NCBI GenBank assembly: GCA_001778095.1
Contig: MFGA01000020.1
Span: 75,805-139,804 of the forward strand
Reading direction: 5' to 3'
Length of the DNA stretch: 64,000 nucleotides
From: Candidatus Falkowbacteria bacterium RIFOXYA2_FULL_38_12
GTDB taxonomy: Bacteria > Patescibacteriota > Patescibacteriia > XYB2-FULL-38-15
Position numbers and translations under genes: made by a program. The notes under the pieces were generated by a model that made no database searches, was not told where the DNA came from, and saw only the letters and a program-made list of their open reading frames with translations. This document shows, one piece after another, positions 1-64,000 of this stretch; position 1 is the first letter of the stretch; the number at the start of each line of letters is the position of its first letter.

Positions 1-375
1 AAGAAACTAGGTGTTGGCATGGTCTCAATGGGTCCGTTTATCCCTTGCGATAACACGCCCCTTAAAGATATGGAACACGGTGATGTAGAGCTTTCATTAA
101 AAATGATCGCCGTTTCTCGCCTGGTTATGCCCAAAGCGCGTATTCCAATAACAACAGCACTGGAGACTTTGGATCCACTGAATACCCGTAAAAGAGGGCT
201 ACAGGGCGGGGCGAATTCTCTGATGTTTAATCTGACACCGGCAGAATATCGCAGAAAATATAAAATTTATCCAAATAAATTTTACGGTCGAGACAAAGAT
301 TTGGAAGATTTTGCCTTATATAAAGGAAAGGAAAGTTGGGAAATGTTAGAGAGGGAGTTTAAAAAATATCTTTAA
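1..375 (+). CDS. hydE: [FeFe]-hydrogenase maturase HydE, C-terminal part (5' end outside window)
   Basis: Frame runs open from window start. C-terminal region aligns by eye to biotin-synthase-like HydE (GPFIP..DTPL, LKM.A..R, IP.TTA, GANS.M.N.TP..YR..Y..YP.K). Confidence 0.65.
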   Translation, partial: KKLGVGMVSMGPFIPCDNTPLKDMEHGDVELSLKMIAVSRLVMPKARIPITTALETLDPLNTRKRGLQGGANSLMFNLTPAEYRRKYKIYPNKFYGRDKDLEDFALYKGKESWEMLEREFKKYL

Positions 376-388
376 TTACATTTTAGTT

Positions 389-1759
389 ATGAAAATAATT
401 GATGAGAAAAAGATTATTGGAATTTTAGAAAAGACAAAAAACGCGAGCTGGGACAATTTTGAAAAAATAATTGAAAAGGCGAAAAAAATAAAAAGTTTAG
501 ACTTGGAGGAAGTGGGCGTTTTGGTAAATATTAGCGACGAGAAGCTGATAAAAAAAATGCAAGAAGCGGCGCATGAAATAAAGATGGCGATTTACGGCCC
601 GCGATTAGTTTTGTTTGCTCCGCTTTATATTTCCAGTTTTTGCGTCAATGATTGCGCGTATTGCGGTTTTCATCAACGCAACAAAGCGCCACGCAAAAAG
701 TTGTCTTTGAATGAAGTGAAGAAACAGGTGGAGATTTTGGAGGATATGGGGCACAAACGATTACTTTTGGAGTTTGGAGAGGATCCCGAAAAAAATTCAA
801 TTGATTATGTTATTGATGTTATTAAAACTATTTACTCAGTCAAAAAAGAGCGTGGAGCAATTAGGAGAGTTAATATAAATATCGCCGCGACGAGTGTAGA
901 AAATTACAAAAAATTAAAAGAAGCGGGTATAGGTACCTACCAGCTTTTTCAAGAAACTTATCACCGGCCGACTTATGAAAAGCTACATAGCGGTCCGAAG
1001 GCCGACTATGATAGGCAGATCACGGCCATGGATCGCGCTTTTGCGGGCGGAATTGACGATTTGGGGATAGGTGTGTTATTTGGCCTTTATGATTGGCGGT
1101 TTGAAGTTTTGAGTTTGGTAGCGCACGCGGATTATATGGAGAAAAATTTTGGCGTTGGACCACATACTATCTCCGTCCCGCGTTTTCGACCAGCGCCGAC
1201 GGTTGATTTCAAAGCAGAACATGAAGTCAGCGACAAAGATTTTTTAAAACTTATCACAATTTTACGTTTAGCAGTCCCGTATACTGGTATGATAATGTCT
1301 ACTCGAGAATCTCCAAAAATAAGACGCCGAGCTTTTGAAATAGGAATTTCACAGACAAGTGCTGGTTCACGTACAACTCCCGGAGGGTACAATCAAAAAA
1401 AAGAAGAAGAATTGGCTCAATTTAATTTAAGTGATCATCGTACCTTAGACGAGACAGTCTACGATATTTGTAATTTGGGTTACTTGCCGAGTTTTTGCAC
1501 GGCATGCTATAGAAGTGGCCGAACCGGCGACGAATTTATGAAATATGCCAAAGCAGGAACCATACAAAATTTTTGTCAGCCAAATGCCATTTCCACCTTT
1601 ATGGAATATTTAATGGATTACGCTTCACCGGAAACGCGCGAAGTTGGAGAAAAGGTAATTCGACAACAAATGAAGAATATCAATAGTGCGGAGGTAAGGA
1701 CGAATCTAGAAAATAGACTGGAAAAAATTAGAAAAGGAGAGAGAGATTTGTATTTTTAG
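389..1759 (+). CDS. hydG: [FeFe]-hydrogenase maturase HydG (radical SAM tyrosine lyase, ThiH family)
   Basis: N-terminal radical SAM CxxxCxxC (CVNDCAYCGF). C-terminal CX2CX22C motif (CTAC...22 aa...C) diagnostic of HydG versus ThiH. 456 aa. Confidence 0.7.
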   Translation: MKIIDEKKIIGILEKTKNASWDNFEKIIEKAKKIKSLDLEEVGVLVNISDEKLIKKMQEAAHEIKMAIYGPRLVLFAPLYISSFCVNDCAYCGFHQRNKAPRKKLSLNEVKKQVEILEDMGHKRLLLEFGEDPEKNSIDYVIDVIKTIYSVKKERGAIRRVNINIAATSVENYKKLKEAGIGTYQLFQETYHRPTYEKLHSGPKADYDRQITAMDRAFAGGIDDLGIGVLFGLYDWRFEVLSLVAHADYMEKNFGVGPHTISVPRFRPAPTVDFKAEHEVSDKDFLKLITILRLAVPYTGMIMSTRESPKIRRRAFEIGISQTSAGSRTTPGGYNQKKEEELAQFNLSDHRTLDETVYDICNLGYLPSFCTACYRSGRTGDEFMKYAKAGTIQNFCQPNAISTFMEYLMDYASPETREVGEKVIRQQMKNINSAEVRTNLENRLEKIRKGERDLYF

Positions 1760-1819
1760 ACTCTATATTTTGAAATATTAATTCAATTAATTACAGAATA
1801 AGTGGTATTATAAAAACAC

Positions 1820-2332
1820 ATGAAAGCATTAATAATAATCGCTCAAAAAGATTTCAGAGACGAGGAATTTTTTGAGCCAAAAGAAATTTTAGAGAAAAAT
1901 GGCATTGAAGTAAAGGTGGCGAGCGAAGAATTGGCAATGGCGTACGGAAAAATGGGCGGAGAATTTATGCCGGATTTAAAACTGGAAGACGCGAAGGCGG
2001 AAGATTTTGACGCGATTATTTTTGTCGGAGGAATCGGGGCGGAAATGTATTTAGACGATCCGGTTGCTCATAGATTAGCCAATGATTTTCATGGCACGGG
2101 AAAAATTGTGGCGGCAATTTGTTTTGCTCCGTTGATTTTAGCGCATGCGGGAATACTTAACGGGAAAAAAGTGACAGCTTGGATCGGCGGAAAAGAAGAT
2201 TTGGAGGCGGCGCATAGCGCTGTTTACACCGGCAAGGCAGTGGAAGTTGACGGCAATATTATTACTGGGTCTGGTCCTGCGGCGGCGAAAGAGTTTGGAG
2301 AAAAAATAGTTCAGGCTTTATTGAAGGGATAA
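1820..2332 (+). CDS. DJ-1/PfpI family protein
   Basis: 170 aa. Conserved nucleophile elbow region AAICFAPLILAHAGIL and overall DJ-1/PfpI layout. Confidence 0.65.
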   Translation: MKALIIIAQKDFRDEEFFEPKEILEKNGIEVKVASEELAMAYGKMGGEFMPDLKLEDAKAEDFDAIIFVGGIGAEMYLDDPVAHRLANDFHGTGKIVAAICFAPLILAHAGILNGKKVTAWIGGKEDLEAAHSAVYTGKAVEVDGNIITGSGPAAAKEFGEKIVQALLKG

Positions 2333-2443
2333 ACTATGAAACGCGATTATTGCCTGAGCTTGTCGAAGGCATAATCGCGTACCAAGACGCCCTTCGACAA
2401 GCTCAGGGAATAAAATTTAGAGCTCAACAATTAATAGTGGCTT

Positions 2444-3196
2444 ATGAAGAAAAAATTAAAACTTGTTATTGCCAGCATGACTTGTTGCGAAGGATGCCAG
2501 GTGGAAATTTTGAATTTGGGAGAAAGATTGTTAAATATTTTTGAAATTTTTGATCTTGGAAATTTTTCTTGGGTTAAAGAAAAAGAAGAAATTGATTATT
2601 ACGATGTTGCCTTGATTGAGGGAACACCATTAACCGACGAGGATATTCAAAGTTTGAAAGAATTAAGAAAAAAATCAAAAATAATCGTGGCTATGGGAAC
2701 TTGCGCCCATCTCGGTGGAGTGCAAGAAATAAAAAATTATACGGAGAATAGAAAAAATGAAAAAGCAAAATACGTCTATTCAAAATATCAGAGAATAGAA
2801 AATAAGGTTGTTGTACCCCTTAGCAAGATTGTCAAAATTGATTATGTCGCACCCGGATGCCCAATCAATAAAGATGAGCTTTATAATATTCTTTGCGACA
2901 TTGCCATAGGAAAATCACCGAAAATTGCCCCGCGGCCGGTTTGTTTTGAATGCCAGAATAATGGCTATCCATGTTTATTGCAAAAAGGGGAGCCCTGCCT
3001 CGGGCCGATCACTCTTGGTGGATGCGACGCGGTATGTTTAAAAAGTAATAGATTTTGTTATGGTTGCCGTGGTCCGATAAACGCGAAAAGCCCGATAATA
3101 AAAAGGCATTTGGAAAATATAAAAAAATTGGTTGGAGAAAAATATTTGGCGGAAATTCTTGAAACTTTTGGAGCCGAGGATGATTTTATAAAATAA
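2444..3196 (+). CDS. [NiFe] hydrogenase small subunit, group 3 (sulfhydrogenase delta-like)
   Basis: N-terminal proximal-cluster motif TCCEGCQ (compare TSCYGCQ of Pyrococcus sulfhydrogenase delta). Cys-rich C-terminal FeS cluster ligands. Immediately precedes the large subunit. Confidence 0.7.
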   Translation: MKKKLKLVIASMTCCEGCQVEILNLGERLLNIFEIFDLGNFSWVKEKEEIDYYDVALIEGTPLTDEDIQSLKELRKKSKIIVAMGTCAHLGGVQEIKNYTENRKNEKAKYVYSKYQRIENKVVVPLSKIVKIDYVAPGCPINKDELYNILCDIAIGKSPKIAPRPVCFECQNNGYPCLLQKGEPCLGPITLGGCDAVCLKSNRFCYGCRGPINAKSPIIKRHLENIKKLVGEKYLAEILETFGAEDDFIK

Positions 3197-3200
3197 ATTT

Positions 3201-4472
3201 ATGAAAATAACCATAAATCATTTAGCAAAAATTGAAGGTCATGCCGGATTTTTTGCTGATATTTTGAATGGCGACATAAAAAACGCTAAAATCAAAGTTA
3301 AAGTCGGAGCGAGATTGATTGAGGGAATTGTTTTAAATAGGAATTATGTTGAGACTCCAATTGTTACTTCAAGAATTTGCGGGATCTGTTCGGTCGCTCA
3401 CAATCTAACGAGCATTAAAGCCCTGGAAAACGCTTTTAATATAAAGATTACGCCAAAAGCGGAAATACTGCGCAAAATTTTATTTTTGGCCGAACCGATT
3501 CAAAGCCACGCCACCCATCTTTTCTTTTTGTCATTGTCGGATTTCTTCAAGTACGACAATGACCTAGATCTAATAAAAAAATATCCGGATTTAACAAAAA
3601 AAATAGTTTCAATCAGGGATTTTGGGAATAGAATAAAAGAAGTTATCGGCGGAAGGGATATGCATCTTTTATCCACCGAAATTGGAGGATTTAGGAAAGA
3701 GCCGGAAGAAAAGGAGTTGAAAAAAATATATTTTGCGGTAGATAAAGTTTTAGAGGAGGCGATAGTAGTGGCGGAATTTTTTAAAAAATTAAATTATCCA
3801 GATTATGAGAGAAAAATTGAACTTGTCGGATTGGTGGGAAAAAATGAATATTCTTTTTATAAAGGAGAAATGAAAACCTCTTCCGGAGAGAAGACGAGCA
3901 TTAAAAGTTTCTATAAAGAATTATCGGAAGAGCAAACAAATTACGATCCAACCAAAAGAGTGAAACATAAAGGGAGAGAGTTTATGGTTGGGGCGATCGC
4001 GAGACTAAATTTGAGCCATAGCTTACTGAATCCGGAAGCTAAAAAATTATTGGATTTTTTTGGAAGTAAAAAAACGGGCAATGCTTTAATCACCAAAAAT
4101 ACTTTTCATAATATTTATGCCCAAGCCGTGGAACTGGTGCATTGCGCGGAAGAAGTGAAAAATTTATTGGATAATTATTTTAAAGATAAATCAAAAATAT
4201 TATTAGTTAAATATAGAATGCGAAACGGAGAAGGTCTGGCCGCGACCGAGGCGCCACGGGGGACTCTTTATCACTATTATAAAGTAGATCGTTATGGCAT
4301 TATAAGGGAATGCAATATAATCCCGCCGACCGCGCAGTTTTTGGACAGCCTGGAAAATGATCTGGAAAAATACTTATCGGAAGCGGAGATAAAAAATGGC
4401 GAAGATAGGAAAAGAAAAATAAATATGCTGGTGCGGGCGTATGATCCATGTATGACCTGCGCGACACACTAA
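3201..4472 (+). CDS. [NiFe] hydrogenase large subunit, group 3-like
   Basis: N-terminal RICGICSVAH (RxCGxCxxxH) and C-terminal DPCMTCATH (DPCxxCxxH) Ni-Fe ligand motifs. 423 aa. The ORF ends exactly at the His, with no C-terminal extension. Confidence 0.85.
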   Translation: MKITINHLAKIEGHAGFFADILNGDIKNAKIKVKVGARLIEGIVLNRNYVETPIVTSRICGICSVAHNLTSIKALENAFNIKITPKAEILRKILFLAEPIQSHATHLFFLSLSDFFKYDNDLDLIKKYPDLTKKIVSIRDFGNRIKEVIGGRDMHLLSTEIGGFRKEPEEKELKKIYFAVDKVLEEAIVVAEFFKKLNYPDYERKIELVGLVGKNEYSFYKGEMKTSSGEKTSIKSFYKELSEEQTNYDPTKRVKHKGREFMVGAIARLNLSHSLLNPEAKKLLDFFGSKKTGNALITKNTFHNIYAQAVELVHCAEEVKNLLDNYFKDKSKILLVKYRMRNGEGLAATEAPRGTLYHYYKVDRYGIIRECNIIPPTAQFLDSLENDLEKYLSEAEIKNGEDRKRKINMLVRAYDPCMTCATH

Positions 4473-4554
4473 AGAAAATTAAAAGTTAAAAATGAAAAGT
4501 TAAAAGTTAAAGATTATATAACTTTTCACTTTGCACTTTTAATTTCTCACTTCT

Positions 4555-4818
4555 ATGCATGATTTACACGAAGCTGATAGAATATTAAAGCTGGTCTTGG
4601 ACCATGCCGAAAGAAATAATTTTAAAAAAGTTACCAAAATCATTATAGGTCTTGGTAATATTATTGAGCACGGCTTGAATATTGATCCCGATAATTTAAA
4701 ATTTAATATTTCCATGTTGGCGCGAGAGACAAAAGCCGATGAAGCCGAAATTGTTGTGGAAAAAATAGATGGCGATACGTGGGAATTAAAAGAAATTGAG
4801 GGGGATAAAAATATATGA
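4555..4818 (+). CDS. HypA-like small protein lacking the zinc-finger cysteines (possible Ni-binding N-terminal domain only)
   Basis: 87 aa. N-terminal MHDLHE resembles the MHE Ni-binding motif of HypA, but there is no CxxC...CxxC. Position directly after the hydrogenase genes. Confidence 0.3.
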   Translation: MHDLHEADRILKLVLDHAERNNFKKVTKIIIGLGNIIEHGLNIDPDNLKFNISMLARETKADEAEIVVEKIDGDTWELKEIEGDKNI

Positions 4819-6029
4819 AAATGAAAAAAATAAGCGAGATAAAAAATTTAAAAGATAAAAAAGTTTTGTTGCGCGTTGATTACAATGTTCCCTTGGAAAA
4901 GAAAAAAGCGAGCAATGGAAAATATAAAATGGTTGTTCGGGACGACACGAAAATCAAAGAAACCCTCCCTACAATCAATTATCTTTTGGAAAAAGGGGCT
5001 AAGGTTATTTTGATAAGCCATTTGGGCGACCCAAAGGGGAAAATAGTCAAAGATTTAACTATGGAACCGATTGGGGAAGCTCTTTATAAATTGTTAAAAG
5101 AAAAAATGGAGTGCACAGAGATAGTTAAGGATAATTATCCTTTTGATTTTATTGATAAAATGGCGGGCGGAGAAGTGGTTCTTCTTGAAAATCTGAGATT
5201 CAATATCGGCGAAGAAAAAAATGACACTAAATTTGCTAAATATTTGGCATCCCTCGCTGACATTTATGTTAATGATGCTTTTGCCGTTTCGCATCGCGAC
5301 CACGCTTCCGTTTCCAAAATTACTAATTTTTTGCCAAGTTATGCCGGGTTACTCTTGGAAAAAGAAATTGAAGTTTTGTCTAAGTTATTGGCTAAACCAA
5401 AAAAACCATTTGTCGCGGTAACGGGAGGAGCAAAGATCTCCAAAAAGATAGGTCTTATAAAAAATCTATTAAAAAAAGTTGATTGTTTGATGATTGGAGG
5501 GGCAATGGCTAATAATTTTTTTAAGGCTTTCGGTTATAATGTCGGCGCGTCTCTTGTTGAACTGGATAAAATAATTTTTGTTAGAAAATTTTTGAAAAAT
5601 AAGAAAATACTTTTACCGATCGACTTAGTCGTTGGAGATTTTGATGGGAAAAAAGGTAGAATAGTTCAAGTGTCCGGCAGTTCGGAAAATATTTGTGAAA
5701 AAAACGAAGCTATTTTGGATATAGGTCCGGAGACAATAAAAATGTATGAAGAAGTTATCAGTAAGGCAAAAACTCTGATTTGGAATGGGCCAATGGGGTA
5801 TTTTGAAAATACGGAATATAATAAGGGAAGTGATGAGATAAGCAGAATCATCGCGGAATATTCAAAAAAAGGTCTTTTAAGTGTCGTTGGAGGCGGAGAA
5901 ACTTTATCAATAATAAAAAAGACGGGAGTAGCGACTTCGATTGCTCACGTTTCCACCGGTGGCGGGGCAATGTTAGAATTTTTAGAAGGAAAAGTTTTGC
6001 CGGGAATCAGGCCGTTAATAAGACAATAA
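4815..6029 (+). CDS. pgk: phosphoglycerate kinase
   Basis: 404 aa. Typical PGK N-terminal LLRVDYNVPL and C-terminal GGGA..LEFLEGK.LPG motifs. Confidence 0.9.
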   Translation: MKMKKISEIKNLKDKKVLLRVDYNVPLEKKKASNGKYKMVVRDDTKIKETLPTINYLLEKGAKVILISHLGDPKGKIVKDLTMEPIGEALYKLLKEKMECTEIVKDNYPFDFIDKMAGGEVVLLENLRFNIGEEKNDTKFAKYLASLADIYVNDAFAVSHRDHASVSKITNFLPSYAGLLLEKEIEVLSKLLAKPKKPFVAVTGGAKISKKIGLIKNLLKKVDCLMIGGAMANNFFKAFGYNVGASLVELDKIIFVRKFLKNKKILLPIDLVVGDFDGKKGRIVQVSGSSENICEKNEAILDIGPETIKMYEEVISKAKTLIWNGPMGYFENTEYNKGSDEISRIIAEYSKKGLLSVVGGGETLSIIKKTGVATSIAHVSTGGGAMLEFLEGKVLPGIRPLIRQ

Positions 6030-6086
6030 ACTGATAAACAAAGATAGAACATAAAATAACTATTTAAATCTTAAACAAACAAATCT

Positions 6087-6863
6087 ATGGGAAATTTTTG
6101 GCCACAATGGCGCGAGAACAAACTTTTTACAGTTATCGTTACTCTGGCAATGCTCGGAGTCCTTGGCGTTCTTGGAACAATCATTGCTAAAGATCTAAAA
6201 GGGTATCAGTATATTGGCAGACCGACGGCGGAAAGAGATGTGATTAATATCTCCGGAGAAGGAAAAGTGACAGGTATTCCTGATATTGCCACAATTCAGG
6301 TCGGACTTATTACGGAAAAAGGAGATGTTAAAACAGCGCAGAAAGAAAATACAGATAAACTAAATCGTTTGATCACAACCTTAAAAAATTTAGGGGTTGA
6401 AGATAAAGACATTCAAACAAGTTATTATAATATTTATCCGCAATATGATTGGACGGATGGAAAACAACAATTGAGAGGCTATCAAGTCAGCCAGGGGGTT
6501 GCAATCAAGATAAGAAATTTAAGTAAAATTGGTGATATGCTCGCCGCAGCAGGGGAAGGTGGCGCGAATCAAGTTAGTGGCTTAACATTTAATATTGATG
6601 ATCCGGAAAAATTGAAACAAGAAGCAAGGTTGAAAGCCTTAGCAAATGCTAAAGAAAAAGCGGAAGCGTTGGCCGAAGCCGCTGGCGTTAAACTAGGGAA
6701 AGTGGTTTCTTTCAGTGAGTACTCCGATTCGCCGGCCGATTACAGGACAATGATGGACAGCTATGGCGCCGGAGGCGGGGAGATGAAAGTGGCTTCTCCT
6801 GTAATTGAAAGTGGTAGTATTGATATAGTGGTGACAGCAACAGTGGGGTATGAGATAAAATAG
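6087..6863 (+). CDS. SIMPL/DUF541 domain protein (periplasmic, oxidative-stress-defense-like)
   Basis: N-terminal TM helix. SIMPL-like core (GYQVSQGVAIKIRNL..., LKALANAKEKAEALAEAAG). Confidence 0.55.
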   Translation: MGNFWPQWRENKLFTVIVTLAMLGVLGVLGTIIAKDLKGYQYIGRPTAERDVINISGEGKVTGIPDIATIQVGLITEKGDVKTAQKENTDKLNRLITTLKNLGVEDKDIQTSYYNIYPQYDWTDGKQQLRGYQVSQGVAIKIRNLSKIGDMLAAAGEGGANQVSGLTFNIDDPEKLKQEARLKALANAKEKAEALAEAAGVKLGKVVSFSEYSDSPADYRTMMDSYGAGGGEMKVASPVIESGSIDIVVTATVGYEIK

Positions 6864-7025
6864 ACCCGATGAATAATAATCTTTCGTTACGAAACGCAGT
6901 AATTTTAGGATAAAAATTTAGAAAAGCGACGATGTTTATATGATTAGATATAAGCGGAGGAGCTTTTGCAAATTTTTAGCCAAAATTACTAGTTGCAGTA
7001 GAAAGAATTATTATTCAGTGGGTCT
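6862..7025 (-). repeat. ~160-nt structured repeat, copy 1 (inverted orientation relative to copies 2 and 3)
   Basis: Internal ~120 nt nearly identical to the reverse complement of 40906..41064 and 57362..57520. Flanked by its own ~19-bp terminal inverted repeat. Abuts the gpmI start codon. Confidence 0.8.
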
Positions 7026-7037
7026 AATGAACAATTT

Positions 7038-8585
7038 ATGGAAAAGAAAAAAACAACAGCCCTTATTATTCTTGATGGATGGGGGCTTGCTCCGCCTGGT
7101 CAGGGAAACGCCGTTTCTCTTGCTAAAACTCCGACCATGTCAGAACTCTGGAAAAATTTTCCGCACACCGAACTTATCGCGCATGGAAAAAGGGTCGGGT
7201 TGCCGGGTAATCAAGAGGGAAATTCTGAAGCCGGTCATATGAACCTGTCTTCCGGTTTTATTGTTAAACAAGACGCGGTTTACATTAATGATAGTATTGA
7301 AGATGGAACTTTTTTCAAGAATAATGCCTTCGCTGAAGCGATAAGGCACGCTAAAAAATATAAGTCAAAAGTCCATTTGATGGGGCTTCTTTCTAATGGA
7401 GAAAGCGCTCATTCTTTTCCCACCCATCTTTATTCGCTTTTGGATCTTTTGCATCAGAATAAAGTTGGAGATGTTTTTCTGCATTTGTTTACAGATGGCC
7501 GAGATTCTGGTAGATTTGCCTCAATAAAGCTCCTTTCAAAATTAAGGACGCATTTTCACGGAAATGAGAGAATAGCTTCTATTATGGGTAGATTTTACGC
7601 AATGGATAGAGTAAAAAATTGGAAAAGAACAGAATTGGCCTATAATGCCATGGTATTGGGAGGGGAACTAATTGCCGAAAGCGCTGAGGCGGCAATTTCA
7701 ACAGCCTACAACAGGGGAGAAACGGATGAGTTTATTTTGCCAACAGTTATTTTTAAGGATCATGGAGCGACATCAAGGATAGATGATAATGATGCAGTTA
7801 TATTTTTTAACCTTCGTTCAGACAGGGCAAGGGAACTGACAAAAACAATTACTCAAGAAAATTTTAATGGAAAAAATGGAGGATCATTCAAAAGGGAAAA
7901 AGTCTTAAAGAACATTTGTTTTGTCGCCATGACCGATTTCGGTCCGGACTTGCCCGGGGTTATTACAGCTTTTCCCAGTCGCGATATTGAAAATAGTTTA
8001 CCTTCATGTTTAAAAGAGAAGAGACAAATATATATTGCCGAAACCGAGAAATATGCGCATGTTACTTATTTTTTTAACGGAGGATACGCAGATCCGATTT
8101 TTGGAGAAGAGAGAGTGAGAATACCATCGCCCAATGTTCCCAGATATGAAGATAAACCGGAAATGAGCGCGCCGGAGATTACTAAAAATGTAGAATCTTT
8201 TATTCATTCAGGAGTTTATGATTTCATTACGGTTAATTTTTGCAATCCGGATATGATCGGTCATACGGGTAATATAAAAGCGGGGATTAAAGCGGTTAAT
8301 GTAGTTGATATTTGTTTAAAGAGATTGATTAAGGAAATTTTCAGAAATAAAGGCGTCGCTATTGTTACCGCCGATCATGGAAACATTGAAGGGATGATAA
8401 ATCTAAAAACAGGAGAAATAGATACCGAGCATTCAACCAATCCGGTTCCGTTTATTGTCGCCGGAGAAAATTTTAAAAATAAAAAAATAAAAAAAGGGAT
8501 TTTGGCGGATGTCGCGCCAACCATTCTTGATATTATGGATCTTCCGAAACCGAAGACAATGACGAGAAAAAGCCTATTAAATTAA
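7038..8585 (+). CDS. gpmI: 2,3-bisphosphoglycerate-independent phosphoglycerate mutase
   Basis: 515 aa. N-terminal LIILDGWGLAPPG and metal-binding regions typical of iPGM. Confidence 0.9.
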   Translation: MEKKKTTALIILDGWGLAPPGQGNAVSLAKTPTMSELWKNFPHTELIAHGKRVGLPGNQEGNSEAGHMNLSSGFIVKQDAVYINDSIEDGTFFKNNAFAEAIRHAKKYKSKVHLMGLLSNGESAHSFPTHLYSLLDLLHQNKVGDVFLHLFTDGRDSGRFASIKLLSKLRTHFHGNERIASIMGRFYAMDRVKNWKRTELAYNAMVLGGELIAESAEAAISTAYNRGETDEFILPTVIFKDHGATSRIDDNDAVIFFNLRSDRARELTKTITQENFNGKNGGSFKREKVLKNICFVAMTDFGPDLPGVITAFPSRDIENSLPSCLKEKRQIYIAETEKYAHVTYFFNGGYADPIFGEERVRIPSPNVPRYEDKPEMSAPEITKNVESFIHSGVYDFITVNFCNPDMIGHTGNIKAGIKAVNVVDICLKRLIKEIFRNKGVAIVTADHGNIEGMINLKTGEIDTEHSTNPVPFIVAGENFKNKKIKKGILADVAPTILDIMDLPKPKTMTRKSLLN

Positions 8586-8624
8586 AAGTTTCCACCTCTG
8601 CCAAGGCTGCGGTGGGCAAGAAAA

Positions 8625-8700
8625 ATGTAAAGTGAAAAATTACAGTTAAAAGTCCAAAGTTAGAAAGACTTTTAACTTTTAATTTATCACTTTTAACTTA
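8625..8700. repeat. AT-rich palindromic AAAGTGAAAA/GTTAAAAGT element
   Basis: Imperfect hairpin built from AAAGTGAAAAATTACAGTTAAAAGT and the reverse-complement words ACTTTTAACTTTTAATTTATCACTTTTAACTT. Ends 4 nt before the GTG start of the second gpmI. Confidence 0.7.
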
Positions 8701-8704
8701 ATCT

Positions 8705-10279
8705 GTGCGTCCAAAACCAGTAATACTTATTATCCTTGATGGGTGGGGAATAGCGCCACCCGGTCCGGGCAACGCGATCGCTTTAGCCAGGACTCCGAAT
8801 ATAAGTAAGCTAATAAATAATTATTCGGCAATGACCCTTAGAGCCTCCGGTGATGAGGTTGGCTTATCGTGGGGAGAAATGGGAAATTCCGAAGTTGGCC
8901 ATTTAAATCTAGGTGTTGGCAGAATCTTTTATCAGACCTTGCCCAGAATAAATAAAGCCATTGACGGCGAGTCTTTTTTTGAAAGCAGTGTTTTAAAAGA
9001 GGCAACAGAACATATTAAAAAAAACAATTCGAGCCTCCACTTGATGGGTCTTTTGAGTTCCGGACGGGTTCACTCAACTATTGATCATCTCTTTTCTCTG
9101 CTAAAGTTTGCCAGGGATAATAAAATAAAAAAAGTTTTTATTCATGTCTTTTTGGATGGCCGAGATACTATTTATAATAGCGGAGCAGATTTTATTAAAA
9201 AGCTGGAAGAAAAGATAAAAGAATATCGCGTAGGGAAAATTGCCACACTCTCCGGACGTTTTTACGCGATGGATCGAGATAATCGTTGGGACAGAACGGA
9301 AAAAGCCTATCGGGCAATTGTTGAGGGAGTTAGTGATGAATCTTGCGATAGCGCGGAAAAAGCGGTTCAGCTGTCTTATGGCAAAGAAGTCTATGATGAG
9401 GAGTTTATTCCGATCATCATTACGGAAAAGGGACAGCCGGTAGCCAAAATTGAAAAAAATGACGCGGTTATCTTTTTTAATTACAGAGCGGACAGAGCGC
9501 GACAAATAACCAAGGCTTTTGTCGCGGATAATTTTGATAAATTTCAAAGAGAAAAAATAGATAATCTATTTTTTGCGACAATGACCGAATATGAAAAAGA
9601 TTTGCCGGTGAAAATTATTTTTCCGCCGGAAGAAATAAAAGTTTCGTTGGCAAAAGTGATCTCGGAGGCGGGATTAAAACAATTGCACATTGCCGAAACC
9701 GAGAAATACGCCCATGTGACATTTTTTTTCAATGGCATGAAGGAAGAAGAGTTTCCCGGGGAAACGCGCATTATAGTTCCTTCCCCAAAAGTTTCTTCTT
9801 ATGAAGAAAAACCGTCTATGTCTGCCCAAGAAATTACAGAAAAATTAATAAAAGAAGTAATGAGTCAAAAATATGATTTTATAGTCGCCAATTTTGCCAA
9901 CGCTGATATGGTCGGGCACACCGGAAATATGGAGGCAACCAAAGAGGCTATAGAAATGGTAGATAAATGTGTTGGAAAAATAGTCGATGTCGCCTTATCC
10001 GTAAACGGCGCTGTGGCTATAACCGCCGATCATGGCAATGCCGAGGAGCTGATGAATTTAGAAACATCGGAAATGGATAAAGAGCATAGTAATAATCCGG
10101 TTCCTTTTATCTTGATTCGAAAAGATGAAAAGGGTTCGGTAGCAGGAGGCGCGGGAAATGAAAATATTGACTTGAGTATGGCTTCTCCGGCCGGAATTTT
10201 AGCCGACGTTGCTCCAACAATTTTAAAAATTATGGAAATACAGAAGCCGGACGAAATGACGGGAGCGGAATTAATATAA
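8705..10279 (+). CDS. gpmI: 2,3-bisphosphoglycerate-independent phosphoglycerate mutase, second paralog
   Basis: 524 aa. GTG start. VILIILDGWGIAPPGPGNAI plus conserved iPGM core. Tandem to the first copy. Confidence 0.85.
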   Translation: MRPKPVILIILDGWGIAPPGPGNAIALARTPNISKLINNYSAMTLRASGDEVGLSWGEMGNSEVGHLNLGVGRIFYQTLPRINKAIDGESFFESSVLKEATEHIKKNNSSLHLMGLLSSGRVHSTIDHLFSLLKFARDNKIKKVFIHVFLDGRDTIYNSGADFIKKLEEKIKEYRVGKIATLSGRFYAMDRDNRWDRTEKAYRAIVEGVSDESCDSAEKAVQLSYGKEVYDEEFIPIIITEKGQPVAKIEKNDAVIFFNYRADRARQITKAFVADNFDKFQREKIDNLFFATMTEYEKDLPVKIIFPPEEIKVSLAKVISEAGLKQLHIAETEKYAHVTFFFNGMKEEEFPGETRIIVPSPKVSSYEEKPSMSAQEITEKLIKEVMSQKYDFIVANFANADMVGHTGNMEATKEAIEMVDKCVGKIVDVALSVNGAVAITADHGNAEELMNLETSEMDKEHSNNPVPFILIRKDEKGSVAGGAGNENIDLSMASPAGILADVAPTILKIMEIQKPDEMTGAELI

Positions 10280-10425
10280 AAAATCCTAAATCCGAATTTC
10301 TAAATCCTAAACAATATCTAATGACTAAAATTCAAATGTTCAAAACAAAATTGTTTGAAATTTTGAAAATTAGTATTTTGAATTTGTTTAGAGTTTAGGA
10401 TTTTGGATTTCGAATTTAAAAATTT

Positions 10426-11244
10426 ATGCCCGAATTACCCGAGGTTGAAACCATAAAAAACCAATTGCTAGATCAGATTTTGAATAAAAAAATTATTGGC
10501 GTAGAAGTGATAAAACCGAGAATGATAAATGTTTCGGTTGCGGATTTTAAAAAAAAGATTGAAGGGGAAAAAATAAAAAATATTCGTCGGCGAGCAAAGA
10601 TGTTGCTAATGGATTTTTCAAATGATTACAGTTTGATTATTCATTTGAAAATGACGGGCCAGTTGATTTATGACGGAGGGACTGGACGAGGGACTCCGCA
10701 CATTATTTATACATTTGCCGATAAAAGCCAATTAAAGCATTATGACGCGAGACTTTTCGGCTATGCTAAACTTTTTAAAACCAGAGAGGCGGATGATTTT
10801 ATTAAAGAGAGCGACATTGGTCCGGAAATTTTAGAGAAAGAGTTTACTCTTCTAAAATTTGAAGAATTGTTAAAACAAAGAAAAAAAAGTAAAATTAAGC
10901 CATTACTCATGGATCAGAGTTTTATCGCCGGAGTGGGTAATATTTACGCGCAGGAGGCTTGTTTTTGCGCAAAAGTTTCCCCCCAAAGACGAGTTGAGGC
11001 GTTAGAAGAGTTTGAGATTAAAAAAATTTATGATTGTTTAAGAAAAATTTTAGTCTCGGCCGTTAAAGACGGAGGAACGTCGATGGATTCCTATGTTGAC
11101 GCAAAAGGAGAAAAGGGGAAATATATTTTTAAGCTCAAAGTTTATGGCAAAGGGGGAGAGGGGTGTAGTGAATGTGGAGAAAAGATTAAAACAATTAAAC
11201 TTGGCGGGCGGGGAACAAGTTTTTGCCCGAATTGCCAAAAATAA
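10426..11244 (+). CDS. mutM: formamidopyrimidine-DNA glycosylase
   Basis: MPELPEVE N-terminus with catalytic Pro2. C-terminal zinc finger CSECG...CPNCQ. Confidence 0.85.
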   Translation: MPELPEVETIKNQLLDQILNKKIIGVEVIKPRMINVSVADFKKKIEGEKIKNIRRRAKMLLMDFSNDYSLIIHLKMTGQLIYDGGTGRGTPHIIYTFADKSQLKHYDARLFGYAKLFKTREADDFIKESDIGPEILEKEFTLLKFEELLKQRKKSKIKPLLMDQSFIAGVGNIYAQEACFCAKVSPQRRVEALEEFEIKKIYDCLRKILVSAVKDGGTSMDSYVDAKGEKGKYIFKLKVYGKGGEGCSECGEKIKTIKLGGRGTSFCPNCQK

Positions 11245-11246
11245 AT

Positions 11247-11783
11247 ATGGATTTTTTTCTTTTTCAAGAAATAAATAATTTAGCCGGCCAATGGAAGATT
11301 TTGGATTATTTTGGAATTTTTTGCGCCGAATACCTTATTTTTTTGATGGCCACGGCAGTCATAATTTTATTTTTGACAAGAGGGGATAGCTCAGAAACAA
11401 AAAAAGAAAATATTTTAAAAGTATCTTTGTCGGTGGTGGGAAGTTATTTATTAAAAATCGTTATTCAATTATTTTATTTTAGACCAAGGCCGTTTGTTGA
11501 TCATGAAGTTGTAAAGCTCATTGATAAGAGTTCGAGTAGCGCCGCATTTCCATCCGGCCACACCATTGTCGCTTTTGCTTTAGCTTTTTCAATTTTCTAC
11601 TATAATAAAAAACTAGGCGCGTTATTTATTTTTTTAGCCACGTTGGTTAGTTTGGGGAGAATTTATACGGGCGTACACTATCCACTGGACGTGGTTTTTG
11701 GCATTATTGTCGCCTGGATCACAGTTTATGCGATAGGGAAAATGCCGTGGAAAAAATTAATCAATAGATTTATTCAAAAATAA
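11247..11783 (+). CDS. PAP2-family phosphatase (undecaprenyl-diphosphatase-like)
   Basis: PSGHT and SR.....H phosphatase motifs. Multiple TM segments. Start moved to the first ATG after the mutM stop. Confidence 0.6.
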   Translation: MDFFLFQEINNLAGQWKILDYFGIFCAEYLIFLMATAVIILFLTRGDSSETKKENILKVSLSVVGSYLLKIVIQLFYFRPRPFVDHEVVKLIDKSSSSAAFPSGHTIVAFALAFSIFYYNKKLGALFIFLATLVSLGRIYTGVHYPLDVVFGIIVAWITVYAIGKMPWKKLINRFIQK

Positions 11784-11784
11784 T

Positions 11785-12861
11785 ATGGAAATTTTAATTT
11801 TGGCCGGAGGAGGAGGAAAGAGACTTTGGCCGGTTTCTCGAAAGAAAAATCCCAAACAGGTACAACCTATTTTGGGCGACAAAACCTTACTGGAAGAAAC
11901 CTATAACCGTTTTGTAGGTAATTTTGATAAAAAAAATATTTACATTTCAACAAATAGTAATCAGGTTAATTTTATAAAAAAAGCGATAAAAAATTTTGAT
12001 AAGAAAAATTTAATCATTGAGCCAGAAAAAAAAGATACGGCCGCGGCGGTTGGACTGGCGGCAACAATAATTGCTAAAAAAAATCCAAAAGGGATTATTG
12101 CCACGGCCAATTCCGATGCCCATATAGAAAACAGCAAAGAGTACTTGAAAATTTTAAAATTGGGAGAGGAAACAGTCAAAAATAATCCACAAAAGACAGT
12201 TCTTATCGGCGTAAAGCCAAGATATCCGGAAACCGGTTATGGATATATAAAAGTGAAATTTCAAATGTCAAATGTCAAATTTCAAAAAGTATTGGAGGTG
12301 GAAAGATTTGTCGAAAAACCGGATCTAGAAACGGCTGAAAAATATATTGAATCCGGAGAATATTTGTGGAATCCGGCGATATTTATTTGGAGGGTTGATT
12401 ATCTACTAAGCCTTTATGCGAAGTATTTGCCGGAGATGTATTCCATATTGATGAAAATTCAAGAGTCTATTGGCAAGAAAAATGAAGCCAGAATTTTAAA
12501 GCAAGAATTTTCCAAAATAAAACCGATTTCCATTGACTATGGCATAATGGAAAAAGAAAAAGAAATGCTCGTTGTTCCCGGAGATTTCGGTTGGGCGGAT
12601 ATTGGACACTGGAGGGCGGTGGAAGAAGCCTTAAGCGATAAAAATAAAAAAAATGTTATAAAAGGTAATTGTGTAAGCCACGATAGCGACGGTAACCTAA
12701 TTTATAATTTTACCAAAAAAGTAGTTGGTATTTGCGGTCTCAAGGATATGATTGTTGTTGAAACCGATGACGCTCTTTTAGTTTGCCCCAAAGATAAAGC
12801 CCAGCTGGTTAAAAATCTTGTAGAGGAAATAGAAAAGAGCAAATACAAAAAATATATTTAA
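11785..12861 (+). CDS. mannose-1-phosphate guanylyltransferase-like sugar nucleotidyltransferase
   Basis: N-terminal ILAGGGGKRLWP nucleotidyltransferase signature plus C-terminal left-handed beta-helix-like region. Confidence 0.7.
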   Translation: MEILILAGGGGKRLWPVSRKKNPKQVQPILGDKTLLEETYNRFVGNFDKKNIYISTNSNQVNFIKKAIKNFDKKNLIIEPEKKDTAAAVGLAATIIAKKNPKGIIATANSDAHIENSKEYLKILKLGEETVKNNPQKTVLIGVKPRYPETGYGYIKVKFQMSNVKFQKVLEVERFVEKPDLETAEKYIESGEYLWNPAIFIWRVDYLLSLYAKYLPEMYSILMKIQESIGKKNEARILKQEFSKIKPISIDYGIMEKEKEMLVVPGDFGWADIGHWRAVEEALSDKNKKNVIKGNCVSHDSDGNLIYNFTKKVVGICGLKDMIVVETDDALLVCPKDKAQLVKNLVEEIEKSKYKKYI

Positions 12862-12873
12862 GCTAATATTTTT

Positions 12874-13902
12874 ATGAAAAAAATTTTGACAATACTGATA
12901 TTTTTTATTTTATTCAGCTCTTGGTTTTTTTTCGGTCGAGTGAGCGATAACGCGGAAAATAAGGAATTTACCATTAATCCGGGAGAAGGAGTCAATGAAA
13001 TAAGTGATGCTCTATTTAAAGATGGTTTCATTAAAAATAAATTTGTGTTTGAAACATATGTGTGGCTAAAAGATCTTGAGGGAAAGTTTCAAGCGGGCGG
13101 ACACAATATTCAGCCCAAAATGAATTTTTGGGAAATCGTGGAAACATTAACTTCGGGAATTGATGTCAAAGAAACGGAGATAAAAATAATTGAAGGATGG
13201 AGCAATGAAGAAATCGGCGCATATCTGGAAAAAGAAGGGGTTGTCAGTGAAAAAATATTTTTAGAAGAAGCTGAAAATTATAAAAATTTGACCGATTACG
13301 ATTTCTTGAAAGATCTTCCCGTGGGCGCCTCTCTTGAAGGTTATCTTTTTCCGGATACTTACCGCATCTACAAAAATATTCCCGGAGGAGATAATGAAGA
13401 AAACGAAGAAAACGAAGAACGGCTATTGGCTAAACATATTATTGACAAAATGCTAAATAATTTCAGGAGCAAGATTTCCGAAGAAGCGCAAGACGAGATA
13501 AAAAAACAAGGTAAAACTGTTTTTGAAATTTTAACAATGGCTTCGATTGTGGAAAAAGAAGTCGCGAATAAAGAGGATAGAAAAATAGTCGCCGATATCT
13601 TTTGGCGAAGATTAAAAATCGGCATGCCACTCCAATCGGACGCGACGATAAATTACATTACCAATAAAAACACCACTCGGCCGAGTTTGGACGATCTTGA
13701 GGTGGATTCAGTATATAATACTTATAAAAACGGCGGACTGCCCAAGGGACCGATCGGCAATCCCGGACTTGATGCCATTTTAGCTACGACTTACCCTCAA
13801 GGGAATGATTATTTATATTTTCTAACGACGGATGATGGAGTAGCTATCTATGGTAGAAATTTTGAAGAGCACAAGGCGAATAAAGCGAGATATTTGAATT
13901 AA
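12874..13902 (+). CDS. mltG: endolytic murein transglycosylase MltG (YceG family)
   Basis: N-terminal TM helix. Conserved YceG core (LQSDATINY, YNTY, GLP.GPI.NPG). Confidence 0.8.
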   Translation: MKKILTILIFFILFSSWFFFGRVSDNAENKEFTINPGEGVNEISDALFKDGFIKNKFVFETYVWLKDLEGKFQAGGHNIQPKMNFWEIVETLTSGIDVKETEIKIIEGWSNEEIGAYLEKEGVVSEKIFLEEAENYKNLTDYDFLKDLPVGASLEGYLFPDTYRIYKNIPGGDNEENEENEERLLAKHIIDKMLNNFRSKISEEAQDEIKKQGKTVFEILTMASIVEKEVANKEDRKIVADIFWRRLKIGMPLQSDATINYITNKNTTRPSLDDLEVDSVYNTYKNGGLPKGPIGNPGLDAILATTYPQGNDYLYFLTTDDGVAIYGRNFEEHKANKARYLN

Positions 13903-13915
13903 TAATATAAATTTT

Positions 13916-14569
13916 ATGAAACTTTGGAAAAAAATCGACTGGATTATTCTAATAATAATCCTTCTCATGATCGCTTCCGGATTTTTTATGGCGCAAAGAC
14001 TGCCGGACAAAGTCCCGACGCACTGGGATATTAACGGCGAAGTTGACGGATATGGATCAAGGTATATTAATTTATTTTTGCCAACGGGGTTAGCTTTAGT
14101 TGTTTATTTGTTGATGTCTTTTTTGCCGGCTATTGATCCTTTTAGAAAGAATTATGAACAGTTCGCCAAACCGTATTTGTATTTCAAGATTTTTTTAACG
14201 GGATTTTTTATTTGTCTATACTTTTTTCTTTTGTATGCCTCAACGCGCAGTGTCCCGCCGGAAGGAAGCTTGATGTTTGGTGTTCCTATTTCCATTCTAT
14301 TTCTTTTAATCGGTTGGGTCTTACCGCAGATAAAAAGGAATTTCTTTATCGGAATAAAGACCCCCTGGACACTATCATCCGATGAAGTTTGGGATAAAAC
14401 TCACAAAATCGGAGGGAAAATTTTTATAGCCTTTGGTGTCTTGAGTTTAGTTTCGGTTCTTTTCGGAAGTGTAGCAAATTTTATTGTTATTATTTTTGGA
14501 GCAATTTTATCCGCCGTTGTTACGGTGATTTACAGTTATTTAGTATTTAGAAAAAATAAACAGCATTAA
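13916..14569 (+). CDS. DUF1648/SdpI-family membrane protein
   Basis: PTHWDINGEVDGYGSRY matches the DUF1648 signature. Four or more TM helices as in SdpI immunity proteins. Confidence 0.55.
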   Translation: MKLWKKIDWIILIIILLMIASGFFMAQRLPDKVPTHWDINGEVDGYGSRYINLFLPTGLALVVYLLMSFLPAIDPFRKNYEQFAKPYLYFKIFLTGFFICLYFFLLYASTRSVPPEGSLMFGVPISILFLLIGWVLPQIKRNFFIGIKTPWTLSSDEVWDKTHKIGGKIFIAFGVLSLVSVLFGSVANFIVIIFGAILSAVVTVIYSYLVFRKNKQH

Positions 14570-14594
14570 TAATTAATTTTTAATAAAAAATACT

Positions 14595-14864
14595 ATGGCA
14601 GAAAAATTTAGCGCCGAAGAGGCAAAAAAAATCGGCGAGGAATTGGGAATTGATTGGAGTAAATTTAATGTGGAGCAATTCAGGCGGGGGATGGACGTGG
14701 AGCTTGAGCACGGTTCCCGTGATCCGCATACGAATGTTACAAATGATGATCCATTGACGACAGGCAAGATTGCCTTGGCTCACTTCAATGAATTTCTCGA
14801 TTACTACACAAGATTGGATAAAATGGAAAAAGAAGCTGATGAGTTTTGGGGTAAAGAAGAATAA
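14595..14864 (+). CDS. small conserved hypothetical protein
   Basis: 89-aa ORF with a plausible start, followed by a strong terminator. Confidence 0.4.
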   Translation: MAEKFSAEEAKKIGEELGIDWSKFNVEQFRRGMDVELEHGSRDPHTNVTNDDPLTTGKIALAHFNEFLDYYTRLDKMEKEADEFWGKEE

Positions 14865-14871
14865 AGCAATA

Positions 14872-14905
14872 AAAAAACTCCGGGCATTCGTCCGGAGTTT
14901 TTTTA
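14872..14905. terminator. bidirectional rho-independent terminator
   Basis: A-run, hairpin ACTCCGG-gcattcgt-CCGGAGT, then T-run. Sits between convergent genes. Confidence 0.75.
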
Positions 14906-16057
14906 GAGAATAATTTTTTCTTCTTTTTCGTTACTGTAGATGGGGCAGTCGTCATTTTTTCCGGAAAGACAGATTTTAAAATAATATTTTTCAATATCCC
15001 CGTTTGCCGGCCAAATATAGCTTCGGATAGAGGGCGATGGGAGATAAACAAATTCGCTTCCCGGGTAAGTTGGATTGGGGCTAGTAGATCTTAAGATTCT
15101 AAATCCATAAGGAGCCTTTCCTTGGAGCGCCCAATAGAGAGTAACCTCCGACCCCGGTTGATAAGAAGAATGAAGTGTTATTTTTTCTTCCAATTTAGCA
15201 ACTTCGCTTGGATTTTTTTCAATGCTATCCGGCAGTTCAATTATTTTTATCTCTGGAGGATTTAGCGGAGATGATTTTTCATCGCCATCCTCAAGCTGAT
15301 TCCAGAGGTAAAAATTATTTTTTTTTAGAATATCTCTCAAAAGAGGAGTCTTGAAAAGGGCTCTTTCTACCGGTTCATTCAAATTTATGATTAATTTTTC
15401 TTCCGCTCTTACTTCTTTTTCTATGCTTTCGTTTCCTTTTTGCAGGCGGACAAGGGCTAAATTTTTTGTTACCTCAACTGTGACCTCACGCTGTTCGTTT
15501 TCAAGTTTTCGATTGGCGACAAAAAATGTCGAATTACTTGCAACTATTTTTGTCTCGTCGGAAATTATTTCAAAAGAATTTCCATTTGTTTTATAGTAAG
15601 CTCTTCCGATAATCTGAATAACTTCGATTTTTTTATCGTTTAGTTTCTTTAAAATAATATGAGAGTTTTCATCTAGCCTGATTATACTTTTGTCAGTAAA
15701 TTCAATAATCGCCCTTGATTGTTTTCCGGTCCTAATTTGAGAATCTCCGCCGATAATTTTCCCCGGAAGAATATCAAGCCACGCGTTAGCTTTTCCGCTC
15801 CAAATTTCTACTTTTCCATCAGTAAAAGAAATTTTCGCGGAAAAATCGGTTGTTGGCGCGGGAGAGACATTTTCGTTTTGAGAGGCGGACTGTTCTTTTT
15901 CGCCGGAAGGATTATCCATAAAAATAGGCAAAAGAGCGATTATCAGAATAATAATCGCGGTAAAGATATTGCTTTTTGAAAAAAAACTTTTACCGATCAC
16001 GCTTTTTTTGATTTCGGTTAGGTTGTTCTCATTTTGTTGGTCTATGGGTTCGTCCAT
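14903..16057 (-). CDS. membrane-anchored hypothetical protein with FecR-like beta domain
   Basis: 384 aa. N-terminal TM helix. Central region resembles the FecR/DUF4974 fold. Confidence 0.4.
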   Translation of the reverse strand: MDEPIDQQNENNLTEIKKSVIGKSFFSKSNIFTAIIILIIALLPIFMDNPSGEKEQSASQNENVSPAPTTDFSAKISFTDGKVEIWSGKANAWLDILPGKIIGGDSQIRTGKQSRAIIEFTDKSIIRLDENSHIILKKLNDKKIEVIQIIGRAYYKTNGNSFEIISDETKIVASNSTFFVANRKLENEQREVTVEVTKNLALVRLQKGNESIEKEVRAEEKLIINLNEPVERALFKTPLLRDILKKNNFYLWNQLEDGDEKSSPLNPPEIKIIELPDSIEKNPSEVAKLEEKITLHSSYQPGSEVTLYWALQGKAPYGFRILRSTSPNPTYPGSEFVYLPSPSIRSYIWPANGDIEKYYFKICLSGKNDDCPIYSNEKEEKIIL

Positions 16058-16226
16058 ATTTTTAGCGTAGCGAGGGTTGTCAGCCCTTAAAATAAAGTTT
16101 ATTATGTGTTATACTCCGAAAAAGACAATGATTTCTTAATCCTTTTCTAACTAATTTAGTATAAATTGGCAAGTCGGTCAATTATTAGACTTGTCTTCTT
16201 TGCCAATATAATACACCCCAAAAAAT

Positions 16227-16436
16227 ATGTCTGACGTTGATCTAATTTGGGAAGAACTGATTTCACGTTTTGATTTTGGTCTTCCGGAAGATGAAACGGT
16301 TTTTAAAGAAGAAGCGGAGAGCGTTATAAATGAATTTGTGGAAAGTGGAAAAATTTCCGAAGAAGATGACATGGAAAATATGCTAGAGGCCTTGGAAGTA
16401 AAAAGAAAAGATAGTCTTATTGGGAGCGTTATTTAA
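16227..16436 (+). CDS. small acidic protein (candidate antitoxin)
   Basis: 69 aa, very acidic. Ends 4 nt before the next ORF. Confidence 0.3.
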   Translation: MSDVDLIWEELISRFDFGLPEDETVFKEEAESVINEFVESGKISEEDDMENMLEALEVKRKDSLIGSVI

Positions 16437-16439
16437 AAT

Positions 16440-16757
16440 ATGTCTTTTGATAAGAAAAATAGTTTTGGAAATTTTTTCTTGACGAAACACGCGATTTCTA
16501 AAATGAATTTTTACGGACTTTCGGAAAACAGATTGAAAAAGGTTTTTAGAAAACCGGACAGGCGACAAAAGGGTATAGCTTCGGGGACGATAGCTTTGAT
16601 GCAAAGAGTGGGAGGAAAAAGGCAGACAGAGATTTGGTTGATGTATGAAGAAGAAAAAGACGGTCAAAAGAAAATAATTACGGCTTGGCGATTTCCGGGA
16701 ATTAGCCCGGCGGGGGAGGAGATTCCGATACCAAAAGATATTTTAAGCGAGCTTTGA
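16440..16757 (+). CDS. DUF4258-like small basic protein (candidate toxin)
   Basis: 105 aa. LTKHAISKMNFYGLSENRLKKV resembles the DUF4258 signature (HA..R..ERGIS...V). Confidence 0.35.
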   Translation: MSFDKKNSFGNFFLTKHAISKMNFYGLSENRLKKVFRKPDRRQKGIASGTIALMQRVGGKRQTEIWLMYEEEKDGQKKIITAWRFPGISPAGEEIPIPKDILSEL

Positions 16758-16895
16758 TAAATATGAAAAAATATTCTTGCGCAAGATGTGGAAAGGGGAA
16801 AACGCATTATAGAACGCCGTCCAGATTTAGGTCTATGGCAAGAATCAAAACGGAAAGGATAAAAATCAGCAAATAAAAAACTGTAAAATATTTTT

Positions 16896-17579
16896 ATGCC
16901 AAAAAAACAAACGCTTGTTATTTCCCTCGGAGGTTCGGCTATCGTTCCCAATGAAGTTGATGCCGAATTTTTAAAGGAATTTAGCAAGCTTATTTTTAGT
17001 TTTATAAAAAAGGGCGGGCGAGCGGTAATTGTCGCCGGCGGGGGATATACCAACAAAAAATACAACATAGCCGTTCAAAGCATTGCAAAAGCGAGTGACG
17101 AAGATTTGGATTGGCTTGGCATTGCCGCGACAAGACTAAACGCGGAATTATTAAGAATAATTTTTGGCAAAGTCGCCTATCCGAAAGTAGTTATCAACCC
17201 AACAGAAAAAATAAAGACGTCAAAAAAAATTATCATCGGCGCCGGTTGGATGCCGGGATGTTCGTCCGATAATGACGCGGTTTTATGGGCGAAAAATTTA
17301 GGAGCGAAAACAGTTATAAATTTAACCAATGTTGATTATATTTATGATAAAGATCCGAAAGAATTTAAAGACGCTAAGCCTTTTAAAAATTTAAGTTGGA
17401 AAGAGTATAAAAAAATCGTCGGGGGAAAATGGATTCCCAGAATGCACGCGCCGTTTGATCCGGTTGCTTCGCGTATGGCGGAAAAATTAGGAATAAGAGT
17501 TATTATTATGAAAGCCGGTTTGGAAAATTTTAAGAATTTTTTGGATGGCAAAGAGATTGTCGGAAGCGTTTTGGGGTAA
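16896..17579 (+). CDS. pyrH: UMP kinase, archaeal-type (amino acid kinase family)
   Basis: LVISLGGSAIVP...VIVAGGG...GIAATRLNA pattern of archaeal-type uridylate kinases. 227 aa. Confidence 0.6.
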   Translation: MPKKQTLVISLGGSAIVPNEVDAEFLKEFSKLIFSFIKKGGRAVIVAGGGYTNKKYNIAVQSIAKASDEDLDWLGIAATRLNAELLRIIFGKVAYPKVVINPTEKIKTSKKIIIGAGWMPGCSSDNDAVLWAKNLGAKTVINLTNVDYIYDKDPKEFKDAKPFKNLSWKEYKKIVGGKWIPRMHAPFDPVASRMAEKLGIRVIIMKAGLENFKNFLDGKEIVGSVLG

Positions 17580-17597
17580 ATAATACATAAATAAGAT

Positions 17598-18227
17598 ATG
17601 ACAATTTGGGATGATATTTATAAAAATTATCAAAAAGGCGGTGAAGCATGGGCGACTCTTTCAGAAGAAATTCATCCATTGTTTAAAGAGTTTTTAAACG
17701 AATCAAATTTTAAGATTAAATATGTATTGGATATAGGTTGTGGCACAGGGAAGTATCTGAAATTTTTACAAGATGGTGGATTTAAAACTGACGGGATAGA
17801 TTCTAGTGAAACTTCGGTAGAAATGACTAAGGGAACATTGGAAGACGATTCCCTGATCGTCTGTGCAAATATGTTTGAATTCCAGATACCAAAAGAGAAA
17901 TATGATTTAATCATCTCTGTTTCCACAATCCATCATGGAACCAAAGAACAAATACAGAATTTAATAAATAGAATATACGACACAATTGTTAAAAATGGAA
18001 AAATATTTATTACCGTGCCAGACATGGAAAGCAGCAAAAAGTGGAATACCTTTAAAAATCATGAAAAAATAACCGAAGGTACCTTTACGCCACTCGCCGG
18101 TCCAGAAAAAGGATTGCCTCATAGTTTTTATACAAAAGAAGAAGTTGAGAAGTTGTTTTCTAGATTTAGAAATGCAAAAGTAAAGTTAGACGATCTTGGG
18201 AGGTGGGTTATTGGGGCATCTAAATAA
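17598..18227 (+). CDS. class I SAM-dependent methyltransferase
   Basis: Motif I VLDIGCGTGKY. Confidence 0.7.
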   Translation: MTIWDDIYKNYQKGGEAWATLSEEIHPLFKEFLNESNFKIKYVLDIGCGTGKYLKFLQDGGFKTDGIDSSETSVEMTKGTLEDDSLIVCANMFEFQIPKEKYDLIISVSTIHHGTKEQIQNLINRIYDTIVKNGKIFITVPDMESSKKWNTFKNHEKITEGTFTPLAGPEKGLPHSFYTKEEVEKLFSRFRNAKVKLDDLGRWVIGASK

Positions 18228-18236
18228 TTTTTAGAT

Positions 18237-19022
18237 ATGATTCAAGTAAAGAATCTTACAAAAAAATTTGGCGATTTCGTCGCTGTTGACGACATTACTT
18301 TTTCCGTAAACCACGGCGAGATTTTTGCGTTTTTGGGACCAAATGGCGCGGGAAAAACAACCACGATTAAAATGTTGACTACGCTCCTGGAGCCATCAGC
18401 CGGTAAGGTTGTTGTTAATGGAAATGATCCCGTCCAATCTCCCGATAAAGTACGGCGTTCGTTTGAAATTGTGTTTCAAGATCAAAGTCTTGATGACGAG
18501 CTTACAGCTTGGGAGAATATGGAGTTTCATGGAGTTCTTTATGATGTGCCAAAATTGATACGCAAAGAAAGAATCGAACAATTACTCACCTTTGTTGATC
18601 TTTGGGATAGAAAAGACGGCTTGGTTAAAGAATTTTCCGGTGGAATAAAAAGACGGTTGGAAATCGCTCGAGGATTATTGCATCATCCCAAAATTATTTT
18701 TCTGGACGAGCCGACGCTTGGCCTTGATCCGCAAACCAGAAATCATATGTGGACATATTTGCGCGAACTTAACAAAACAGAAGGCACAACAATTTTTTTT
18801 ACGACTCACTACATGGAAGAGGCGGAGCGTATCGCTGGAAGAGTCGCCATTATTGATCATGGGAAAATTGTGGCGATGGGCGCGCCGGATGAATTAAAAA
18901 AACAAACAGAAACTTCCTCGCTTGAAGAAGCGTATCTCGCCCTCACGGGAAAGACAGTCAGAGAAGAAACTTCAAGCGCGACCGATGATATGAGAAATAG
19001 GCATCGCATTTGGAGCAAATAA
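18237..19022 (+). CDS. ABC transporter ATP-binding protein
   Basis: Walker A GPNGAGKTTT, ABC signature LSGGIKRRL, Walker B IIFLDEP. Confidence 0.85.
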   Translation: MIQVKNLTKKFGDFVAVDDITFSVNHGEIFAFLGPNGAGKTTTIKMLTTLLEPSAGKVVVNGNDPVQSPDKVRRSFEIVFQDQSLDDELTAWENMEFHGVLYDVPKLIRKERIEQLLTFVDLWDRKDGLVKEFSGGIKRRLEIARGLLHHPKIIFLDEPTLGLDPQTRNHMWTYLRELNKTEGTTIFFTTHYMEEAERIAGRVAIIDHGKIVAMGAPDELKKQTETSSLEEAYLALTGKTVREETSSATDDMRNRHRIWSK

Positions 19023-19774
19023 AAATTATGAAAAAAATTTACATTCTTTGGCTTAGACAAATAAAAAGATGGCTTCGTTCTCGTTCGCGGATTATCGGGT
19101 CGCTCGCCCAACCTCTTTTATTTTTATGGGCGCTTGGATACGGTTTTAGTTCCGTTTTTGAAAAAGCCGGTCAAGGAAATTATTTAAATTTTCTCGCCCC
19201 GGGTATTATTGGAATGGGGATTATTTTCACCGCTATTTTTTCGGGAATAGAAGTTATTTGGGATCGACAATTCGGTTTTTTGAAAGAAACACTCGTCGCC
19301 CCCATGTCGCGACTGCATATTATGATCGGAAGGACATTGGGCGGAGCGACTATTGCCACAGCGCAGGGAATTATGGTGATGTTTTTAGCAATGCTTTTTG
19401 GTTTTCGTATGGAACACTGGTTGTCCGTTTTTCCCGCGATCGGGGTGATGTTTTTGATCGCGCTTCTTTTTACCTCTCTTGGGACAATGATAGCTTCCCT
19501 TTTGAAAGATATGCAAGGGTTTCAGTTGATTATGAATTTTCTCATTATGCCATTATTTTTTCTTTCCGGCGCGCTCTTTCCTCTGGAAGGTTTGCCGACA
19601 ACACTTTCTATTATTGCTCGGCTTGATCCGCTCTCTTATGGGATTGACGCTCTGCGCGAAATTTTCCTCGGTATGGGGCATTATGGTCTGACAGTCGACC
19701 TTATAGCGTTAGGATCAATAACCGCGATATTCTTATGGCTAGGCAGTTACTTTTTTAAAAAAATTCAGATATAA
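19010..19774 (+). CDS. ABC-2 type transporter permease
   Basis: Six predicted TM helices. Translationally coupled to the upstream ATPase (overlap). Confidence 0.7.
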   Translation: MEQIKIMKKIYILWLRQIKRWLRSRSRIIGSLAQPLLFLWALGYGFSSVFEKAGQGNYLNFLAPGIIGMGIIFTAIFSGIEVIWDRQFGFLKETLVAPMSRLHIMIGRTLGGATIATAQGIMVMFLAMLFGFRMEHWLSVFPAIGVMFLIALLFTSLGTMIASLLKDMQGFQLIMNFLIMPLFFLSGALFPLEGLPTTLSIIARLDPLSYGIDALREIFLGMGHYGLTVDLIALGSITAIFLWLGSYFFKKIQI

Positions 19775-19777
19775 AAT

Positions 19778-20299
19778 ATGAAACTTTTGTTAGAAATAAG
19801 CGACAGCGATATTGGGGTCGGCTCTCCTGAAAGATTTGACAAGCCATATCGTCTCAGAAAAGCCAGTAGAGCCATTATTTTTAATGATAAAAATGAGATT
19901 GCTATTCAATTTGCGTCAAAATATAATTATCATAAACTCCCGGGTGGTGGTTTGGATAAGGGGGAAAATACACCAGAAGCTCTTCGTAGGGAAATTAAAG
20001 AAGAGGTTGGGTGTGAGATTGAAATAGGGGATGAGATAGGCATAATTATTGAATATAGAAATCAGCTAGATCTTCTCCAAGTGTCATATTGCTATCTAGC
20101 AAAATTAGTCGGTGAAGTTGGTAAACCGGCATGGGAAGAAGGCGAAATCGAAGAAGGTTTTGAATCTGTTTGGATGTTGCCAGATGAAGCTATTAGATTG
20201 CTAGAAAGCGAGAGCCCAAATGAATATAAAAACCAGTTTATAGTAAAAAGAGACTTAGAATTTTTAAGGGAGGCCAAAAGGATGCTACAAAATAAGTAA
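19778..20299 (+). CDS. NUDIX hydrolase
   Basis: Nudix box GGGLDKGENTPEALRREIKEEVGCEI. Confidence 0.75.
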   Translation: MKLLLEISDSDIGVGSPERFDKPYRLRKASRAIIFNDKNEIAIQFASKYNYHKLPGGGLDKGENTPEALRREIKEEVGCEIEIGDEIGIIIEYRNQLDLLQVSYCYLAKLVGEVGKPAWEEGEIEEGFESVWMLPDEAIRLLESESPNEYKNQFIVKRDLEFLREAKRMLQNK

Positions 20300-20505
20300 T
20301 TTTTAGGAGATTTGACAAATATCTATCCATAAGGTAAACTCTTTAAAAGTGAATAAAGCCATAGACAGCAGGCGTTCCGTCCAGCGGAACTTAATCAAAG
20401 AAAGCCCGCCGAGGTAAATCGCCCCTTTTGGGGATTATGTCTGTGGTAATGCCACAGTTTTTTATTACAAATTACGCAAATAAAAGCGAATATAAAACTA
20501 ATATT
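20300..20505 (+). promoter_or_regulatory. candidate ribosomal protein L10 leader / rplJL promoter region
   Basis: ~200 nt structured non-coding region (gcaggcgttccgtccagcggaac hairpin) immediately upstream of rplJ. L10(L12)4 autoregulatory leaders occupy this position in many bacteria. Confidence 0.35.
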
Positions 20506-21027
20506 ATGCCAAAAACAAAAGATCAAAAGAAAGAAGATTTGAAAAGTTTGGAAGATAAATTTGCAAGAACCAAGGCCGCAGTTTTTGTTAATTTTTCAGG
20601 CTTGAATGTAAAAGATACAACAAGTCTAAGAAGTTCTTTAAGAAAAGAGGGGATTGATTACGGCGTAGCAAAAAAGACTCTTATAAAAATAGCTATGGAT
20701 AAAACCGGCTATTCGGGAGTTGATCCGAAACAGTTTGAAGGCAATGTTGCCGCAGTGTTTGGCTATGACGACGAAGTTCTTCCGGCCAAGATTTTAAAAC
20801 AGTTTAAAGCGCAACATGACGCATTAAAGATTTTGGGAGGAATCCTCGAAAAGAAATATATTGATTCCGCGAAAGTTCTAGAGTTGGCCAATATTCCAGG
20901 GAAACAAGAGCTTTTGGCACAATTGGTTGGCAGTTTGAATTCTCCGGTTTCCGGATTTGTGAATGTCTTGGCTGGAAATTTAAGAGGATTTGTCCAAGTT
21001 TTAAAATCAATGTCGGAAAAAGCTTAA
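20506..21027 (+). CDS. rplJ: 50S ribosomal protein L10
   Basis: MPKTKDQKKEDL... typical L10 N-terminus. The ORF-table start at 20428 adds a non-homologous extension, so the first conserved ATG was chosen. Confidence 0.8.
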   Translation: MPKTKDQKKEDLKSLEDKFARTKAAVFVNFSGLNVKDTTSLRSSLRKEGIDYGVAKKTLIKIAMDKTGYSGVDPKQFEGNVAAVFGYDDEVLPAKILKQFKAQHDALKILGGILEKKYIDSAKVLELANIPGKQELLAQLVGSLNSPVSGFVNVLAGNLRGFVQVLKSMSEKA

Positions 21028-21068
21028 AAGTAATTTAATTAAAATAATTAATTAAGGAAAACAAAAAT

Positions 21069-21476
21069 ATGTCCGAAGAAAAAAAGGAAGTGCAAGTGCT
21101 GGAAAAATTCAAGGCGCTTGTCGAACAAATCGAAAAATTATCAGTTCTTGATTTAGCGGAATTGGTAAAAGTCTTGGAAGAAAAATTCGGAGTTTCCGCC
21201 GTCGCGCCAGTTATGGCCGTTGCTACCGGAGCCCCAGCAGCCGGGGGAGCCCCAGTTGAAGAGCAAAGCGCATTTAACGTGGAAATTACCGAAGGTGGAG
21301 CCAATAAAATCGGCGTCATTAAAGTAGTTCGCGAACTTACTCAAATGGGCTTGAAAGATGCCAAAGATTTGGTTGATGGCGCGCCAAAAGTTTTAAAGGA
21401 AGGTGTTGGTAAGGCTGAAGCCGAAGAGATGAAGAAAAAGTTAGAAGCAGCCGGCGCGAAGGTTACTTTAAAGTAA
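21069..21476 (+). CDS. rplL: 50S ribosomal protein L7/L12
   Basis: N-terminal dimerisation region, Ala/Pro hinge, C-terminal domain ...[38 protein letters not shown]. Confidence 0.9.
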
Positions 21477-21488
21477 GATTTCAAATTT

Positions 21489-21525
21489 AAAAATCCCGCT
21501 CTTTTTGAAGAGCGGGATTTTTGTT
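21489..21525 (+). terminator. rho-independent terminator after rplL
   Basis: AAAAATCCCGCTC-tttttgaa-GAGCGGGATTTTTG. Confidence 0.8.
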
Positions 21526-21537
21526 TGGATAGTGGAG

Positions 21538-21580
21538 TAGCGAACTTTAGTTCGCGTAAGACGCAGACTAAAGTCTGCTA
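21538..21580. repeat. tandem hairpin pair with complementary loops (TTTAG / TAAAG)
   Basis: GCGAAC-tttag-TTCGC and GCAGAC-taaag-TCTGC, downstream of the minus-strand gene ending at 21607. Confidence 0.5.
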
Positions 21581-21606
21581 TTCCAAAATACTCGCGTAAT
21601 TTCCGA

Positions 21607-23853
21607 TTATAGATGAGTAATATCAAAACTCAACATTTGCGTTCCGTTCAACAAATATATTTTCTTTTCTTTTTCCAGAACGGAAAAATCTTTTGGATTA
21701 TCAAGTTGTTCAAATAAATATTGTATTTTAAGTTTTCCCTGTTTATCAAATACAGCTATCCTTTTTGAAGAAGGTTCAAGTATGTATAAGTATGAAGATT
21801 CGGAGGATGTCCATATTTTTGTGGGGGCAAAGAGAGCAGGCTCAATTGTAAGAGAAAGATCAATCTTATTTCCGTTGGCAAATTTAAGTAATTCGGAATT
21901 TTTTAAAACATAGATTGTCCCGTCAACGGCAATACTTTTTGAGTTTTCCAAATTTACCTCGCCTTTTATCCATGGAGTTCCTTTGGCAAAACCGACAATT
22001 GTTGGAGAATGTTTAAACACTTGATTGGCTTCGGAAGATACAGTATATAATTTTTGATTATATATAGTCATGTCGTCAACATTGCTTTCGCTCGCGACCT
22101 CTATTTGTTTTAACGAATTTTTTATTGAATTAAACTCAAATAATTTTTGATCGACGCCGTAGAGCAGGACAGTGTCTTCGTCTTTAAGACAAGCCAAAGC
22201 GGGCGCCAGATTATCGGTTTGTTTTTTTAATATTTTTTTATCCTTGATATTGTAGGTATATATTGAAGAGGATTCCTTACCAAGAGCGATAATGCCGGTT
22301 TTGGAAAGAATAAATTTATCCAATTTTGTTTCTTGATTTTCTTCCTTAAAATCAACAATAATGGCCAGATCGGTTATCCTCTTTATGTTTCGTATTTTTT
22401 CTCCCAGAAGTTGGATATCGTTGTTCAGGCTGTTATAAGTTTCGTTTAATTTCGGGTCATCCTTGGGAAACTCGGCGAGTAGTTTTTCCGCCTCCCTTAA
22501 ACTGTTTACAGCCGTTACCTGATCACCGTAGATGATGCTCGCCTCAGCCAGATTTTTTTGTGTTTGAATATCTTCAATTCTTTGATTTAAATTTTTCAGA
22601 GCCAGCTCATTTTTATATCTTGAATATGCGACAACGGTTGTCCCCAAAAAGATGGAAAAAAGAATTACGACGACCGCAAGGGATATTTGAGAAGATCGAG
22701 GTAGAGACAAAAGTTTTGTTTTAATATTGTTAATCTTTGTTTTTAAATTTTTTGGTATAGATATTATGACATCTTTTCGCTTCCCGTTTTTATTTGTTAT
22801 GACAATAAATAAAAATTTAAAAATGCCGATCAATGCGGAAAAAAAGCCTCTTGCCAAAATGGCGATAGCGCTAACTGTTTTTTTAGATATTTTGGAAATT
22901 ATCTTAAAAGCATTATGCTGCGATATATTTTTTATCGCATTTTCTTTTCTATCCAAGGAAGTTTTGACCTTTTCGAAAAAGTTAAAAAAAGTACTGCCAA
23001 GATTCATGTGCATTGATGGGGTGAGAAATTTCTCGGTATCGGCCACTGTGCCCAACAGTTTTTCCATGGAGTGTTGGGAAGGGGCGGGAAGATTATTTTT
23101 TTGATCACTATTTATTTCTTGTTCTTCTTTAGCCTCTTCTTCTTTTAGTTTTATAACCAATGAGCCAAAGGAAGTGTGGGGGTTCGCCGGTCCGGCCAAC
23201 AATTCCTTTAAATTTCTCGAAGCTTCCCGTGGAGAGGACGCAGAGACAATATTAGAAAGTTTTTCCAGAGAAAAATAATCAAGAAGGCTCTCGGTAGTCA
23301 AGAGAAGATAATCTCCAATGTTTATTTTTCCACTAACAATGTTGTTGAAAATATTGATGTTATTGGCGCGGTTTTCTTTTCCCGAGGCATTTTCCGAGAT
23401 ATCCATTATTTTGTAACCGCCGTCGGGTTTGGTTCTATAGATAAGAAAAGGGCGGATTTTTCCGCTTTGGACAAAATAAATATTTTTTCCGATAGAAAGA
23501 AGGAGTAGCGCGTTTATTTTTGGTGGCCAGTCGGCCGAATCGGTTTCTTCCTCTTCGCCGACGAGCTCCACATATCTGTAATTTATTCTTTGGACTAGAT
23601 TTTCAAAGAAATTTTCAGGGGTTTTGCCGAGAAAATTTTGACTGCTGATGGGTTTTATCTCTCCGAATATTTCTTCAACCAAGTTGTTTATTTTACGATT
23701 TGGCAAAGAGGCGATTTCCACGAGAGAAAAAACTTTGCAGGCGAGTTCTTCATTTTGTTCTTTGGAATTGAATAAATCCCAAACAAAAATCTGACAAGTG
23801 GTTTTACTCTTGTCTGGTTGTATAGAAATTTTACTGTATTCTATCTTTAGCAC
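21607..23853 (-). CDS. large hypothetical membrane protein (central TM helix, beta-rich C-terminal domain)
   Basis: 748-aa uninterrupted ORF. One clear TM segment in the middle. No confidently recognisable catalytic motifs. Confidence 0.4.
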   Translation of the reverse strand: MLKIEYSKISIQPDKSKTTCQIFVWDLFNSKEQNEELACKVFSLVEIASLPNRKINNLVEEIFGEIKPISSQNFLGKTPENFFENLVQRINYRYVELVGEEEETDSADWPPKINALLLLSIGKNIYFVQSGKIRPFLIYRTKPDGGYKIMDISENASGKENRANNINIFNNIVSGKINIGDYLLLTTESLLDYFSLEKLSNIVSASSPREASRNLKELLAGPANPHTSFGSLVIKLKEEEAKEEQEINSDQKNNLPAPSQHSMEKLLGTVADTEKFLTPSMHMNLGSTFFNFFEKVKTSLDRKENAIKNISQHNAFKIISKISKKTVSAIAILARGFFSALIGIFKFLFIVITNKNGKRKDVIISIPKNLKTKINNIKTKLLSLPRSSQISLAVVVILFSIFLGTTVVAYSRYKNELALKNLNQRIEDIQTQKNLAEASIIYGDQVTAVNSLREAEKLLAEFPKDDPKLNETYNSLNNDIQLLGEKIRNIKRITDLAIIVDFKEENQETKLDKFILSKTGIIALGKESSSIYTYNIKDKKILKKQTDNLAPALACLKDEDTVLLYGVDQKLFEFNSIKNSLKQIEVASESNVDDMTIYNQKLYTVSSEANQVFKHSPTIVGFAKGTPWIKGEVNLENSKSIAVDGTIYVLKNSELLKFANGNKIDLSLTIEPALFAPTKIWTSSESSYLYILEPSSKRIAVFDKQGKLKIQYLFEQLDNPKDFSVLEKEKKIYLLNGTQMLSFDITHL

Positions 23854-23978
23854 AATAATGCAATTTTCTTTATTTTTTTATTTTTCTATACTATACTAAT
23901 TATAACGGTTTTTTAAAGAGAAGTACAGTAGATCTAGGCTCGTCGTAAAATTATTACGCGACGAGCTCAATATTTTTT

Positions 23979-24695
23979 ATGGTTTCAAAGACTGACAAAA
24001 AAAAGATAGACGGCGGCGGGCTTGAACAAATCTTTGGATCAGGAACGAGAGTTAAGTTGTTAAAGTTGTTTTTAAACGATCCGGATAAAGCCTATTTTGT
24101 AAGAGAGATATCCAGAATCATTGGCGCGCAAATAAATTCAGTCAGGCGAGAGCTTTTGAATCTAAAAAGCTTGGGGATTGTTAGCGAAGTGGAATGGCCG
24201 GAAAATAGAGAATATATTGTTCCGGTCAAGGAAAGAGGAAAAGATAATGGGTCGCTAAAATTAAAGAAAATAAGCTCGGTTGACGTTACAAAAAAGTTTT
24301 TTCAAGCTAATAAGCTTTTTATTCTTTTTCCGGAGCTAAAAGCCCTTATTCTAAAAGCGGATTTTCTGTTGGAGAAAAATCTTGCCAAGGAAATAGGAAA
24401 AATTGGCGAGGTTGATTATCTGGCCTTAACCGGGGATTTTGTCGGTTTGTCCGATGCCCCCGTTGACCTGATTTTAGTGGGAAAATTCAATAAAAAGAAA
24501 TTGAGCGATTTAATTGGTGATTTTGAAAAAGATTTTGGTCGGGCGATTGATTATACTGTAATGACGCGTCAAGAATTTAATTACCGAAAGGATATTACGG
24601 ATCGATTTTTATATAATATTTTAGAGAATAAAAAAATTGTAATGGTAAATGAACTTGATAATTCAAGACTTAGCAGGGGAGATGACGTCAAGTAA
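23979..24695 (+). CDS. winged-helix DNA-binding protein with C-terminal nucleotidyltransferase-like (Pol-beta superfamily) region
   Basis: N-terminal wHTH-like segment (YFVREISRIIGAQINSVRRELLNLKSLGIV). GDFVGLSDAPVDLILVG resembles the NTase GS...D.D motif. Confidence 0.35.
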   Translation: MVSKTDKKKIDGGGLEQIFGSGTRVKLLKLFLNDPDKAYFVREISRIIGAQINSVRRELLNLKSLGIVSEVEWPENREYIVPVKERGKDNGSLKLKKISSVDVTKKFFQANKLFILFPELKALILKADFLLEKNLAKEIGKIGEVDYLALTGDFVGLSDAPVDLILVGKFNKKKLSDLIGDFEKDFGRAIDYTVMTRQEFNYRKDITDRFLYNILENKKIVMVNELDNSRLSRGDDVK

Positions 24696-24704
24696 TTATT
24701 AACT

Positions 24705-25112
24705 ATGATTTTTATAATAAACACAGCGACACAAGGCGCAACATCCGTCGCCCTAATAAAGGGCGATTCTTTTTATAAAAAAACAGTCGCCGGAAAAGAG
24801 TCCGGTAAAATATTAGTTTTACTTGATAATTTGTTAAAAAAAGTGAAAGCAAAAAAAGAAGATCTCACGGGGGTGGTAGTCGTGAGTGGGCCGGGACCGT
24901 TTACTTCGGTAAGGCAGGGAGTTGTTGTCGCTAATGCTTTGGCGCGACTTCTTAATATTCCAATCATTGGTGTGCGAGCGGAAGAATTTAATTTAGATAA
25001 AAAATCAGTCGCGGATTATGAGGCCAAGCTGAAGAAAGTTAAAGCGGGAAAAATCGTTTTGCCTTTTTATGACAGAGAACCAAATATTACAAAGCCGAAG
25101 GTGAGTATCTAG
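24705..25112 (+). CDS. tsaB: TsaB/YeaZ-like protein (short)
   Basis: MIFIINTATQGATSVAL...GPGPFTSVRQGVVVANALARLLNIPIIGV matches the N-terminal half of TsaB. Only 135 aa. Confidence 0.5.
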   Translation: MIFIINTATQGATSVALIKGDSFYKKTVAGKESGKILVLLDNLLKKVKAKKEDLTGVVVVSGPGPFTSVRQGVVVANALARLLNIPIIGVRAEEFNLDKKSVADYEAKLKKVKAGKIVLPFYDREPNITKPKVSI

Positions 25113-25143
25113 TATCTAGTATTCAGTATTTAGTATAAAAAAG

Positions 25144-25152
25144 TTATCCACA
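25144..25152 (+). promoter_or_regulatory. perfect DnaA box TTATCCACA
   Basis: Exact 9-mer consensus. Two further perfect copies in inverse orientation lie within 370 bp. Confidence 0.5.
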
Positions 25153-25162
25153 TATCAAGATT

Positions 25163-25190
25163 CGCCATATAAAAAATGGCGTTTTTTGTT
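25163..25190 (+). terminator. rho-independent terminator after tsaB-like gene
   Basis: CGCCAT-ataaaaa-ATGGCG followed by TTTTTTG. Confidence 0.7.
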
Positions 25191-25394
25191 TGTTAAAAGT
25201 AAGTAAAGGGTGCCCGCCACGCACAAGGCAAAGGTCTTTTTTAGGCTAATTATAATGAAAAATTTTTAAGACAGTTGCTTTGCGATGGTGTTTGGTCAAT
25301 ATAAGCCTTGTATGTGGTTGACCCCGTATGAAGTTTAGGTAATTCAAGGCATTTGCAGAGTAGTAATTTTAGATAATGATAGTTTACTGAGCAT

Positions 25395-25510
25395 TGTGGA
25401 TAACCTTTACTTCATACGGGGTTGACTGGGTATTTAAAGTGGTATAAAATGGAAGTATAAGAATTAAAAGTGGATAAAAGTGGGGATAGATAAGAAAATC
25501 TGTGGATAAC
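25395..25510 (+). promoter_or_regulatory. cluster of DnaA boxes (TGTGGATAA x2 perfect, AGTGGATAA) interleaved with MraZ-type AAAGTGG direct repeats, upstream of mraZ
   Basis: Perfect TGTGGATAA at 25395-25403 and 25501-25509. AAAGTGG at 25436, 25467 and 25477, the last two spaced 10 bp apart. AT-rich surroundings. Directly upstream of the mraZ ATG at 25541. Confidence 0.55.
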
Positions 25511-25540
25511 TAATAATAAGAGATTATTAGAATTTTCTTT

Positions 25541-25972
25541 ATGTTTATTGGCGAATACAAGCATACAATTGATGAAAAGGGGAGACTGGCCGTGCCGGTC
25601 AAGTTTCGAGCTCAATTATCCGGAGGCGCGGTAGTGACGAGAGGCCTGGATAATTGTCTTTTTTTATATACAGAAGAAGAATGGAAGAATTTAGCCGAGA
25701 GATTGGCAAAATTACCAATTGGCAAAGCTAATTCCAGAGCTTTTGCGAGATTGATGCTCGCCGGAGCAATGGATGTTTCCTTAGATAAACAGGGAAGAAT
25801 TATTTTGCCTGATTATTTAAGAAAATATGCGGCAGTGGGAAAAAATGTTGTTGTCGCCGGTCTTTATAATCGTTTGGAAATTTGGGATGAAGCAAAATGG
25901 GAAGAATATAAAAACGGAACAGAAAGTTCAAGTGGAGATATAGCCGAGCAATTGGGGGAGCTTGGCGTATAA
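25541..25972 (+). CDS. mraZ: transcriptional regulator MraZ
   Basis: Two SpoVT/AbrB-like halves. N-terminal MFIGEYKHTIDEKGRLAVP is typical of MraZ. Confidence 0.9.
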   Translation: MFIGEYKHTIDEKGRLAVPVKFRAQLSGGAVVTRGLDNCLFLYTEEEWKNLAERLAKLPIGKANSRAFARLMLAGAMDVSLDKQGRIILPDYLRKYAAVGKNVVVAGLYNRLEIWDEAKWEEYKNGTESSSGDIAEQLGELGV

Positions 25973-26007
25973 AGAAGTTAAAAGTGAAAAATGAAAAGTT
26001 AAAAGTT
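25972..26007. repeat. AAAGTGAAAA/GTTAAAAGT element (single arm)
   Basis: aaagaagttaaaagtgaaaaatgaaaagttaaaagtt, immediately 5' of the rsmH ATG. Confidence 0.6.
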
Positions 26008-26994
26008 ATGGTTGAGGAATCAAAATATAAAGGACATATTCCTGTTCTGCTCGATGAAGTTATAGAAAATTTTGATCCAAAGCCAAACCAAAATTTTGTT
26101 GATTGCACTTTAGGTGGCGGGGGACACAGCGCGGCGATTCTTAAATTGACGGGTCCGTCCGGAAAGGTGTTAGGGATAGATTTGGACGAACAAGCTATTA
26201 AAGCCGCGGAGTTAAAAGTTTCTTCCTTCGCCAAGGCTACGAAGGACAAGAAAAATGAAAAGTTGGAAGTTGGCCGATTGATTGCGGTAAAAGGAAATTT
26301 CAGAGATTTAAAAAACATTGTTCATCAAAATAATTTTGAGAATATTTCCGGAATTTTACTGGATTTGGGGTTTTCTTCAATGGAAATGGATGATTCAGAA
26401 AAGGGTCTTTCATTTAGATATGACGCGCCACTGGATATGCGTTTTGGGGAAGAGGGGATAACAGCAGAAGAAGTTATTAATAATTTTAAAGAAAAAGAGT
26501 TGGAAGATATTTTTAGGACTTATGGAGAGGAAAGATTTTCCGGAAGAATTGCCAGAATTATCTGCGAGGTGAGGAAGGAAAAGCCTATCCGAACAACATT
26601 TGAACTAGTTGAGGCGATAAGAAAAGTAATTCCCGGTAAGTTCCAGTACGGGCGAATTCACTTCGCGACAAAAGTTTTTCAGGCTTTGCGTATCTTTGTA
26701 AATCAAGAATTAGATAATTTGAAAATCGTCTTGCCTCAAGCGATCGATTTATTGTTGCCGGGAGGACGACTTGCGGTGATTTCCTTTCATTCTTTGGAAG
26801 ATAGGATTGTTAAAGAATTTTTTAAGCGAGAATCACGAGACTGTATTTGTCCGAAAGAGATGCCGATTTGTCAGTGTGACCACAAAGCAAAATTAAAAAT
26901 ATTAAATAAGAAACCAATAATTCCAAAAGAGGGGGAGGCAAAAATAAATCCCAGGTCACGAAGCGCAAAGCTCCGAGTAGCGGTTAAGTTGTGA
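26008..26994 (+). CDS. rsmH: 16S rRNA (cytosine1402-N4)-methyltransferase RsmH (MraW)
   Basis: HIPVLLDEV...DCTLGGGGHS SAM-binding start and the conserved RsmH core. The earlier ATG at 25984 lies inside the repeat element and was rejected. Confidence 0.9.
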   Translation: MVEESKYKGHIPVLLDEVIENFDPKPNQNFVDCTLGGGGHSAAILKLTGPSGKVLGIDLDEQAIKAAELKVSSFAKATKDKKNEKLEVGRLIAVKGNFRDLKNIVHQNNFENISGILLDLGFSSMEMDDSEKGLSFRYDAPLDMRFGEEGITAEEVINNFKEKELEDIFRTYGEERFSGRIARIICEVRKEKPIRTTFELVEAIRKVIPGKFQYGRIHFATKVFQALRIFVNQELDNLKIVLPQAIDLLLPGGRLAVISFHSLEDRIVKEFFKRESRDCICPKEMPICQCDHKAKLKILNKKPIIPKEGEAKINPRSRSAKLRVAVKL

Positions 26995-27013
26995 AATTTA
27001 GCGGAAGTTTTTT

Positions 27014-27125
27014 CTGTGTCATCCTGACCCCGCCTTTTGCGGGGGAAGGATCTCTCGCGAATGCGAGCTAGAAAAGGATATTGCGGACATTCGTCCGAGA
27101 TCCTTCACTGCGTTCAGGATGACGG
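27014..27125. repeat. GC-rich multi-stem (cloverleaf-like) structured element
   Basis: Outer stem GTCATCCTGA/TCAGGATGAC encloses CCCCGC-cttttg-CGGGG and a second stem AAGGATCTC/GAGATCCTT, which itself contains CTCGC-gaat-GCGAG and CGGAC-attc-GTCCG. Confidence 0.5.
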
Positions 27126-27153
27126 CTTGTCGGGTTGAGCGCAAGATAAAAAT

Positions 27154-27513
27154 ATGGAAAAATCATTGTTTTTAGCCCAAAAGAGAGGGCACCAGAAAAC
27201 AAACAAAAACATCAGCGCCAAACGAAAATTTTTTCTTAATGTTAAAGTTTTTAACATTTTTATTGTTATTGCCATTTGTTGTGGAGGAGTCTTATATCTC
27301 GCCAATATCAACAACACGGCAACCAAAGGGTTTAAAACCAAAGAATTAGAAGAAAAACAGGCATTTCTAAAAGAGAGCATAAAAAGAGCGGAGTTTCAAA
27401 CAGCTGATTTGCAATCAGTGCAGAAGATAAAAGAAAGAGTGAATTCTTTAAACATGGTCGCTGTCACTCGCACGGAATACGCAGGAACGGCGAGTACGGT
27501 CGCAGTGAAGTAA
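27154..27513 (+). CDS. FtsL-like / septum-formation-initiator-like small membrane protein
   Basis: 119 aa with a single TM helix followed by a coiled-coil-prone region. Sits in the mraZ-rsmH-ftsL position of a dcw cluster. Confidence 0.4.
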   Translation: MEKSLFLAQKRGHQKTNKNISAKRKFFLNVKVFNIFIVIAICCGGVLYLANINNTATKGFKTKELEEKQAFLKESIKRAEFQTADLQSVQKIKERVNSLNMVAVTRTEYAGTASTVAVK

Positions 27514-27532
27514 GGCATATATAGACAATATG

Positions 27533-27560
27533 GCCGCCAATTTGGCGGTTTTTTTATTTT
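27533..27560 (+). terminator. rho-independent terminator
   Basis: GCCGCCAAATTTGGCGG palindrome followed by TTTTTTTATTTTTT. Confidence 0.7.
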
Positions 27561-27612
27561 TTAGACTTGCCAAGAGGGGGAAGAAAAAGTAAGGTTAAGT
27601 AATAGTGGTAGT

Positions 27613-27687
27613 CTGTCATTCCCGCGAAGGCGGGAATCCACTCGCAATTATTTTAAAGTAGATTCCCGCCTTCGCGGGAATGACAAA
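27613..27687. repeat. twin GC hairpins with identical stems and complementary loops
   Basis: GTCATTCCCGC-gaag-GCGGGAATC and its exact reverse complement GATTCCCGC-cttc-GCGGGAATGAC, 21 nt apart. Overlaps the first annotated codons of tgt. Confidence 0.6.
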
Positions 27688-28852
27688 TGAGAGTATGTAT
27701 AGAATTCAAAAAAAATCAAAAACATCACAGGCGAGAGCGGGAATATTGGAGACAGCGCACGGAAAAGTGCAAACCCCGTTTTTTATGCCCATTGCAACTA
27801 AAGCATCTGTAAAGACTTTGGATAGTTTTGATTTGGAAAATTTTGGTGCAGAAATAATCTTATCCAACACATATTACTTAATGCTTCGGCCGGGTATTGA
27901 AGTTATAAAAAAGGCTAAGGGTTTGCATAAATTCATGAATTGGCCAAGAGCGATCCTGACTGACAGTGGGGGATATCAAGTTTTTTCTTTGGCTAAACAA
28001 AGAAAGATTAAAGAAGACGGAGTGGAATTCAGGTCGCATCTTGATGGCAAAAAATTTATTTTAACTCCGGAATTATCCTTGGAAATCCAAAAGAATTTAG
28101 GCGTGGATATTGCCATGATTTTGGACATTTGTTCCCCTTATCCTTGTTCAAAGGAAGACGCGGAAGAATCAATGAAATTGACGACAGAATGGGCGAAAAG
28201 AAGTAAAAAATTTAAATTAAAAAAAGGACAAATGAAATTTGGCATTGTCCAAGGAAGCGTTTATTCGGATTTACGTTTAAAATCAGCGGAAGATTTGGTT
28301 AAATTGGATTTTGACGGCTACGCAGTCGGGGGATTGGCGGTTGGCGAACCGAGAGAGGAAATGTTTAGGATATTAAAGGAAATTGTACCAAAATTGCCGG
28401 AAGACAAGCCACGCTATTTAATGGGCGTGGGCCAGCCGGAGGAGATTGTGGAAGCAGTCAGATCCGGCATTGATATGTTTGATTGTGTTCTGCCGACAAG
28501 AAATGCGCGACATGGGTTGCTTTATGTGTGGAAGAAAGTATCAAAATTAGTCCCTGAGTTTGTCGAAGGGCAATCAAAATTTCATCCTTTGACAGGCTCA
28601 GGAAATAAAATTTTGAAGGAATCTTTTTACGAAACAATCCATATCACCAACGAAAAATTTAAAAAAGATTTTTCTCCGCTGGATAAAAATTGTTCTTGCC
28701 ATACTTGCAAGAATTTTTCTCGCGCCTATCTCCGCCATCTTTTTGTCGCCGAAGAGCCACTTGCTCTGCGCCTCGCGACTATTCACAATGTTAATTTTTA
28801 TTTGGATTTGATGAGGAGGATTAGAGGGGAGATAAAGGAGGGAAATTTTTAG
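27680..28852 (+). CDS. tgt: queuine tRNA-ribosyltransferase
   Basis: ARAGILETAHGKVQTPFFMP aligns to the Tgt N-terminus. Catalytic Asp region LTDSGGYQV. Zinc site CSCHTC...H. The true start may be the downstream Met at 27698. Confidence 0.9.
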   Translation: MTNESMYRIQKKSKTSQARAGILETAHGKVQTPFFMPIATKASVKTLDSFDLENFGAEIILSNTYYLMLRPGIEVIKKAKGLHKFMNWPRAILTDSGGYQVFSLAKQRKIKEDGVEFRSHLDGKKFILTPELSLEIQKNLGVDIAMILDICSPYPCSKEDAEESMKLTTEWAKRSKKFKLKKGQMKFGIVQGSVYSDLRLKSAEDLVKLDFDGYAVGGLAVGEPREEMFRILKEIVPKLPEDKPRYLMGVGQPEEIVEAVRSGIDMFDCVLPTRNARHGLLYVWKKVSKLVPEFVEGQSKFHPLTGSGNKILKESFYETIHITNEKFKKDFSPLDKNCSCHTCKNFSRAYLRHLFVAEEPLALRLATIHNVNFYLDLMRRIRGEIKEGNF

Positions 28853-29106
28853 AAATAAAAAAACGTTAGTTTTGAGGATAAACTAACAAACCTTCACGCC
28901 GTCAGAGACATAAATAAATACAAATAATAGAAATAATACTAAGGATCCAAAAAATTATACTAAAAGCAAAAATAACATCATCGTACTTATTCATTATCTC
29001 CTCCATAGTTGTTATGGAGAATTTTATCACGGGGGGGTATTGTCAAGAGTTTGTATTTTTTTATTCGTATTTTTCGTAAAATTTCGTAATTTCGCAGAGG
29101 ATTTAT

Positions 29107-29117
29107 TTTGTGCTATA
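29107..29117 (+). promoter_or_regulatory. extended -10 promoter element (TGcTATAAT)
   Basis: TGTGCTATAAT located 11 nt upstream of the ATG at 29128. Confidence 0.4.
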
Positions 29118-29127
29118 ATAACCTAAT

Positions 29128-29496
29128 ATGGCACAGGCGAATATTGGAGTTTTAATAAAAAGTATTTTGCAGGATAAGGCAAAAGAGATTTTGTATTTTC
29201 CTTTTTGGTGGTACGGAAAAGGATTTTTGATTGCGCTTAATTTTTTATGGGAAAAAATAAGGGGAATGGAAGCGAGACTGGGATTGAAAATCTGGGCAAA
29301 GAATTTGTTTACGCCGATGTTTGGGCAAAGAGATTTTGCCGGAATTGCCATTAGTTTTTTTATGCGCGTCGTCCAAATCATTGGACGTTTTTTCATTTTA
29401 GTTTTATGGATGATTTTAATGGCAGGTTTATTGCTCCTTTGGCTGGGTCTGCCGATTTTTGTGGTTTTGGGGATTGTTATTAATTTGGTTGCGTAA
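29128..29496 (+). CDS. hypothetical membrane protein
   Basis: 122 aa. Two hydrophobic helices at the C-terminus. Confidence 0.35.
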   Translation: MAQANIGVLIKSILQDKAKEILYFPFWWYGKGFLIALNFLWEKIRGMEARLGLKIWAKNLFTPMFGQRDFAGIAISFFMRVVQIIGRFFILVLWMILMAGLLLLWLGLPIFVVLGIVINLVA

Positions 29497-29526
29497 TTTT
29501 TTCATTAAATTTTAAATAACAAAAAT

Positions 29527-30459
29527 ATGTCGCAAGAAAAATGGCGGTTAGAACAATCTCGGGAAAAAAGGGATGGGATGGTTGTTGAAGAAATGACTGA
29601 AATTATGCAAAAATATGGATTATCAACACGAGAATTAGCTGACATTGTCAGTGGTATGGTTAGTCAAGAGCAACAAGATCAGCATGATTTGCCAGAAAGG
29701 GAGACTGGAGGGTTAGTGGGGGCCAAAAAAGAGGCCGGGGAGCCGAAAATAGAAAACTATAAGAATCTGTTAAGTTACGCTCGCGATAGCCTAGCTAGAG
29801 TTAAACAAGAGTTAAATTCCAGAGAAGGATCCGCTTTGTATGTGGTGGAAGATCATCTTTGTAGTTTAAATAGGCTTATTGAGGATAGCAATTCTTTTCT
29901 TCGGGATGTGGAGAGAGGCGAGAGAAAATTGGAATTTAGTGTACAGAGATATTGGTTAAAAATTATTCGCCTTAAACTTATATTTGAAGCATTTTTTTTA
30001 CAGTCTCCCTACGTTAGAACAGTCTTTAACGAAGAAGACTGGTCTAAAATATTATCTTTGCATAAAACATTTGAGAGGATAACTAGAAAAATGGATAATT
30101 ATTTCAGAGATTATTTAGGAGTAGAGTTTGATGATAAAGTTGAGCTTTTTAAAAAAGTACCAGAGGGTGCAAAGACTATGGCAGCTGGCGATGATCATTT
30201 GACAACACTGGTTTCTGGTTTGGCAACGAAGAGCCCAAATCTTGGAAAGAGAATGAGTAAAACTGCGAGCGACGCATTTGAGAAAGCGGGTGGTGGCCGG
30301 GCGGGAATGATTATAGATATTCAGACGATAGGGTATAGAAAGAGCGGTCAACAAGTTGAAGAAACTGTTTTTGGGGTATATCATCCTTCGTGTAGGATTT
30401 ATAGTAAAAAGAGAATATTCAGTAAAATTACATGCTTAAAATGCCAAACAATTTTTTAA
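29527..30459 (+). CDS. hypothetical protein (Cys-rich C-terminus)
   Basis: 310-aa ORF. Its 3' end overlaps the start of the ClpC-like gene by 28 nt in another frame. Confidence 0.35.
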   Translation: MSQEKWRLEQSREKRDGMVVEEMTEIMQKYGLSTRELADIVSGMVSQEQQDQHDLPERETGGLVGAKKEAGEPKIENYKNLLSYARDSLARVKQELNSREGSALYVVEDHLCSLNRLIEDSNSFLRDVERGERKLEFSVQRYWLKIIRLKLIFEAFFLQSPYVRTVFNEEDWSKILSLHKTFERITRKMDNYFRDYLGVEFDDKVELFKKVPEGAKTMAAGDDHLTTLVSGLATKSPNLGKRMSKTASDAFEKAGGGRAGMIIDIQTIGYRKSGQQVEETVFGVYHPSCRIYSKKRIFSKITCLKCQTIF

Positions 30460-33203
30460 ACTGCGCCGCGTGCGCTGGAAGCGGAAAAATCGGAGGAGGG
30501 AAGTGCCTTTCCTGCCATGGTTTGGGTATGGGAATTTATAGAGACAAAAAATTTCTATATTGGAATAAAATAATTACAAATCAGGAGTTGGAAAAGAAAA
30601 AAGCGGAGAAATTCTTAAAATTATTTTTAAATGGGATATCTTTTGTTTTTAGCGTTCTGGCTACTCTACTTTTACTTTGGCAAATAGTGGAAAACAGTTT
30701 TTTTGGCCAGATTTTTACCTTATCTTTTTGGATTTCGGGCAGTCCGGTCGTAACCTTATTTTTGGTTTCTTTATTGGTTGACGCTTATTTAATTTATCGT
30801 TTTTCCGAAGAAATTGCCCAAAAGGCGAAGATTGAGAAAAAAGAATATCAAGACAAGGAGGGAGAGAAAAAAGAGGAGGTAATGGAAACTCTTCCGTCCG
30901 ACTGGGTTTCCGTGCGCGATTTATCAAGCAAAATAAAAATAAATGTTGCCGATACTTTTACTTTTGATGCCCAAAAAGCCGTAGAGGATGCTTTTTTTGT
31001 GGCCACAAAATTTAATCATGGTAAAATTTTGCCATTGCATCTTTTTATAGCTCTTCTTTTTTCCAAAAAGGCGGCAATAGTTTTTGGAAGATTGGGAGTG
31101 AATTTAAAAGAAATGCAGGAAAAACTAGGCCGACAAATATCTTCTGTGGGTGAACTTCTTGCGGAAGGTCAAGAGTCGGTTTTTAGCGAAGAATTAATCC
31201 AATTATTTTTTGATGGATATTTTGAAGCCTACAATTCAAGGCGAGAACAGATTGATATTGCCGAACTTTTGCTCGTTGTTTCCAGATCTAATCCAATCAT
31301 TCAAGAATTGCTTTATGAATATGAAGTTGATCTTGATAAGTTGAAAAACGTAGTGGAGTGGCTTAGGATTTCCGAATTTTTAAGAAAAAGATGGCAAAAA
31401 ACAAGAACGCTGGCGAGATTAAAGCCGGGGGGCACAATGTCGCGGGCAATGACAGCTGTGGCCACGCCATATTTGGATCGTTTCAGTCAGGATTATACAA
31501 TGATGGCAAAATACGGATATTTCGCGCCGTGTCTCGGCAGGGAAAAAGAAATTGAGGAAATTTTTAGAATTATAGAAGGCGGTCGGCAGAGCGTTATTTT
31601 AATCGGTAATCCGGGAATAGGAAAATCGGCAATCCTCGAAGGTATTGCCCAAAGGATGGTGGAAGAAGATGTGCCGAAAATTTTGCAAGACAAAAGATTA
31701 GTAAATTTAAATATCGGACAATTGGTTGCCGGAGCGACGGCTTCTGAAGTTCAAAAAAGATTGTTGATGATTTGCGATGAAATAGCCCGCGCGGGAAATA
31801 TCATTCTTTGCATTCAGGATATTGAAGGAATGATCGGAATTACTTCCGGCGATAAAGAGAGTATTGATTTATCAAGAGTTTTGGCTGATGAATTGTCGCA
31901 AGGTTATTTTTTTGCGATTGCTTCGGCAAGATCCGGAGTGTATGGTCAATACATTGAAAACTCTTCGTTGGGGGCGGTTTTGCAAAAGGTGACAATAGAA
32001 GAGCCGGATACTAATGGAGCGATCCAAATTTTGGAAGGTAAGGCCGGAGCGATTGAATATCAAAACAAAGTGGTTTTTTCTTATGACGCTATTTCCAAGG
32101 CGGTGATTTTGTCCGGTCGTTATTTGCACGACAGATATTTACCGGAAAAAGCCATAGAAATAATGAGAGAAGTAGCACATTATGCGGCAGGGAAACGCGG
32201 AGTGGGGACAATCGTTGTCGGGGAAGATGTGGCTGAAGTAATCGCGCAAAAAACCAAAATACCAGTAACCGCGGTAAATGAAGTTGAATCGGAAAAATTA
32301 TTGCGCCTGGAAGAAGAAATGCATAAGCGAGTGATTGGTCAAGAAGAAGCGATTAAAATGATTGCCGCGGCGCTTCGTCGGGCGAGAGCGGAAATTCGCG
32401 AGGCTAAGCGACCGATTGCCAACTTTTTATTTTTGGGACCGACCGGTGTAGGAAAAACCGAAACGGCAAAAACAGTTTCCGAGGTTTATTTTGGCGATGA
32501 GAGAAATATGATTCGGCTTGATATGTCAGAATATCAAGATCAAGCCAGTATTTATCGCTTGATCGGCGCGCCGGCAGGAAATTCAGCCGGACTTTTGACC
32601 GAGGCGGTGCGTAAAAATCCTTTTACTTTGGTTTTGCTGGATGAAATAGAAAAATCCCATCCGGATATTTTGAATGTTTTTTTGCAAGTTATGGATGACG
32701 GTCGCCTGACCGATAACTTGGGTCGAACGGTTGATTTTACTAATGTTATTTTAATTGCCACTTCCAATGCCGGTTCTCCGGCGATTCAAGACGGAATAAA
32801 GCAAGGATTGACTATTGAAGCGGTCAAAGAGCAACTTATAAATACGGAATTAAAGCCATATTTCAGACCGGAGTTTTTAAATCGTTTTGACGGGATTGTT
32901 GTTTACCGTCCGCTTACCAGTCCGGAAATAGAACAAATTGCCGGCTTGATGCTTGCCAAAATCGGGAAACAGTTGGAGAATAAGCGGGGGATTGTTCTTG
33001 AGGTTACGGGCGAAGCTGTGCGCGAACTAGCCGCGGCTGGTTTTGATCCTGCTTTTGGAGCAAGACCATTACGTCGAGTGATTCAGGAAAAAGTTGAGGA
33101 TGGCTTGACTAATCTTATTTTGACGAAGAAAATTGAAAGAAGAGATAAAGTTATTTTGGAAGTTGGGGGAAATTTTAGAATAGAAAAGGGGAGAGTGTTA
33201 TAA
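30432..33203 (+). CDS. membrane-anchored ClpC/ClpB-like AAA+ ATPase with N-terminal DnaJ-type zinc-finger motifs
   Basis: Two AAA+ modules (Walker A GNPGIGKS and GPTGVGKT, sensor and arginine-finger regions). Clp_N-like repeats. N-terminus carries CAACAGSG and CLSCHGLG (CxxCxGxG) followed by two TM helices. Confidence 0.8.
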   Translation: MLKMPNNFLNCAACAGSGKIGGGKCLSCHGLGMGIYRDKKFLYWNKIITNQELEKKKAEKFLKLFLNGISFVFSVLATLLLLWQIVENSFFGQIFTLSFWISGSPVVTLFLVSLLVDAYLIYRFSEEIAQKAKIEKKEYQDKEGEKKEEVMETLPSDWVSVRDLSSKIKINVADTFTFDAQKAVEDAFFVATKFNHGKILPLHLFIALLFSKKAAIVFGRLGVNLKEMQEKLGRQISSVGELLAEGQESVFSEELIQLFFDGYFEAYNSRREQIDIAELLLVVSRSNPIIQELLYEYEVDLDKLKNVVEWLRISEFLRKRWQKTRTLARLKPGGTMSRAMTAVATPYLDRFSQDYTMMAKYGYFAPCLGREKEIEEIFRIIEGGRQSVILIGNPGIGKSAILEGIAQRMVEEDVPKILQDKRLVNLNIGQLVAGATASEVQKRLLMICDEIARAGNIILCIQDIEGMIGITSGDKESIDLSRVLADELSQGYFFAIASARSGVYGQYIENSSLGAVLQKVTIEEPDTNGAIQILEGKAGAIEYQNKVVFSYDAISKAVILSGRYLHDRYLPEKAIEIMREVAHYAAGKRGVGTIVVGEDVAEVIAQKTKIPVTAVNEVESEKLLRLEEEMHKRVIGQEEAIKMIAAALRRARAEIREAKRPIANFLFLGPTGVGKTETAKTVSEVYFGDERNMIRLDMSEYQDQASIYRLIGAPAGNSAGLLTEAVRKNPFTLVLLDEIEKSHPDILNVFLQVMDDGRLTDNLGRTVDFTNVILIATSNAGSPAIQDGIKQGLTIEAVKEQLINTELKPYFRPEFLNRFDGIVVYRPLTSPEIEQIAGLMLAKIGKQLENKRGIVLEVTGEAVRELAAAGFDPAFGARPLRRVIQEKVEDGLTNLILTKKIERRDKVILEVGGNFRIEKGRVL

Positions 33204-33270
33204 GTTAAAGGTTAAAAGTGAAAAATGAAAAGTTGCAACTTCTCACTTTTAACTTTTCATTTTTCACTTT
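33203..33270. repeat. AAAGTGAAAA/GTTAAAAGT palindromic element
   Basis: gttaaaggttaaaagtgaaaaatgaaaagtt + gcaa + cttctcacttttaacttttcatttttcacttt (near-perfect hairpin). Confidence 0.75.
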
Positions 33271-33272
33271 AT

Positions 33273-34349
33273 ATGTATTTTCTCGCGTTCATTGCCGCGT
33301 TTTTATTGGCAGTTTTTTTTACTTATTTCGTCCGGAAAATTGCGTTTAGATTTAATGTTGTGGACACGCCGGGCGGAGAAAGGAAAATTCACAAAAAGCC
33401 AATTCCGCTTTTGGGCGGTTTGGCGATTTTTTTGTCGTTTTTTTTAGTTCTCGGTTTTTTTCTTTTTTTCACGGATAAAATTTTAGCCGGACAAATTTTA
33501 GCAAAACATTTTCTCGGCATTTTTATCGGCGGTGTTTTTTTAATGATTGGCGGAGTTCTGGATGACAAGTACAATTTAAGGGCAAGGTGGCAGCTCGTTT
33601 GGCCGATCCTTGCGGCGATAGCGGTAATTGTGAGTGGTATTGGGGTAAACTATGTTACGAACCCCTTTGGGGGCCTAGTACAGCTTGATAGCTTAAAATT
33701 TGTTCTTTTTAATTTTGACGGGGTTCCCTATAAAATAACTTTGTTGTCCGATGTTTTTACTTTTCTTTGGCTAATGGGAATGATGTATACGACAAAACTT
33801 TTGGACGGACTTGATGGGCTTGTCTCGGGCGTGACCACAATCGGCGCGGTTATTATTTGTTTTGTCAGTTTGATGTCAGAAGTTTCCCAGCCGGAAACGG
33901 CTATTTTGGCCATCGCCTTAGCCGGAGCCTTTGCCGGTTTTTTGATTTGGAATTTCAACCCCGCAAAAATTTTTCTGGGAGAAAGCGGGAGTATTTTTGC
34001 CGGATTTATGCTGGGATCTTTATCTATCATCGCCGGCGGTAAAATTGCCACAACGCTTTTAATTATGGGTTTGCCAATTATAGATGTTTTGATTGTTATT
34101 ATCCAAAGATTATTCAAGTCAAAAAAGATTTTCGCGGCGGATAAAAGGCATCTCCATTTTAGACTCCTTGAAGCCGGTCTAACTCAAAGGCAAGTCGTTC
34201 TAGTTCTTTATGGTATTACTTTTATTTTTGGAATTTCCACGCTAGTTTTAAAAACAGAAGGAAAGATTTTTGCTTTGGGCGCATTGTTTTTACTGGCGAT
34301 AGTTTTGACAGTTGTTTTGTTGAAGAGAAATAAAGAGGGCTTAGAATAA
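33273..34349 (+). CDS. glycosyltransferase family 4 polyprenyl-phosphate HexNAc-1-phosphate transferase (WecA/MraY family)
   Basis: VVDTPGGERKIHKKPIPLLGG (WecA-like) and multiple TM helices. The ORF-table start at 33225 translates the palindromic element and was rejected. Confidence 0.75.
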   Translation: MYFLAFIAAFLLAVFFTYFVRKIAFRFNVVDTPGGERKIHKKPIPLLGGLAIFLSFFLVLGFFLFFTDKILAGQILAKHFLGIFIGGVFLMIGGVLDDKYNLRARWQLVWPILAAIAVIVSGIGVNYVTNPFGGLVQLDSLKFVLFNFDGVPYKITLLSDVFTFLWLMGMMYTTKLLDGLDGLVSGVTTIGAVIICFVSLMSEVSQPETAILAIALAGAFAGFLIWNFNPAKIFLGESGSIFAGFMLGSLSIIAGGKIATTLLIMGLPIIDVLIVIIQRLFKSKKIFAADKRHLHFRLLEAGLTQRQVVLVLYGITFIFGISTLVLKTEGKIFALGALFLLAIVLTVVLLKRNKEGLE

Positions 34350-34388
34350 GATTTTAAGATATTTTATTAATAAATAATTTAAAAACAT

Positions 34389-34745
34389 ATGGGCATTCAA
34401 GTGGAATTCAATCCAGATTTAGCATTAAGAGATATTTCTGAATTCAAAAAAGGAAATCGAAAAGTGGAAGAATGTATCCCGGAAAATTTAGAAGCTGGAA
34501 AAGCATATCCTTTTTTTAAGAAAGATCAAAGAAATTATTGGTTGTTTGGCGAAATTCCTTTATTGCAGACAAAGGGGAACGGAGTTTTATCTAGACCAAG
34601 AGCAAGTATCGTGATGCTTGAAGCAACTCATTTCTTGGTTGACGGAGAAGTGTATACTAGGGGGAAATATAAGGTTGTCGAAGTATTCAGGGATAATAAA
34701 ATATATTTTGAAGGATTAGATCGAGTTGGTTCTAAAAATTTCTAA
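34389..34745 (+). CDS. hypothetical protein
   Basis: 118-aa ORF with no recognisable motifs. Confidence 0.3.
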   Translation: MGIQVEFNPDLALRDISEFKKGNRKVEECIPENLEAGKAYPFFKKDQRNYWLFGEIPLLQTKGNGVLSRPRASIVMLEATHFLVDGEVYTRGKYKVVEVFRDNKIYFEGLDRVGSKNF

Positions 34746-34840
34746 CTGGAGAGACTCCGTTTCATTTTACGCCACGTGTGTTATTAATATTTCCAAAAAT
34801 AAAACATCTATGCTAAGATAAATTAATAATTAAATTGATT

Positions 34841-34954
34841 TTAATCCAATATGGGACAAAATAGCGCGGCAAAAGCAAGAACAAAACACGCTCACAAAAA
34901 CACGAAGATTGGCAAGAAATTGGCGGAACATACCAAAAGGCTGAGAAAGAAAGG
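34841..34954 (+). CDS. small highly basic protein (37 aa), unannotated in ORF track
   Basis: MGQNSAAKARTKHAHKNTKIGKKLAEHTKRLRKKGHG. ATG preceded by an AT-rich region. Below the ORF-track length cutoff. Confidence 0.3.
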
Positions 34955-34989
34955 GCACGGCTAAGAGAAAAAATGCAGAGATGATTTTT

Positions 34990-35080
34990 TGTTTCCCCTC
35001 CCTTGATGGGAGGGGCTAGGGGAGGGTGGTCGTATAAATTCACCCCCACCTAACCTCCCCCATCGAGGGGGAGGAAATTT
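34990..35080. repeat. paired GC-rich hairpin element (CCCCTCCC-loop-GGGAGGGG family)
   Basis: CCCCTCCC-ttgat-GGGAGGGG, a middle GGTGG/CCACC stem, then CCTCCCCC-atcga-GGGGGAGG. Confidence 0.65.
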
Positions 35081-35092
35081 GGTGATAATTTT

Positions 35093-35533
35093 ATGGAAAA
35101 ATTTTATTCAATTGTTTTTGGCGTCATTTTAGTGACAGCAGTAGTCATGAAAGTCGGCCAATATTCCAATGAGCATGGCAGGGTTATTGTCGGTGAAGAT
35201 AAGATAAAGGTTGAAATTGTCAGTCAATTGACATCAAGGCAGAAAATGTTGGATTGGCAGGAAGATATGGACAAAGACAATGGGCTTCTCTTTGTTTTGG
35301 ATAAGCCGTCCGAGACTACAGCTTGGTTAAACGAGCTACGATTGCCGGCTGATATCATTTGGCTCCAGAATGGGCAAATAATTGATCTTGCCCCAAATCT
35401 ACCGGCAATTGGTAGTGATTTGCTTGATGGCTACAAAACCCCAAAACCGGCCACTCATATTTTAGAAATCGGTTCCGGTTTTGTGGATAAGTACGACCTA
35501 AAAATCGGGGATAGGCTGGAGATTGAGATATAG
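35093..35533 (+). CDS. DUF192 (COG1430) family protein
   Basis: N-terminal TM helix. GLLFVLDKP...AWLNELRLPADIIWL...ATHILEI...IGDRLEI fits the DUF192 pattern. Confidence 0.5.
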   Translation: MEKFYSIVFGVILVTAVVMKVGQYSNEHGRVIVGEDKIKVEIVSQLTSRQKMLDWQEDMDKDNGLLFVLDKPSETTAWLNELRLPADIIWLQNGQIIDLAPNLPAIGSDLLDGYKTPKPATHILEIGSGFVDKYDLKIGDRLEIEI

Positions 35534-35619
35534 AAACGGCTTATTTTAGATTATAATTGACAAAAAATGAGATAAATGTTTAAATTGTTGAATATTTTTA
35601 TATTACTAAAATTATCATT

Positions 35620-35931
35620 ATGTTCGCTATAATTAAAACCGGAGGAAAGCAATACAAGGTAAAACAAGGGGAAACCTTGAAAATAGAAAAAATCGTCGGA
35701 AATGTCGGCGATAAGGTTGATTTTGACAAGGTTCTTTTGCTAGCCGACGAGGAAGGAAAAGACGTTAAAATTGGAAAACCAATGTTGTTGGGAGCTAAAG
35801 TTTCCGCCGAGATATTGGAGCAGGGGAGAGATAAAAAAGTGAATGTCATTAAATATAAACCAAAGGTTCGCTATAGAAGAAAAGCCGGACACAGACAGAT
35901 GTTTACGAAAGTAAAAGTGGTTGGTATCTAG
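35620..35931 (+). CDS. rplU: 50S ribosomal protein L21
   Basis: MFAIIKTGGKQYKVKQGETLKIEKI, the canonical L21 start. 103 aa. Confidence 0.85.
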   Translation: MFAIIKTGGKQYKVKQGETLKIEKIVGNVGDKVDFDKVLLLADEEGKDVKIGKPMLLGAKVSAEILEQGRDKKVNVIKYKPKVRYRRKAGHRQMFTKVKVVGI

Positions 35932-35948
35932 TAGTTGGTATAAATTAA

Positions 35949-35978
35949 AATGCTCATCCGAAAGGATGGGCATTTTTT
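35949..35978 (+). terminator. rho-independent terminator after rplU
   Basis: ATGCTCATCC-gaaa-GGATGGGCAT followed by TTTTTT. Confidence 0.75.
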
Positions 35979-36036
35979 AAATTTTAAAATCTAAATGAAT
36001 CACGAATCATGATTCTTGATTCGTGATTCAGAACAA

Positions 36037-36648
36037 TCATAATTCCTTTCTTCCTTTCAGCGCATCGGAAACAGTCACTTCGTCGGCATATTCAAGGTCG
36101 GCTCCGATAGGTAATCCCCGCGCCAGGCGGGTTATTTTTATTACGGAATTTTTATCAAATGATTTTATAAGCTTGGTGAGATAAAGGATTGTTGTTTCTC
36201 CTTCTAAATCCGGATTTAGAGCAAGAACTATTTCTTTAATATTATTATTCTGGACTCTATAAATTAGCTCTTTAATTTTTAATTGATCGGGCGTGATGCC
36301 GTGCAGTGGGTCGAGAACGCCGCCCAAAACGTGGTATGCGCCAAGATACTCTCCCGTGTTTTCAATGACCGGCAGGTCTTGATGTTCCGCGACAACGCAG
36401 ATGACGGCCTGATCGCGGTTTTTGTCGGAGCAAATGGCACAAGGATTTTTTTCAGAAAAATTTTGGCAGACGTGGCAAGTGGCGATGGAACTGCCTAGCA
36501 TCTCTATGGCCTTTGCGAATTTTATATTATCATCTTGCTTTTGTCTTAATAAATAAAAAACAAAGCGCAGGGCTGTTTTTGGCCCAACGCCAGGGAGACG
36601 GGAGAAGGAGTCGGCTAAGTTTTGGATAACTAAAGGGAACCGTGGCAT
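36037..36648 (-). CDS. recR: recombination protein RecR
   Basis: C4 zinc finger CHVCQNFSEKNPCAICSD. Toprim domain. Confidence 0.9.
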   Translation of the reverse strand: MPRFPLVIQNLADSFSRLPGVGPKTALRFVFYLLRQKQDDNIKFAKAIEMLGSSIATCHVCQNFSEKNPCAICSDKNRDQAVICVVAEHQDLPVIENTGEYLGAYHVLGGVLDPLHGITPDQLKIKELIYRVQNNNIKEIVLALNPDLEGETTILYLTKLIKSFDKNSVIKITRLARGLPIGADLEYADEVTVSDALKGRKEL

Positions 36649-36747
36649 CTAATTAAGATAAATTATAAATTTCGAAGCTAGCTAATAAATTTTCTAATTT
36701 TTAATTTTGTAATTTTTAAATAATGCTTTAATTTCTTAATTTTTAAA

Positions 36748-36850
36748 CTTGGGCGTGGAGCCCGTCCCTTTAGGGCGGGACTAACTTAGACTAACATCTG
36801 TCTCTGCCTAAAGGCAGGACTCCGCCGCAAAGATCAGCTTTGTCCAAGTT
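36748..36850. repeat. GC-rich structured element with TTTAG/TAAA-loop hairpins inside an AT-rich (TAATTTTTAA repeat) intergenic region
   Basis: Outer CTTGG/CCAAG stem. Inner CTGCC-taaa-GGCAG hairpin and GTCCC-tttag...GGGAC hairpin. Flanked by TAATTTTTAA-type repeats. Confidence 0.4.
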
Positions 36851-36948
36851 TCAAACATTAAAACATTAGAAAATTATTTATAAAATTAAAAATTCAAAAA
36901 TTAAAAATTGTTTTATATTCAAAGTTTAGTATTTAGGGGTTTAGAGTT

Positions 36949-38313
36949 TTATTGCCCAATATTCTCAAAATTTGTCTCTAAGTTCTTAAACGACGCTCTA
37001 TTTTCATCAAAAAACAGGGGAACAACACCGGTCGGACCGTTTCTGTGCTTGGCGATATGAATCTCGGCAAGATTTTTTTCTTCAGGAGAAAGATCTCTAA
37101 AATTACGGTCAGCCGCTTTGCGGTAGATAAACATAACAATATCGGCATCCTGCTCAATACTTCCCGATTCGCGCAAATCAGCTAATCTCGGTATGGCGGG
37201 GGAGCGAGCTTCAACCGCGCGATTAAGCTGGGAAAGGACAAGAACGGGAATGTTCAGTTCTCTGGCAATTCCCTTTAAAGATCGAGATATTTCGGATATT
37301 TCTTGGACGCGGTTATCGCTCTTTGTCCGGGATTCCATCAATTGCAAGTAATCTATGACAAGCAAGCCCAAGCCTTGTTCCATCTGGAGTCGTCTCGCTT
37401 TTGTTCTTATTTCCATAATGTTTGAAGTGGCGGAATCGTCTATAAAAATAGGGGCTTCTGACAATACACCCATAGCGTGACCGATGCGAGGAAAGTCGTC
37501 GTCTTCATCACGATCGGAGAGTTTTCCCGTTCTCATTTTCCATAAATCAACTCCTGATTCGGCGCAAAGAAGGCGGTCAACCAATTGTTCTTTGGACATT
37601 TCCAAACTGAAAATTCCAACCGGAGTTTTGCTTCTTATGGCAGCATTTCTCGCTATATCAAGGGCTAAAGAAGTTTTACCAACAGACGGTCTGGCTGCCA
37701 AAATCACTAAATCAGATTTCTGGAGACCGGAAAGAAAATTATCTAATCCGGCAAAGCCAGTTGGAATTCCTCTTAATCTTCCCTTATCGCGATGTAAGAG
37801 ATCAATTCTGTCAAAAGCCTCAGAAAGAATATTTTTGATGGGAATAAAAATCTGCCTTAAGTATTTTTGCGAGACAGAAAAAAGTTTTTGTTCGGCCTTA
37901 TCCAGAATATTTTCCGTTTCTTCTTCTTCATTATAGGCAAAACCGGTTATTTCCCCGGCGGCTTGAAGCAAACGACGCAAAGTAGCCTTTTTCTGAACAA
38001 TATTGGCGTAGTGGACAACATGAGAGGCGGTAGGGACGCTGTTTGTGAGTCCCATCAAATAACTTCTTCCTCCGACCATTTCCAATTTTTTTCTTTCTTC
38101 AAGTTTTGAAGACAAGCTTAAAATATCAATTGGCTCGTGCTTAGCAAAGAGATCAATCATGGCCGCGTAGATTTCGCCGTGGCTGTCTTTGTAAAAATCT
38201 TCCGCACGGACAAGATCGGCAATCCTAATCATGGCATCCTTATCAATCATAAGAGAGCCCAAAAGGGATTGCTCGGCCTCAATATTTTGCGGAGTTATTT
38301 TTTTGTTGGACAT
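36949..38313 (-). CDS. dnaB: replicative DNA helicase DnaB
   Basis: Walker A GKTSLALD in a RecA-like C-terminal domain. N-terminal DnaB domain. 454 aa. Confidence 0.9.
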   Translation of the reverse strand: MSNKKITPQNIEAEQSLLGSLMIDKDAMIRIADLVRAEDFYKDSHGEIYAAMIDLFAKHEPIDILSLSSKLEERKKLEMVGGRSYLMGLTNSVPTASHVVHYANIVQKKATLRRLLQAAGEITGFAYNEEEETENILDKAEQKLFSVSQKYLRQIFIPIKNILSEAFDRIDLLHRDKGRLRGIPTGFAGLDNFLSGLQKSDLVILAARPSVGKTSLALDIARNAAIRSKTPVGIFSLEMSKEQLVDRLLCAESGVDLWKMRTGKLSDRDEDDDFPRIGHAMGVLSEAPIFIDDSATSNIMEIRTKARRLQMEQGLGLLVIDYLQLMESRTKSDNRVQEISEISRSLKGIARELNIPVLVLSQLNRAVEARSPAIPRLADLRESGSIEQDADIVMFIYRKAADRNFRDLSPEEKNLAEIHIAKHRNGPTGVVPLFFDENRASFKNLETNFENIGQ

Positions 38314-38588
38314 ATAAAATTTACTTTTGTTATTTTACCCCAGATAGGTTTTGATTGCAACTTTAGTTTTATTTAGTAGAAACTCATTGACATTTTATAT
38401 TTTTTATGTAATTCTGGCTAAGATAAGGGAAATTTTAATCATTATCCCTTTAGCCGTCAGGCTCAATATTGACTCTTTTTACATACATTTGTCGTTCACT
38501 GATTTATATTTGCTTTAGTCTGTGTTTATGTTATACTGAAAACAAGTTCAAGCCTTTCGTTTTTTAGTTGAAATAGTTGGGTTAATGA

Positions 38589-38665
38589 GGACGATTAGCT
38601 CAGTTGGTTAGAGCGTTCGATTCACATTCGAAAGGTCGGAGGTTCGAATCCTCCATCGTCCACCA
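38589..38665 (+). tRNA. tRNA-Val (anticodon CAC)
   Basis: Cloverleaf: acceptor GGACGAT/ATCGTCC, D-arm GCTC..GAGC, anticodon stem TTCGA/TCGAA with loop TTCACAT, T-arm GGAGG-TTCGAAT-CCTCC, encoded CCA. Confidence 0.8.
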
Positions 38666-38668
38666 GAC

Positions 38669-38775
38669 GAAGTTAAAAGTGAGAAGTGAAAAATTAAAAG
38701 TTGTTGATGATCTGCCCTTAACTTTAAATTTTGAACTGTAACTTTTCACTTTGCATTTTTAACTTTTAATTTATT
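38669..38775. repeat. AAAGTGAAAA/GTTAAAAGT palindromic element
   Basis: agttaaaagtgagaagtgaaaaattaaaagtt ... acttttcactttgcatttttaacttttaattt. Lies between the tRNA and the lepB ATG. Confidence 0.7.
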
Positions 38776-39426
38776 ATGTCATACAACAATTCTGAACCCG
38801 GTCTTGAAAATTTTGGCGGACAGGATGAAGAAAAAAAAATCGTTGAAGAGGAATTAAAAAAGCCGAGTACGTTACGTTATGTTGCCGACTATGTTTTAGA
38901 GTTTGCCAAAATCGTAGTCCTTTCATTGGCAATTATTATTCCGGTTAGATATTTTTTGATTCAGCCTTTTTATGTAAAGGGCGCGTCCATGGAACCCAAT
39001 TTTTTTGACCATGAATATTTAATCATCAACGAAATTAGCTATCGCTTTGAAACGCCGGAAAGAGGGGATATTATCGTTTTTAAATATCCTCACGACCCCA
39101 GTCAATATTTTATAAAAAGAGTAATTGGTTTACCGAATGAAACAGTAGAGATTAAGGATAACAAAATTACGATTTACAACAAAGATAATCCAAACGGCAT
39201 TGCCCTTGATGAAAAATATTTGGAAGACACTGTTCAGACTTTTGGCAACAAGACTCTTGCTCTCGGGGTTGATGAATATTTTGCCCTGGGAGACAACCGG
39301 ACAGCCAGCTATGATTCCAGAAGTTTTGGAGCGGTAAATAAAAGTTTCATTGTTGGAAAAGTTTGGGTGCGAGGTTGGCCGTTTAACAAGATTAAAGTTT
39401 TTGAAACGCCGGAATATAATTTTTAA
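38776..39426 (+). CDS. lepB: signal peptidase I
   Basis: S26 family. Ser box GASMEPN, Lys box KRVIGLPNETVE, GDNR motif. Confidence 0.85.
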   Translation: MSYNNSEPGLENFGGQDEEKKIVEEELKKPSTLRYVADYVLEFAKIVVLSLAIIIPVRYFLIQPFYVKGASMEPNFFDHEYLIINEISYRFETPERGDIIVFKYPHDPSQYFIKRVIGLPNETVEIKDNKITIYNKDNPNGIALDEKYLEDTVQTFGNKTLALGVDEYFALGDNRTASYDSRSFGAVNKSFIVGKVWVRGWPFNKIKVFETPEYNF

Positions 39427-39457
39427 TAGTTGGTCTAATAATGGGGGCAGATAATTT

Positions 39458-40870
39458 ATGCCTAAAATAAAATTGAAAATGAAAAATAAAAAACCAGCCA
39501 AGGAAGATATTCAAAAAATGAAAAAAGAAAAAGCGGCTAAAGTCCAAAGCAAAGTTGAACAACCGATCAAAGAAAAAAAGATTAAAGCGCCGAGAAGCTT
39601 TCAAACCTTAAAAGGGATGAAAGATATTTTGGCGTCTGAAAACAAGTATTGGGAATACGTGAAGACCAAAGCTAAAAATTTTGCTTTAAATTACGGATAT
39701 GAGTCAATAGAAACGCCAATTCTTGAAGAAACGGCTCTTTTTAATCGAGCAGTGGGTAATGAAACCGATATCGTCTCCAAGGAAATGTTTTCTTTCGTTG
39801 ATCAAGGAGAGGAAAATGTTTGCTTGAGACCGGAGGCAACCGCTTCTGTCGTAAGATCTTATGTCCAGCACGGAATGTTGAATCTTCCCCAGCCGGTCAA
39901 GTTCTTTTATTTCGGACCAATGTTCAGATACGATAGACCGCAAGCGGGCAGATTAAGGATGTTTCATCAGATCGGTCTTGAGGCGATCGGTGAAGAAAGC
40001 CCCATTATAGACGCGGAAATCATTTTTTTTGTTTATAATTTCTTAAAAGATTTGGGATTAAAAACGGTGATAGAAATAAACAGTATCGGTTGTCCGAAAT
40101 GTCGCGAAGCCTATAAAACAAAGTTGATTAATTATTACCGCGATCGTAAGTCCGGTCTTTGTGAAGATTGTCAGAAAAGATTGGTGAAAAATCCTTTAAG
40201 GCTTCTTGATTGCAAGGAAGAAGGATGTCAGGCCTATAAAGAAGACGCGCCGCAAATTGTTGATTGGCTTTGCGATGAATGTAAAAATCATTTTGTGGGA
40301 GTTTTGGAATATCTTGATGAATCAGGAGTTATTTATAATCTCAATCCTCGTTTGGTGAGAGGTCTTGATTATTACACAAAAACAGTTTTTGAATTTTTTC
40401 CGGATAATGCGGATGGAGTTGAAAAAAGACAAGATGCTTTGGGTGGTGGCGGACGTTACGATGGCTTGGTTGAATATTTGGGTGGTCGGCCGACGCCAGC
40501 TTGCGGGGTAGCTTTGGGGCTGGAGCGAATTATTTTAAAGTTGAAAGAAAATAATATAGAAATACCGGCGCTTCGAAAACCGGATATATTTTTGGCGCAA
40601 TTGGGAGAACAAGCAAGGAAAAAAAGTTTTATCTTGATTGAAGAATTAAGAAAGTCGGGATTTTATGTTGTACACAGTTGTTCGAAAAAAGGATTGAAGA
40701 AACAGTTGGAGATGGCTAATAAGGATGGCGTTAAATATACTTTAATCTTAGGACAAAAGGAAGTTATTGACGGAACAATTATTGTTCGCGAAATGGAAGG
40801 TGGAGCGCAAGAAATAGTTGATTTCAATAAAACAGTTCAAGAAATGAAAAAGAAAATAATTTTACAGTAA
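39458..40870 (+). CDS. hisS: histidyl-tRNA synthetase (with Lys-rich N-terminal extension and Cys-rich insertion)
   Basis: Class II motifs (fRPE..A.VVRSY, motif 3 GGGGRYDGL). Anticodon-binding C-terminal domain. Inserted CPKC...CEDC...C..C region. Confidence 0.85.
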   Translation: MPKIKLKMKNKKPAKEDIQKMKKEKAAKVQSKVEQPIKEKKIKAPRSFQTLKGMKDILASENKYWEYVKTKAKNFALNYGYESIETPILEETALFNRAVGNETDIVSKEMFSFVDQGEENVCLRPEATASVVRSYVQHGMLNLPQPVKFFYFGPMFRYDRPQAGRLRMFHQIGLEAIGEESPIIDAEIIFFVYNFLKDLGLKTVIEINSIGCPKCREAYKTKLINYYRDRKSGLCEDCQKRLVKNPLRLLDCKEEGCQAYKEDAPQIVDWLCDECKNHFVGVLEYLDESGVIYNLNPRLVRGLDYYTKTVFEFFPDNADGVEKRQDALGGGGRYDGLVEYLGGRPTPACGVALGLERIILKLKENNIEIPALRKPDIFLAQLGEQARKKSFILIEELRKSGFYVVHSCSKKGLKKQLEMANKDGVKYTLILGQKEVIDGTIIVREMEGGAQEIVDFNKTVQEMKKKIILQ

Positions 40871-40905
40871 CAAGCTAATAAAAAATATAATATATAGACC
40901 CCCCG

Positions 40906-41064
40906 AACAATAATCCTTTCTACTGCAACTTGTAATTTTGTCTACAAATTTTCTAAAGCTCCTCCGCTTATCCTGCGGATAAACATCGTCGCTTTATCCC
41001 CGCCATGGGCGGGGCGCTCAAAATTACTGCGTTTCGTAACAAAAGATTATTATTCAGTGGGTCT
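40906..41064 (+). repeat. ~160-nt structured repeat, copy 2
   Basis: Shares ctttctactgcaact.gtaatttt ... ccgcttatcc...ggataaacatc ... aaaattactgcgtttcgtaac with copies 1 and 3. Has its own terminal inverted repeat. Confidence 0.8.
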
Positions 41065-41084
41065 AAAGAAAGAGGGGTGAAATC

Positions 41085-41336
41085 ATGGGACAAGAAGTAA
41101 AAAGAAAAAAAGGAGAAACCTTTGAAAGCATGATGAGGCGTTTTTCAAGACGCGTTCAGCAAAGCGGAAAATTATTGCAAGCCAAAAAAATAAGATTTTA
41201 TGAACCGGAAAAGAGTCGTAATCTTCAACGTGTATCAGCTTTGAGAAGAGAAGATATAAAAAAGAAAAGGGAATATCTGAAGAAAGTCGGAAAATTAAAA
41301 GACGAAGATACAAAAAATAAATATACGCGAAGATGA
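41085..41336 (+). CDS. rpsU: 30S ribosomal protein S21
   Basis: VKRKKGETFESMMRRFSRRVQQSGKL...RFYEPEKSRNL matches the S21 pattern. Confidence 0.8.
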   Translation: MGQEVKRKKGETFESMMRRFSRRVQQSGKLLQAKKIRFYEPEKSRNLQRVSALRREDIKKKREYLKKVGKLKDEDTKNKYTRR

Positions 41337-41848
41337 GCATAAAAGAGAAAATAGAAAAAGATTTTATTGAGGCGCGCAAAGAAAAAAATGAAACCATGGT
41401 CTCCGTCCTTGGTATGTTAAAGGCGGCCATTTTGAATGGTGAAATAGCGGCAAGACCCGCCCGCCAAGCAAGCCAACCCCATGCTTGCATTAGCGGGCAA
41501 GATGCTGGCGTTGCGGGCGGGCCGAAAGAATTTGGAGAAGATGATATTCTGAAAGTTATAGGAAGTGAAGTTAAAAAACACAAAGATTCAATCGGAGAAT
41601 ATACCAAGGGCGGCCGAGAAGATTTGGCTTTGAAAGAAAAACAGGAAATGGAAATTTTAATGAAATATCTTCCGGCTCAAATGACAGAGGAAGAATTAAA
41701 AAAAATCGTAGAAGATAAAATAAAAGACTTGGACGCGAAGGGAGCGGGAGATTTCGGAAAAGTCATGGGCGCGGTGGTGAAAATAGTGGCCGGGCGCGCC
41801 GGTGGAGACACTATGAGTAAAATAGTAAAGGAAATTCTCGGTGCTTGA
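41333..41848 (+). CDS. yqeY: GatB/YqeY domain protein (with internal GC-rich palindromic insertion)
   Basis: N- and C-terminal YqeY-like regions (KEKIEKDFIEARK, GAGDFGKVMGAVVKIVAGRAGGD). Conserved rpsU-yqeY adjacency. Confidence 0.75.
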   Translation: MSIKEKIEKDFIEARKEKNETMVSVLGMLKAAILNGEIAARPARQASQPHACISGQDAGVAGGPKEFGEDDILKVIGSEVKKHKDSIGEYTKGGREDLALKEKQEMEILMKYLPAQMTEEELKKIVEDKIKDLDAKGAGDFGKVMGAVVKIVAGRAGGDTMSKIVKEILGA

Positions 41849-41974
41849 TCTTTGGTGTCGGGGCTGTGTATAAAAAAGACTATCAAAAAATATTTTTTTC
41901 AGTTATAATAAAATAATTGCGAAAAAAGATTATTGGAAAATTTGCGGTTTGATTGTTTTGGAATCGCAATAAAG

Positions 41975-42068
41975 ATTTTAAAGTTAAAAGTGCAAAGTAA
42001 AAAATTAAAAGTTACAATTCAAAGTTAAAAGTTGTTAGCAGTTAATTTTAAACTTTTCACCTTTAGGC
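41975..42068. repeat. AAAGTGAAAA/GTTAAAAGT element
   Basis: aaagttaaaagtgcaaagtaaaaaattaaaagttacaattcaaagttaaaagtt ... aaacttttcaccttt, ending 2 nt before the ATG. Confidence 0.65.
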
Positions 42069-42069
42069 G

Positions 42070-43980
42070 ATGTTTAAAAAAAAGACAGCCTTAAAGTTTT
42101 TATTAGCCCTAGTTTTACTTGTGGGAGGTTTTTTGTTTGTCCAAAATGTTTTCGCTCAAGATATTGCCGGCATGGACATTGTGAACGAAAATATCGCTTT
42201 GTCCGCCGATGACCCAAGAATTATCGCCGCAAGGATTATTAGAATAGCTTTGGGATTTTTAGGAATAATAGCCGTCTGCATAGTCTTGTATGGAGGTTTT
42301 TTATGGATGACTTCAGCCGGCAATGAAGAAACTATTGGTAAGGCAAAAAAAGTTTTGATCAATGGATTGATCGGTTTGATCATAATTTTAATGGCTTTTG
42401 GCATTACCCAATTTGTTTTAAATTCTCTGCTTGGCAGGGTCGGGGGAGGAGCCGGCGGGGGAGGCGGGTCACCATTAATCGGGCGATATAGCGGAGCCTT
42501 GGGTAATGGAATTATTGAGAGTCATTATCCGCCACGCGGAGGGACGGGAATTCCACGTAATACAAAAATTATCGTGACATTCAAGGAAAAAATGTTACTT
42601 GAGTCTTTGGTTAACAATTATAATGATAACGGAACGCCGGACAATATTGCGGATGATGTGGTTACTAAAAATGACAATGGCACGCCCGGCAATCCAGCAG
42701 ATGATTGGATGGAAATCAATAGCGAGAATGTTAGAATCTTTAAATCAAGCGAAGGAGAACTTGGCACGGAGCGAGTCCCGAACTATTTATCATCAAGCCA
42801 GGTAAGGGTTTCCTTTACGGCTGATCTGAAAAATTTTGTTTTTGATCCGATTCCACTGCTTGGTAGTCCGACGGAAAATATTTGGTATACAACAGCCTTA
42901 AAGCCGGGCATAGAAAAATCAAACGGCGACAATGCTTTTGCCGGAGCTTTCCGTGACGGATATGCTTGGGATTTTGAAGTGAGCACGATTATTGACGTAA
43001 CTCCGCCACAAGTAGTCAGCGTTATTCCAAGAAAAGATTCTGTAAATCCGCGCAATATAAAAGTGCAAATAAATTTTAATGAAGCAATGGATCCGACAAC
43101 TGTTTCCGGAAGTACTTTTGGCGAGGAGGCTTTAAGATTTAATAATGTTTTAACCACTGATGCTCTTGATCGCGAGGTTGCCGGAACGTGGAGTATTGGT
43201 AATCAATATAAAACAATAGAATTTGTAACTAATGACAAGTGTGGGACAAATTCTTGTGGAGGCGATGTTTATTGTCTTCCGGGAGATGAAACAATCAGCG
43301 TTCTGGCCATTGCCGCAAGATTAGGGAGTAGTCCGCCGGAGGCCGAGATGCCTTATGACGGTATTGTTGATGTTTGCGGTAATTCTTTGGATGGAAATAG
43401 CAACGGCCGAGCCGAAGGACAGTCTCTGGAAGGGAGAAGCGCTATTGGTGGAGATAATTATTCATGGCTTTTTAAAACAAACGACACTATTGATTTAGTT
43501 CCGCCAACAATCAGCGCGGTTACTCCAATGCCGGAAACTGAAAGCGTGGCTTTCGCCGTTCCGGTAGAATTAACCTTTTCAAAATTAATGAGTATTACGA
43601 GTTTTACAACCAGCAATATTTCCTTTCAGGATAATCAACGCGATGAATGCGCGGTTTGGTTTTTTCTGGATGGCGACAATTTACAAGCGGACGGAGCTCC
43701 GGTTAGGGGATCTGATGATATCGCCATACGCACAAAAGCGAGAGTCAGTCATGAAAACTTATTGCCGACAGGTGGAGTTTGTTCTGACGATAGACCGGTA
43801 GAAGGACCGTTAGCAATGGATGGCGAGGGTTCATTGGTTTATTATTTTCCAGTTGCCAATTCGGATGTTCAAGATTTGTTTCAAAATTGTTTTTATAGAC
43901 CCATCGGACCGGCCGATGGTCAGACTTGCGTTGTTGGAAGAGATGGAAATTTGCCAGCTGACTGCGAGCCATGGAGATAA
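42070..43980 (+). CDS. secreted surface protein with VirB2/TrbC-pilin-like N-terminal anchor and Big_5-type Ig-like domains
   Basis: Signal peptide, then two hydrophobic helices separated by a short charged loop, then a poly-Gly linker. Repeated D.TPP.V....P........I...F.E.MDP.TV Ig-like modules. Confidence 0.6.
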   Translation: MFKKKTALKFLLALVLLVGGFLFVQNVFAQDIAGMDIVNENIALSADDPRIIAARIIRIALGFLGIIAVCIVLYGGFLWMTSAGNEETIGKAKKVLINGLIGLIIILMAFGITQFVLNSLLGRVGGGAGGGGGSPLIGRYSGALGNGIIESHYPPRGGTGIPRNTKIIVTFKEKMLLESLVNNYNDNGTPDNIADDVVTKNDNGTPGNPADDWMEINSENVRIFKSSEGELGTERVPNYLSSSQVRVSFTADLKNFVFDPIPLLGSPTENIWYTTALKPGIEKSNGDNAFAGAFRDGYAWDFEVSTIIDVTPPQVVSVIPRKDSVNPRNIKVQINFNEAMDPTTVSGSTFGEEALRFNNVLTTDALDREVAGTWSIGNQYKTIEFVTNDKCGTNSCGGDVYCLPGDETISVLAIAARLGSSPPEAEMPYDGIVDVCGNSLDGNSNGRAEGQSLEGRSAIGGDNYSWLFKTNDTIDLVPPTISAVTPMPETESVAFAVPVELTFSKLMSITSFTTSNISFQDNQRDECAVWFFLDGDNLQADGAPVRGSDDIAIRTKARVSHENLLPTGGVCSDDRPVEGPLAMDGEGSLVYYFPVANSDVQDLFQNCFYRPIGPADGQTCVVGRDGNLPADCEPWR

Positions 43981-44075
43981 AGTGAAAGGTTAAAAGTGAA
44001 AGATGAAAAATTAACGAGTTTTCAACTTTCAACTTTTAACTGTAACTTTACACTTTTCATTTTTCACTTTTAATT
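43981..44075. repeat. AAAGTGAAAA/GTTAAAAGT palindromic element
   Basis: agtgaaaggttaaaagtgaaagatgaaaaatt ... aacttttaactgtaactttacacttttcatttttcacttttaattt. Confidence 0.7.
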
Positions 44076-44079
44076 TACG

Positions 44080-47000
44080 TTGATGCTAAGCAAAAAGACA
44101 GCTCTAAAATTTACACTATCCCTCATCGTACTTATGGGAAGTCTTTTGTTTGTCCAAACGGTTTTTGCGCAAGATTTTGGGACTGATGTTGTCGGCGAAA
44201 ATATTGCTCTAGTGGATGCCGGTGATCCCAGAGTTGTCGCCGCAAGGATTATCAGAATAGCTTTGGGATTTTTGGGAATTATTGCTGTTTGCATAGTTTT
44301 GTATGGAGGCTTTTTATGGATGACTTCAGCCGGCAACGAAGAGACTCTTGGTAAGGCAAAAAAGGTTTTAACCAGCGGTTTGATCGGACTTATCATTATT
44401 TTAATGGCTTTTGGTATTACTCAATTTGTTTTGAGTAGATTGACAGAGGCAACAGGGGTTGATGGCGGAGGGGGTGGCGGAGGCGGCGGAGGGGGTGGCG
44501 GAGGCTTGCCTTCTGACGCTTTTTTAGTAAGAAGCATTCAGCCAAATGGCGCTATTCCCATTCGTAATGTCATTGTCAGAGTTCTTTTTAATAAAAACGT
44601 AAATGCAGATAGTCTAAGAGTGGCGGGAAATTTTGTAGTGCGTCGGGTTTCCGACAACACGCCAGTAGAAGGAATAATAAATCTAAATGGTAATCTTGCG
44701 GAATTTGTTCCCAATGCCGATTGTCCCGAACCAAATGCTGATAGAAAATGTTTTGATAGTGATACTGAATTTAGAGTGGAATTAGCTACTGGGATAAGAA
44801 GCGAGACTGGAAAGAGTTTGATGTGTGGAGGATTGGCTCCGTCTTGTCGTGGAACTTTCACAACTGGAAATTTGGTTGATGTTACCGGCCCCGAGGTTGA
44901 TGTTACTTTTCCTGATGATGGTCAGCCGGTGAGTGCCGACGCGATTATAAGTATTGAAGCGCATGCGATTGACGATGCGGGAATTTCTTATTTGGATTAT
45001 TTTGTTAATAACAACCTTTTGGGTCGGGACGCTCCGGAGGGGCCGACTGTTCGAGATTATTTTTCGGCTACCGATTGGGATACAACCGGAATAGCCTCGG
45101 GGACAAAATATAAATTAAAGGCCACAGCTTTTGATATTGATTCAAACAATACAAACTCAAACGGCGTAGGGGTGATTGTTAGAGCTGCGCATTGTTTTAA
45201 TGCGTTTAAAGATCTTGATGAGATCCAAGTTGATTGTGGCGGAGTTGATTGCGGTTTATGTGACGGCGGAGCTTGTGTTAATGATGATGAGTGTCGTAGT
45301 GGAATTTGTTTAAACGGAATTTGTCGGAGCTTGCCGGTTATCGCTAGGGTTGCTCCCAGCGATGGCGCAGTAGGAAATTTTATAACAATATTTGGCGAGC
45401 ATTTTGGCAATGTTCACGGTTCGGTTTATTTTCAGGATCACATCGAAGGCAATTTGCCGAGAGGTTGTGTAGTTGGAGACGTTTGGCAGGATAGACAAAT
45501 TATCGTTGAGGTCCCGGCAGGAGCATTGGACGGGCCGATTTCCGTTGTTATTCCTCCACCGGACGGAGCGCTAGCTTCAGACTATACGGACAGGACGAAT
45601 GATGAACGAGGTCCGTTGTTGCCTGATTTTGACGTGAATGAAATTGAACGTCCGGGAATTTGCGCAATTAATCCGAAAGAAGGAGAACCAAAAGCTGAAG
45701 TGAGGGTTTTGGGAACTCATTTTGGTGACCAGCAGGGAGACAGTTTGATTAATTTTGGAGGGACAAGAGCCGAAAGAATTTTGGATTGGGGAGAATCAAG
45801 TATTAGGGCAACAGTTCCCTTGATAGCCCCGGCGGTTGTTCCCGTTCAAGTAGTAAAAGATGAAGAAAATAGCAATCCTATTAATTTTACCGTTCTTCAA
45901 TCTGCCGCGACTCCAAAAATTTTAAGTTTCTCTCCGACAAAAGGGCCGGAAGGGGAATATATAACCATTTTAGGTTCAAGTTTCGGCGACACTCCCGGTA
46001 AAGTTGATTTTGTTGCGCCGGACGGAACAATTTATTTGGCGGCAACTGATTTTCCGGAGGTCTGCGGAGCTAATTGGTGGAAAGATGACGCAGTGATTAT
46101 TAAAATACCGAAAGAAGCAAGGATTATTCTTCCCGGGCCAAAATATACTTTAAAATTAACGGCAAATAGCGGCCTTGTTGATGATACTTCGGATTTAACA
46201 CCGGCAACTCTCGAAATTATTGGCGGGGCGCCAAAACCGGGAATTTGTCGTATTTTTCCGGACAACGGACCGGCTGGTCTTGAGGTTGCAATTGATGGGG
46301 AAAGATTGGGGTTGAGAGGAATTTTAAATTTTTGGAGAAATAAGGTTGCTCTAACAAATTCGTGGAAAGTGGATCAGGTTGTTGGAGTCGTGCCAGTCGG
46401 ATCAGAAACCGGGCCAATCAATGTTTCGGTCGGCGATAATTTAAGCAATAATGTAAATTTTAACGTTCGCGATTGTCGCGACGCGAGAACGCCATGCGGA
46501 GAAGGAGAAGAATGTTGTCGGGATGGATCATGTCGAGCGGATGGAGAATGCGCGGAAGCGCCGGGTAGCGGACATTATTTTTGGCGTTTTTCCACCGGTG
46601 AGCTACCAATAAATCCCAGAGTGGTGGAATATTGCGGTCCGGCTGATGAACCAAGAAGATTAAACCCGTCACCTTCACCTTGGAATAAAAGAGAAGGTGG
46701 AAACAATGTTTGCATTAATGCCAGGATCACGGCCAGATTTAATGTAAAAATGAACAATGAATCATTGACAACACATGGGAATATTGTTGTGGAAGAATGT
46801 GCCGGTCCTGACGCGGAAAATCCTTGTCTTGAAAAAAGAGTAGTTGAGGGAGAAATTAATCCTTTAGTTGTAAATGATGCTCTTTTACCAAGAGGAATTG
46901 GATCAGATTCATTTGAGTTTGTTTTGCCAGCGGGCATTCTATTTGAACAAAATAAAGTTTATCAAGTTACTTTAAAAGGTGGTTCATTTGAAGATCCCGG

Positions 47001-50000
47001 ACTTGCAAGTGTTGCCGGGTTGCTTTTAGACGGAGATAAAGACGGAGAAGAGGGTGGAGATTATATTTTTGAATTTAAAACAAGGAATACTGATGAGTTG
47101 TGCGAAATAGGTTCAATCGGAATCATGCCTCCAATCGCAACACTGACTGAACAATGGATAGAAGATGAAGAAATTGTCGGATCAGAATTGGAGTATACCG
47201 GTTTGTGCTATGCAGAGGGGGATATATGTTTAACTCTAAATTGTAGAAACTATGATTGGAGATGGAAATCATCTGACGATCCGTTAAATCCAAAGGTTTC
47301 ATTGCTGGAAGTGGAAGATGATGAAGGCGAAGTGATTGAAGAGAAGGCACTTGTCAGGGCAGTAGCGGAGACAGATATAAACCCCGCGACTGGTCTAAGT
47401 CAACCAGTAATAATAACTGGCGCGATCCCAGTTGAAAGAAAGTCTGGAGAGGGAGATTTAACTATTAGTTTTACAGATCCAAAAGTAATTGAAAAATGGC
47501 CTGATTGTCGAGAGGCCTGCAAGAATTCGGAAGTAGGCGTTAAATTTAATACATGGATGGATGAAGAAATTGCCGGCGATCCTCAAAATATAAAGTTATA
47601 TATCTGGCGTTGCGGTAATAGTGTTATTGATCATGGCGAAGATTGTGATGACGGAAATATTGTTTCCGGCGATGGTTGCAGTAGTAGTTGTCTAAATGAG
47701 GGAACAAAACTTTGTCTCGAATTTGATCCGGCCGTCAGAGAAGTATCGGTCGAGGATTCTTGTTGCGGAAATGGACGGCGCGATCCGGGCGAAGATTGCG
47801 ATGGTAATCCTTTTCCGGCGAATTGCCGAGTAGATGGATTGGCTGACAATTGTCTTAATGAAGGAACGGCTGTGATCGGCGACGGTGGAAGTTGTGGTAA
47901 TAGTATAGTTGAAGAAGGTGAAGATTGCGATCCGCCGGATCTTGCTTTGCCACCGGGAAGTCGTGGGTGTAGCGTGGAATGTTTGAATCAAGGGACTTCC
48001 GGACTATTTCCGGCGCCCGGAGGTATTGTCGGAGTTTTACCTCGATATTCTTCAGTAAGCCTAAGCGAAGGGAAATGGGAACACAAACTGAATTTTGATT
48101 TTCCTGTCGGTTTTTCTCTTCTTCCTAATACTTGGTATAGGGCGGTAGTTTCGGGAGCTCAAAAAAGCGTTAGCGGAGTTGCTCTCACGGAATTGAATTA
48201 TGACGATATACCTGACGAAAGACATTCTTTAGATTCATATTCTTGGGCGTTTAGAACCAAAAGCGATGATTCTTTATGCGCTGTTGATAAAATTGAAGTG
48301 AGCCCGAGGGAAGCGCGGGTTAGATTTATTGGAGCAAAAGTTGATTTTAGGTCAATGCCTTTTGGCGCGCCGGATGAATGTAGCCCTAATGGCCAGAAAT
48401 TGAGAGCGATGAGCTATCCTTGGGTTTGGAATTCAACAGTAGAGGAAGTGGGAACTCTTCCGGCTCCTCGTTCCGATAGATTCCCCGGTTGTGGCAATGG
48501 TGTTGTGGAATTTGGTGAAGATTGCGACGATGGAAATATACTTCCGGGTGATGGTTGCGCCGGGCCGGGAGATAACGCCTGCTTAAATGAGGGTGAGAGC
48601 GCGTGCGCCTTTGGAGAAGGTATGTGTATAGTAGATAAACGTTGTATTTGGAATGAAGCTGATGGAGGAAGATGTATTAAAAAAACTATCTGCGGAAATA
48701 GAGCAGTAGAGATAGGCGAAGATTGCGATGATGGAGATAGAGATTCGGGAGACGGATGCAATAATAAATGTTTGAATGAGGGGTCAGTCGCCGGAGGATC
48801 TGTCTGTGGAGATATGAAGATTGGTATTGGTGAAGACTGCGATGACGGAAATACTCGATCGGGAGATGGATGCAGTAATCTTTGTTTGAATGAAGGGACT
48901 ATTCTTGACAGAAGAATTGATCCTCTGCAAACAGTAACGGCAAAGGGGCTAAGAGTTGATCATGCTCGCGAGGACACTACGGCAATAAGCGCTGAAACAG
49001 ATGGAAAAAAAGGTGAGGGCAATTTTACTTTAGCTTGCAGTTATAATCTACCGGACAATCCTTGCCCGGAAGACGACGAAAGGGGTGATATTTATGGAAT
49101 TGGTAATAATTCTTGCTGTTATCCAAAGCCAATTATTGAAACCTGTAATCCGTCAGGCGCGGCTATTTGTTCCAATAAACCGGAAGGGGAAGCGGTTTGT
49201 CGCAATTCTTTAATCTCAATAACTTTTGATAAAGAAATGGATCCGGCCTCACTGGAAGAAAATATTATTGTCGCTGGCAATTATAATGTTTGCCCGGAAG
49301 GAACGATTGACGTTGGTAATGGCGATATCAGACTTCGTGAATTTATAAATTGGTGCGCGGTAACGGGAGGAATTACCGTTAGTCAAATTGTTCCGGAAGA
49401 AGGCGAAAAAAAGACAAGAGTTGATTTTAATTTATCCAAACTTTTGGATCCGAGCATAAAATATAAAGTTATTGTTCGCGGGAATAATTTATTGACTCGA
49501 GATAGAGTAGAGGGAGCAAGGAGTATTAACGGAGTGGAGCTGGGAGAGACTAATTTTACTTTTAGAGAAGGGGAGGCGAGTTATCAAAGCAGGAGCTGGA
49601 CTTTTTGGACAAACGATCAAATTTGCGCCCTGTCTTCAGTTAAAATAAATCCCGAAAGTCATCTTTTTACCAGCAGTTTGGATCCGGAAAATCGGGCTGA
49701 TTTTATAGCAACCGCCTTGGATGCAAGAAATAATCCTATTTCGTCAATTCCCGGATCTTATTCTTGGAGATGGGATTGGACTTCAAGTTATATTGACATA
49801 GCCGCTCTTTCTCTTTGCGCTGATCCAAACGGATGTAGCACAAGAACCGTGACGGCGCAAAATCAAAACGGAGAATCATTAATTTCCGCCAAAGCGACGA
49901 TAACAGCAGATGAAGAAGTCCCGGGCGCAAGAGGTCAAAGCAAGTTTGGCATTTCCAATGTCGCTGTTTTTCTTTGCGAAAATCCTTGGCCAACAGCGGC

Positions 50001-53000
50001 AACAATAAGAGAGGACGGAGGATATCTTGATCGTAATTATAATTTCAAATTTTACTATTGCCGAGACAAAGGGGAATTTTTGCCTGACGATGATCTACCC
50101 TGTTTTCCCTCGGCGGAAGTGGGCGGAGCGATTGCCGTAAGGGATACCGAGAGAATCGGCGTATTAAGAGAAGATGGTTTGTTGAGAGAATATTTATTTA
50201 CGTTTCCGGGAACATTTTATTGTAGTGTTTCACAAACTTTATGCGATCCTGCCGCCCTTCCTGACGCTCTGGGTTTCTGTCCTGCCGGAACCGGAGATTG
50301 CCGACCGGCCCCGGATGCCATTGGTATTAGAATTTACGAAAACGTTAATCATCTAACTCCGACCGAATGGTATGGAAAGCAAGGATTAGCTGTGGGAAGT
50401 CCGGAGACAATTAATATTGACGGCTATGAAGCAATACGAGATGGTCGGACAGTCTATATTTCGGCGGCCAATGACACGATGGGTCCGGACACTCTTTATA
50501 CAAATATTTATTTGGTCTCTTATAACGACGGAGCTAATTCGGATACAATAAATATCTATAATCAGATAATACAAAATTTAAAATTTAATACTAATTTGAG
50601 AAATGCGGATCTGCGGGCATGTCTTTACAGGGCTTGCAGTAATAATGCCAGCAAAAGTTGCAATATGGATGCAGACTGTCGCGCGGAGCCTGACGTTACT
50701 TCAACTTGTTTGCCTTTATCTTATTGCACTAAAGATATGGATTGTCCGCCGGCGGTTCCGGTTGCGGGAACAATTAACGAATGTCAAGCGCCAAAAGATA
50801 AATTAACCAGAGACATGAGGAGGATTATTGACCTTAATAATCTAAAAAGAGTAATAGATTCTTATAAAACTGTTCATGGAAGCTATCCAAAACTGGAAGC
50901 GGGAACTTATATCAGATCATTGGTCTCCAGCGTTTGGGGTTCTTGGATCGGGGCGTTGGGCAAAGACTTAGGCGCATCATTACCCGTTGATCCGATCAAC
51001 AAAATTGTTAATTGCGAGGGGGCGGGTTTTGATAAGGAAACATGTTGGAATCTAGAATCAAAAACGTATCAATGTCCGGCCGGTTCGCATGTTTATCAAT
51101 ATAAAGTGAACGGAGACGGGACATATAAATTAAAGAGTGATTTTGAGTATAGGGCAAACGATCGCCTCGTTGATCTAAAAACGCTATGGGTAGGAAATTT
51201 ATCTAATGTGTTTGAAATACAAGGATCTTGCGATGGCGCTCCCATAAGAAGCACCGGCGTTTGCGGAGATGGAAATATAGACGGTCCCGAGGAATGCGAG
51301 CCGAGAGCTAATCCCCCGCGAGACAGGGCGTGTACACTTGAGATTGATGGAGAAGAAGTGGCTGGCAGACAAAGAGAAGAGTGTAACCCAGCTGACTGCA
51401 CTTGGCGCGAGCTAGGTGGCTGTTCGGTTCTCTGTGGGGATGGCATTCGCCAAGTGGGTGAAGAATGTGACGAAGGGCCTCTGGGCGGACGAATAGCTGG
51501 TGGAGGAATGTCTCCGGAAAATCAGTATTTTTGTACTAGAGAATGTGAAATGATGGGAGGTTATTGTGGTGATGGAGGAGAACCACAGGTAGCTTATGGA
51601 GAAAGATGCGATAATGGAGTTTCTTGCACGTTAAGGTTGCCTTGTGCAAGTGTGGATGGATGTGTCTGTGGATCTTGTATAGTTCCTAGGGGAAAGAAAA
51701 GCTGTGGAAATGGATCTTACGGATTGAGCGTTAGTGGAGAACCTTGGTGCAAAACAGATTGTTCGGGCTTCGGTCCATATTGCGGAGATGAGGTTGTAAA
51801 TGGAGCTGAACAATGTGATGGAGATTCTATTACTTCAAAAGGAATTTGTGTTCCAGAAGGAATACCAGAACTAAACGATGTGGATACGGTTCTTGGAAGT
51901 TATACCTCATGTAACAACAATGAAGATTGTTCGGACGGTACTTGTGTTATTTGTGATAATTCTAGAGAAGGTTATTCTCAATCAAGAACGAAAAACTGTG
52001 GAGAGTTGGGGGTACCAGGGTTAGCTCTTCTATGTGACTGGAATAGATGGGGCGCTTGCGAGACGGCAGGTACTTGCGGAAATGGGACAAAAGAAGGGGA
52101 CGAGGAATGTGATGATGGAAATGAAAATAATAATGATGGTTGTATTATCACCTTGGAAAATTCTCCATCGGGTCCTGATAATTGCAAACTAGCTCGTTGT
52201 GGAGATGGATTTACTAAGATTGGTGCAGAAGCCTGTGACGTCGGCGTAGGCAATGGCAGGATTTGCAGGGCAAACTATGGTGAAAATTGTAATTATTGCG
52301 ATGTTAATTGCGCTATAAAAGTTATTACCGGACCTCGTTGCGGAGATGGAATAATAAATGGAAGAGAGACATGCGATGATCGAGCGGGAACTAGTTTGTT
52401 ATATAAAATAATTGAGGAACAAAAATATTTTGCTGATAATCGTGGCGATAGTTTAGGAGTAGTTGTTCCCGTGAGTATGGATTCGGCCTGCTCAATAGAC
52501 AGCGCTCTTCCGGGCATAGATGGTTCCTGCCCGGGGCAACCGCCAACAGGAGCACTGAAATTTAATCGGGCGGTTTGTTCAGCGGATTGCGCTTCAACTT
52601 GTCCCCCGGCTTATAAAATACAAACATTAACCTTTGGTCCGGAAGGACGAAGTTCAATTGAATTAGGAAGTAACGAGGAGGTCTCAGTTAATCTTCCCGC
52701 TTGTCGTGTTTTGGGTGACATTAAAGTTGATGTTGATTTGAGTAATGTTACTCAAACTCCGTTGAATGTGGTTTTTGTGACGGATAGATCGGGGAGTATG
52801 GGGTGGGGAACAACATCAAGTTCTGGACCAAATCTTTCTTGCAGTGAAGACAGAACGAGGATGGGTTGTGCTAGAGATGCGCTTACGGAAGCAATAAATT
52901 TATTATTTGATAGTTATGAAAATATTCGCATTGGCTTGGTAAGTTATGGTAATAATGTCCCGGTTGGTGCATGGCATGACTTGCTGGGTTTTTTAGGGAA

Positions 53001-53658
53001 AGACATATTAATTTCCGCAGTTGGTTCCTATACTCCGACTTTAGGTGCTACTAACATTTCCGCTGGGGTAAAGAAGGCAAAAGATATATTAAACAATGAA
53101 GATGGTAAAAAAATAATTGTTTTAATGAGTGATGGAGAAGCGACGAGACCTCATGAAACCCCAGCGCTAAGAGCAGTTTATCCTGCTTGTGATAGATATA
53201 GTAGAGACGATTTTGCCGCATGCGTTGCAGGAGAAGAGGTTAGATTGGCTAAAGGTAGAGATATAGAAATTTACACAATTTTATTTTATGGTCCCACATC
53301 CGCAGAAGCTAATATGGAGAGTTGGGCAAGTTCTCCCACGGAGCCTTACGCTAACATAAGCGCTCCCGATAATGACTTGGATGAAATTTATCGTTCTATT
53401 ATAGCCTCTCTAACATCCTCAAGTATAAATTTAAATTTACAAGAAACCGGAGGTGTGCGAGGGGGTGCAGAGATACCTCTTTTAAGAAGTATCTTTTGTA
53501 AGGAAGAAGAACAAACAGATATTCCCTTTAGTATAGATTTTGGCGGGATAGGCAAGGCGCGTGTAAGTAATCTAAAAGCTTATATATGCCCTGGCCCGCC
53601 GTATCCACCCGAAGATCTTTGGGAATGTGTCGGAGACTCTTGCGATGTGAGTCTATAG
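44080..53658 (+). CDS. giant (3192 aa) cell-surface protein: pilin-like N-terminal anchor, poly-Gly linker, IPT/TIG and Ig-like domains, ~12 cysteine-rich (GEDCDDGN...GDGC) repeats, embedded pseudopilin-like segment, C-terminal vWA domain
   Basis: N-terminal 125 aa ~85-90% identical to the 42070 protein. Four IPT-like modules (ITIFGEHFG, VRVLGTHFG, ITILGSSFG, VAIDGERLG). Repeats CGN..GEDCDDGN...GDGC..C of the Myxococcus-type cysteine-rich repeat. vWA MIDAS VVFVTDRSGSM and IIVLMSDGEAT. Confidence 0.7.
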   Translation: MMLSKKTALKFTLSLIVLMGSLLFVQTVFAQDFGTDVVGENIALVDAGDPRVVAARIIRIALGFLGIIAVCIVLYGGFLWMTSAGNEETLGKAKKVLTSGLIGLIIILMAFGITQFVLSRLTEATGVDGGGGGGGGGGGGGGLPSDAFLVRSIQPNGAIPIRNVIVRVLFNKNVNADSLRVAGNFVVRRVSDNTPVEGIINLNGNLAEFVPNADCPEPNADRKCFDSDTEFRVELATGIRSETGKSLMCGGLAPSCRGTFTTGNLVDVTGPEVDVTFPDDGQPVSADAIISIEAHAIDDAGISYLDYFVNNNLLGRDAPEGPTVRDYFSATDWDTTGIASGTKYKLKATAFDIDSNNTNSNGVGVIVRAAHCFNAFKDLDEIQVDCGGVDCGLCDGGACVNDDECRSGICLNGICRSLPVIARVAPSDGAVGNFITIFGEHFGNVHGSVYFQDHIEGNLPRGCVVGDVWQDRQIIVEVPAGALDGPISVVIPPPDGALASDYTDRTNDERGPLLPDFDVNEIERPGICAINPKEGEPKAEVRVLGTHFGDQQGDSLINFGGTRAERILDWGESSIRATVPLIAPAVVPVQVVKDEENSNPINFTVLQSAATPKILSFSPTKGPEGEYITILGSSFGDTPGKVDFVAPDGTIYLAATDFPEVCGANWWKDDAVIIKIPKEARIILPGPKYTLKLTANSGLVDDTSDLTPATLEIIGGAPKPGICRIFPDNGPAGLEVAIDGERLGLRGILNFWRNKVALTNSWKVDQVVGVVPVGSETGPINVSVGDNLSNNVNFNVRDCRDARTPCGEGEECCRDGSCRADGECAEAPGSGHYFWRFSTGELPINPRVVEYCGPADEPRRLNPSPSPWNKREGGNNVCINARITARFNVKMNNESLTTHGNIVVEECAGPDAENPCLEKRVVEGEINPLVVNDALLPRGIGSDSFEFVLPAGILFEQNKVYQVTLKGGSFEDPGLASVAGLLLDGDKDGEEGGDYIFEFKTRNTDELCEIGSIGIMPPIATLTEQWIEDEEIVGSELEYTGLCYAEGDICLTLNCRNYDWRWKSSDDPLNPKVSLLEVEDDEGEVIEEKALVRAVAETDINPATGLSQPVIITGAIPVERKSGEGDLTISFTDPKVIEKWPDCREACKNSEVGVKFNTWMDEEIAGDPQNIKLYIWRCGNSVIDHGEDCDDGNIVSGDGCSSSCLNEGTKLCLEFDPAVREVSVEDSCCGNGRRDPGEDCDGNPFPANCRVDGLADNCLNEGTAVIGDGGSCGNSIVEEGEDCDPPDLALPPGSRGCSVECLNQGTSGLFPAPGGIVGVLPRYSSVSLSEGKWEHKLNFDFPVGFSLLPNTWYRAVVSGAQKSVSGVALTELNYDDIPDERHSLDSYSWAFRTKSDDSLCAVDKIEVSPREARVRFIGAKVDFRSMPFGAPDECSPNGQKLRAMSYPWVWNSTVEEVGTLPAPRSDRFPGCGNGVVEFGEDCDDGNILPGDGCAGPGDNACLNEGESACAFGEGMCIVDKRCIWNEADGGRCIKKTICGNRAVEIGEDCDDGDRDSGDGCNNKCLNEGSVAGGSVCGDMKIGIGEDCDDGNTRSGDGCSNLCLNEGTILDRRIDPLQTVTAKGLRVDHAREDTTAISAETDGKKGEGNFTLACSYNLPDNPCPEDDERGDIYGIGNNSCCYPKPIIETCNPSGAAICSNKPEGEAVCRNSLISITFDKEMDPASLEENIIVAGNYNVCPEGTIDVGNGDIRLREFINWCAVTGGITVSQIVPEEGEKKTRVDFNLSKLLDPSIKYKVIVRGNNLLTRDRVEGARSINGVELGETNFTFREGEASYQSRSWTFWTNDQICALSSVKINPESHLFTSSLDPENRADFIATALDARNNPISSIPGSYSWRWDWTSSYIDIAALSLCADPNGCSTRTVTAQNQNGESLISAKATITADEEVPGARGQSKFGISNVAVFLCENPWPTAATIREDGGYLDRNYNFKFYYCRDKGEFLPDDDLPCFPSAEVGGAIAVRDTERIGVLREDGLLREYLFTFPGTFYCSVSQTLCDPAALPDALGFCPAGTGDCRPAPDAIGIRIYENVNHLTPTEWYGKQGLAVGSPETINIDGYEAIRDGRTVYISAANDTMGPDTLYTNIYLVSYNDGANSDTINIYNQIIQNLKFNTNLRNADLRACLYRACSNNASKSCNMDADCRAEPDVTSTCLPLSYCTKDMDCPPAVPVAGTINECQAPKDKLTRDMRRIIDLNNLKRVIDSYKTVHGSYPKLEAGTYIRSLVSSVWGSWIGALGKDLGASLPVDPINKIVNCEGAGFDKETCWNLESKTYQCPAGSHVYQYKVNGDGTYKLKSDFEYRANDRLVDLKTLWVGNLSNVFEIQGSCDGAPIRSTGVCGDGNIDGPEECEPRANPPRDRACTLEIDGEEVAGRQREECNPADCTWRELGGCSVLCGDGIRQVGEECDEGPLGGRIAGGGMSPENQYFCTRECEMMGGYCGDGGEPQVAYGERCDNGVSCTLRLPCASVDGCVCGSCIVPRGKKSCGNGSYGLSVSGEPWCKTDCSGFGPYCGDEVVNGAEQCDGDSITSKGICVPEGIPELNDVDTVLGSYTSCNNNEDCSDGTCVICDNSREGYSQSRTKNCGELGVPGLALLCDWNRWGACETAGTCGNGTKEGDEECDDGNENNNDGCIITLENSPSGPDNCKLARCGDGFTKIGAEACDVGVGNGRICRANYGENCNYCDVNCAIKVITGPRCGDGIINGRETCDDRAGTSLLYKIIEEQKYFADNRGDSLGVVVPVSMDSACSIDSALPGIDGSCPGQPPTGALKFNRAVCSADCASTCPPAYKIQTLTFGPEGRSSIELGSNEEVSVNLPACRVLGDIKVDVDLSNVTQTPLNVVFVTDRSGSMGWGTTSSSGPNLSCSEDRTRMGCARDALTEAINLLFDSYENIRIGLVSYGNNVPVGAWHDLLGFLGKDILISAVGSYTPTLGATNISAGVKKAKDILNNEDGKKIIVLMSDGEATRPHETPALRAVYPACDRYSRDDFAACVAGEEVRLAKGRDIEIYTILFYGPTSAEANMESWASSPTEPYANISAPDNDLDEIYRSIIASLTSSSINLNLQETGGVRGGAEIPLLRSIFCKEEEQTDIPFSIDFGGIGKARVSNLKAYICPGPPYPPEDLWECVGDSCDVSL
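44464..44505 (+). repeat. perfect 21-bp tandem duplication encoding a poly-Gly linker
   Basis: ggcggagggggtggcggaggc x2, inside the giant gene (15-residue Gly run). Confidence 0.8.
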
Positions 53659-53685
53659 GAGAATATACATATAGAGACTAAAATT

Positions 53686-54495
53686 ATGCAAAAAAATACA
53701 AAAATTATTATCGCATTCTTGGTTGGAGCTTTGATTTTATTTGGAGTCGCTTTTGGTTTTTGGTATTCAAAACAAAAAAATAACACTGAAAATTTGCCAG
53801 AAAATCAAGAAAAAATAGTGGAAGAAGTCCCGGAAAATAAAACATTTGAATTGGCAAGAATAGAAAAAGAAAAAAGTAAATGCGCGGAAAATGGAGAAGA
53901 GGGATGTGGAGACAATGTTTTAATTATGGAAGCAATAAATGATTTAAAAGTGGAAGCATGCAACGAAGTCGTGGATGAAAAAGCGAGAAATAATTGCATT
54001 ACGGAAATTGCCATTCGCCAAAATGATGAAAAAAGTTGCGATCTCCACAAAGACGAGGCGGAAAAAAATACTTGTTTGAGTTTGATCTTGGGAAATAAAG
54101 CCAGAGAGAGCGATGATATGGCAGTTTGTCTTGCGGTTCCCGGCGAAAGTTATAGAGATTCTTGCTTTTTTAGCATTGTGAATAAAAAAAATGACGCAAA
54201 ATATTGCGACGAGCTGGGAGAGCTAAGAGATAAATGCTTGAATATAATTTTGACCAATAAGGCTTTTGAAGAGGGCGACACAAGTTTTTGCGATAATATT
54301 ACAGACGCCGATTCGCGAGAAAGTTGTTCGGCGGAATTGGGCGGGACGGATTCTGATAATGATGGTCTAAGTAATTCCGACGAAGAAAAATACGGAACTG
54401 ATCCCAAAGATCCGGATAGTGACGGGGATAGTTATCTTGATGGGGCGGAAGTGGAAGCGGGGTATAATCCGAAGGGAGCGGGGAAATTGGAGTAA
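53686..54495 (+). CDS. TM-anchored Cys-rich secreted protein with C-terminal thrombospondin-type-3-like Ca-binding repeats
   Basis: N-terminal TM helix. Regularly spaced Cys pairs. C-terminal DSDNDGLSNSDEE...DPDSDGDSYLDGAEVEAGYNPKGAGKLE. Confidence 0.5.
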   Translation: MQKNTKIIIAFLVGALILFGVAFGFWYSKQKNNTENLPENQEKIVEEVPENKTFELARIEKEKSKCAENGEEGCGDNVLIMEAINDLKVEACNEVVDEKARNNCITEIAIRQNDEKSCDLHKDEAEKNTCLSLILGNKARESDDMAVCLAVPGESYRDSCFFSIVNKKNDAKYCDELGELRDKCLNIILTNKAFEEGDTSFCDNITDADSRESCSAELGGTDSDNDGLSNSDEEKYGTDPKDPDSDGDSYLDGAEVEAGYNPKGAGKLE

Positions 54496-54570
54496 ACTAA
54501 GAGGAAAAAGGCAACTTTAAACTTTTAATTGTAACTTTTCACTTCTCATTTTTAACCTTTAACTTAATAC
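54496..54570. repeat. AAAGTGAAAA/GTTAAAAGT element (reverse-arm words only)
   Basis: ggcaactttaaacttttaattgtaacttttcacttctcatttttaacctttaactt, ending 8 nt before the ATG. Confidence 0.6.
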
Positions 54571-54571
54571 T

Positions 54572-55270
54572 ATGTTTGACCAACAACCAGACGACATGTT
54601 TGCCGGAACTGAGCCGGCGAAACAACAAACCTTAAATCCAAATCAAAGGCCGGCTGGCCCCGTCGCGGCCGTAAAGCCAATCTCTCCCACCCCTAATTCA
54701 ATGCCAGTAAATCCCGCTCCTTCACCGATTTCTCGAGATATGTTGGGTGATGAAGAGCCTCAAATTGGCGGAGGTAATAAAAAAGTTTTTTTAGGCATTA
54801 TCGCAGTGGTAGTCGTTTTAATTCTAGGAATTGGCGGATATTTTTTGTGGAGACAGTTATCAACCCCCACTACGCAAGTTTTGGAGAATGGTCCTATTAA
54901 TACTGTTCCCCCGATTACTACGCCCGAAGAGCCGGTTGCGCCGGAAGAAATTGAAGAACCAATCGGTGGTTTGTCCGGCAATGAAATTTCTCCGGACGAA
55001 GCAGTGGCGGATGTAGACACAGATATGGATGGTATTATAGACGACGAAGAACTTAATCTAGGTACGAATCCGATGAAAGTTGATTCTGATGATGACGGAT
55101 TGACTGACAGGGAAGAAGCAAAAATATACAAAACAGATCCATTAAATCCGGATACTGACGGAGATACTTATGGAGATGGACAAGAAGTTAGAGGCGGATA
55201 TAATCCAAACGGTTCAGGAAAGCTTTATGAATTGCCGGTGAATAACGTGGAGAGCGAAGTAGTTGAATAA
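54572..55270 (+). CDS. TM-anchored Pro-rich protein with C-terminal thrombospondin-type-3-like repeats
   Basis: TM helix. DTDMDGIIDDEE...DSDDDGLTDREE...DPLNPDTDGDTYGDGQEVRGGYNPNGSGKL. Confidence 0.5.
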   Translation: MFDQQPDDMFAGTEPAKQQTLNPNQRPAGPVAAVKPISPTPNSMPVNPAPSPISRDMLGDEEPQIGGGNKKVFLGIIAVVVVLILGIGGYFLWRQLSTPTTQVLENGPINTVPPITTPEEPVAPEEIEEPIGGLSGNEISPDEAVADVDTDMDGIIDDEELNLGTNPMKVDSDDDGLTDREEAKIYKTDPLNPDTDGDTYGDGQEVRGGYNPNGSGKLYELPVNNVESEVVE

Positions 55271-55311
55271 TCTTCTACGAAATTATCGAAAAGTACGAAA
55301 GTTAGCAAGTT

Positions 55312-55390
55312 CCTCCCCTTTGACAGGGGAGGCGAGGAGGGGATGATTATTCAAGTCACCCTCCCCTAACCCCTCCCGTCAAGGGAGGGG
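55312..55390. repeat. paired GC-rich hairpin element (CCCCTCCC-loop-GGGAGGGG family)
   Basis: CCTCCCC-tttgaca-GGGGAGG and CCCCTCCC-gtcaa-GGGAGGGG. Same family as 34990..35080. Confidence 0.65.
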
Positions 55391-55433
55391 AACACTGCTA
55401 ATCTGCTTATAGACTTATTAGCTAAATTTAAAT

Positions 55434-56486
55434 ATGTTTGGAATTGGAAAAAAATCAGCCACGCCGGTTATTGATCCCGAAGGAATTGCCATAAAGGTGA
55501 TGCCCGAGGAGTTTTATTCTAAAAAAGGTAGTATGAGTCGGCCGGCTAGCGAAGAGCCAAGAACGGCGAGTATTTTGCCCCCACCCATTCCTTCTCCCGC
55601 GAGTCCCGTCTCTGCCCCGTTTGATCCCAACAGGCAACAACTTGCTACCCCGCGAGAGAAACCAACGTTGATTATTGTTTTGATTGCCGTGGCAGTCCTT
55701 TTGATTGGTGGCGCTATTTTTCTTTTTATCCAAAGCTTGAATATAGGAAAAGAACCGGTTAAAAGCGAGCCCATTGTTGAAGAAGAGCCAATAAAAGAAC
55801 CTCCGGCTCCTCCCGCTCCTATTTGTGGCGATGGGCAATGCGAAGATGACGAGAATTCAATAAGTTGTCTTTCCGATTGTCCGCTTCCGCCAGAACCAGA
55901 ACCCGTGGCTCCGGTTATTTTGCCAATGGCTCCCGACAGTGACGGAGATGGATTAACGAGTATGGAGGAAGAACTTTTTGGAGTAAGTGGCGAAAATTCG
56001 GACACGGATAGTGATGGTTATAAAGATGGGTTGGAAGTAATTAATTTGTATAATCCTTCGGGCTTTGCCCCTCAAAAAATAGAAGAAACAAAGCTAGTTG
56101 AAATTTATAAAAACCCAACATACAATTTTCAAGTTTTCTATCCGAAGAATTGGTTAGCCGGAGCTCTTAATGAAACCAACGAGGAAATAATGATCACGTC
56201 AGCAACGGGAGAATTTATTCAAATTATTGTTGTCGAAAATAAGGAAGGATTAGCTCTAATGGATTGGTATCTCGAAAAAGCGCCGGAGGTAAAACCGGCA
56301 GACGTGGGAACGGCTGCGACGAAAAACGGATTATTCGGTATTAAAACCCCGGATGAGTTGACGGCATATTTTAGTATCGGAGAAAAAATATTTGCTATCA
56401 GTTATAATGTTGGAGTAAAAACAGAATTAAACTATAAAAGCACTTTTGAAATGATTATAAGAAGTTTTAAAGTCAATGTTCGGTAA
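55434..56486 (+). CDS. TM-anchored Pro-rich protein with thrombospondin-type-3-like repeats and C-terminal globular domain
   Basis: TM helix. CGDGQCEDDENSISCLSDC. DSDGDGLTSMEEE...DTDSDGYKDGLEVINLYNPSG. Additional ~150-aa C-terminal domain. Confidence 0.5.
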   Translation: MFGIGKKSATPVIDPEGIAIKVMPEEFYSKKGSMSRPASEEPRTASILPPPIPSPASPVSAPFDPNRQQLATPREKPTLIIVLIAVAVLLIGGAIFLFIQSLNIGKEPVKSEPIVEEEPIKEPPAPPAPICGDGQCEDDENSISCLSDCPLPPEPEPVAPVILPMAPDSDGDGLTSMEEELFGVSGENSDTDSDGYKDGLEVINLYNPSGFAPQKIEETKLVEIYKNPTYNFQVFYPKNWLAGALNETNEEIMITSATGEFIQIIVVENKEGLALMDWYLEKAPEVKPADVGTAATKNGLFGIKTPDELTAYFSIGEKIFAISYNVGVKTELNYKSTFEMIIRSFKVNVR

Positions 56487-56488
56487 CT

Positions 56489-56908
56489 ATGAGCCATGAA
56501 ATTGAAGTTAATCAAAAAATCGGAGAAAAGATAACAAAAATAAAACTGGAAAAAGTTGTCGCAGAAGCGTTAAAAATAATTGGCAGGAAAAGCGGAAAAA
56601 TTTCCGTTGCCATTGTCGGAGACAACGAAATAAAAAAGCTTAACAAAAAATATCGCGACAAAGACAAGGTGACTGATGTTTTAAGTTTTGGTTATAGCGC
56701 CAGCCCGCTTCTTGGGGAAATAGTCATTTGTCTTCCTCAAGTAAAGCGTCAGGCCAAAGAAAATAATATTGACTGGGAAAATGAATTGATTTTTATGTTA
56801 ATCCATGGGGTTTTGCATCTTTGCGGTTACGATCACGAGAAGAGTGAAAAAGAAGCGCGCGAAATGGAAGGCTTGCAGAAAAAGATTTACGAAAAAATTA
56901 TAAAATAA
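56489..56908 (+). CDS. ybeY: rRNA maturation RNase YbeY
   Basis: HGVLHLCGYDHE metal-binding motif. 139 aa. Confidence 0.85.
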   Translation: MSHEIEVNQKIGEKITKIKLEKVVAEALKIIGRKSGKISVAIVGDNEIKKLNKKYRDKDKVTDVLSFGYSASPLLGEIVICLPQVKRQAKENNIDWENELIFMLIHGVLHLCGYDHEKSEKEAREMEGLQKKIYEKIIK

Positions 56909-56912
56909 TTTT

Positions 56913-57302
56913 ATGCTGAGCCTAGCAAGATTTATTCGAAGTTTTCGTTACTCTCTCAAGGGTTTATCTCAAATTTTTAGAGAGGAACACAGTTTTCGTA
57001 TTCAAGTTTTTATAGGATTATTAGTTTTAATTTTGTCTTTGGGTTTTAATATTAAAGTATGGGAGTTGGTCGTAGTTGTTTTAGTGATGACTTTGATCTT
57101 TGTTCTTGAACTTATAAATAGCGTTTTGGAAAGATTTGTTGATGTTTTAAAGCCCAGACTTCATCCGTATGTGGAAAGCAGTAAAGATATGATGGCAGCG
57201 GTTGTTCTGATTTTTTCCATTGGCGCGATCCTAATCGGTTTGTTGATTTTTACGCCTTATTTTATAAATTTGTTCAGTAATATAAGCAAAATATCGTTCT
57301 AA
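56913..57302 (+). CDS. dgkA: diacylglycerol kinase / undecaprenol kinase (DgkA family)
   Basis: Three TM helices. N-terminal amphipathic segment. Conserved E..N...E motif region. Follows ybeY as in many bacteria. Confidence 0.75.
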   Translation: MLSLARFIRSFRYSLKGLSQIFREEHSFRIQVFIGLLVLILSLGFNIKVWELVVVVLVMTLIFVLELINSVLERFVDVLKPRLHPYVESSKDMMAAVVLIFSIGAILIGLLIFTPYFINLFSNISKISF

Positions 57303-57361
57303 AGACTAATCTCTGATAAAATTTTGAATAATTTGTCAAAATTTTTTTAATATCTTATAAT

Positions 57362-57520
57362 AGACCTGTCGCATAACAATTCTTTCTACTGCAACTGGTA
57401 ATTTTGGCTAAAAATTTACAAAAGCTCTTCCGCTTATCCTATGGATAAACATCATCGCTTTTCTAAATTTATCCTAAAATTACTGCGTTTCGTAACGAAA
57501 AATTGTTATACGACAGGTCT
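57362..57520 (+). repeat. ~160-nt structured repeat, copy 3
   Basis: Terminal inverted repeat AGACCTGTCGCATAACAATT / AATTGTTATACGACAGGTCT. Internal sequence ~90% identical to copy 2. Confidence 0.8.
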
Positions 57521-57552
57521 AATAATAAAACTTAATTTCGGAAGGTTCTAAT

Positions 57553-58791
57553 ATGAGGAGTGAAATAATAACAGGTTTAGACCTTGGGTCAACTACCACT
57601 AGAGTAGTGGTTGCCCAAAGAGATGAAAACGGCTTGCCTAGAATTATTGCTGCTGTGGAAACCCCGTCGGAAGGTATCTCTAAAGGGGCGATTTCAAGCG
57701 TTGAAGATGTGACATCAAGCATTGCTGCCGCTTTTGAAACGGCAGAAAGAATTACGGGAGTTCCTCTTGAAAAAGTTTGGGTAGGTGTTTCCGGCGGTCA
57801 TATAATTTTTCAAAAAAGCAAGGGAGTTGTTGCCGTTGCTAGGATAAATGGAGAAATAGACGAAGGGGATGTGGAGCGGGTGATAGAAGCCTCTAGAACG
57901 GTCGCTTGTCCTCCTAATTTTGAAGTATTGCATGTTATTCCAAGATCATTTTCCATTGATAATCAAACAAATATCAAGGATCCTATTGGAATGAGCGGAG
58001 TAAGGCTTGAGGTTGAAACTCAAATTATTCAAGGAATGGGGACGCATCTTAAAAATCTAACCAAATGTATTTATAGAACAGGTGTTGACATTGAAGACGC
58101 AGTTCTTTCCATTTTGGCGGCCTCTGAAGCTGTCTGCACTCCTCACCAAAAAGAGCTTGGAGTGGCAGTGGTCAATATTGGTCGTTCTTCAACCGAAGTG
58201 GCTGTTTTTGAAGGGGGAGATCTTATTCATATCGGATTTTTGCCTATTGGCGGAGAATTTATTACTTCCGATATTGCGATCGGCTTGAGAACATCTCTAG
58301 AAGCGGCGGAAAAAATAAAATTGGAATACGGCACAGCTTCATCCAAAGATATGAACAAAAAAGACGAAATCAATCTGGGTGATTTTGATCCTACTGAAAA
58401 TACTTTGGTTTCCAAAAAATATATTTCCGAAATTATAGAAGCTCGCGTTGAGGAAATTTTTGAAAAAGTTGACGAAGAATTAAAACGTATTGATCGAAGC
58501 GGTCTTTTACCTTCAGGGGTCATCTTGATTGGCTCTACGGCGAAACTGCCGGGGATTATTGAAGTGGCGAAAAGAAAGTTAAGATTACCGGTTGCTCTCG
58601 GATTCCCCAAAAAGATTATCAGCGTGATTGATAAAGTAAACGATATCTCTTTTGTTCCGGCCTTGGGATTGGCTCTTTGGGGAAATGCGGTCTATGATGA
58701 TAGGGGAGGGAGAAGTTTTCTTTCTAGATTTAAAGGAGTCGGACGGATTACGGATAAGATAAAAAAAATGTTTAAATCATTGATGCCGTAG
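57553..58791 (+). CDS. ftsA: cell division protein FtsA
   Basis: Actin-fold phosphate 1 motif GLDLGSTTTRVVV. 412 aa. Immediately upstream of ftsZ. Confidence 0.85.
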   Translation: MRSEIITGLDLGSTTTRVVVAQRDENGLPRIIAAVETPSEGISKGAISSVEDVTSSIAAAFETAERITGVPLEKVWVGVSGGHIIFQKSKGVVAVARINGEIDEGDVERVIEASRTVACPPNFEVLHVIPRSFSIDNQTNIKDPIGMSGVRLEVETQIIQGMGTHLKNLTKCIYRTGVDIEDAVLSILAASEAVCTPHQKELGVAVVNIGRSSTEVAVFEGGDLIHIGFLPIGGEFITSDIAIGLRTSLEAAEKIKLEYGTASSKDMNKKDEINLGDFDPTENTLVSKKYISEIIEARVEEIFEKVDEELKRIDRSGLLPSGVILIGSTAKLPGIIEVAKRKLRLPVALGFPKKIISVIDKVNDISFVPALGLALWGNAVYDDRGGRSFLSRFKGVGRITDKIKKMFKSLMP

Positions 58792-58876
58792 AAGTAAATT
58801 AAGTGCGTGAGTAAATTAAGCGAGTTAAGCAATAACTTAATTTACTTAATTTACTTAGTCCTAAATTTACTCAAAT

Positions 58877-60106
58877 ATGCCAGAAATAAAACCAGAGATT
58901 GAAACGTTTGCCAAGATTAAAGTGATTGGCGTTGGTGGAGCGGGAGGATCGGCGATAAACAGGATGGTAAAGTCAAAAATCAAAGGAGTTGAATTTATAG
59001 TTGCCAATACTGATGTTCAGGCGCTTCATTATTCAGAAGCCCCGGTCAGGTTGCATGTAGGAAAAACGGTAACTAGGGGGTTGGGGGCAGGGATGGATCC
59101 GGAGATTGGTAAAAAGGCGGCCGAAGAAAGCCAAAATGAAATCAGAGACATTTTAAAGGGAGCAGACATGGTTTTTGTTACTTGCGGATTGGGTGGAGGA
59201 ACGGGAACAGGCGCTGCGCCGATTATTGCCCAAATCGCTCGGGATTTGGGAGCGTTAACGGTTGGAGTGGTTACCAGACCATTTGCTTTCGAAGGGGCAC
59301 AGAGGCGAATCAACGCAGATAGAGGATTGGAAGAAATGGAAGGGAAAGTAGATACTCTGATTACTATACCCAATGACAGATTACTTCAGATAATTGATAA
59401 AAAAACCACTCTGCTTGATGCTTTTACAACATGCGATGAGGTATTAAAAAGTGGTGTCCAAGGTATTTCGGAATTAATTACCATACCCGGGTTGATCAAC
59501 GTTGATTTTGCCGACGTTAAGGCGATCATGAAAGACGCCGGATCGGCGATGATGGGCTTGGGCGAGGCAAGTGGTGAAAAACGAGGCGAGGAAGCAGCTA
59601 AAATAGCCATATCAAGCCCATTACTTGAACAATCAATAGAAGGAGCCAGGGGTATACTTTTTACTGTTACTGGCGGGCCGGGATTGGGAATGCATGAAGT
59701 GGCTGAAGCGGCGAAAATTATCACTGGATCAGCGGATCCGGACGCAAAAGTTATTTTCGGAGCTGTCATTAATGAAAACATGAAGGATGCGATAAGGATA
59801 ACAGTTATTGCTACCGGATTTAATGACAGAAAAAAAGCGGTAAGCGATGTGGAAAGTCCGGCTCGTCGCAGTTTTAACCCCAACCCTTTAGTTTCCGATA
59901 AACGTAAAGAGATAGATTGGAGTTCGTCCGGACAATTTCAAAAAAGACCGGTGAAAAAGATAGCTCATTTTGGAGATACGGAAGACAGTGGAATGGAAAT
60001 GGATGACAGTAATAAAAATCAGAATATAAAAAAGGCGATTGATGAAAAAGGAGGAGAGGGAGAGGATTTGGATATCCCCGCTTTTCTAAGAAAAAAAATA
60101 ATGTAA
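58877..60106 (+). CDS. ftsZ: cell division protein FtsZ
   Basis: Tubulin signature GGGTGTG. N-terminal [11 protein letters not shown]7 loop NVDFAD. Confidence 0.95.
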
Positions 60107-60254
60107 AAATTGAAACTATTTAATGTTAAAATAGCAAGATAATAAGACAGTAAGAGATGTTTACTCAATAGGGCGGAGGAAATAAGGTTTTGAAAATTAA
60201 AAGTTGGGTAATCTGTTGTTTTTATGTTATCTTGTATTTTATTCTCTAAATTTT

Positions 60255-62312
60255 ATGATGTACAGTCAAAATCAAATCAGTCAGATTAAAAAAAGGGATG
60301 GCCGGATTGTTGATTTTGACCAAAATAAAATTATCATAGCAGTTCAAAAGGCGATGGAAGCGGTGGGGGAAAAAGATCCGAAAAAAATACAAAAAATTTC
60401 CGATCAAATTGCCAAGGCTTTAAATAACAAATTTCATTATCGATCCATTCCGGCGATTGAAGAACTGCAAGATATTGTTGAAGAAGTTTTGATAAGATCA
60501 AAACAAATAAAAGCGGCCAAAGCTTATATTTTGTACAGAGATCAACATTCAAAAATTCGCGAATTGAAAGCGTTAGTTGATTCAAATCAGATAATGGGCG
60601 ATTATCTTGATAAACTAGATTGGTTGGTAAAAGAAAACAGCAACATGGCCTATTCTTTGCAGGGCCTGAATAACCATATCAGTTCGGCAATCAGTTCTCA
60701 TTATTGGTTAAATAAAGTTTATCCTCCGGAAATAAGAGATGTTTTTTTGGATGGCGATATTCATATTCACGATATGCAAATTTTAGCGGCATATTGTTGC
60801 GGTTGGGATTTGCAAGATTTATTGGTTAGGGGATTTGGCGGAGTTTCCGGAAAAATAGAATCAAAACCGCCGAATCATTTAAGAACCGCTTTGGGACAAA
60901 TTGTTAACTTTTTCTATACTCTCCAGGGAGAAGTTGCTGGAGCCGAAGCTTTTGCGGATTTTGATACCTACATGGCTCCTTTTATTCGTTATGATAAATT
61001 GAGCTATAAAGACGTTAAACAAGCAATTCAAGAATTTGTTTTTAATCTTAACGTTCCCACCCGTGTCGGTTTTCAAACGCCATTTACCAATATTACAATG
61101 GATTTGAATCCGCCGAGCACAATGGCCGAGGAATCGGTTATTATTGGGGGAAAACCTCAAAAAGAAAAGTATAAAGATTTTCAGCCGGAGATGGATATGA
61201 TCAATAGGGCATTTGCCGAAGTGATGCTTGAGGGTGATGCCAAGGGAAGAGTTTTTTCTTTTCCGATTCCGACCTATAATATCACGCCGGATTTTGAATG
61301 GGACAAAAAGGAACTGGATCCGGTTTGGGAGATGACCGCCAAGTATGGCATTCCTTATTTTGCCAATTTTGTTAATTCCGATATGAAAGCCGAAGACGCG
61401 CGCTCCATGTGTTGCCGATTAAGGCTTGATAATCGCGAGTTAAGAAAAAGAGGCGGAGGATTATTTGGGGCAAATCCATTGACAGGATCAATTGGGGTCG
61501 TAACAATAAACATGCCGAGAATCGGTTATCTCTCCAAAACAAGAACGGAATTTTTTGAAAGACTGGCCAAACTGATGGATTTATCAAGGAAAAGCTTGGA
61601 GATAAAAAGAGAAATCATAGAGAGCCTGACGGATAAAGGACTTTATCCATATTGTCGGCATTATCTCGCTCCGATAAAAGCCAGATTTAATGAATACTGG
61701 AGAAATCATTTTAATACAATCGGATTAATTGGAATGAATGAGGCGTGTCTTAATTTTTTAGGGAAAGACATTACCACGGAAGGTGGGCATGACTTTGCCA
61801 AATCAGTACTTGATTTCATGAGAGAAAGATTAATGGACTATCAGCTTGAAACAAATAATCTTTATAACTTGGAAGCTACTCCGGCTGAAGGGACGTGTTA
61901 TAGCTTGATTAAAAAAGACAAGGCAAAATATCCCGATATTATTTCGGCCAACGAAAAAGCTGTCAAAGAAAACGGGGCTGTTCCGTATTATACAAATTCA
62001 TCTCATCTGCCCGTTGATTTCACTAATGATTTTATAGAAGCGTTAAAGTTGCAAGACGACCTACAAACAAGGTATACTGGAGGTACAGTACTGCACGGTT
62101 TTATTGGAGAACGTTTGCCGTCGGGAGACGCAGCTAAGAAGTTAGTCAGAAAAGTTGCTGAAAATTTTAAATTGCCCTATTTTTCTCTTACGCCAACGTT
62201 CAGCGTTTGTCCAAAACACGGTTATTTATCCGGGGAGCATAAATTTTGCCCGTCGTGCGACGAAGAAATTGGGTACAAAAGTGAAATAGCTGATAAGCAA
62301 GAAAGCAGTTAG
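60255..62312 (+). CDS. nrdD: anaerobic ribonucleoside-triphosphate reductase NrdD, large fragment (ATP-cone, catalytic barrel, Zn ribbon); lacks the glycyl-radical motif
   Basis: N-terminal ATP-cone (ISQIKKRDGRIVDFD...). Conserved class III RNR core. C-terminal CPKHGY...CPSC Zn site, then a stop with no RVxGY glycyl-radical loop. Start chosen at MMYSQ rather than the upstream ATG at 60204. Confidence 0.8.
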   Translation: MMYSQNQISQIKKRDGRIVDFDQNKIIIAVQKAMEAVGEKDPKKIQKISDQIAKALNNKFHYRSIPAIEELQDIVEEVLIRSKQIKAAKAYILYRDQHSKIRELKALVDSNQIMGDYLDKLDWLVKENSNMAYSLQGLNNHISSAISSHYWLNKVYPPEIRDVFLDGDIHIHDMQILAAYCCGWDLQDLLVRGFGGVSGKIESKPPNHLRTALGQIVNFFYTLQGEVAGAEAFADFDTYMAPFIRYDKLSYKDVKQAIQEFVFNLNVPTRVGFQTPFTNITMDLNPPSTMAEESVIIGGKPQKEKYKDFQPEMDMINRAFAEVMLEGDAKGRVFSFPIPTYNITPDFEWDKKELDPVWEMTAKYGIPYFANFVNSDMKAEDARSMCCRLRLDNRELRKRGGGLFGANPLTGSIGVVTINMPRIGYLSKTRTEFFERLAKLMDLSRKSLEIKREIIESLTDKGLYPYCRHYLAPIKARFNEYWRNHFNTIGLIGMNEACLNFLGKDITTEGGHDFAKSVLDFMRERLMDYQLETNNLYNLEATPAEGTCYSLIKKDKAKYPDIISANEKAVKENGAVPYYTNSSHLPVDFTNDFIEALKLQDDLQTRYTGGTVLHGFIGERLPSGDAAKKLVRKVAENFKLPYFSLTPTFSVCPKHGYLSGEHKFCPSCDEEIGYKSEIADKQESS

Positions 62313-62318
62313 CAGGTT

Positions 62319-62341
62319 CTCTCCTTTTTAAAAAGGGAGAG
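62319..62341. terminator. perfect palindromic hairpin between the nrdD fragments (possible terminator/insertion scar)
   Basis: CTCTCCTTTTT/AAAAAGGGAGAG, 7 nt after the nrdD stop. No T-run follows. Confidence 0.4.
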
Positions 62342-62391
62342 CTAGAGAGGGATTTCGAATTTAGAGTTTATTAATAATTATATAAAAAAAT

Positions 62392-62538
62392 ATGGAGGAA
62401 AAAGAAACAAAAAGACAACCATGTGAGGTCTACTCACGAGTGGTGGGCTACTTACGACCAACAAGCCAGTGGAACGACGGGAAAAGGGCGGAATTTGACG
62501 TTAGGCAGGCTTACAACAAGCAATTGCAAGAGGAATAG
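62392..62538 (+). CDS. 48-aa ORF encoding the NrdD glycyl-radical domain as a separate peptide
   Basis: MEEKETKRQPCEVYSRVVGYLRPTSQWNDGKRAEFDVRQAY contains the class III RNR glycyl-radical motif (SR[VI].GY followed by WN.GK..E). Has its own ATG, 80 nt downstream of the nrdD stop. Confidence 0.55.
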   Translation: MEEKETKRQPCEVYSRVVGYLRPTSQWNDGKRAEFDVRQAYNKQLQEE

Positions 62539-62608
62539 AAGGAAAAACATAAGAACATGGGAGCATGGTAACATTTTGTGTTACCATGTTTCATATTAAG
62601 ATAATATT

Positions 62609-63361
62609 ATGCTTCTTGGCGGTTTGCAAAAACTAACTTTAATTGATTATCCGGGTAAAGTCGCCTGTACTGTTTTTACAGTCGGCTGTAATTTTCGTTG
62701 TCCATTTTGTCATAACCCCGAATTGGTAACGCAAAGACGCGAAAATGACCGCAAAGACGCAAAAGAAAAAGAAGGAGTAGTAGATTTTAGTCTGCGCCCA
62801 ATGATTAGCGAAGAGCTTTTTTTTAATTTTTTATCAGAAAGGAAAGGAATTCTTGATGGAGTTTGTGTGACGGGCGGAGAGCCGACCGTTCACGCTGATC
62901 TGGAAATTTTTTTGCGAAAAATAAAAGAAATGGGATTTTTAGTAAAACTGGATACTAATGGAACAAATCCGGAAATTTTGAAAAAACTGCTTGATGAAAA
63001 ATTGCTTGATTATATCGCAATGGACTTAAAAAATAATTTCAAATCTAATTATGCCAAAACGGCTGGTGTAGAAGTCAACATAGAAGATATTAAGAAGAGC
63101 GTGGAAATAATAAGAAACAGTGGGGTTGATTATGAATTTAGAACAACAGTTGTTCCCGGTTTGCACACAAAAGAAGACCTTTTGGCAATAGCGGATGAAA
63201 TTAAGGGAGCGAAAAAATATTATTTACAGCAATTTAAACACGAGCAAAAAATGTTGAATCCGGATTTTAGAGAGGTGACGCCTTATGGTAAAGATTTTTT
63301 GGAAGATATTAGGGAAAAAATAAAAGATTATTTTGAGGTTTGTGAGGTGAGGGGAGAGTGA
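62609..63361 (+). CDS. nrdG: anaerobic ribonucleoside-triphosphate reductase activating protein (radical SAM)
   Basis: CNFRCPFCHNPE (CxxxCxxC), GGEPT motif. Adjacent to nrdD. Confidence 0.8.
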   Translation: MLLGGLQKLTLIDYPGKVACTVFTVGCNFRCPFCHNPELVTQRRENDRKDAKEKEGVVDFSLRPMISEELFFNFLSERKGILDGVCVTGGEPTVHADLEIFLRKIKEMGFLVKLDTNGTNPEILKKLLDEKLLDYIAMDLKNNFKSNYAKTAGVEVNIEDIKKSVEIIRNSGVDYEFRTTVVPGLHTKEDLLAIADEIKGAKKYYLQQFKHEQKMLNPDFREVTPYGKDFLEDIREKIKDYFEVCEVRGE

Positions 63362-63517
63362 TATTTTTTTGCATACTTTTTTAAAATTTGCTTTTTGATA
63401 ATAAGGAAAAATAAGTTTTTTTATTTTTTACATAGGGGCAATAAGGTGTTTTTTCTGCTCGTGGAATTGCATAAAAAATTATTTTTATTTTAAGCCAAAT
63501 TACGCTATAATATAGAT

Positions 63518-64000
63518 ATGAATGAAATCGCCAAAAAACGCAATTTAGGCCAATTTTTCACTACCAATTCCGACCAAATTCTGCAAGGGTTTAGTGAATT
63601 TGTCGTAAACAAAGAAGTTATAGACCCCTTTGCCGGCAATCAGGATTTGTTGAACTGGTCAAGAGATAACAAATGTAAAAAAGCCACAGGGTTTGATTGT
63701 GACAAAAATTATATAGATGGTAAAAACGTTTTTCTAAACGATTCTATAAACTCGCCTAAAGATTATAAATTTGTCTGCACTAATCCGCCTTATCTGCATA
63801 AGAATAAGGCATCTGGCGAAATAAAGGGAAAATTTTTTTTCGGAATAAACTCAAGCTTTGAGGATTTGTATCAGATTTCCATTTTTTCCATCTTAAATTG
63901 TGAGGAGGGTATAATTATAGTTCCTTTGAATTTTTTATGTGCGGAAAATTCAAAAAAAATCAGAGAATTATTTTTTGCACAATTTGAAATTATAAAATTA
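63518..64000 (+). CDS. N6-adenine DNA methyltransferase, N-terminal part (3' end beyond window)
   Basis: Motif I-like IDPFAGNQDL and catalytic TNPPY (NPPY) motif. Preceded by TATAAT at 63506-63511. ORF still open at the window end. Confidence 0.55.
   Translation, partial: MNEIAKKRNLGQFFTTNSDQILQGFSEFVVNKEVIDPFAGNQDLLNWSRDNKCKKATGFDCDKNYIDGKNVFLNDSINSPKDYKFVCTNPPYLHKNKASGEIKGKFFFGINSSFEDLYQISIFSILNCEEGIIIVPLNFLCAENSKKIRELFFAQFEIIKL

Follow-up and report, generated by a model that had tools for sequence, protein, structure and literature searches.

The locus described here raises the question of why a segment resembling the head of a pilin lies about 2,240 residues deep in a protein of 3,191 aa, and what such a domain can do in that position. 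The window, that is the whole stretch of 64,000 nucleotides that was analysed, is AT-rich (GC 35-44%) and gene-dense, with a strong bias to the + strand. The giant ORF itself is real; an assembly error or a frameshift was rejected because an identical 3,191-aa product is encoded on 14 contigs belonging to several (at least three) assemblies, and an artefact was also rejected on account of the fused ORFs of 3,119 and 3,063 aa present in two other species.

The giant protein begins with a signal peptide and a two-TM hairpin similar to VirB2-like pilins. Its anchor (aa 60-117) reaches 18.8 bits with Pfam PF18895, below the cut-off of 26.6, and 28.9 bits with NCBIfam NF045849, whose cut-off is 40. 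The paralogous protein encoded upstream, which likewise starts with a signal peptide and a two-TM hairpin, reaches 23.3 bits with PF18895 (cut-off 26.6). Precomputed PF18895 hits are found on the homologous stalk proteins of three loci in other genomes (L004, L007, and L008), and the anchor of the giant is 51% identical to that of the 1,940-aa stalk protein of L004. The other domains detected by Pfam and NCBIfam are a Big_7, four TIG, Cys-rich acidic repeats (DUF4215/TIGR02232), and a Big_5, while the region from aa 1750 to 2896 matches no family of either collection at normal thresholds, scanned both as a segment and within the whole protein. The coordinates of the features are collected in Table 1.

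Table 1. Features of the giant ORF and of its gene cluster; positions refer to the window and residues of the giant protein are numbered from the TTG at 44080.
Feature	Positions (nt)	Strand	Residues (aa)	Remarks
Cluster partner, VirB2-like anchor + Big_5	42070..43980	+		636-aa paralogous protein, homologous to g898 of L004
Giant ORF	44083..53658	+		3,191 aa from ATG 44083; 3,192 aa from TTG 44080
Signal peptide and two-TM VirB2-like (T4SS_pilin) membrane anchor, then poly-Gly run	44080..44484	+	1-135	
Fusion junction	50065..50298	+	~1996-2073	CENPWP...YNFKFYYCRD...LREYLF
N-terminal lobe of the module	50320..50577	+	~2081-2166	DAIGIRIYEN...DGYEAIRDGRTVYISAAN...YTNIYLVSYN...LKFNTN
Cys-rich inter-lobe linker	50578..50784	+	~2167-2235	Length varies; pLDDT 56-77; alignment gaps
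Pilin-fold lobe	50785..51159	+	~2236-2360	
Helix equivalent to pilin α1C			2236-2266	Then short strand
Core of GspG similarity	50818..50907	+	2247-2276	RRIIDLNNLKRVIDSYKTVHGSYPKLEAGT; hhalign, 30 columns, 33% identity
Second helix of the pilin-fold lobe			2287-2297	
Loop of the pilin-fold lobe			2312-2322	Cys2312-Cys2322
Strands of the pilin-fold lobe			2339-2343 and 2349-2354	
Variable distal part	51196..53655	+		Cys-rich acidic repeats, then VWA; Pfam DUF4215, VWA, VWA_2; NCBIfam TIGR02232
C-terminal VWA domain	52765-53385	+	2896-3102	
Cluster partners, two TSP3-repeat proteins	53686-54495, 54572-55270	+		
Cluster partner, 350-aa protein	55434-56486	+		

The segment to which the preliminary description drew attention (nt 50815-51190) is in frame within the giant ORF and encodes MRRIIDLNNLKRVIDSYKTVHGSYPKL...LGASLPVDPINKIV...HVYQYKVNGDGTYKLKSDFEY. 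It is real and strongly conserved. The 165-aa segment alone retrieved no homologue in a word-indexed search; a query of 600 aa around it gave 70 proteins of Patescibacteria, and BLAST aligns nearly all of them, by their own residues ~35-325 just behind the N-terminus, to aa ~2077-2358 of the giant. The consensus of the flagged block is 'KAKItRD.kRl.dL.ei..AL..Y....G.YP.L.AGTYl...t.SvWPSWq..L...Lg..LPvDPiNklg.C.g.d..TCWn...k.F...p..S..Y.Y', and in the corresponding alignment (A1, 50-51 sequences) 12 positions are invariant: D14, R17, P39, W55, S57, W58, D73, N76, C81, T90, C91, and Y110. A HMMER profile of the block, searched against 1.84 billion cluster representatives, matches 1,595 clusters (50% identity) at E<=1e-3 and 1,360 at E<=1e-10, with ~235 weak matches in between. 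Among the matches listed, i.e. the best 150 of the 1,595, nearly all come from Patescibacteria and all are family members; their domain falls within the N-terminal ~550 residues, most often at ~150-300. When one genome per GTDB species was scanned, 227 species proved to carry the module, labelled mostly as Candidatus Falkowbacteria, Patescibacteria group, Uhrbacteria, Kuenenbacteria, and Parcubacteria; all the relatives of the segment that were found belong to the Patescibacteria (CPR). Literature searches yielded no description of the module or of pilin-like domains fused into surface proteins of the CPR.

The similarity to pilins is seen both in the predicted structure and in the sequence profiles. 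AlphaFold2 gives a confident model of aa 2232-2372 from a 51-sequence alignment (pLDDT 88.5, pTM 0.80), in which a helix of 31 residues is followed by a short strand, another helix, and a small sheet; the segment thus has the amphipathic α1C helix packed on an antiparallel β-sheet that defines the globular head of pilins, as the preliminary description had anticipated. Compared with the modelled lobe (Table 1), that description had the right region, with start and end placed ~30 nt too late. When the members of the alignment are scanned individually, the family most frequently matched in Pfam is T2SSG (PF08334; 11 of 51 members, best E 1e-3), and in NCBIfam it is GspG (TIGR01710; 6 of 51, best E 0.0076). 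The segment of the window itself aligns by its residues 19-57 to positions 16-52 of the T2SSG profile with 13.2 bits (cut-off 21, E 0.099), and it reaches the gathering cut-off of neither PF08334 nor TIGR01710; the profile search proposed earlier points to the expected family at a level below its threshold. As comparators for hhalign, 25 database proteins carrying both PF07963 and PF08334, collected with a GspG query, were aligned. Alignment A1 scores 35.1 against this profile (probability 73-75%, P 2.6e-5 to 3.1e-5), while the highest score among 30 column-shuffled GspG profiles is 17.5 (P >=0.039) and the reversed control gives 10.8. In a greedier alignment the match extends gapless, with LPVDPIN over LPQDPWG of GspG, the spacing from YP to LP.DP being 32 residues in the module family and in GspG alike; a Cys-bridged loop of 13 residues appears as an insertion relative to GspG. 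A search of all PDB sequences with the profile of the segment family gives only a spurious match to sarcosine oxidase (E 1.6), and Foldseek against the PDB gives no match at E<1. Judged from these profiles, the similarity of the segment to pseudopilins exceeds chance, and the pilin motifs pointed out in the preliminary description are confirmed, in frame and conserved in the homologues. The hhalign result suggests remote homology to GspG, but not membership of the T2SSG/GspG family, and a remote but real kinship with GspG-type pilin heads is very probable.

The pilin-fold lobe is not a free-standing unit. The alignment of the homologues shows a bipartite conserved module in which the flagged block is the C-terminal half; the consensus of the first block is 'DAIAVRVIPNPNHYS..WY..QGF.GSPQ.L.VDGYEAIRDGRTVYVNAAN...YTNIYLISYNQ...WKFNTN'. 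This first lobe has a β-sheet fold similar to those of PsbP, Mog1, LpqN, and DcrB, and the pilin-fold lobe is always preceded by it and by a Cys-rich linker. In particular, the PsbP/LpqN-like lobe, the linker, and the pilin-fold lobe constitute one rigid, highly conserved extracellular module, for which neither Pfam nor NCBIfam has a model. Some homologues (P0100, P0101, P0105, P0123, P0143, P0046, and P0050) have a LamG-like or CBM-like domain inserted, either between the two lobes or inside the first one. The parts C-terminal to the module differ from protein to protein and include He_PIG, Big_9, PKD, MopE-type, DUF4215 Cys-rich, and Ig-like domains; in the giant protein they are the Cys-rich repeats and the VWA domain.

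The internal position of the module finds its explanation in the gene neighbourhood. The cluster of the window comprises the paralogous protein with VirB2-like anchor and Big_5, the giant, the two TSP3 proteins, the 350-aa protein, YbeY, and DAGK. At L004, the locus of the 982-aa homologue P0017 (signal peptide, module, and variable part), the module gene is preceded by genes for an 898-aa protein with VirB2-like anchor and Big_5 and for a 1,940-aa protein with VirB2-like anchor, TIG, and Big_5 (g1940), and it is followed by a small ORF, a TSP3-repeat protein and, further on, a 344-aa protein. This gene order is repeated around the homologues P0022 and P0008 and is common to the loci L004, L005, L007, and L008. 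The window partners downstream of the giant have syntenic counterparts behind the module gene of other genomes, and BLAST matches each neighbour in the window with its counterpart at L004. The giant protein itself matches g1940 over aa 27-132, 422-850, and 1661-2006, and aa 39-326 of P0017 over its aa 2078-2358; it is collinear with the two proteins and is therefore the product of a stalk gene fused to a module gene. The motif at the junction matches the region of the split-type stalk that is followed by a terminal pair of fn3 domains and then the stop codon: the split type reads 'NPWP...YNYKFYYCRD...' and continues into the fn3 pair, whereas in the fused protein 'NPWP...YNFKFYYCRD...LREYLF' runs straight into 'DAIGIRIYEN', both fn3 domains and the signal peptide being missing. 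A dedicated docking domain at the conserved C-terminus of the stalk was considered and rejected, this end consisting of two generic fn3 domains.

The same pattern is visible over the loci fetched. The module starts 27-124 residues from the beginning of the ORF in 71 of 77 loci, directly behind the Sec signal peptide of a secreted protein of ~1,000 aa, and it is internal in the other six, which include the two closest relatives (ORFs of 3,119 and 3,063 aa with the module at aa 1964 and 1987). The loci L009/L010, L011, L040, and L081 suggest at least three lineages with independent fusions. In 44 of the 77 loci the same strand encodes, upstream, a homologue of the VirB2-like anchor of the giant, and in 52 an ORF of 600-2,319 aa ends just upstream of the module gene. 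The module thus lies so deep in the 3,191-aa protein because two neighbouring genes have fused; the preliminary description had found an internal pilin-fold domain unusual, and the oddity is accounted for by the fusion.

These observations can be combined in the following account, of which the fold, the conservation, the lack of pilin assembly features, the synteny, and the fusion are demonstrated and the role of the module is inferred. The pilin-fold lobe would be a pilin-derived globular domain, with the α1C-equivalent helix packed on a small β-sheet and the motifs 'DL..L..AL..Y....G.YP' and 'LP.DP', from which class III signal peptide and hydrophobic α1N have both disappeared and which, as a consequence, cannot assemble into a type IV filament. 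In most Patescibacteria the module forms the N-terminus, behind a Sec signal peptide, of a secreted Cys-rich protein of ~1,000 aa with a variable tail, its gene lying directly downstream of that for a stalk of ~2,000 aa made of Ig-like domains and tethered to the membrane through a VirB2-like hairpin. In a few relatives, and in the genome described here, these genes have fused with loss of the terminal fn3 pair of the stalk and of the signal peptide of the module. The module may then be the constant base that joins the variable distal part of an adhesin to the stalk and positions it there, the junction being presumably covalent in the giant and non-covalent in species with two separate genes, and the whole would act as a surface fibre for attachment. 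A base or adaptor role is suggested by the general experience that fused genes mostly encode cooperating proteins, and by the constancy of the module ahead of variable tails; the module likely functions, without polymerising, as a structural or docking unit at the base of a variable adhesin. For the account as a whole, that is a pilin-derived module, the stalk-module fusion, and the base or adaptor role, a probability of about 0.55 is estimated. A wider proposal is more tentative and, although possible, is put forward with reserve: the exapted pilin head and the PsbP-like lobe would be the conserved adaptor of an undescribed Sec-dependent surface fibre of Patescibacteria, a candidate for a main host-attachment device of these episymbionts, composed of the VirB2-like-anchored stalk, the secreted module protein with hypervariable adhesin domains, and TSP3 calcium-binding partners, with parts sometimes fused into one protein of more than 3,000 aa.

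The first alternative to be weighed is that the domain behaves as a pilin, copolymerising with a type IV pilus or T2SS pseudopilus, capping it, or docking onto it, as in the polymer-like or pilus-tip role envisaged in the preliminary description. Its fold and its GspG-like motifs are compatible with this, prepilin peptidase and minor pilins are encoded elsewhere in the genomes of relatives, and modular pilins with vWA modules exist (PMC8179133). What decides the matter is the equipment for assembly. The hydrophobic segments of the giant, from a hydropathy scan, are only aa 8-30, 52-84, and 95-121; ahead of the helix of the segment there is no hydrophobic stretch, its place being taken by the hydrophilic Cys-rich linker, and a prepilin motif is absent from all six reading frames of the 64-kb window. 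The N-terminal hydrophobic pilin helix is thus indeed missing, as had been stated earlier. Class III signal peptides present a prepilin-peptidase site with Gly at -1, Phe or Met at +1, and Glu at +5, and α1N, a hydrophobic helix of ~25 residues, is the core of type IV filaments; here α1N, the cleavage site, and Glu5 are all absent. Export instead occurs via a Sec signal peptide or within the VirB2-like-anchored protein: the N-termini of the homologues are ordinary Sec signal peptides ending in ..AQ or ..A, not prepilin leaders, and they are the only hydrophobic segment in the hydropathy scan, which revealed no C-terminal anchor. No genes for pilus or T2SS assembly (PilB/GspE ATPase, PilC/GspF, prepilin peptidase, other pilins) are present in the cluster of the window or in L004-L008, where the conserved neighbours are the stalk and TSP3 proteins; the flanks (~1 Mb) of 85 loci hold only five prepilin-type N-termini, which are minor-pilin-like, and none of them resembles the domain. 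The flagged domain is not a pilin, the polymer or tip role is unsupported, and pilin behaviour of any of these kinds is highly improbable. A generic or convergent likeness, in which a helix on a small sheet and a chance 'G.YP' motif would have no evolutionary link to pilins, is improbable too.

Both of these readings are less likely than a third, in which the module is itself the functional head and its two lobes bind some conserved ligand, for instance a lipid of the host envelope, a glycan, or a peptidoglycan fragment, the variable C-terminal domains being accessory. The ~1,600 clusters share a large number of near-invariant polar and aromatic residues, as would befit a binding site, the structural neighbours of the N-terminal lobe (LpqN, DcrB, MTC28, and PsbP) are ligand- or partner-binding proteins of the envelope, and the LamG/CBM insertions of the inter-lobe linker are lectin-like. 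However, the stalk-proximal position of the module and its retention after the fusion fit a structural role at least equally well, and the adhesin-type domains (VWA, Ig, and MopE) lie distal to it, so that a ligand-binding head appears rather doubtful and the constant base of a variable adhesin is preferred.

Patescibacteria, or the candidate phyla radiation, depend on attachment to host cells and, to our knowledge, few of their surface structures beyond type IV pili are understood. The module defines a large domain family within a conserved cluster for very large VirB2-like-anchored surface proteins. One of its lobes is apparently a pilin head freed from filament assembly, an example of the pilin fold put to use as an ordinary domain outside the cell. 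This occurrence outside filaments, in a Sec-exported setting, is combined with a lineage-specific gene fusion, and this natural fusion predicts which two proteins act jointly. The module offers a starting point for annotation as well as for structural and cryo-ET studies of the CPR cell surface.

Among known systems, the closest family in sequence and structure is that of the major pseudopilins of the T2SS, GspG/PulG/EpsG. In comparison to GspG, the domain of the giant protein has no class III signal peptide, N-methylated Phe, Glu5, or hydrophobic α1N, carries a predicted disulfide in the loop inserted after LP.DP, and is part of a multidomain Sec-exported protein away from T2SS and T4P genes, with scores below the family cut-offs. 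GspG is further characterised by a calcium-binding loop at its C-terminus; in the module family the disulfide loop takes up the region behind LP.DP. In architecture the nearest analogue is Streptococcus sanguinis PilB, a modular pilin which consists of a pilin module and a vWA module, keeps the prepilin leader and α1N, and is polymerised into pili (PMC8179133). PilB and the giant have in common a pilin-fold module N-terminal to adhesin-type modules including VWA; unlike in PilB, where an assembly-competent N-terminal pilin module is joined to a functional one, the lobe described here is 'headless', devoid of leader and α1N, lies behind a PsbP-like lobe, and is either secreted by Sec or fused to a VirB2-like-anchored stalk. 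The N-terminal lobe resembles PsbP/Mog1/LpqN/DcrB-like folds (PDB 3lyd, 6e5d, 4pws, 6e8a, and 2xb3), from which it differs in matching no sequence family (identity 4-10%) and in being always coupled to the pilin-fold lobe. Finally, the VirB2-like pilins of Patescibacteria have been catalogued (PF18895; PMC12102498); their likeness concerns the N-terminal signal peptide and two-TM hairpin of the giant, not the flagged segment, and in contrast to these small pilins the hairpin here carries from 600 to 3,000 aa of extracellular domains.

In the module, residues 2286-2289 of the giant (50950-50961 of the window) read WGSW, with a glycine in place of the proline of the near-invariant WPSW motif of the pilin-fold lobe, a position at which more than 90% of the family members carry Pro. 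The family ending '..lCAvmES' is replaced by 'F.CP.GS.VY.Y...L.A.FEY' in the sub-clade of the giant, which consists of the homologous module proteins P0002, P0003, P0018, P0051, and P0070. As judged from these two sequence traits, WGSW and the altered ending, the fused and near-fused proteins form a distinct subfamily.

Several split-type module proteins, encoded apart from the upstream stalk gene, share the extreme C-terminus C(T/I)F(T/P)F.(F/L)PC.F(P/Q), which is common to P0012, P0032, P0035, P0036, P0037, P0048, P0062, and P0064 and absent from the giant of the window; this terminus may act as a sorting or attachment signal. Other homologues carry Concanavalin/LamG-like or CBM-like insertions of about 200 aa each, located either between the two lobes, in the Cys-rich linker (P0100, P0101, P0105, P0123, P0143, P0046, and P0050), or inside the PsbP-like first lobe (P0140 and P0177). 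The module accepts large lectin-type insertions at fixed points.

Downstream of the giant, two proteins with thrombospondin type 3 (TSP3) repeats, which are calcium-binding, and a 350-aa protein are syntenic with the genes that follow the module gene at loci L004, L006, and L007 of other Patescibacteria, and on this basis all three are probably part of the same surface-protein cluster as the giant. L006 belongs to a relative that shares the housekeeping context of the window, and its reverse transcriptase and bAvd genes are hallmarks of a diversity-generating retroelement (DGR); the uncalled stretch in this locus may represent either a target of the DGR or a giant gene that has been disrupted.

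The Patescibacteria-type locus also occurs in many genome records that bear the title 'uncultured Gammaproteobacteria bacterium isolate binchicken_...' or 'SRP..._co...' (L010, L012-L014, L016, L017, and numerous further loci from the GTDB-species scan), and in one record each under the titles 'Bacillota' (L028) and 'Proteobacteria' (L075). For these MAG records, the assigned organism seems unreliable.

Features of the window and of the related locus L006
Feature	Location	Remark
Upstream 636-aa protein	window 42070-43980	PF18895, sub-threshold
Giant, N-terminus	window 44080-44484	T4SS_pilin PF18895, sub-threshold
TSP3-repeat protein	window 53686-54495	
TSP3-repeat protein	window 54572-55270	
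350-aa protein	window 55434-56486	weak PsbP_2 match
Reverse transcriptase (RVT_1) and bAvd gene	L006 3278-4670	a short way upstream of this locus
About 4.4 kb without a called gene	L006 5631-10001	ahead of module protein fragment P0003

The giant and the upstream protein have the same N-terminal start, a signal peptide and a two-TM VirB2-like hairpin, after which the giant has 13 consecutive Gly residues. Small hairpins resembling conjugative pilins appear here to anchor in the membrane extracellular Ig-like domains that total 600-3,000 aa.

Follow-up and report, generated by a model that had tools for sequence, protein, structure and literature searches.

The window, the whole 64,000-nucleotide stretch of DNA analyzed here, carries nearly all of its genes on the + strand and shows a strongly positive GC skew. 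FtsA homologues place it in CPR/Patescibacteria, with the nearest named Falkowbacteria at 76% identity, and a 3.2-kb stretch of it is 100% identical to GCA_001780335.1, contig MFGQ01000019.1. In the gap between a diacylglycerol-kinase gene and ftsA lies the third of three copies of a structured repeat element. Copy 3 spans positions 57362–57520 on the + strand (159 bp, AGACC...GGTCT), reads AGACCTGTCG...CGACAGGTCT, and makes up most of the present ftsA 5′ leader; the ftsA start codon (ATG, 57553) is 32 nt downstream of it, and ftsZ begins at 58877. The features of the locus are as follows.

57333–57361, + strand: ftsA promoter, not part of the element; -35 TTGTCA (57333–57338), 17-nt spacer, -10 TATAAT (57356–57361); conserved in element-free relatives
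57359–57361: target-site duplication AAT, left copy, which is also the last 3 nt of the -10 hexamer
57362–57381, + strand: left terminal inverted repeat, 5′ arm of outer stem P1, AGACCTGTCGCATAACAATT; 19 of 20 positions complementary to 57501–57520, the stem covarying across copies
57383–57394, + strand: left half of the conserved asymmetric core, TTTCTACTGCAA; its motif R covaries with Y of the right half
57395–57487, + strand: inner stems and apical domain, including the segment between AGTAATTTT-type repeats that is inverted in other family copies
57488–57500, + strand: right half of the conserved asymmetric core, TTTCGTAACGAAA, from family conservation
57501–57520, + strand: right terminal inverted repeat, 3′ arm of P1, AATTGTTATACGACAGGTCT, from complementarity and covariation
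57521–57523: target-site duplication AAT, right copy
57540–57545, + strand: ftsA Shine–Dalgarno sequence GGAAGG, outside the element
57553–58791, + strand: ftsA
58877–60106, + strand: ftsZ

The presence of a structured repeat at exactly 57362–57520, as originally predicted, was confirmed. Copy 3 is predicted to fold into a single long hairpin of -54.3 kcal/mol on the + strand (z = -11.2) and of -69.8 kcal/mol on the - strand (z = -13.0), and none of 200 shuffled sequences was as stable. Two details of the original prediction had to be corrected: the terminal stem, described as a perfect 20 bp, is complementary at 19 of 20 positions, with one C·A mismatch at position 11, and the core identity to copy 2, given as approximately 90%, is 78% over aligned bases and 84% over the longest ungapped 102 nt. 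Copy 3 is nearer to copy 1 (87% identity) than to copy 2, and its description as the best preserved copy holds in one respect, namely its perfect 3-bp target duplication. Its flanking sequences are CTTATAAT and AATAAAACTT.

The two other copies in the window are located as follows.

6862–7025, - strand: copy 1, 164 bp, between a SIMPL/DUF541 gene and gpmI; perfect ATT/ATT target duplication
40896–41064, + strand: copy 2, 169 bp, between hisS and rpsU; degenerate duplication TAT/AAA and a nested GC-rich hairpin (40998–41014)

Two conserved blocks, AAAATTACTGCGTTTCGTAAC and CTTTCTACTGCAACTNGTAATTTTG (21 and 25 nt), each occur exactly three times in the window, against 0.00 expected from 100 shuffles. 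Every copy forms one long hairpin that is far more stable than shuffled sequence, and the ORFs of at least 40 amino acids overlapping copies 1 and 2 are short, without any match, and on the non-coding side.

Several unrelated features of the window were also recorded. AT-rich palindromes built from AAGTTAAAAGTGAAAA / TTTTCACTTTTAACTT units stand at gene ends (4471–4552, 8620–8705, 25960–26015, 33201–33283, 38664–38776, 41980–42034, 43980–44091, and 54512–54569); they form a second repeat family, unrelated to the element, and may be bidirectional terminators or another small repeat element. Small, perfect, GC-rich hairpins (e.g. TGTCATTCCCGCGAAGGCGGGAATCC..., TTCCCCTCCCTTGATGGGAGGGG, and CCCCGCCATGGGCGGGG) stand out in this AT-rich genome, at 27614–27685, at 34993–35028 and 55357–55392, at 40998–41014 (in copy 2), and, in a related sequence, at approximately L022:9816–9846 (in its copy); the two that are nested in element loops resemble a still smaller insertion element. 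Cofactor-independent phosphoglycerate mutase is encoded by tandem paralogues (7038–8585 and 8705–10279) with repeated DNA segments that are 73–74% identical. A 636-amino acid Big_5 protein (42070–43980) is followed by a 3192-amino acid ORF with many Cys-rich CGDG/CGNG repeats (44080–53658); the N-terminal regions of the two are similar (DNA 77–87% identical over 98 and 215 nt), and by sequence both look like the giant surface proteins common in CPR genomes. The sole Rfam or ARAGORN matches in the window were a ribosomal protein L10 leader (20341–20473; RF00557, 47 bits, gathering threshold 44) and a tRNA-Val(CAC) (38589–38665).

The position of copy 3 had suggested that it might carry the division-gene promoter. 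A + strand scan found no promoter-like site within copy 3; the only such site near it, TTGTCA-17-TATAAT, matches the consensus at 11 of 12 positions and ends where the element begins. The ftsA upstream region was compared across seven lineages.

Window: promoter TTGTCA-17-TATAAT; element in the ftsA leader, directly after the -10 box
L021 (FtsA 96%): TTGTCA-17-TATAAT; no element in the ftsA leader
L022/L023 (FtsA 88%): TTGTCA-17-TATAAT; element present, 16 nt further downstream
L143/L144 (FtsA 85%): TTGTCA-17-TATAAT; no element in the ftsA leader
L145 (FtsA 77%): TTGCAA form; no element in the ftsA leader
L146 (FtsA 76%): TTGCAA form; no element in the ftsA leader
L024/L025 (FtsA 76%): TTGCCA form; no element in the ftsA leader

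Relatives with this upstream region minus the element, which the original prediction had itself set against the promoter idea, were thus found, and that idea is refuted: the promoter lies upstream of the element and is kept in relatives that lack it. One of these, L146, is a Falkowbacteria genome in which the element is present elsewhere. At the native site of L143/L144, TATAATAATAAAACTTAA, there is a single AAT, whereas the window reads TATAAT, then the element, then AATAATAAAACTTAAT; the one additional AAT indicates a 3-bp target duplication at copy 3. The copy in L022/L023 lies at a different position and contains an extra nested GC hairpin, and so represents an independent insertion. Judged from these comparisons, the ftsAZ promoter is unremarkable and predates the repeat, which was inserted recently, and copy 3 is best read as a non-autonomous transposon (MITE) that entered the ftsA 5′ leader after a pre-existing promoter, not as a promoter module. 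The insertion occurred at the AAT that ends the -10 hexamer. This result removes a tempting misreading of the repeat.

The same comparison bears on whether the element specifically serves ftsAZ expression, either as a cis-regulatory leader or as an invertible switch. The element does lie between the ftsA promoter and the Shine–Dalgarno sequence, a second lineage has a copy in its ftsA leader, and two family members have an inverted apical domain (L014 versus L019, and L055; see below). However, the element is absent from the closest relatives with the same promoter, it occurs beside many unrelated genes and in both orientations, its invertible part has no promoter, and no invertase gene was found nearby. 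With the empty sites largely refuting it, a dedicated ftsAZ switch is scarcely credible.

The breadth of the family was examined with two sequence patterns. The exact 21-mer matched 20 metagenome loci and gave no match in GTDB species genomes or viral contigs. A degenerate pattern, TTTCTRCTGCAA-N85–115-TTTCGNNACGAAA, was built from the parts most conserved in diverged copies and matched at least 117 stretches in GTDB species genomes, where a rough estimate gives approximately 4 by chance. Matches within the CPR came from Falkow-, Kerfeld-, Yanofsky-, Azam-, Moran-, Uhr-, Sung-, Magasanik-, Doudna-, Peregrini-, Portnoy-, Lipton-, and Brennerbacteria and from Saccharibacteria. Others came from MAGs labeled Flavobacteriaceae, Saprospirales, Marinilabiliaceae, Omnitrophota, Bdellovibrionales, Verrucomicrobia, Magnetococcales, and Gammaproteobacteria, and some of these labels may reflect errors in binning. 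The six Flavobacteriaceae copies group as a separate subfamily and lie in unrelated gene contexts, so that the element is dispersed there too; a single-copy RNA gene with conserved synteny was considered for the Bacteroidota copies and rejected, no conserved synteny being found. Viral contigs searched with both patterns gave no matches and hence no sign of phage carriage. Rfam 15 returned nothing relevant for the window at the gathering threshold, for copy 3 at E values up to 10, or for 15 non-CPR loci: copy 3 gave just chance-level miRNA matches (E 0.04–0.08, far below gathering), and the 6S, 6S-Flavo, and Flavo-1 models had no match, including at the Bacteroidota and Omnitrophota copies. No description of the family was found in the searched literature on CPR/Patescibacteria with MITEs or structured RNAs. 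The family is very widespread, has an unusually well-defined structure, and is apparently uncatalogued.

Direct repeats flanking the copies were counted by terminus class and compared with shuffled flanks.

AGACC-type termini (AGAC...GTCT): 3-bp repeat in 19 of 56 copies; 5.6–5.9 expected; reached by 0 of 300 shuffles
GGGNCTG-type (G-type) termini: 5-bp repeat in 7 of 21 copies; 0.27 expected; reached by 0 of 300 shuffles
GAGATGG-type (GAG-type) termini: 3-bp repeat in 6 of 12 copies; 1.28 expected; reached by 0 of 300 shuffles

The perfect repeats of the AGACC class were TAT (8), ATT (7), AAT (3), and AAA (1), and 37 of the 56 copies had at most one mismatch; in the GGGNCTG class, a 6-bp repeat was seen in three additional copies. 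A perfect duplication is present in only approximately one-third of copies. Left flanks are AT-rich and have no other fixed motif in common. Empty sites were informative as well. In L021, the gene upstream of ybeY has a related copy at its end, which alters the C terminus and provides a new stop codon; the window is empty at this site. The left duplication copy there has mutated from AAT to AGT, and an initial reading of this empty site as lacking a target duplication, and hence as the mark of a Y1/single-stranded DNA element, was dropped because flank statistics show a 3-bp duplication. In L020, a copy lies just after the rplU promoter, and the window has a short, empty rplU leader. The suggestion that outer stems derive from a pre-existing hairpin in the target was also rejected, as empty sites have no such palindrome.

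A preference for promoter regions, as raised in the original prediction, is borne out in part. Independent insertions into the ftsA leader occurred in two lineages (the window and L022), and another copy lies just downstream of the rplU promoter in L020. Copies also lie between convergent and between co-directional genes. The simplest cause of the promoter-region insertions is the preference for AT-rich triplets (AAT, TAT, ATT), which are present in -10 boxes. Flanking genes were oriented ++ in 37 cases, -- in 22, -+ in 20, and +- in 15, and both element orientations occur. Neighbors include rpsU, gpmI, rplU, infA/rpmJ, ybeY, tRNAs, and many unrelated genes; no recurrent neighbor gene was linked to the element, the largest neighbor cluster comprising 6 of 117 among the matches listed. 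A riboswitch or gene-specific leader was rejected on these grounds, with unrelated neighbors and all four orientation classes represented.

The termini of the element offer a stop codon (TAG) and an AGG-type ribosome-binding motif. In approximately one-quarter of 114 copies, the start codon of a long ORF lies within ~5 nt of the element end, typically as ...RAGGTCT-t-ATG. At the other end, the stop codon of the upstream gene is in many copies at or inside the element, the TAG being composed of a flanking T and the AG of the element; copy 1 is an example, where the TAG stop of the upstream gene (6861–6863) arises at the element end. These two motifs would make insertions into tight operons tolerable. 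Copies are found at a density of approximately 1 per 12–20 kb, with three in the 64-kb window and five in ~58 kb of contig Ga0208246_1000109, and they occupy gaps between essential genes (ftsA, ribosomal proteins, infA/rpmJ, tRNAs). The very small genomes of CPR/Patescibacteria are commonly portrayed as containing little mobile DNA. In a MAG labeled Bdellovibrionales (L054:4325–4675), an element copy lies between two tRNA genes on the same strand.

MITEs are defined as elements of 50–800 bp with terminal inverted repeats of at least 10–15 bp, target-site duplications of 2–10 bp, and no transposase (PMC11602168). The family has copies of 159–169 bp with no transposase ORF, 20-nt inverted termini, and short duplications, and it shows many dispersed copies and empty sites; by that definition, these features taken together mark it as a MITE. 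On these sequence features, we consider it highly probable that copy 3 represents one insertion of a non-autonomous DNA transposon of ~160 bp. The element would be moved in trans by a transposase encoded elsewhere, and the footprints suggest that this enzyme makes a staggered cut in the target. Whether as a cruciform or as a single strand that has folded, the rod probably draws the two ends together or is itself the recognition target of the enzyme. No transposase or recombinase domain was detected in 40 window ORFs, and no autonomous IS with the same ends was found in the window or in the 1.15 Mb examined. The 1.15 Mb likewise contained no ORF-bearing version of the element, no inverted-repeat pairs 0.6–3.5 kb apart, and no unpaired half-elements. 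The tips of the element appear to resemble IS26/IS903-type ends (GGnnCTGTTGCAAA). Counting against a plain MITE reading, the length of the duplication varies with terminus class (3 versus 5–6 bp).

The predicted rod was assessed by covariation over 67 diverse copies. In the consensus structure, 89.7% of cells were paired, compared with 70.3% in shuffles, and the covariation score was 0.517, compared with 0.180; none of 500 shuffles reached either value, and slid-partner controls gave at most 54.5% pairing. The outer stem was 87.5% paired, and double compensatory changes were seen in 31 of 39 pairs. Even within the near-invariant asymmetric core common to family copies (TTTCTRCTGCAA ... TTTCGNNACGAAA), the R in the left motif and the Y in the right one change together (A-U 39, G-C 17); the arms are therefore base-paired to one another over the full length of the rod. 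A local UUUCG-NNA-CGAAA hairpin in the right arm was disfavored, as its first loop base is the one that covaries with the left-motif R. Conservation peaks in this asymmetric subterminal core, and the tips vary, with at least three terminus classes that differ in duplication length. A typical MITE shows the opposite pattern of conservation, and the arrangement seen here hints that the element does more than bind a transposase.

The two strands of the element are not equivalent. The complement of the TTTCTRCTGCAA-bearing strand folds 11–18 kcal/mol better, and has 2–3 times more G·U pairs, across the four main context classes. This bias holds for co-directional flanking genes of either sense and equally for divergent and convergent ones, so it is intrinsic to the element and not imposed by neighboring transcription; selection at the RNA level on the strand transcribed from neighbors was rejected because the G·U/A·C bias does not flip with context. 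The bias points to a single-stranded form of the better-folding strand, either single-stranded DNA or RNA, and asymmetry that is independent of context is unexpected for a purely double-stranded cut-and-paste element. One-sided G·U changes are rare relative to double changes, and this scarcity fits pairing at the DNA level at least as well as pairing in RNA.

The apical domain can be inverted. At the same infA-rpmJ locus, with flanks 98.8% identical, L014:1517–1684 and L019:831–998 differ by a 72-nt center that is an exact reverse complement, bounded by AGTAATTTT and AAAATTACT. A second, independent tip inversion is seen in a Falkowbacteria genome (L055:310–477), with breakpoints in its own inner stem; the breakpoints of the inversions fall within the 9–13-bp inner stem. 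Among ~58 classifiable copies, the orientation of the apical domain relative to the core was the usual one in 56 and inverted in 2, so the polarity of the tip matters. Rather than a switch, the inversions may be accidental products of recombination, or of template switching from one hairpin arm to the other. A short, 1.1-kb contig that ends just past the repeat (L003:1–1121) combines the left half of the L009/L015 copy with the right half and flank of the L014/L019 copy. It reflects either recombination between two element copies or chimeric assembly across a shared 33-nt arm, and it was set aside as evidence of inter-copy recombination because the assembly may be chimeric.

These structural results raise the question of whether a structured non-coding RNA is the real functional unit (for example, a protein-binding or 6S-like rod with a conserved internal bubble), for which mobility is secondary and the MITE ends are a mere vehicle. 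The near-invariance of the core across phyla, the three or more terminus classes with differing duplication lengths, the compensatory double changes at most pairs, the 56 to 2 retention of tip orientation relative to the core, and the better folding of one strand whatever the context all speak for it. On the other hand, neither strand has an Rfam match, 6S models included, and no conserved promoter or terminator was found. One-sided G·U changes are rare relative to double changes, and A·C and G·U cells are both common, an unusual pattern for an RNA family. With respect to flanking genes, the strand that folds better lies more often in antisense than in sense, and copies are gained and lost between close relatives. 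We therefore regard a primarily RNA-based unit as improbable.

A Y1 (HUH) transposase such as a RAYT that moves the element in the form of a folded single strand of DNA, in the manner of REPINs or IS200/IS605-type elements, could also account for the long hairpin and its conserved arm motifs, variable spacer, and compensatory changes, as well as for the intrinsic strand asymmetry. A PF01797 Y1_Tnp gene is moreover present in the close relative L021. Y1 transposition is not known to leave a target duplication, however, and duplications are significantly enriched at the element. The hairpins on either side of the L021 gene are of another kind (GGACAGTCC), the element being absent there, and no Y1 gene was found in the window by tblastn or by a domain search of 40 ORFs. 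A REP-like local palindrome exists in one arm only, and covariation favors arm-to-arm pairing over a local hairpin. Taken together, Y1-mediated movement is very unlikely. The L021 gene itself (L021:147–749) encodes a 200-amino acid RAYT/IS200-like protein upstream of a TSP3-repeat gene; it is absent at the syntenic place in the window, and the GGACAGTCC hairpin motif also occurs in L012 and L013.

A broader reading, which we offer tentatively and hold to be distinctly less probable than not, keeps the MITE behavior and adds to it. The family could be an uncatalogued, cross-phylum class of mobile structured modules, in which the core, covariation, strand bias, and flippable tip reflect a functional single-stranded form (RNA or single-stranded DNA) bound by a conserved protein, and in which the terminus and duplication classes (3 versus 5–6 bp) are interchangeable vehicles around the same cargo. 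If the core has a function of its own, the family would constitute a new and widespread class of structured nucleic acid. If it has none, the family still marks strain-level variation, assembly errors, and "conserved intergenic structure" in CPR annotation.

Among known systems, Correia/CREE (Neisseria), ERIC/IRU (enterobacteria), RUP (pneumococcus), and bcr1 (Bacillus cereus) are bacterial MITEs of ~100–170 bp that form long hairpins and are co-transcribed with their neighbors. They have in common with the element its size, terminal inverted repeats, short duplication, and lack of an ORF, as well as numerous intergenic copies, variable presence among strains, and formation of a strong hairpin upon transcription. 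None of them is known outside one genus or family, whereas the element spans many CPR phyla and MAGs labeled Bacteroidota, Omnitrophota, and others. It also differs from standard MITEs in that an asymmetric subterminal core is conserved best, and in its whole-length covariation, strand bias, and recurrent tip inversion.

REPINs are roughly 80–110 bp and go with a single-copy RAYT gene that has the repeats on both sides. They carry compensatory changes and a hairpin-forming spacer between conserved REP ends, and like the element they have two conserved inverted arms, a variable spacer, a hairpin, and dispersed intergenic copies (PMC3116915). The element is unlike them in having target duplications, a length of ~160 bp, no flanking RAYT found, and arms that are not two copies of one REP palindrome. 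IS200/IS605-derived PATEs resemble it in their implied strand-specific folded form and lack of an ORF. PATEs are not known to leave a duplication; they insert on the 3′ side of a fixed tetra- or pentanucleotide, and each of their ends forms its own hairpin. The element, in contrast, has duplications, no fixed insertion motif, and arms that pair with each other. As in invertible switches (fimS, Bacteroides invertons), one locus shows both orientations of a segment that short inverted repeats enclose, but no internal promoter was found, there is no invertase nearby, and inversion is rare (2 of ~58 classifiable copies). The rod of ~160–190 nt with a closing stem, an asymmetric bubble of ~12 by 13 nt, and an apical stem recalls 6S RNA; the element differs from it in having no Rfam 6S match, multiple copies, target duplications, polymorphism between relatives, and no promoter of its own.

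At ftsA, a model of the transcript can be proposed. Transcription from the resident promoter would start ~7 nt into the element, and the ftsAZ mRNA would open with a hairpin of ~150 nt (approximately -50 kcal/mol), with the Shine–Dalgarno sequence and AUG 20–32 nt downstream, outside the rod. The predicted leader fold places this hairpin at the very 5′ end. As 5′-terminal stem-loops protect bacterial mRNAs from 5′-end-dependent decay, altered mRNA stability or processing would be the likeliest effect of copy 3 on ftsAZ, rather than control of the promoter. Modulation of ftsAZ expression by the element, also proposed in the original prediction, is plausible. In the same fold, codons 9–11 of ftsA (GLD of the conserved actin-fold motif; 57577–57584), which read TTAGACCT, pair with the complementary right terminus of the element, AGGTCTAA (57515–57522); this complementarity is probably a coincidence.

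Follow-up and report, generated by a model that had tools for sequence, protein, structure and literature searches.

How can a class III ribonucleotide reductase (RNR) receive its glycyl radical if its large chain, NrdD, ends before the loop that should bear it? This question is raised by a locus of Candidatus Falkowbacteria (Patescibacteria/CPR), a groundwater bacterium, which we studied within a 64-kb window, the whole stretch of DNA analysed. The canonical NrdD and NrdG systems of phage T4, E. coli, T. maritima, P. copri and S. thermophilus have the same domain order, namely ATP-cone, barrel, Cys finger loop, Zn ribbon and RVVGY Gly loop with nrdG adjacent, but here a break separates the Zn ribbon from the Gly loop, and the large chain ends in a new conserved DxE[IML]G[YF] tail. 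The first-pass annotation of this DNA had proposed a radical domain supplied in trans from its own ORF, which would be new for class III RNR, and this proposal fits all the comparative evidence. Judged from sequence comparison, the locus very probably encodes an obligate two-chain class III RNR with a radical domain acting in trans.

Organization of the nrdD locus

Counted mechanically from the first TTG (60204), the large ORF (60204..62312) encodes 702 aa, while gene callers put the nrdD start on identical contigs at ATG 60255 or 60258, giving 685 or 684 aa. The ORF matched the Pfam ATP-cone and PF13597 (NRDD; E = 5.5e-181, profile positions 1-531 of 562) and reached 1048 bits with NCBIfam NF006126 (cut-off 548; positions 3-655 of 684), and it has the NRDD catalytic domain of class III RNRs, a ten-stranded alpha/beta barrel. 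Both Cys of its RSMCCRLRLD segment were invariant across 34 aligned homologues, and by homology this pair would be the finger-loop cysteines that receive the radical. The predicted Zn ribbon aligned to the C..H...CPVC of T. maritima NrdD, ending at residue 609. The RVxGY glycyl-radical motif, which NrdD carries on the same polypeptide, was absent from the large ORF; together with the end of the NRDD match at position 531, this confirms the earlier claim that the ORF has no glycyl-radical loop. The chain was also said to stop right after the Zn ribbon, which needs correction, as 17 more residues (DEEIGYKSEIADKQESS) lie beyond CPSC. The large chain shared 60-67% identity with intact relatives, e.g. 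that of Syntrophomonas zehnderi, and NCBIfam-based annotation labels it as a complete enzyme. In the database collection it has NCBI and UniRef sources, and the small peptide of this genome has no NCBI source. The nrdG ORF downstream matched NCBIfam TIGR02495 (NrdG2) with 216 bits (cut-off 131). The features of the locus are collected in Table 1.

Table 1 Features of the split nrdD locus, with positions in the 64-kb window
Feature	Position	Strand	Description
nrdD large chain	60255..62312	+	685 aa from the likely ATG 60255; ATP-cone, catalytic barrel, Zn ribbon
Zn-ribbon segment CPKH-x9-CPSC (Cys, His, Cys, Cys)	62208..62258	+	on the large chain; from sequence
Tail motif D-E-E-I-G-Y	62259..62276	+	large chain, directly past the last Zn ligand
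Imperfect hairpin	62315..62343	+	just past the TAG stop; 12 bp, 1-nt bulge
nrdD small chain, stand-alone glycyl-radical peptide	62392..62538	+	48 aa, ATG; RQPCEVYSRVVGYLRPTSQWNDGKRAEF...
Conserved stable hairpin	62560..62592	+	between small ORF and nrdG; then a U-rich stretch
nrdG, radical-SAM activase	62609..63361	+	250 aa; cluster motif CNFRCPFCHN; Pfam Radical_SAM, Fer4_12

The small ORF encodes the NrdD glycyl-radical segment

The 48-aa ORF is read in the +1 frame, and three codons before its ATG stands an in-frame TAA. It matched Pfam NRDD at profile positions 531-562 of 562 (E = 9e-10) and NF006126 at positions 649-683 of 684; the NRDD matches of the two ORFs (1-531 and 531-562) abut, with nothing lost and nothing duplicated. 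In the alignment with T. maritima NrdD (4COI), residues 101-609 corresponded to the large ORF and residues 613-645 to residues 11-42 of the peptide, and Gly19 of the peptide (codon 62446..62448), the predicted radical site, fell on the glycine of RIVGY. The break thus falls in the linker that joins the Zn ribbon to the Gly loop, a linker of three residues in T. maritima NrdD. The profile match and this alignment bear out the first-pass identification of the ATG-started ORF as the NrdD glycyl-radical segment: the peptide is homologous to the Gly loop of intact NrdD and supplies exactly the segment absent from the large chain. Its core covers the last 32 NRDD profile positions, preceded by an extension of ~7 residues. 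NRDD was the sole Pfam match at E <= 1, NCBIfam matches were to NrdD models only, and the peptide is not a member of the PFL (pyruvate formate-lyase)-type glycyl-radical family.

Among the best 120 peptide matches, 11 residues (R, C, S, R, G, Y, W, N, K, E and R) were invariant. The nearest relative differed from the peptide gene by 4 synonymous changes and 1 non-synonymous change, and more distant relatives gave pN values of 0.14-0.29 with synonymous sites saturated. All-pairs dN/dS values are noisy owing to the saturated synonymous sites and the short ORF, and only their qualitative outcome was used: the small ORF is under purifying selection.

The split is widespread among related genomes

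The identical peptide and gene order recurred in JGI, ENA and Logan assemblies, on at least 20 contigs that had been assembled independently. None of the best 120 large-chain homologues (66-100% identity, 676-720 aa) had the Gly motif, and all of the best 120 peptide matches were stand-alone proteins of 43-67 aa. A 50%-identity library yielded 4,983 profile matches, and 149 of the best 150 of these were 48-115 aa long; 137 of the 147 library representatives that were new relative to the earlier peptide matches begin with Met.

We surveyed 80 species-level genomes with close NrdD relatives (77 informative, 3 uninformative), and the first-pass suggestion to look for the split in related genomes proved fruitful: the same type of split as here was present in 36 genomes, and in 7 the stand-alone radical module was larger and included a Zn ribbon of its own. 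An intact NrdD was found in 30 genomes, and 4 genomes, all Parcubacteria (L036, L045, L061 and L064), combined an intact NrdD with a stand-alone module. A split of either type accounts for 43 of the 77 informative species loci, and in all informative loci the Gly loop was either in cis or directly downstream. The gaps in split loci ranged from -20 to +811 nt and covered all three relative frames, the small ORF started with ATG in all but two, and clear GGAGG Shine-Dalgarno sites preceded it in several DPANN, Bacillota and Acetothermia loci. Since gaps and frames vary and the small ORFs have their own start codons, two polypeptides are presumably made. In one relative, inteins lie within the large ORF and the separate small ORF is still present. 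An activase-like ORF occurred in 37/37 split loci, and with median NrdG lengths of 238 aa (split) and 232 aa (intact) there was no length shift with the split; because the lengths are alike, no co-adaptation of the activase was detected. One of the loci (L059) lies on a closed Falkowbacteria chromosome, CP066698.

The spacer and its RNA signals

The spacer between the large and small ORFs is 79 nt long here and 32 nt in the closest relative, L087 (96-98% identity). The hairpin just past the stop codon had been described as a perfect palindrome; it contains a 1-nt bulge. We rejected it as a functional element or mobile palindrome, because it occurs only once within the window, shuffled versions of its region fold just as well (z = -0.06) and it is missing in L087. 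From this comparison the hairpin is best read as a lineage-specific indel outside the split mechanism, and about 50 nt of the spacer, hairpin included, as a young indel over a much older split.

The hairpin between the small ORF and nrdG has a dG of -20.1 kcal/mol (z = -4.61), and 0 of 200 shuffles were as stable. It is kept in L087, L089 and L090, with one compensatory change from G:C to A:U and G:U wobbles, and is probably a terminator or 3'-end stabiliser of the transcript of the large and small nrdD chains. A simple terminator scan between the nrdD and nrdG genes listed nothing, this hairpin included, and Rfam (59900..64000, E <= 10) returned chance-level matches to eukaryotic RNA families, with none in the spacer. 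Shine-Dalgarno sites precede 3 of 37 long ORFs in the source genome; because this genome seldom uses them, a small ORF without one is normal here.

A split-specific tail and the origin of the split

The Asp and Gly of the tail motif were invariant in 120/120 close large-chain homologues, and across 37 split loci Asp was kept in 36 and Gly in 28. The DxE[IML]G[YF] motif was not found in 30 intact relatives. When intact homologues were included, MAFFT paired the IGY of the tail with the VVGY of the intact proteins; this pairing was treated as mis-registration and the alignment was excluded from modelling. The tail may serve in docking or may be what is left of the former Gly loop. Being derived and common to the split type, it points to one old fission that would have spread among CPR and DPANN organisms. 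In Parcubacteria, evolutionary intermediates and decayed cis loops are present, and by sequence a second route appears visible there, from an intact enzyme through an intact enzyme with a stand-alone module to decay of the cis loop.

Stand-alone modules in viruses

Of 80 viral loci, 68 carried a stand-alone NrdD-type Gly module that was not preceded by an NrdD large chain within the locus, and in 65 a large chain was lacking on both strands. The orphan modules sit among phage head and tail genes, and a deposited archaeal virus has one stand-alone NrdD-type Gly module. These loci point to a phage auxiliary gene that had not been noticed before.

A proposed mechanism for the two-chain enzyme

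Glycyl-radical enzymes have to swing the radical domain out of the barrel for activation and back in for work. In the two-chain enzyme, both ORFs would be on one transcript, each translated from its own start codon. By analogy with the PFL activase acting on YfiD, NrdG with S-adenosylmethionine would remove a hydrogen atom from Gly19 while the peptide is either free or docked; the PFL activase is able to install the radical on YfiD (PMC13450708, PMC8683613). The peptide would then enter the barrel non-covalently, with its glycyl radical facing the finger-loop cysteine, and nucleotide reduction would start as in canonical NrdD. Oxygen cuts glycyl-radical proteins at the radical glycine (PMC13450708). 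In the two-chain enzyme such damage would destroy the 5.6-kDa peptide only, and the spared 79-kDa catalytic chain could be re-armed by taking up a fresh one.

A head-to-tail fusion of the two chains, modelled with AlphaFold2 on an unpaired alignment, gave a good barrel with a mean pLDDT of 74.5, and the best 36 PDB matches of the model were class III RNRs. Residues 673-706, which comprise the junction and the Gly loop, had pLDDT below 50 and were not placed confidently. The fusion modelled without an alignment had a pLDDT of 33.6.

Tentatively, the peptide may go further and serve as an exchangeable cofactor, which NrdG charges, which plugs into the barrel and which is swapped after oxygen cleavage, with phages supplying their own. 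If this is true, the costly catalytic chain survives oxic episodes, and a phage-borne peptide uses the same socket to boost or re-arm host dNTP synthesis. It would also be the first trans or spare-part radical system outside pyruvate formate-lyase, and the first with an obligatory trans mode.

Alternative explanations

The split may instead be neutral, a product of genome streamlining that left a two-chain enzyme without any benefit, its peptide bound for the life of the complex. We regard this as possible rather than probable. A neutral fission in a flexible linker, of a kind often seen in reduced genomes, would give the same sequence picture, and the break does fall in the short linker identified above. 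The split occurs in CPR and DPANN lineages, whose genomes are small and in which split genes are a known feature, and the activase is of the same length in split and intact loci. These points are countered by the origin of stand-alone modules by at least two routes, by the conserved new tail motif on the split large chains, and by modules that coexist with intact enzymes in four genomes or are carried alone by phages. Coexistence and phage orphans together imply that a free module is able to enter a pre-existing large chain.

According to a second alternative, the peptide is purely a spare part that repairs an intact NrdD elsewhere, and the adjacent loop-less ORF is not its normal partner. The four Parcubacteria loci in which a stand-alone Gly module follows an intact NrdD would suit such a role, as would the orphan modules in phages, but we consider it very unlikely here, with the small ORF directly downstream of a loop-less large chain in 36/36 genomes and an activase-like ORF in the same locus as the split pair. 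Conservation of the large chain is high and extends to the active-site cysteines and the Zn ribbon, which would be unexpected of a protein with no means of obtaining a radical. The long ORFs scanned in the 64-kb window (a 3192-aa ORF excepted) included no other RNR.

It is highly improbable that the two ORFs are rejoined, whether by recoding (bypass, or frameshift and readthrough), by RNA splicing that removes a tiny intron or by trans-splicing of the proteins. Translational bypassing, which had been listed among the less likely options, is suggested by a hairpin directly past the stop codon, as in T4 gene 60; that hairpin is of unremarkable stability and missing in a nearly identical relative, and because gaps and frames vary among loci, with each small ORF having its own start codon and several a Shine-Dalgarno site, no one recoding signal could be conserved. 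The locus does not have the make-up of a T4 gene 60-type bypass, with conserved take-off and landing codons and a stop-proximal hairpin, or that of an intron- or intein-interrupted nrdD. Introns are known in phage nrdD genes, and the Jug phage nrdD is in four pieces, mostly spliced (PMC12880540), but Rfam gave no intron or other RNA family here, and a group I or II intron would not fit into 79 nt. Split-intein halves would likewise need more room than the flanking tails of 17 and 10 residues offer, and the phage orphan copies have no partner ORF with which to be rejoined. A recent ~80-nt insertion as the cause of the split, an option raised earlier, is likewise contradicted, as the split is conserved across hundreds of lineages in which gaps and frames differ.

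A sequencing or assembly error in a really continuous gene, or a dead and decaying pseudogene, as the first-pass annotation had also listed, might account for a stop codon, a frame change and a young indel within a normally single gene, but can practically be dismissed given the identical structure on independent contigs, a split shared by the best 120 homologues and most informative species loci and conserved across hundreds of lineages, a peptide with invariant residues under purifying selection and a conserved split-specific tail on the large chain.

Relation to known systems

The closest counterparts of the peptide are GrcA/YfiD of E. coli and Y06I of phage T4, likewise small stand-alone proteins that are essentially a glycyl-radical loop. 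GrcA, a homologue of the PFL C-terminus (Pfam PF01228), resembles the peptide in its presumed charging by the parent's radical-SAM activase and insertion into the large chain in trans, and phage-borne versions exist of both the PFL spare part and the NrdD-type peptide. In contrast, GrcA is a backup for an intact PFL after oxygen cleavage. A parent with its own radical domain is lacking at the present locus and is found, in sequence, in the four Parcubacteria loci with an intact NrdD and a module. Here the large chain lacks a radical loop, which makes the peptide an obligate subunit; of the earlier comparison with GrcA/YfiD, delivery in trans stands and the spare role falls away. The NrdD peptide, at 48 aa, is also far smaller than YfiD (~14 kDa, PMC8683613), and has an extension of ~7 residues where YfiD has a disordered N-terminal region (PMC13450708). 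Reviews from 2021 and June 2026 state that spare-part radical proteins are known for formate lyases only, and do not settle whether any other glycyl-radical enzyme has them (PMC13450708, PMC8683613). GrcA/YfiD of pyruvate formate-lyase is the only natural answer known to oxygen cleavage.

Other RNRs are split in different ways. The class II NrdJa/NrdJb of Pseudomonas aeruginosa and its relatives is likewise encoded by two adjacent ORFs, giving two polypeptides with a C-terminal functional module on the second chain (PMC4520616, PMC9669993). Unlike the 48-aa peptide, NrdJb is large and folded and contains IscU-like and Zn-finger domains (PMC9669993). NrdJa/NrdJb moreover belongs to another RNR class with a B12 cofactor, and the radical source is not the part split off. 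In the class I RNR of Aeromonas phage Aeh1, nrdA is split by the homing endonuclease gene mobE, which sits in the catalytic core, and the separately translated pieces form a functional two-piece large subunit. Here, by contrast, the gap is short and holds no ORF, and the break isolates the radical loop alone. In the Jug jumbo phages nrdD is also in pieces, and the 230-aa/91-aa junction, which has no RNA-splicing evidence (PMC12880540), may be a genuine split at the protein level close to the C-terminus. The other Jug junctions are spliced introns, and the authors propose no trans-acting radical domain (PMC12880540).

In a full-text literature search that had most subscription journals outside its coverage, we found no split NrdD or NrdD-type autonomous radical protein, and a radical tip made as a separate 48-residue protein is not described for class III RNR in the literature searched. 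Three graded forms, the intact enzyme with a module, the module with a decayed cis loop and the 48-aa peptide, bear on the spare-part question. The peptide is short enough for synthesis, and with the socket protein and the activase it makes a simple system for radical installation, docking and repair. The arrangement occurs in many tiny-celled bacteria and archaea and in some phages, and because of this split architecture many CPR and DPANN nrdD genes look truncated.

The nrdD gene is divided between two ORFs

The nrdD locus very probably represents a real, conserved two-gene class III ribonucleotide reductase (RNR), in which a 48-aa radical peptide, judged from its sequence, would act in trans. 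The first-pass annotation had described an NrdD ORF without the glycyl-radical (Gly) loop and a separate 48-aa ORF with the glycyl-radical segment, which was borne out by Pfam, NCBIfam and alignment with T. maritima NrdD. The Pfam NRDD match of the large chain ends at profile position 531 of 562, and NRDD was the only family matched by the peptide. The NCBIfam profile is divided in a complementary way too, with the large chain covering positions 3-655 and the peptide 649-683 of 684. With the T. maritima NrdD structure as reference, the large chain aligned as far as residue 609 and the peptide from 613 onward, with only three residues of that enzyme between the two segments. The peptide is the segment missing from the large chain; its Gly19 is the glycine of RIVGY in that alignment. 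The large chain has the predicted fold of a class III RNR. This chain does lack the loop, but it does not end right after the Zn ribbon as had been stated, since CPKH...CPSC is followed by 17 more residues (DEEIGYKSEIADKQESS) and then the TAG stop. The small ORF follows after a 79-nt spacer in the +1 frame, with an in-frame TAA upstream of its ATG.

Features of the nrdD locus and other genes in the window
Feature	Position	Strand	Description
Tandem adjoining paralogues	7038..8585 and 8705..10279		cofactor-independent phosphoglycerate mutase (iPGM_N and Metalloenzyme domains)
Upstream neighbour of 3192-aa ORF	42070..43980		bacterial Ig-like domain
3192-aa ORF	44080..53658
ftsA, ftsZ	before nrdD large ORF	
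nrdD large ORF	60204..62312	+	685 aa from probable ATG at 60255; ATP-cone and NRDD catalytic domain
Tail motif	62259..62276		Zn-ribbon end of large chain
nrdD small ORF	62392..62538	+	48 aa, ATG start; NRDD profile positions 531-562, E 9e-10 (Pfam)
Stable hairpin and U-rich tail	62560..62592		between small ORF and nrdG; dG -20.1 kcal/mol, z = -4.61
nrdG activase	from 62609	+	3' of small ORF; Pfam, NCBIfam
Restriction-modification-like genes	63519 onward (window locus L001:5127-7324)		directly 3' of nrdG; weak Eco57I and DpnII/Tsp45I family matches

The split is conserved and under selection

At least 20 contigs of independent assemblies (JGI, ENA, Logan) carry the exact peptide in the same gene order, and a protein of Candidatus Falkowbacteria RIFOXYB2_FULL_38_15 matches the large chain at 100% identity. 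The best 120 database matches to the peptide are all themselves proteins of 43-67 aa (120/120), and the best 120 for the large chain, 676-720 aa long and 66-100% identical to it, all end shortly past the Zn ribbon (120/120), none of them containing the RVxGY motif. A profile search over 1.84 billion cluster representatives gave 4,983 matches; among the best 150, 149 were 48-115 aa long, and 137 of the 147 new representatives start with Met. Eleven invariant residues are common to the peptides (R..C...SR..GY......WN..K..E...R). The peptide core differs from that of the nearest relative by four synonymous changes and one non-synonymous change, while more distant relatives gave pN of 0.14-0.29 with saturated synonymous sites. 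Sequencing error and a pseudogene, both earlier raised as options, are ruled out by the independent contigs, the exclusively stand-alone homologues among the best matches, the invariant residues and the pattern of selection.

The large chain by itself clears the NCBI equivalog cut-off, and annotation thereby conceals the missing radical loop. In the collection, the exact 48-aa peptide of the window genome had no NCBI source listed, although both NCBI and UniRef entries exist for the large chain.

Distribution and architecture types

Scanning one genome per species, we obtained 80 loci whose NrdD is 61-69% identical and sought Gly loops with a peptide-core HMM. At every informative locus the loop was found in cis, on the NrdD chain itself, or in a small ORF immediately downstream. 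Related genomes shared the split: 36 loci are arranged as in the window (small ORF of 38-86 aa without Zn ribbon), and in seven more a loop-less large chain precedes an ORF of 84-102 aa with its own CxxC...CxxC ribbon and Gly loop. At four loci an intact NrdD precedes a module with Zn ribbon and Gly loop, 30 are intact (e.g. Syntrophomonas zehnderi OL-4, Smithella and Bathyarchaeia), and three end at a contig edge and are uninformative. Split loci come from many Patescibacteria, from DPANN archaea (Micrarchaeota, Woesearchaeota, Pacearchaeota and Nanoarchaeota-type organisms), and from single Acetothermia and Bacillota genomes. Many MAG records whose loci are of CPR type bear the title 'uncultured Gammaproteobacteria bacterium' (L007, L009, L013 and others) and one that of Planctomycetota; these titles are probably placeholders or mistakes, and taxonomy was not taken from record titles alone. 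At one locus (L091:1-2840) the large ORF (1455 aa) is broken by intein and LAGLIDADG homing-endonuclease domains, yet the radical peptide (51 aa) has an ORF to itself there too.

An interruption of the gene by an insertion of ~80 nt had been considered. About 50 nt of the spacer is a young indel on top of an old split: this stretch is absent from L087, the nearest relative (96-98% identical), which is split without it, with a gap of 32 nt and a large chain nine codons shorter at its end. The hairpin after the large-ORF stop, formerly called perfect, sits in this stretch; it is bulged, occurs once in the window and does not exceed shuffled sequence in stability. Rejoining by splicing or recoding, including the translational bypassing suggested before, was rejected: the gap at split loci ranges from a 20-nt overlap to 811 nt in all three relative frames, a variety that no common signal could outlast, the Rfam scan of the locus gave no match, and the small ORFs have starts of their own. 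The start is ATG at all but two split loci, with a clear GGAGG 5' of it at L048, L049, L058, L065, L074 and L083, in lineages that use Shine-Dalgarno sites. Such sites are rare in the genome of the window, with one at 3 of 37 long ORFs, and an A-rich leader like TATAAAAAAAT-ATG is therefore ordinary there. Split inteins were dismissed because the tails flanking the break are too short.

Evolution of the split

Split large chains carry C-D-x-E-[IML]-G-[YF] at the Zn-ribbon end, and D-x-E-[IML]-G-[YF] was found in none of the intact enzymes. Its Asp and Gly are invariant in 120/120 close large-chain homologues; among 37 split loci, Asp was present in 36 and Gly in 28. MAFFT pairs IGY of this motif with VVGY of intact proteins, and the motif may be a docking element for peptide or activase, or a vestige of the old Gly loop. 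Architecture states are scattered on a rough neighbour-joining tree of large chains, but the common tail motif favours a single origin of the minimal split, followed by vertical and horizontal spread through CPR and DPANN organisms.

A separate route to the stand-alone module is seen in the Parcubacteria/Moranbacteria clade, in which intact, intact-plus-module and module-only genomes are interleaved. Module-only large chains keep decayed cis loops (e.g. CPKCVIEQKTEVFLKVGEEEL versus intact CPKCVIEQKTEVYSRVVGYIRP), with visible remnants at their C-termini (L039, L040, L055 and others; e.g. TEVFLKVGEEEL versus TEVYSRVVGYIRP); these remnants document that the cis loop was lost once a trans module had been gained. 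In four Parcubacteria loci (L036, L045, L061, L064), an 86-88-aa ORF with Zn ribbon and Gly loop lies ~40-80 nt 3' of an intact nrdD, its loop nearly identical to the cis loop, and these modules are candidates for a true spare part of class III RNR. Many stand-alone modules have a Cys pair at the C-terminus (CxC, CC or CxxC; e.g. L018, L036, L040, L045, L061, L064, L074), as do 15 of the best 120 peptide matches. The cis tails of the same genomes have no such pair, which recalls the redox-shuttle C-terminal tails of class I/II RNRs.

Orphan modules in viral contigs

Of 80 matching loci in IMG/VR viral contigs (L092-L171), 68 have a stand-alone NrdD-type Gly module without an upstream NrdD large chain, and in 65 the large chain is on neither strand. 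Among the orphan ORFs (e.g. L109:2977-3120, L116:2698-3138), some are 42-76 aa without Zn ribbon and others 75-113 aa with it; they lie next to phage head-tail adaptor, tail terminator, tail tube and tape-measure genes. In the deposited archaeal virus ANMV-1, an orphan CDS of 144 aa (KP703175.1 25525-25959; L172:2686-3120) with the annotation anaerobic RNR adjoins the prohead protease. The gene content suggests a new phage auxiliary gene, parallel to T4 Y06I, the counterpart for PFL. Such module-only cargo would profit the phage if the module can enter the host large chain, and the orphans lend independent support to modularity of the radical domain.

Proposed mechanism and comparison with known systems

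The split enzyme would work like canonical NrdD-NrdG. NrdG with SAM would abstract the Gly19 hydrogen, as expected from established glycyl-radical enzymes; activation of the free peptide is plausible since PFL activase installs the radical on YfiD (PMC13450708, PMC8683613). The peptide would then take the canonical barrel position opposite the finger-loop Cys pair, by analogy; AlphaFold2 gave no confirmation of its docking in the large chain. Because oxygen cuts glycyl-radical enzymes at the radical glycine (PMC13450708), the split could limit damage to a replaceable 5.6-kDa part. That the peptide is an adaptive exchangeable cartridge is a tentative reading, which we consider somewhat doubtful.

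By analogy, the peptide would work like T4 Y06I or, as first proposed, like GrcA/YfiD. The trans-acting part of that comparison stands, but the spare role does not: GrcA is a back-up, whereas the peptide is obligate in the window's genome since the large chain has no loop. Nor is it a member of the GrcA family, having NrdD-type homology only. A two-ORF RNR has a precedent in the split class II enzyme NrdJa/NrdJb (PMC4520616, PMC9669993), though there the separated part is not the radical source. In Jug phages nrdD is fragmented and one junction is unspliced, which was not read as a trans radical domain (PMC12880540). Reviews know spare-part proteins for formate lyases only and leave them undetermined for other glycyl-radical enzymes (PMC13450708, PMC8683613). 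The literature searched, with incomplete coverage of subscription journals, yielded no description of a split NrdD, in agreement with the novelty claimed for class III RNR.

The intergenic hairpin and the region beyond nrdG

The hairpin between the small ORF and nrdG is kept in relatives, where one G:C pair has become A:U by a compensatory change and G:U wobbles occur, and is likely a terminator or 3'-end stabiliser. This points to a single expression unit of large and small ORFs, separate from the activase, which acts catalytically. Just 5' of the hairpin are short AACATG-like repeats. The restriction-modification-like genes beyond nrdG are missing in L087, where a trypsin-like protease stands directly 3' of nrdG.
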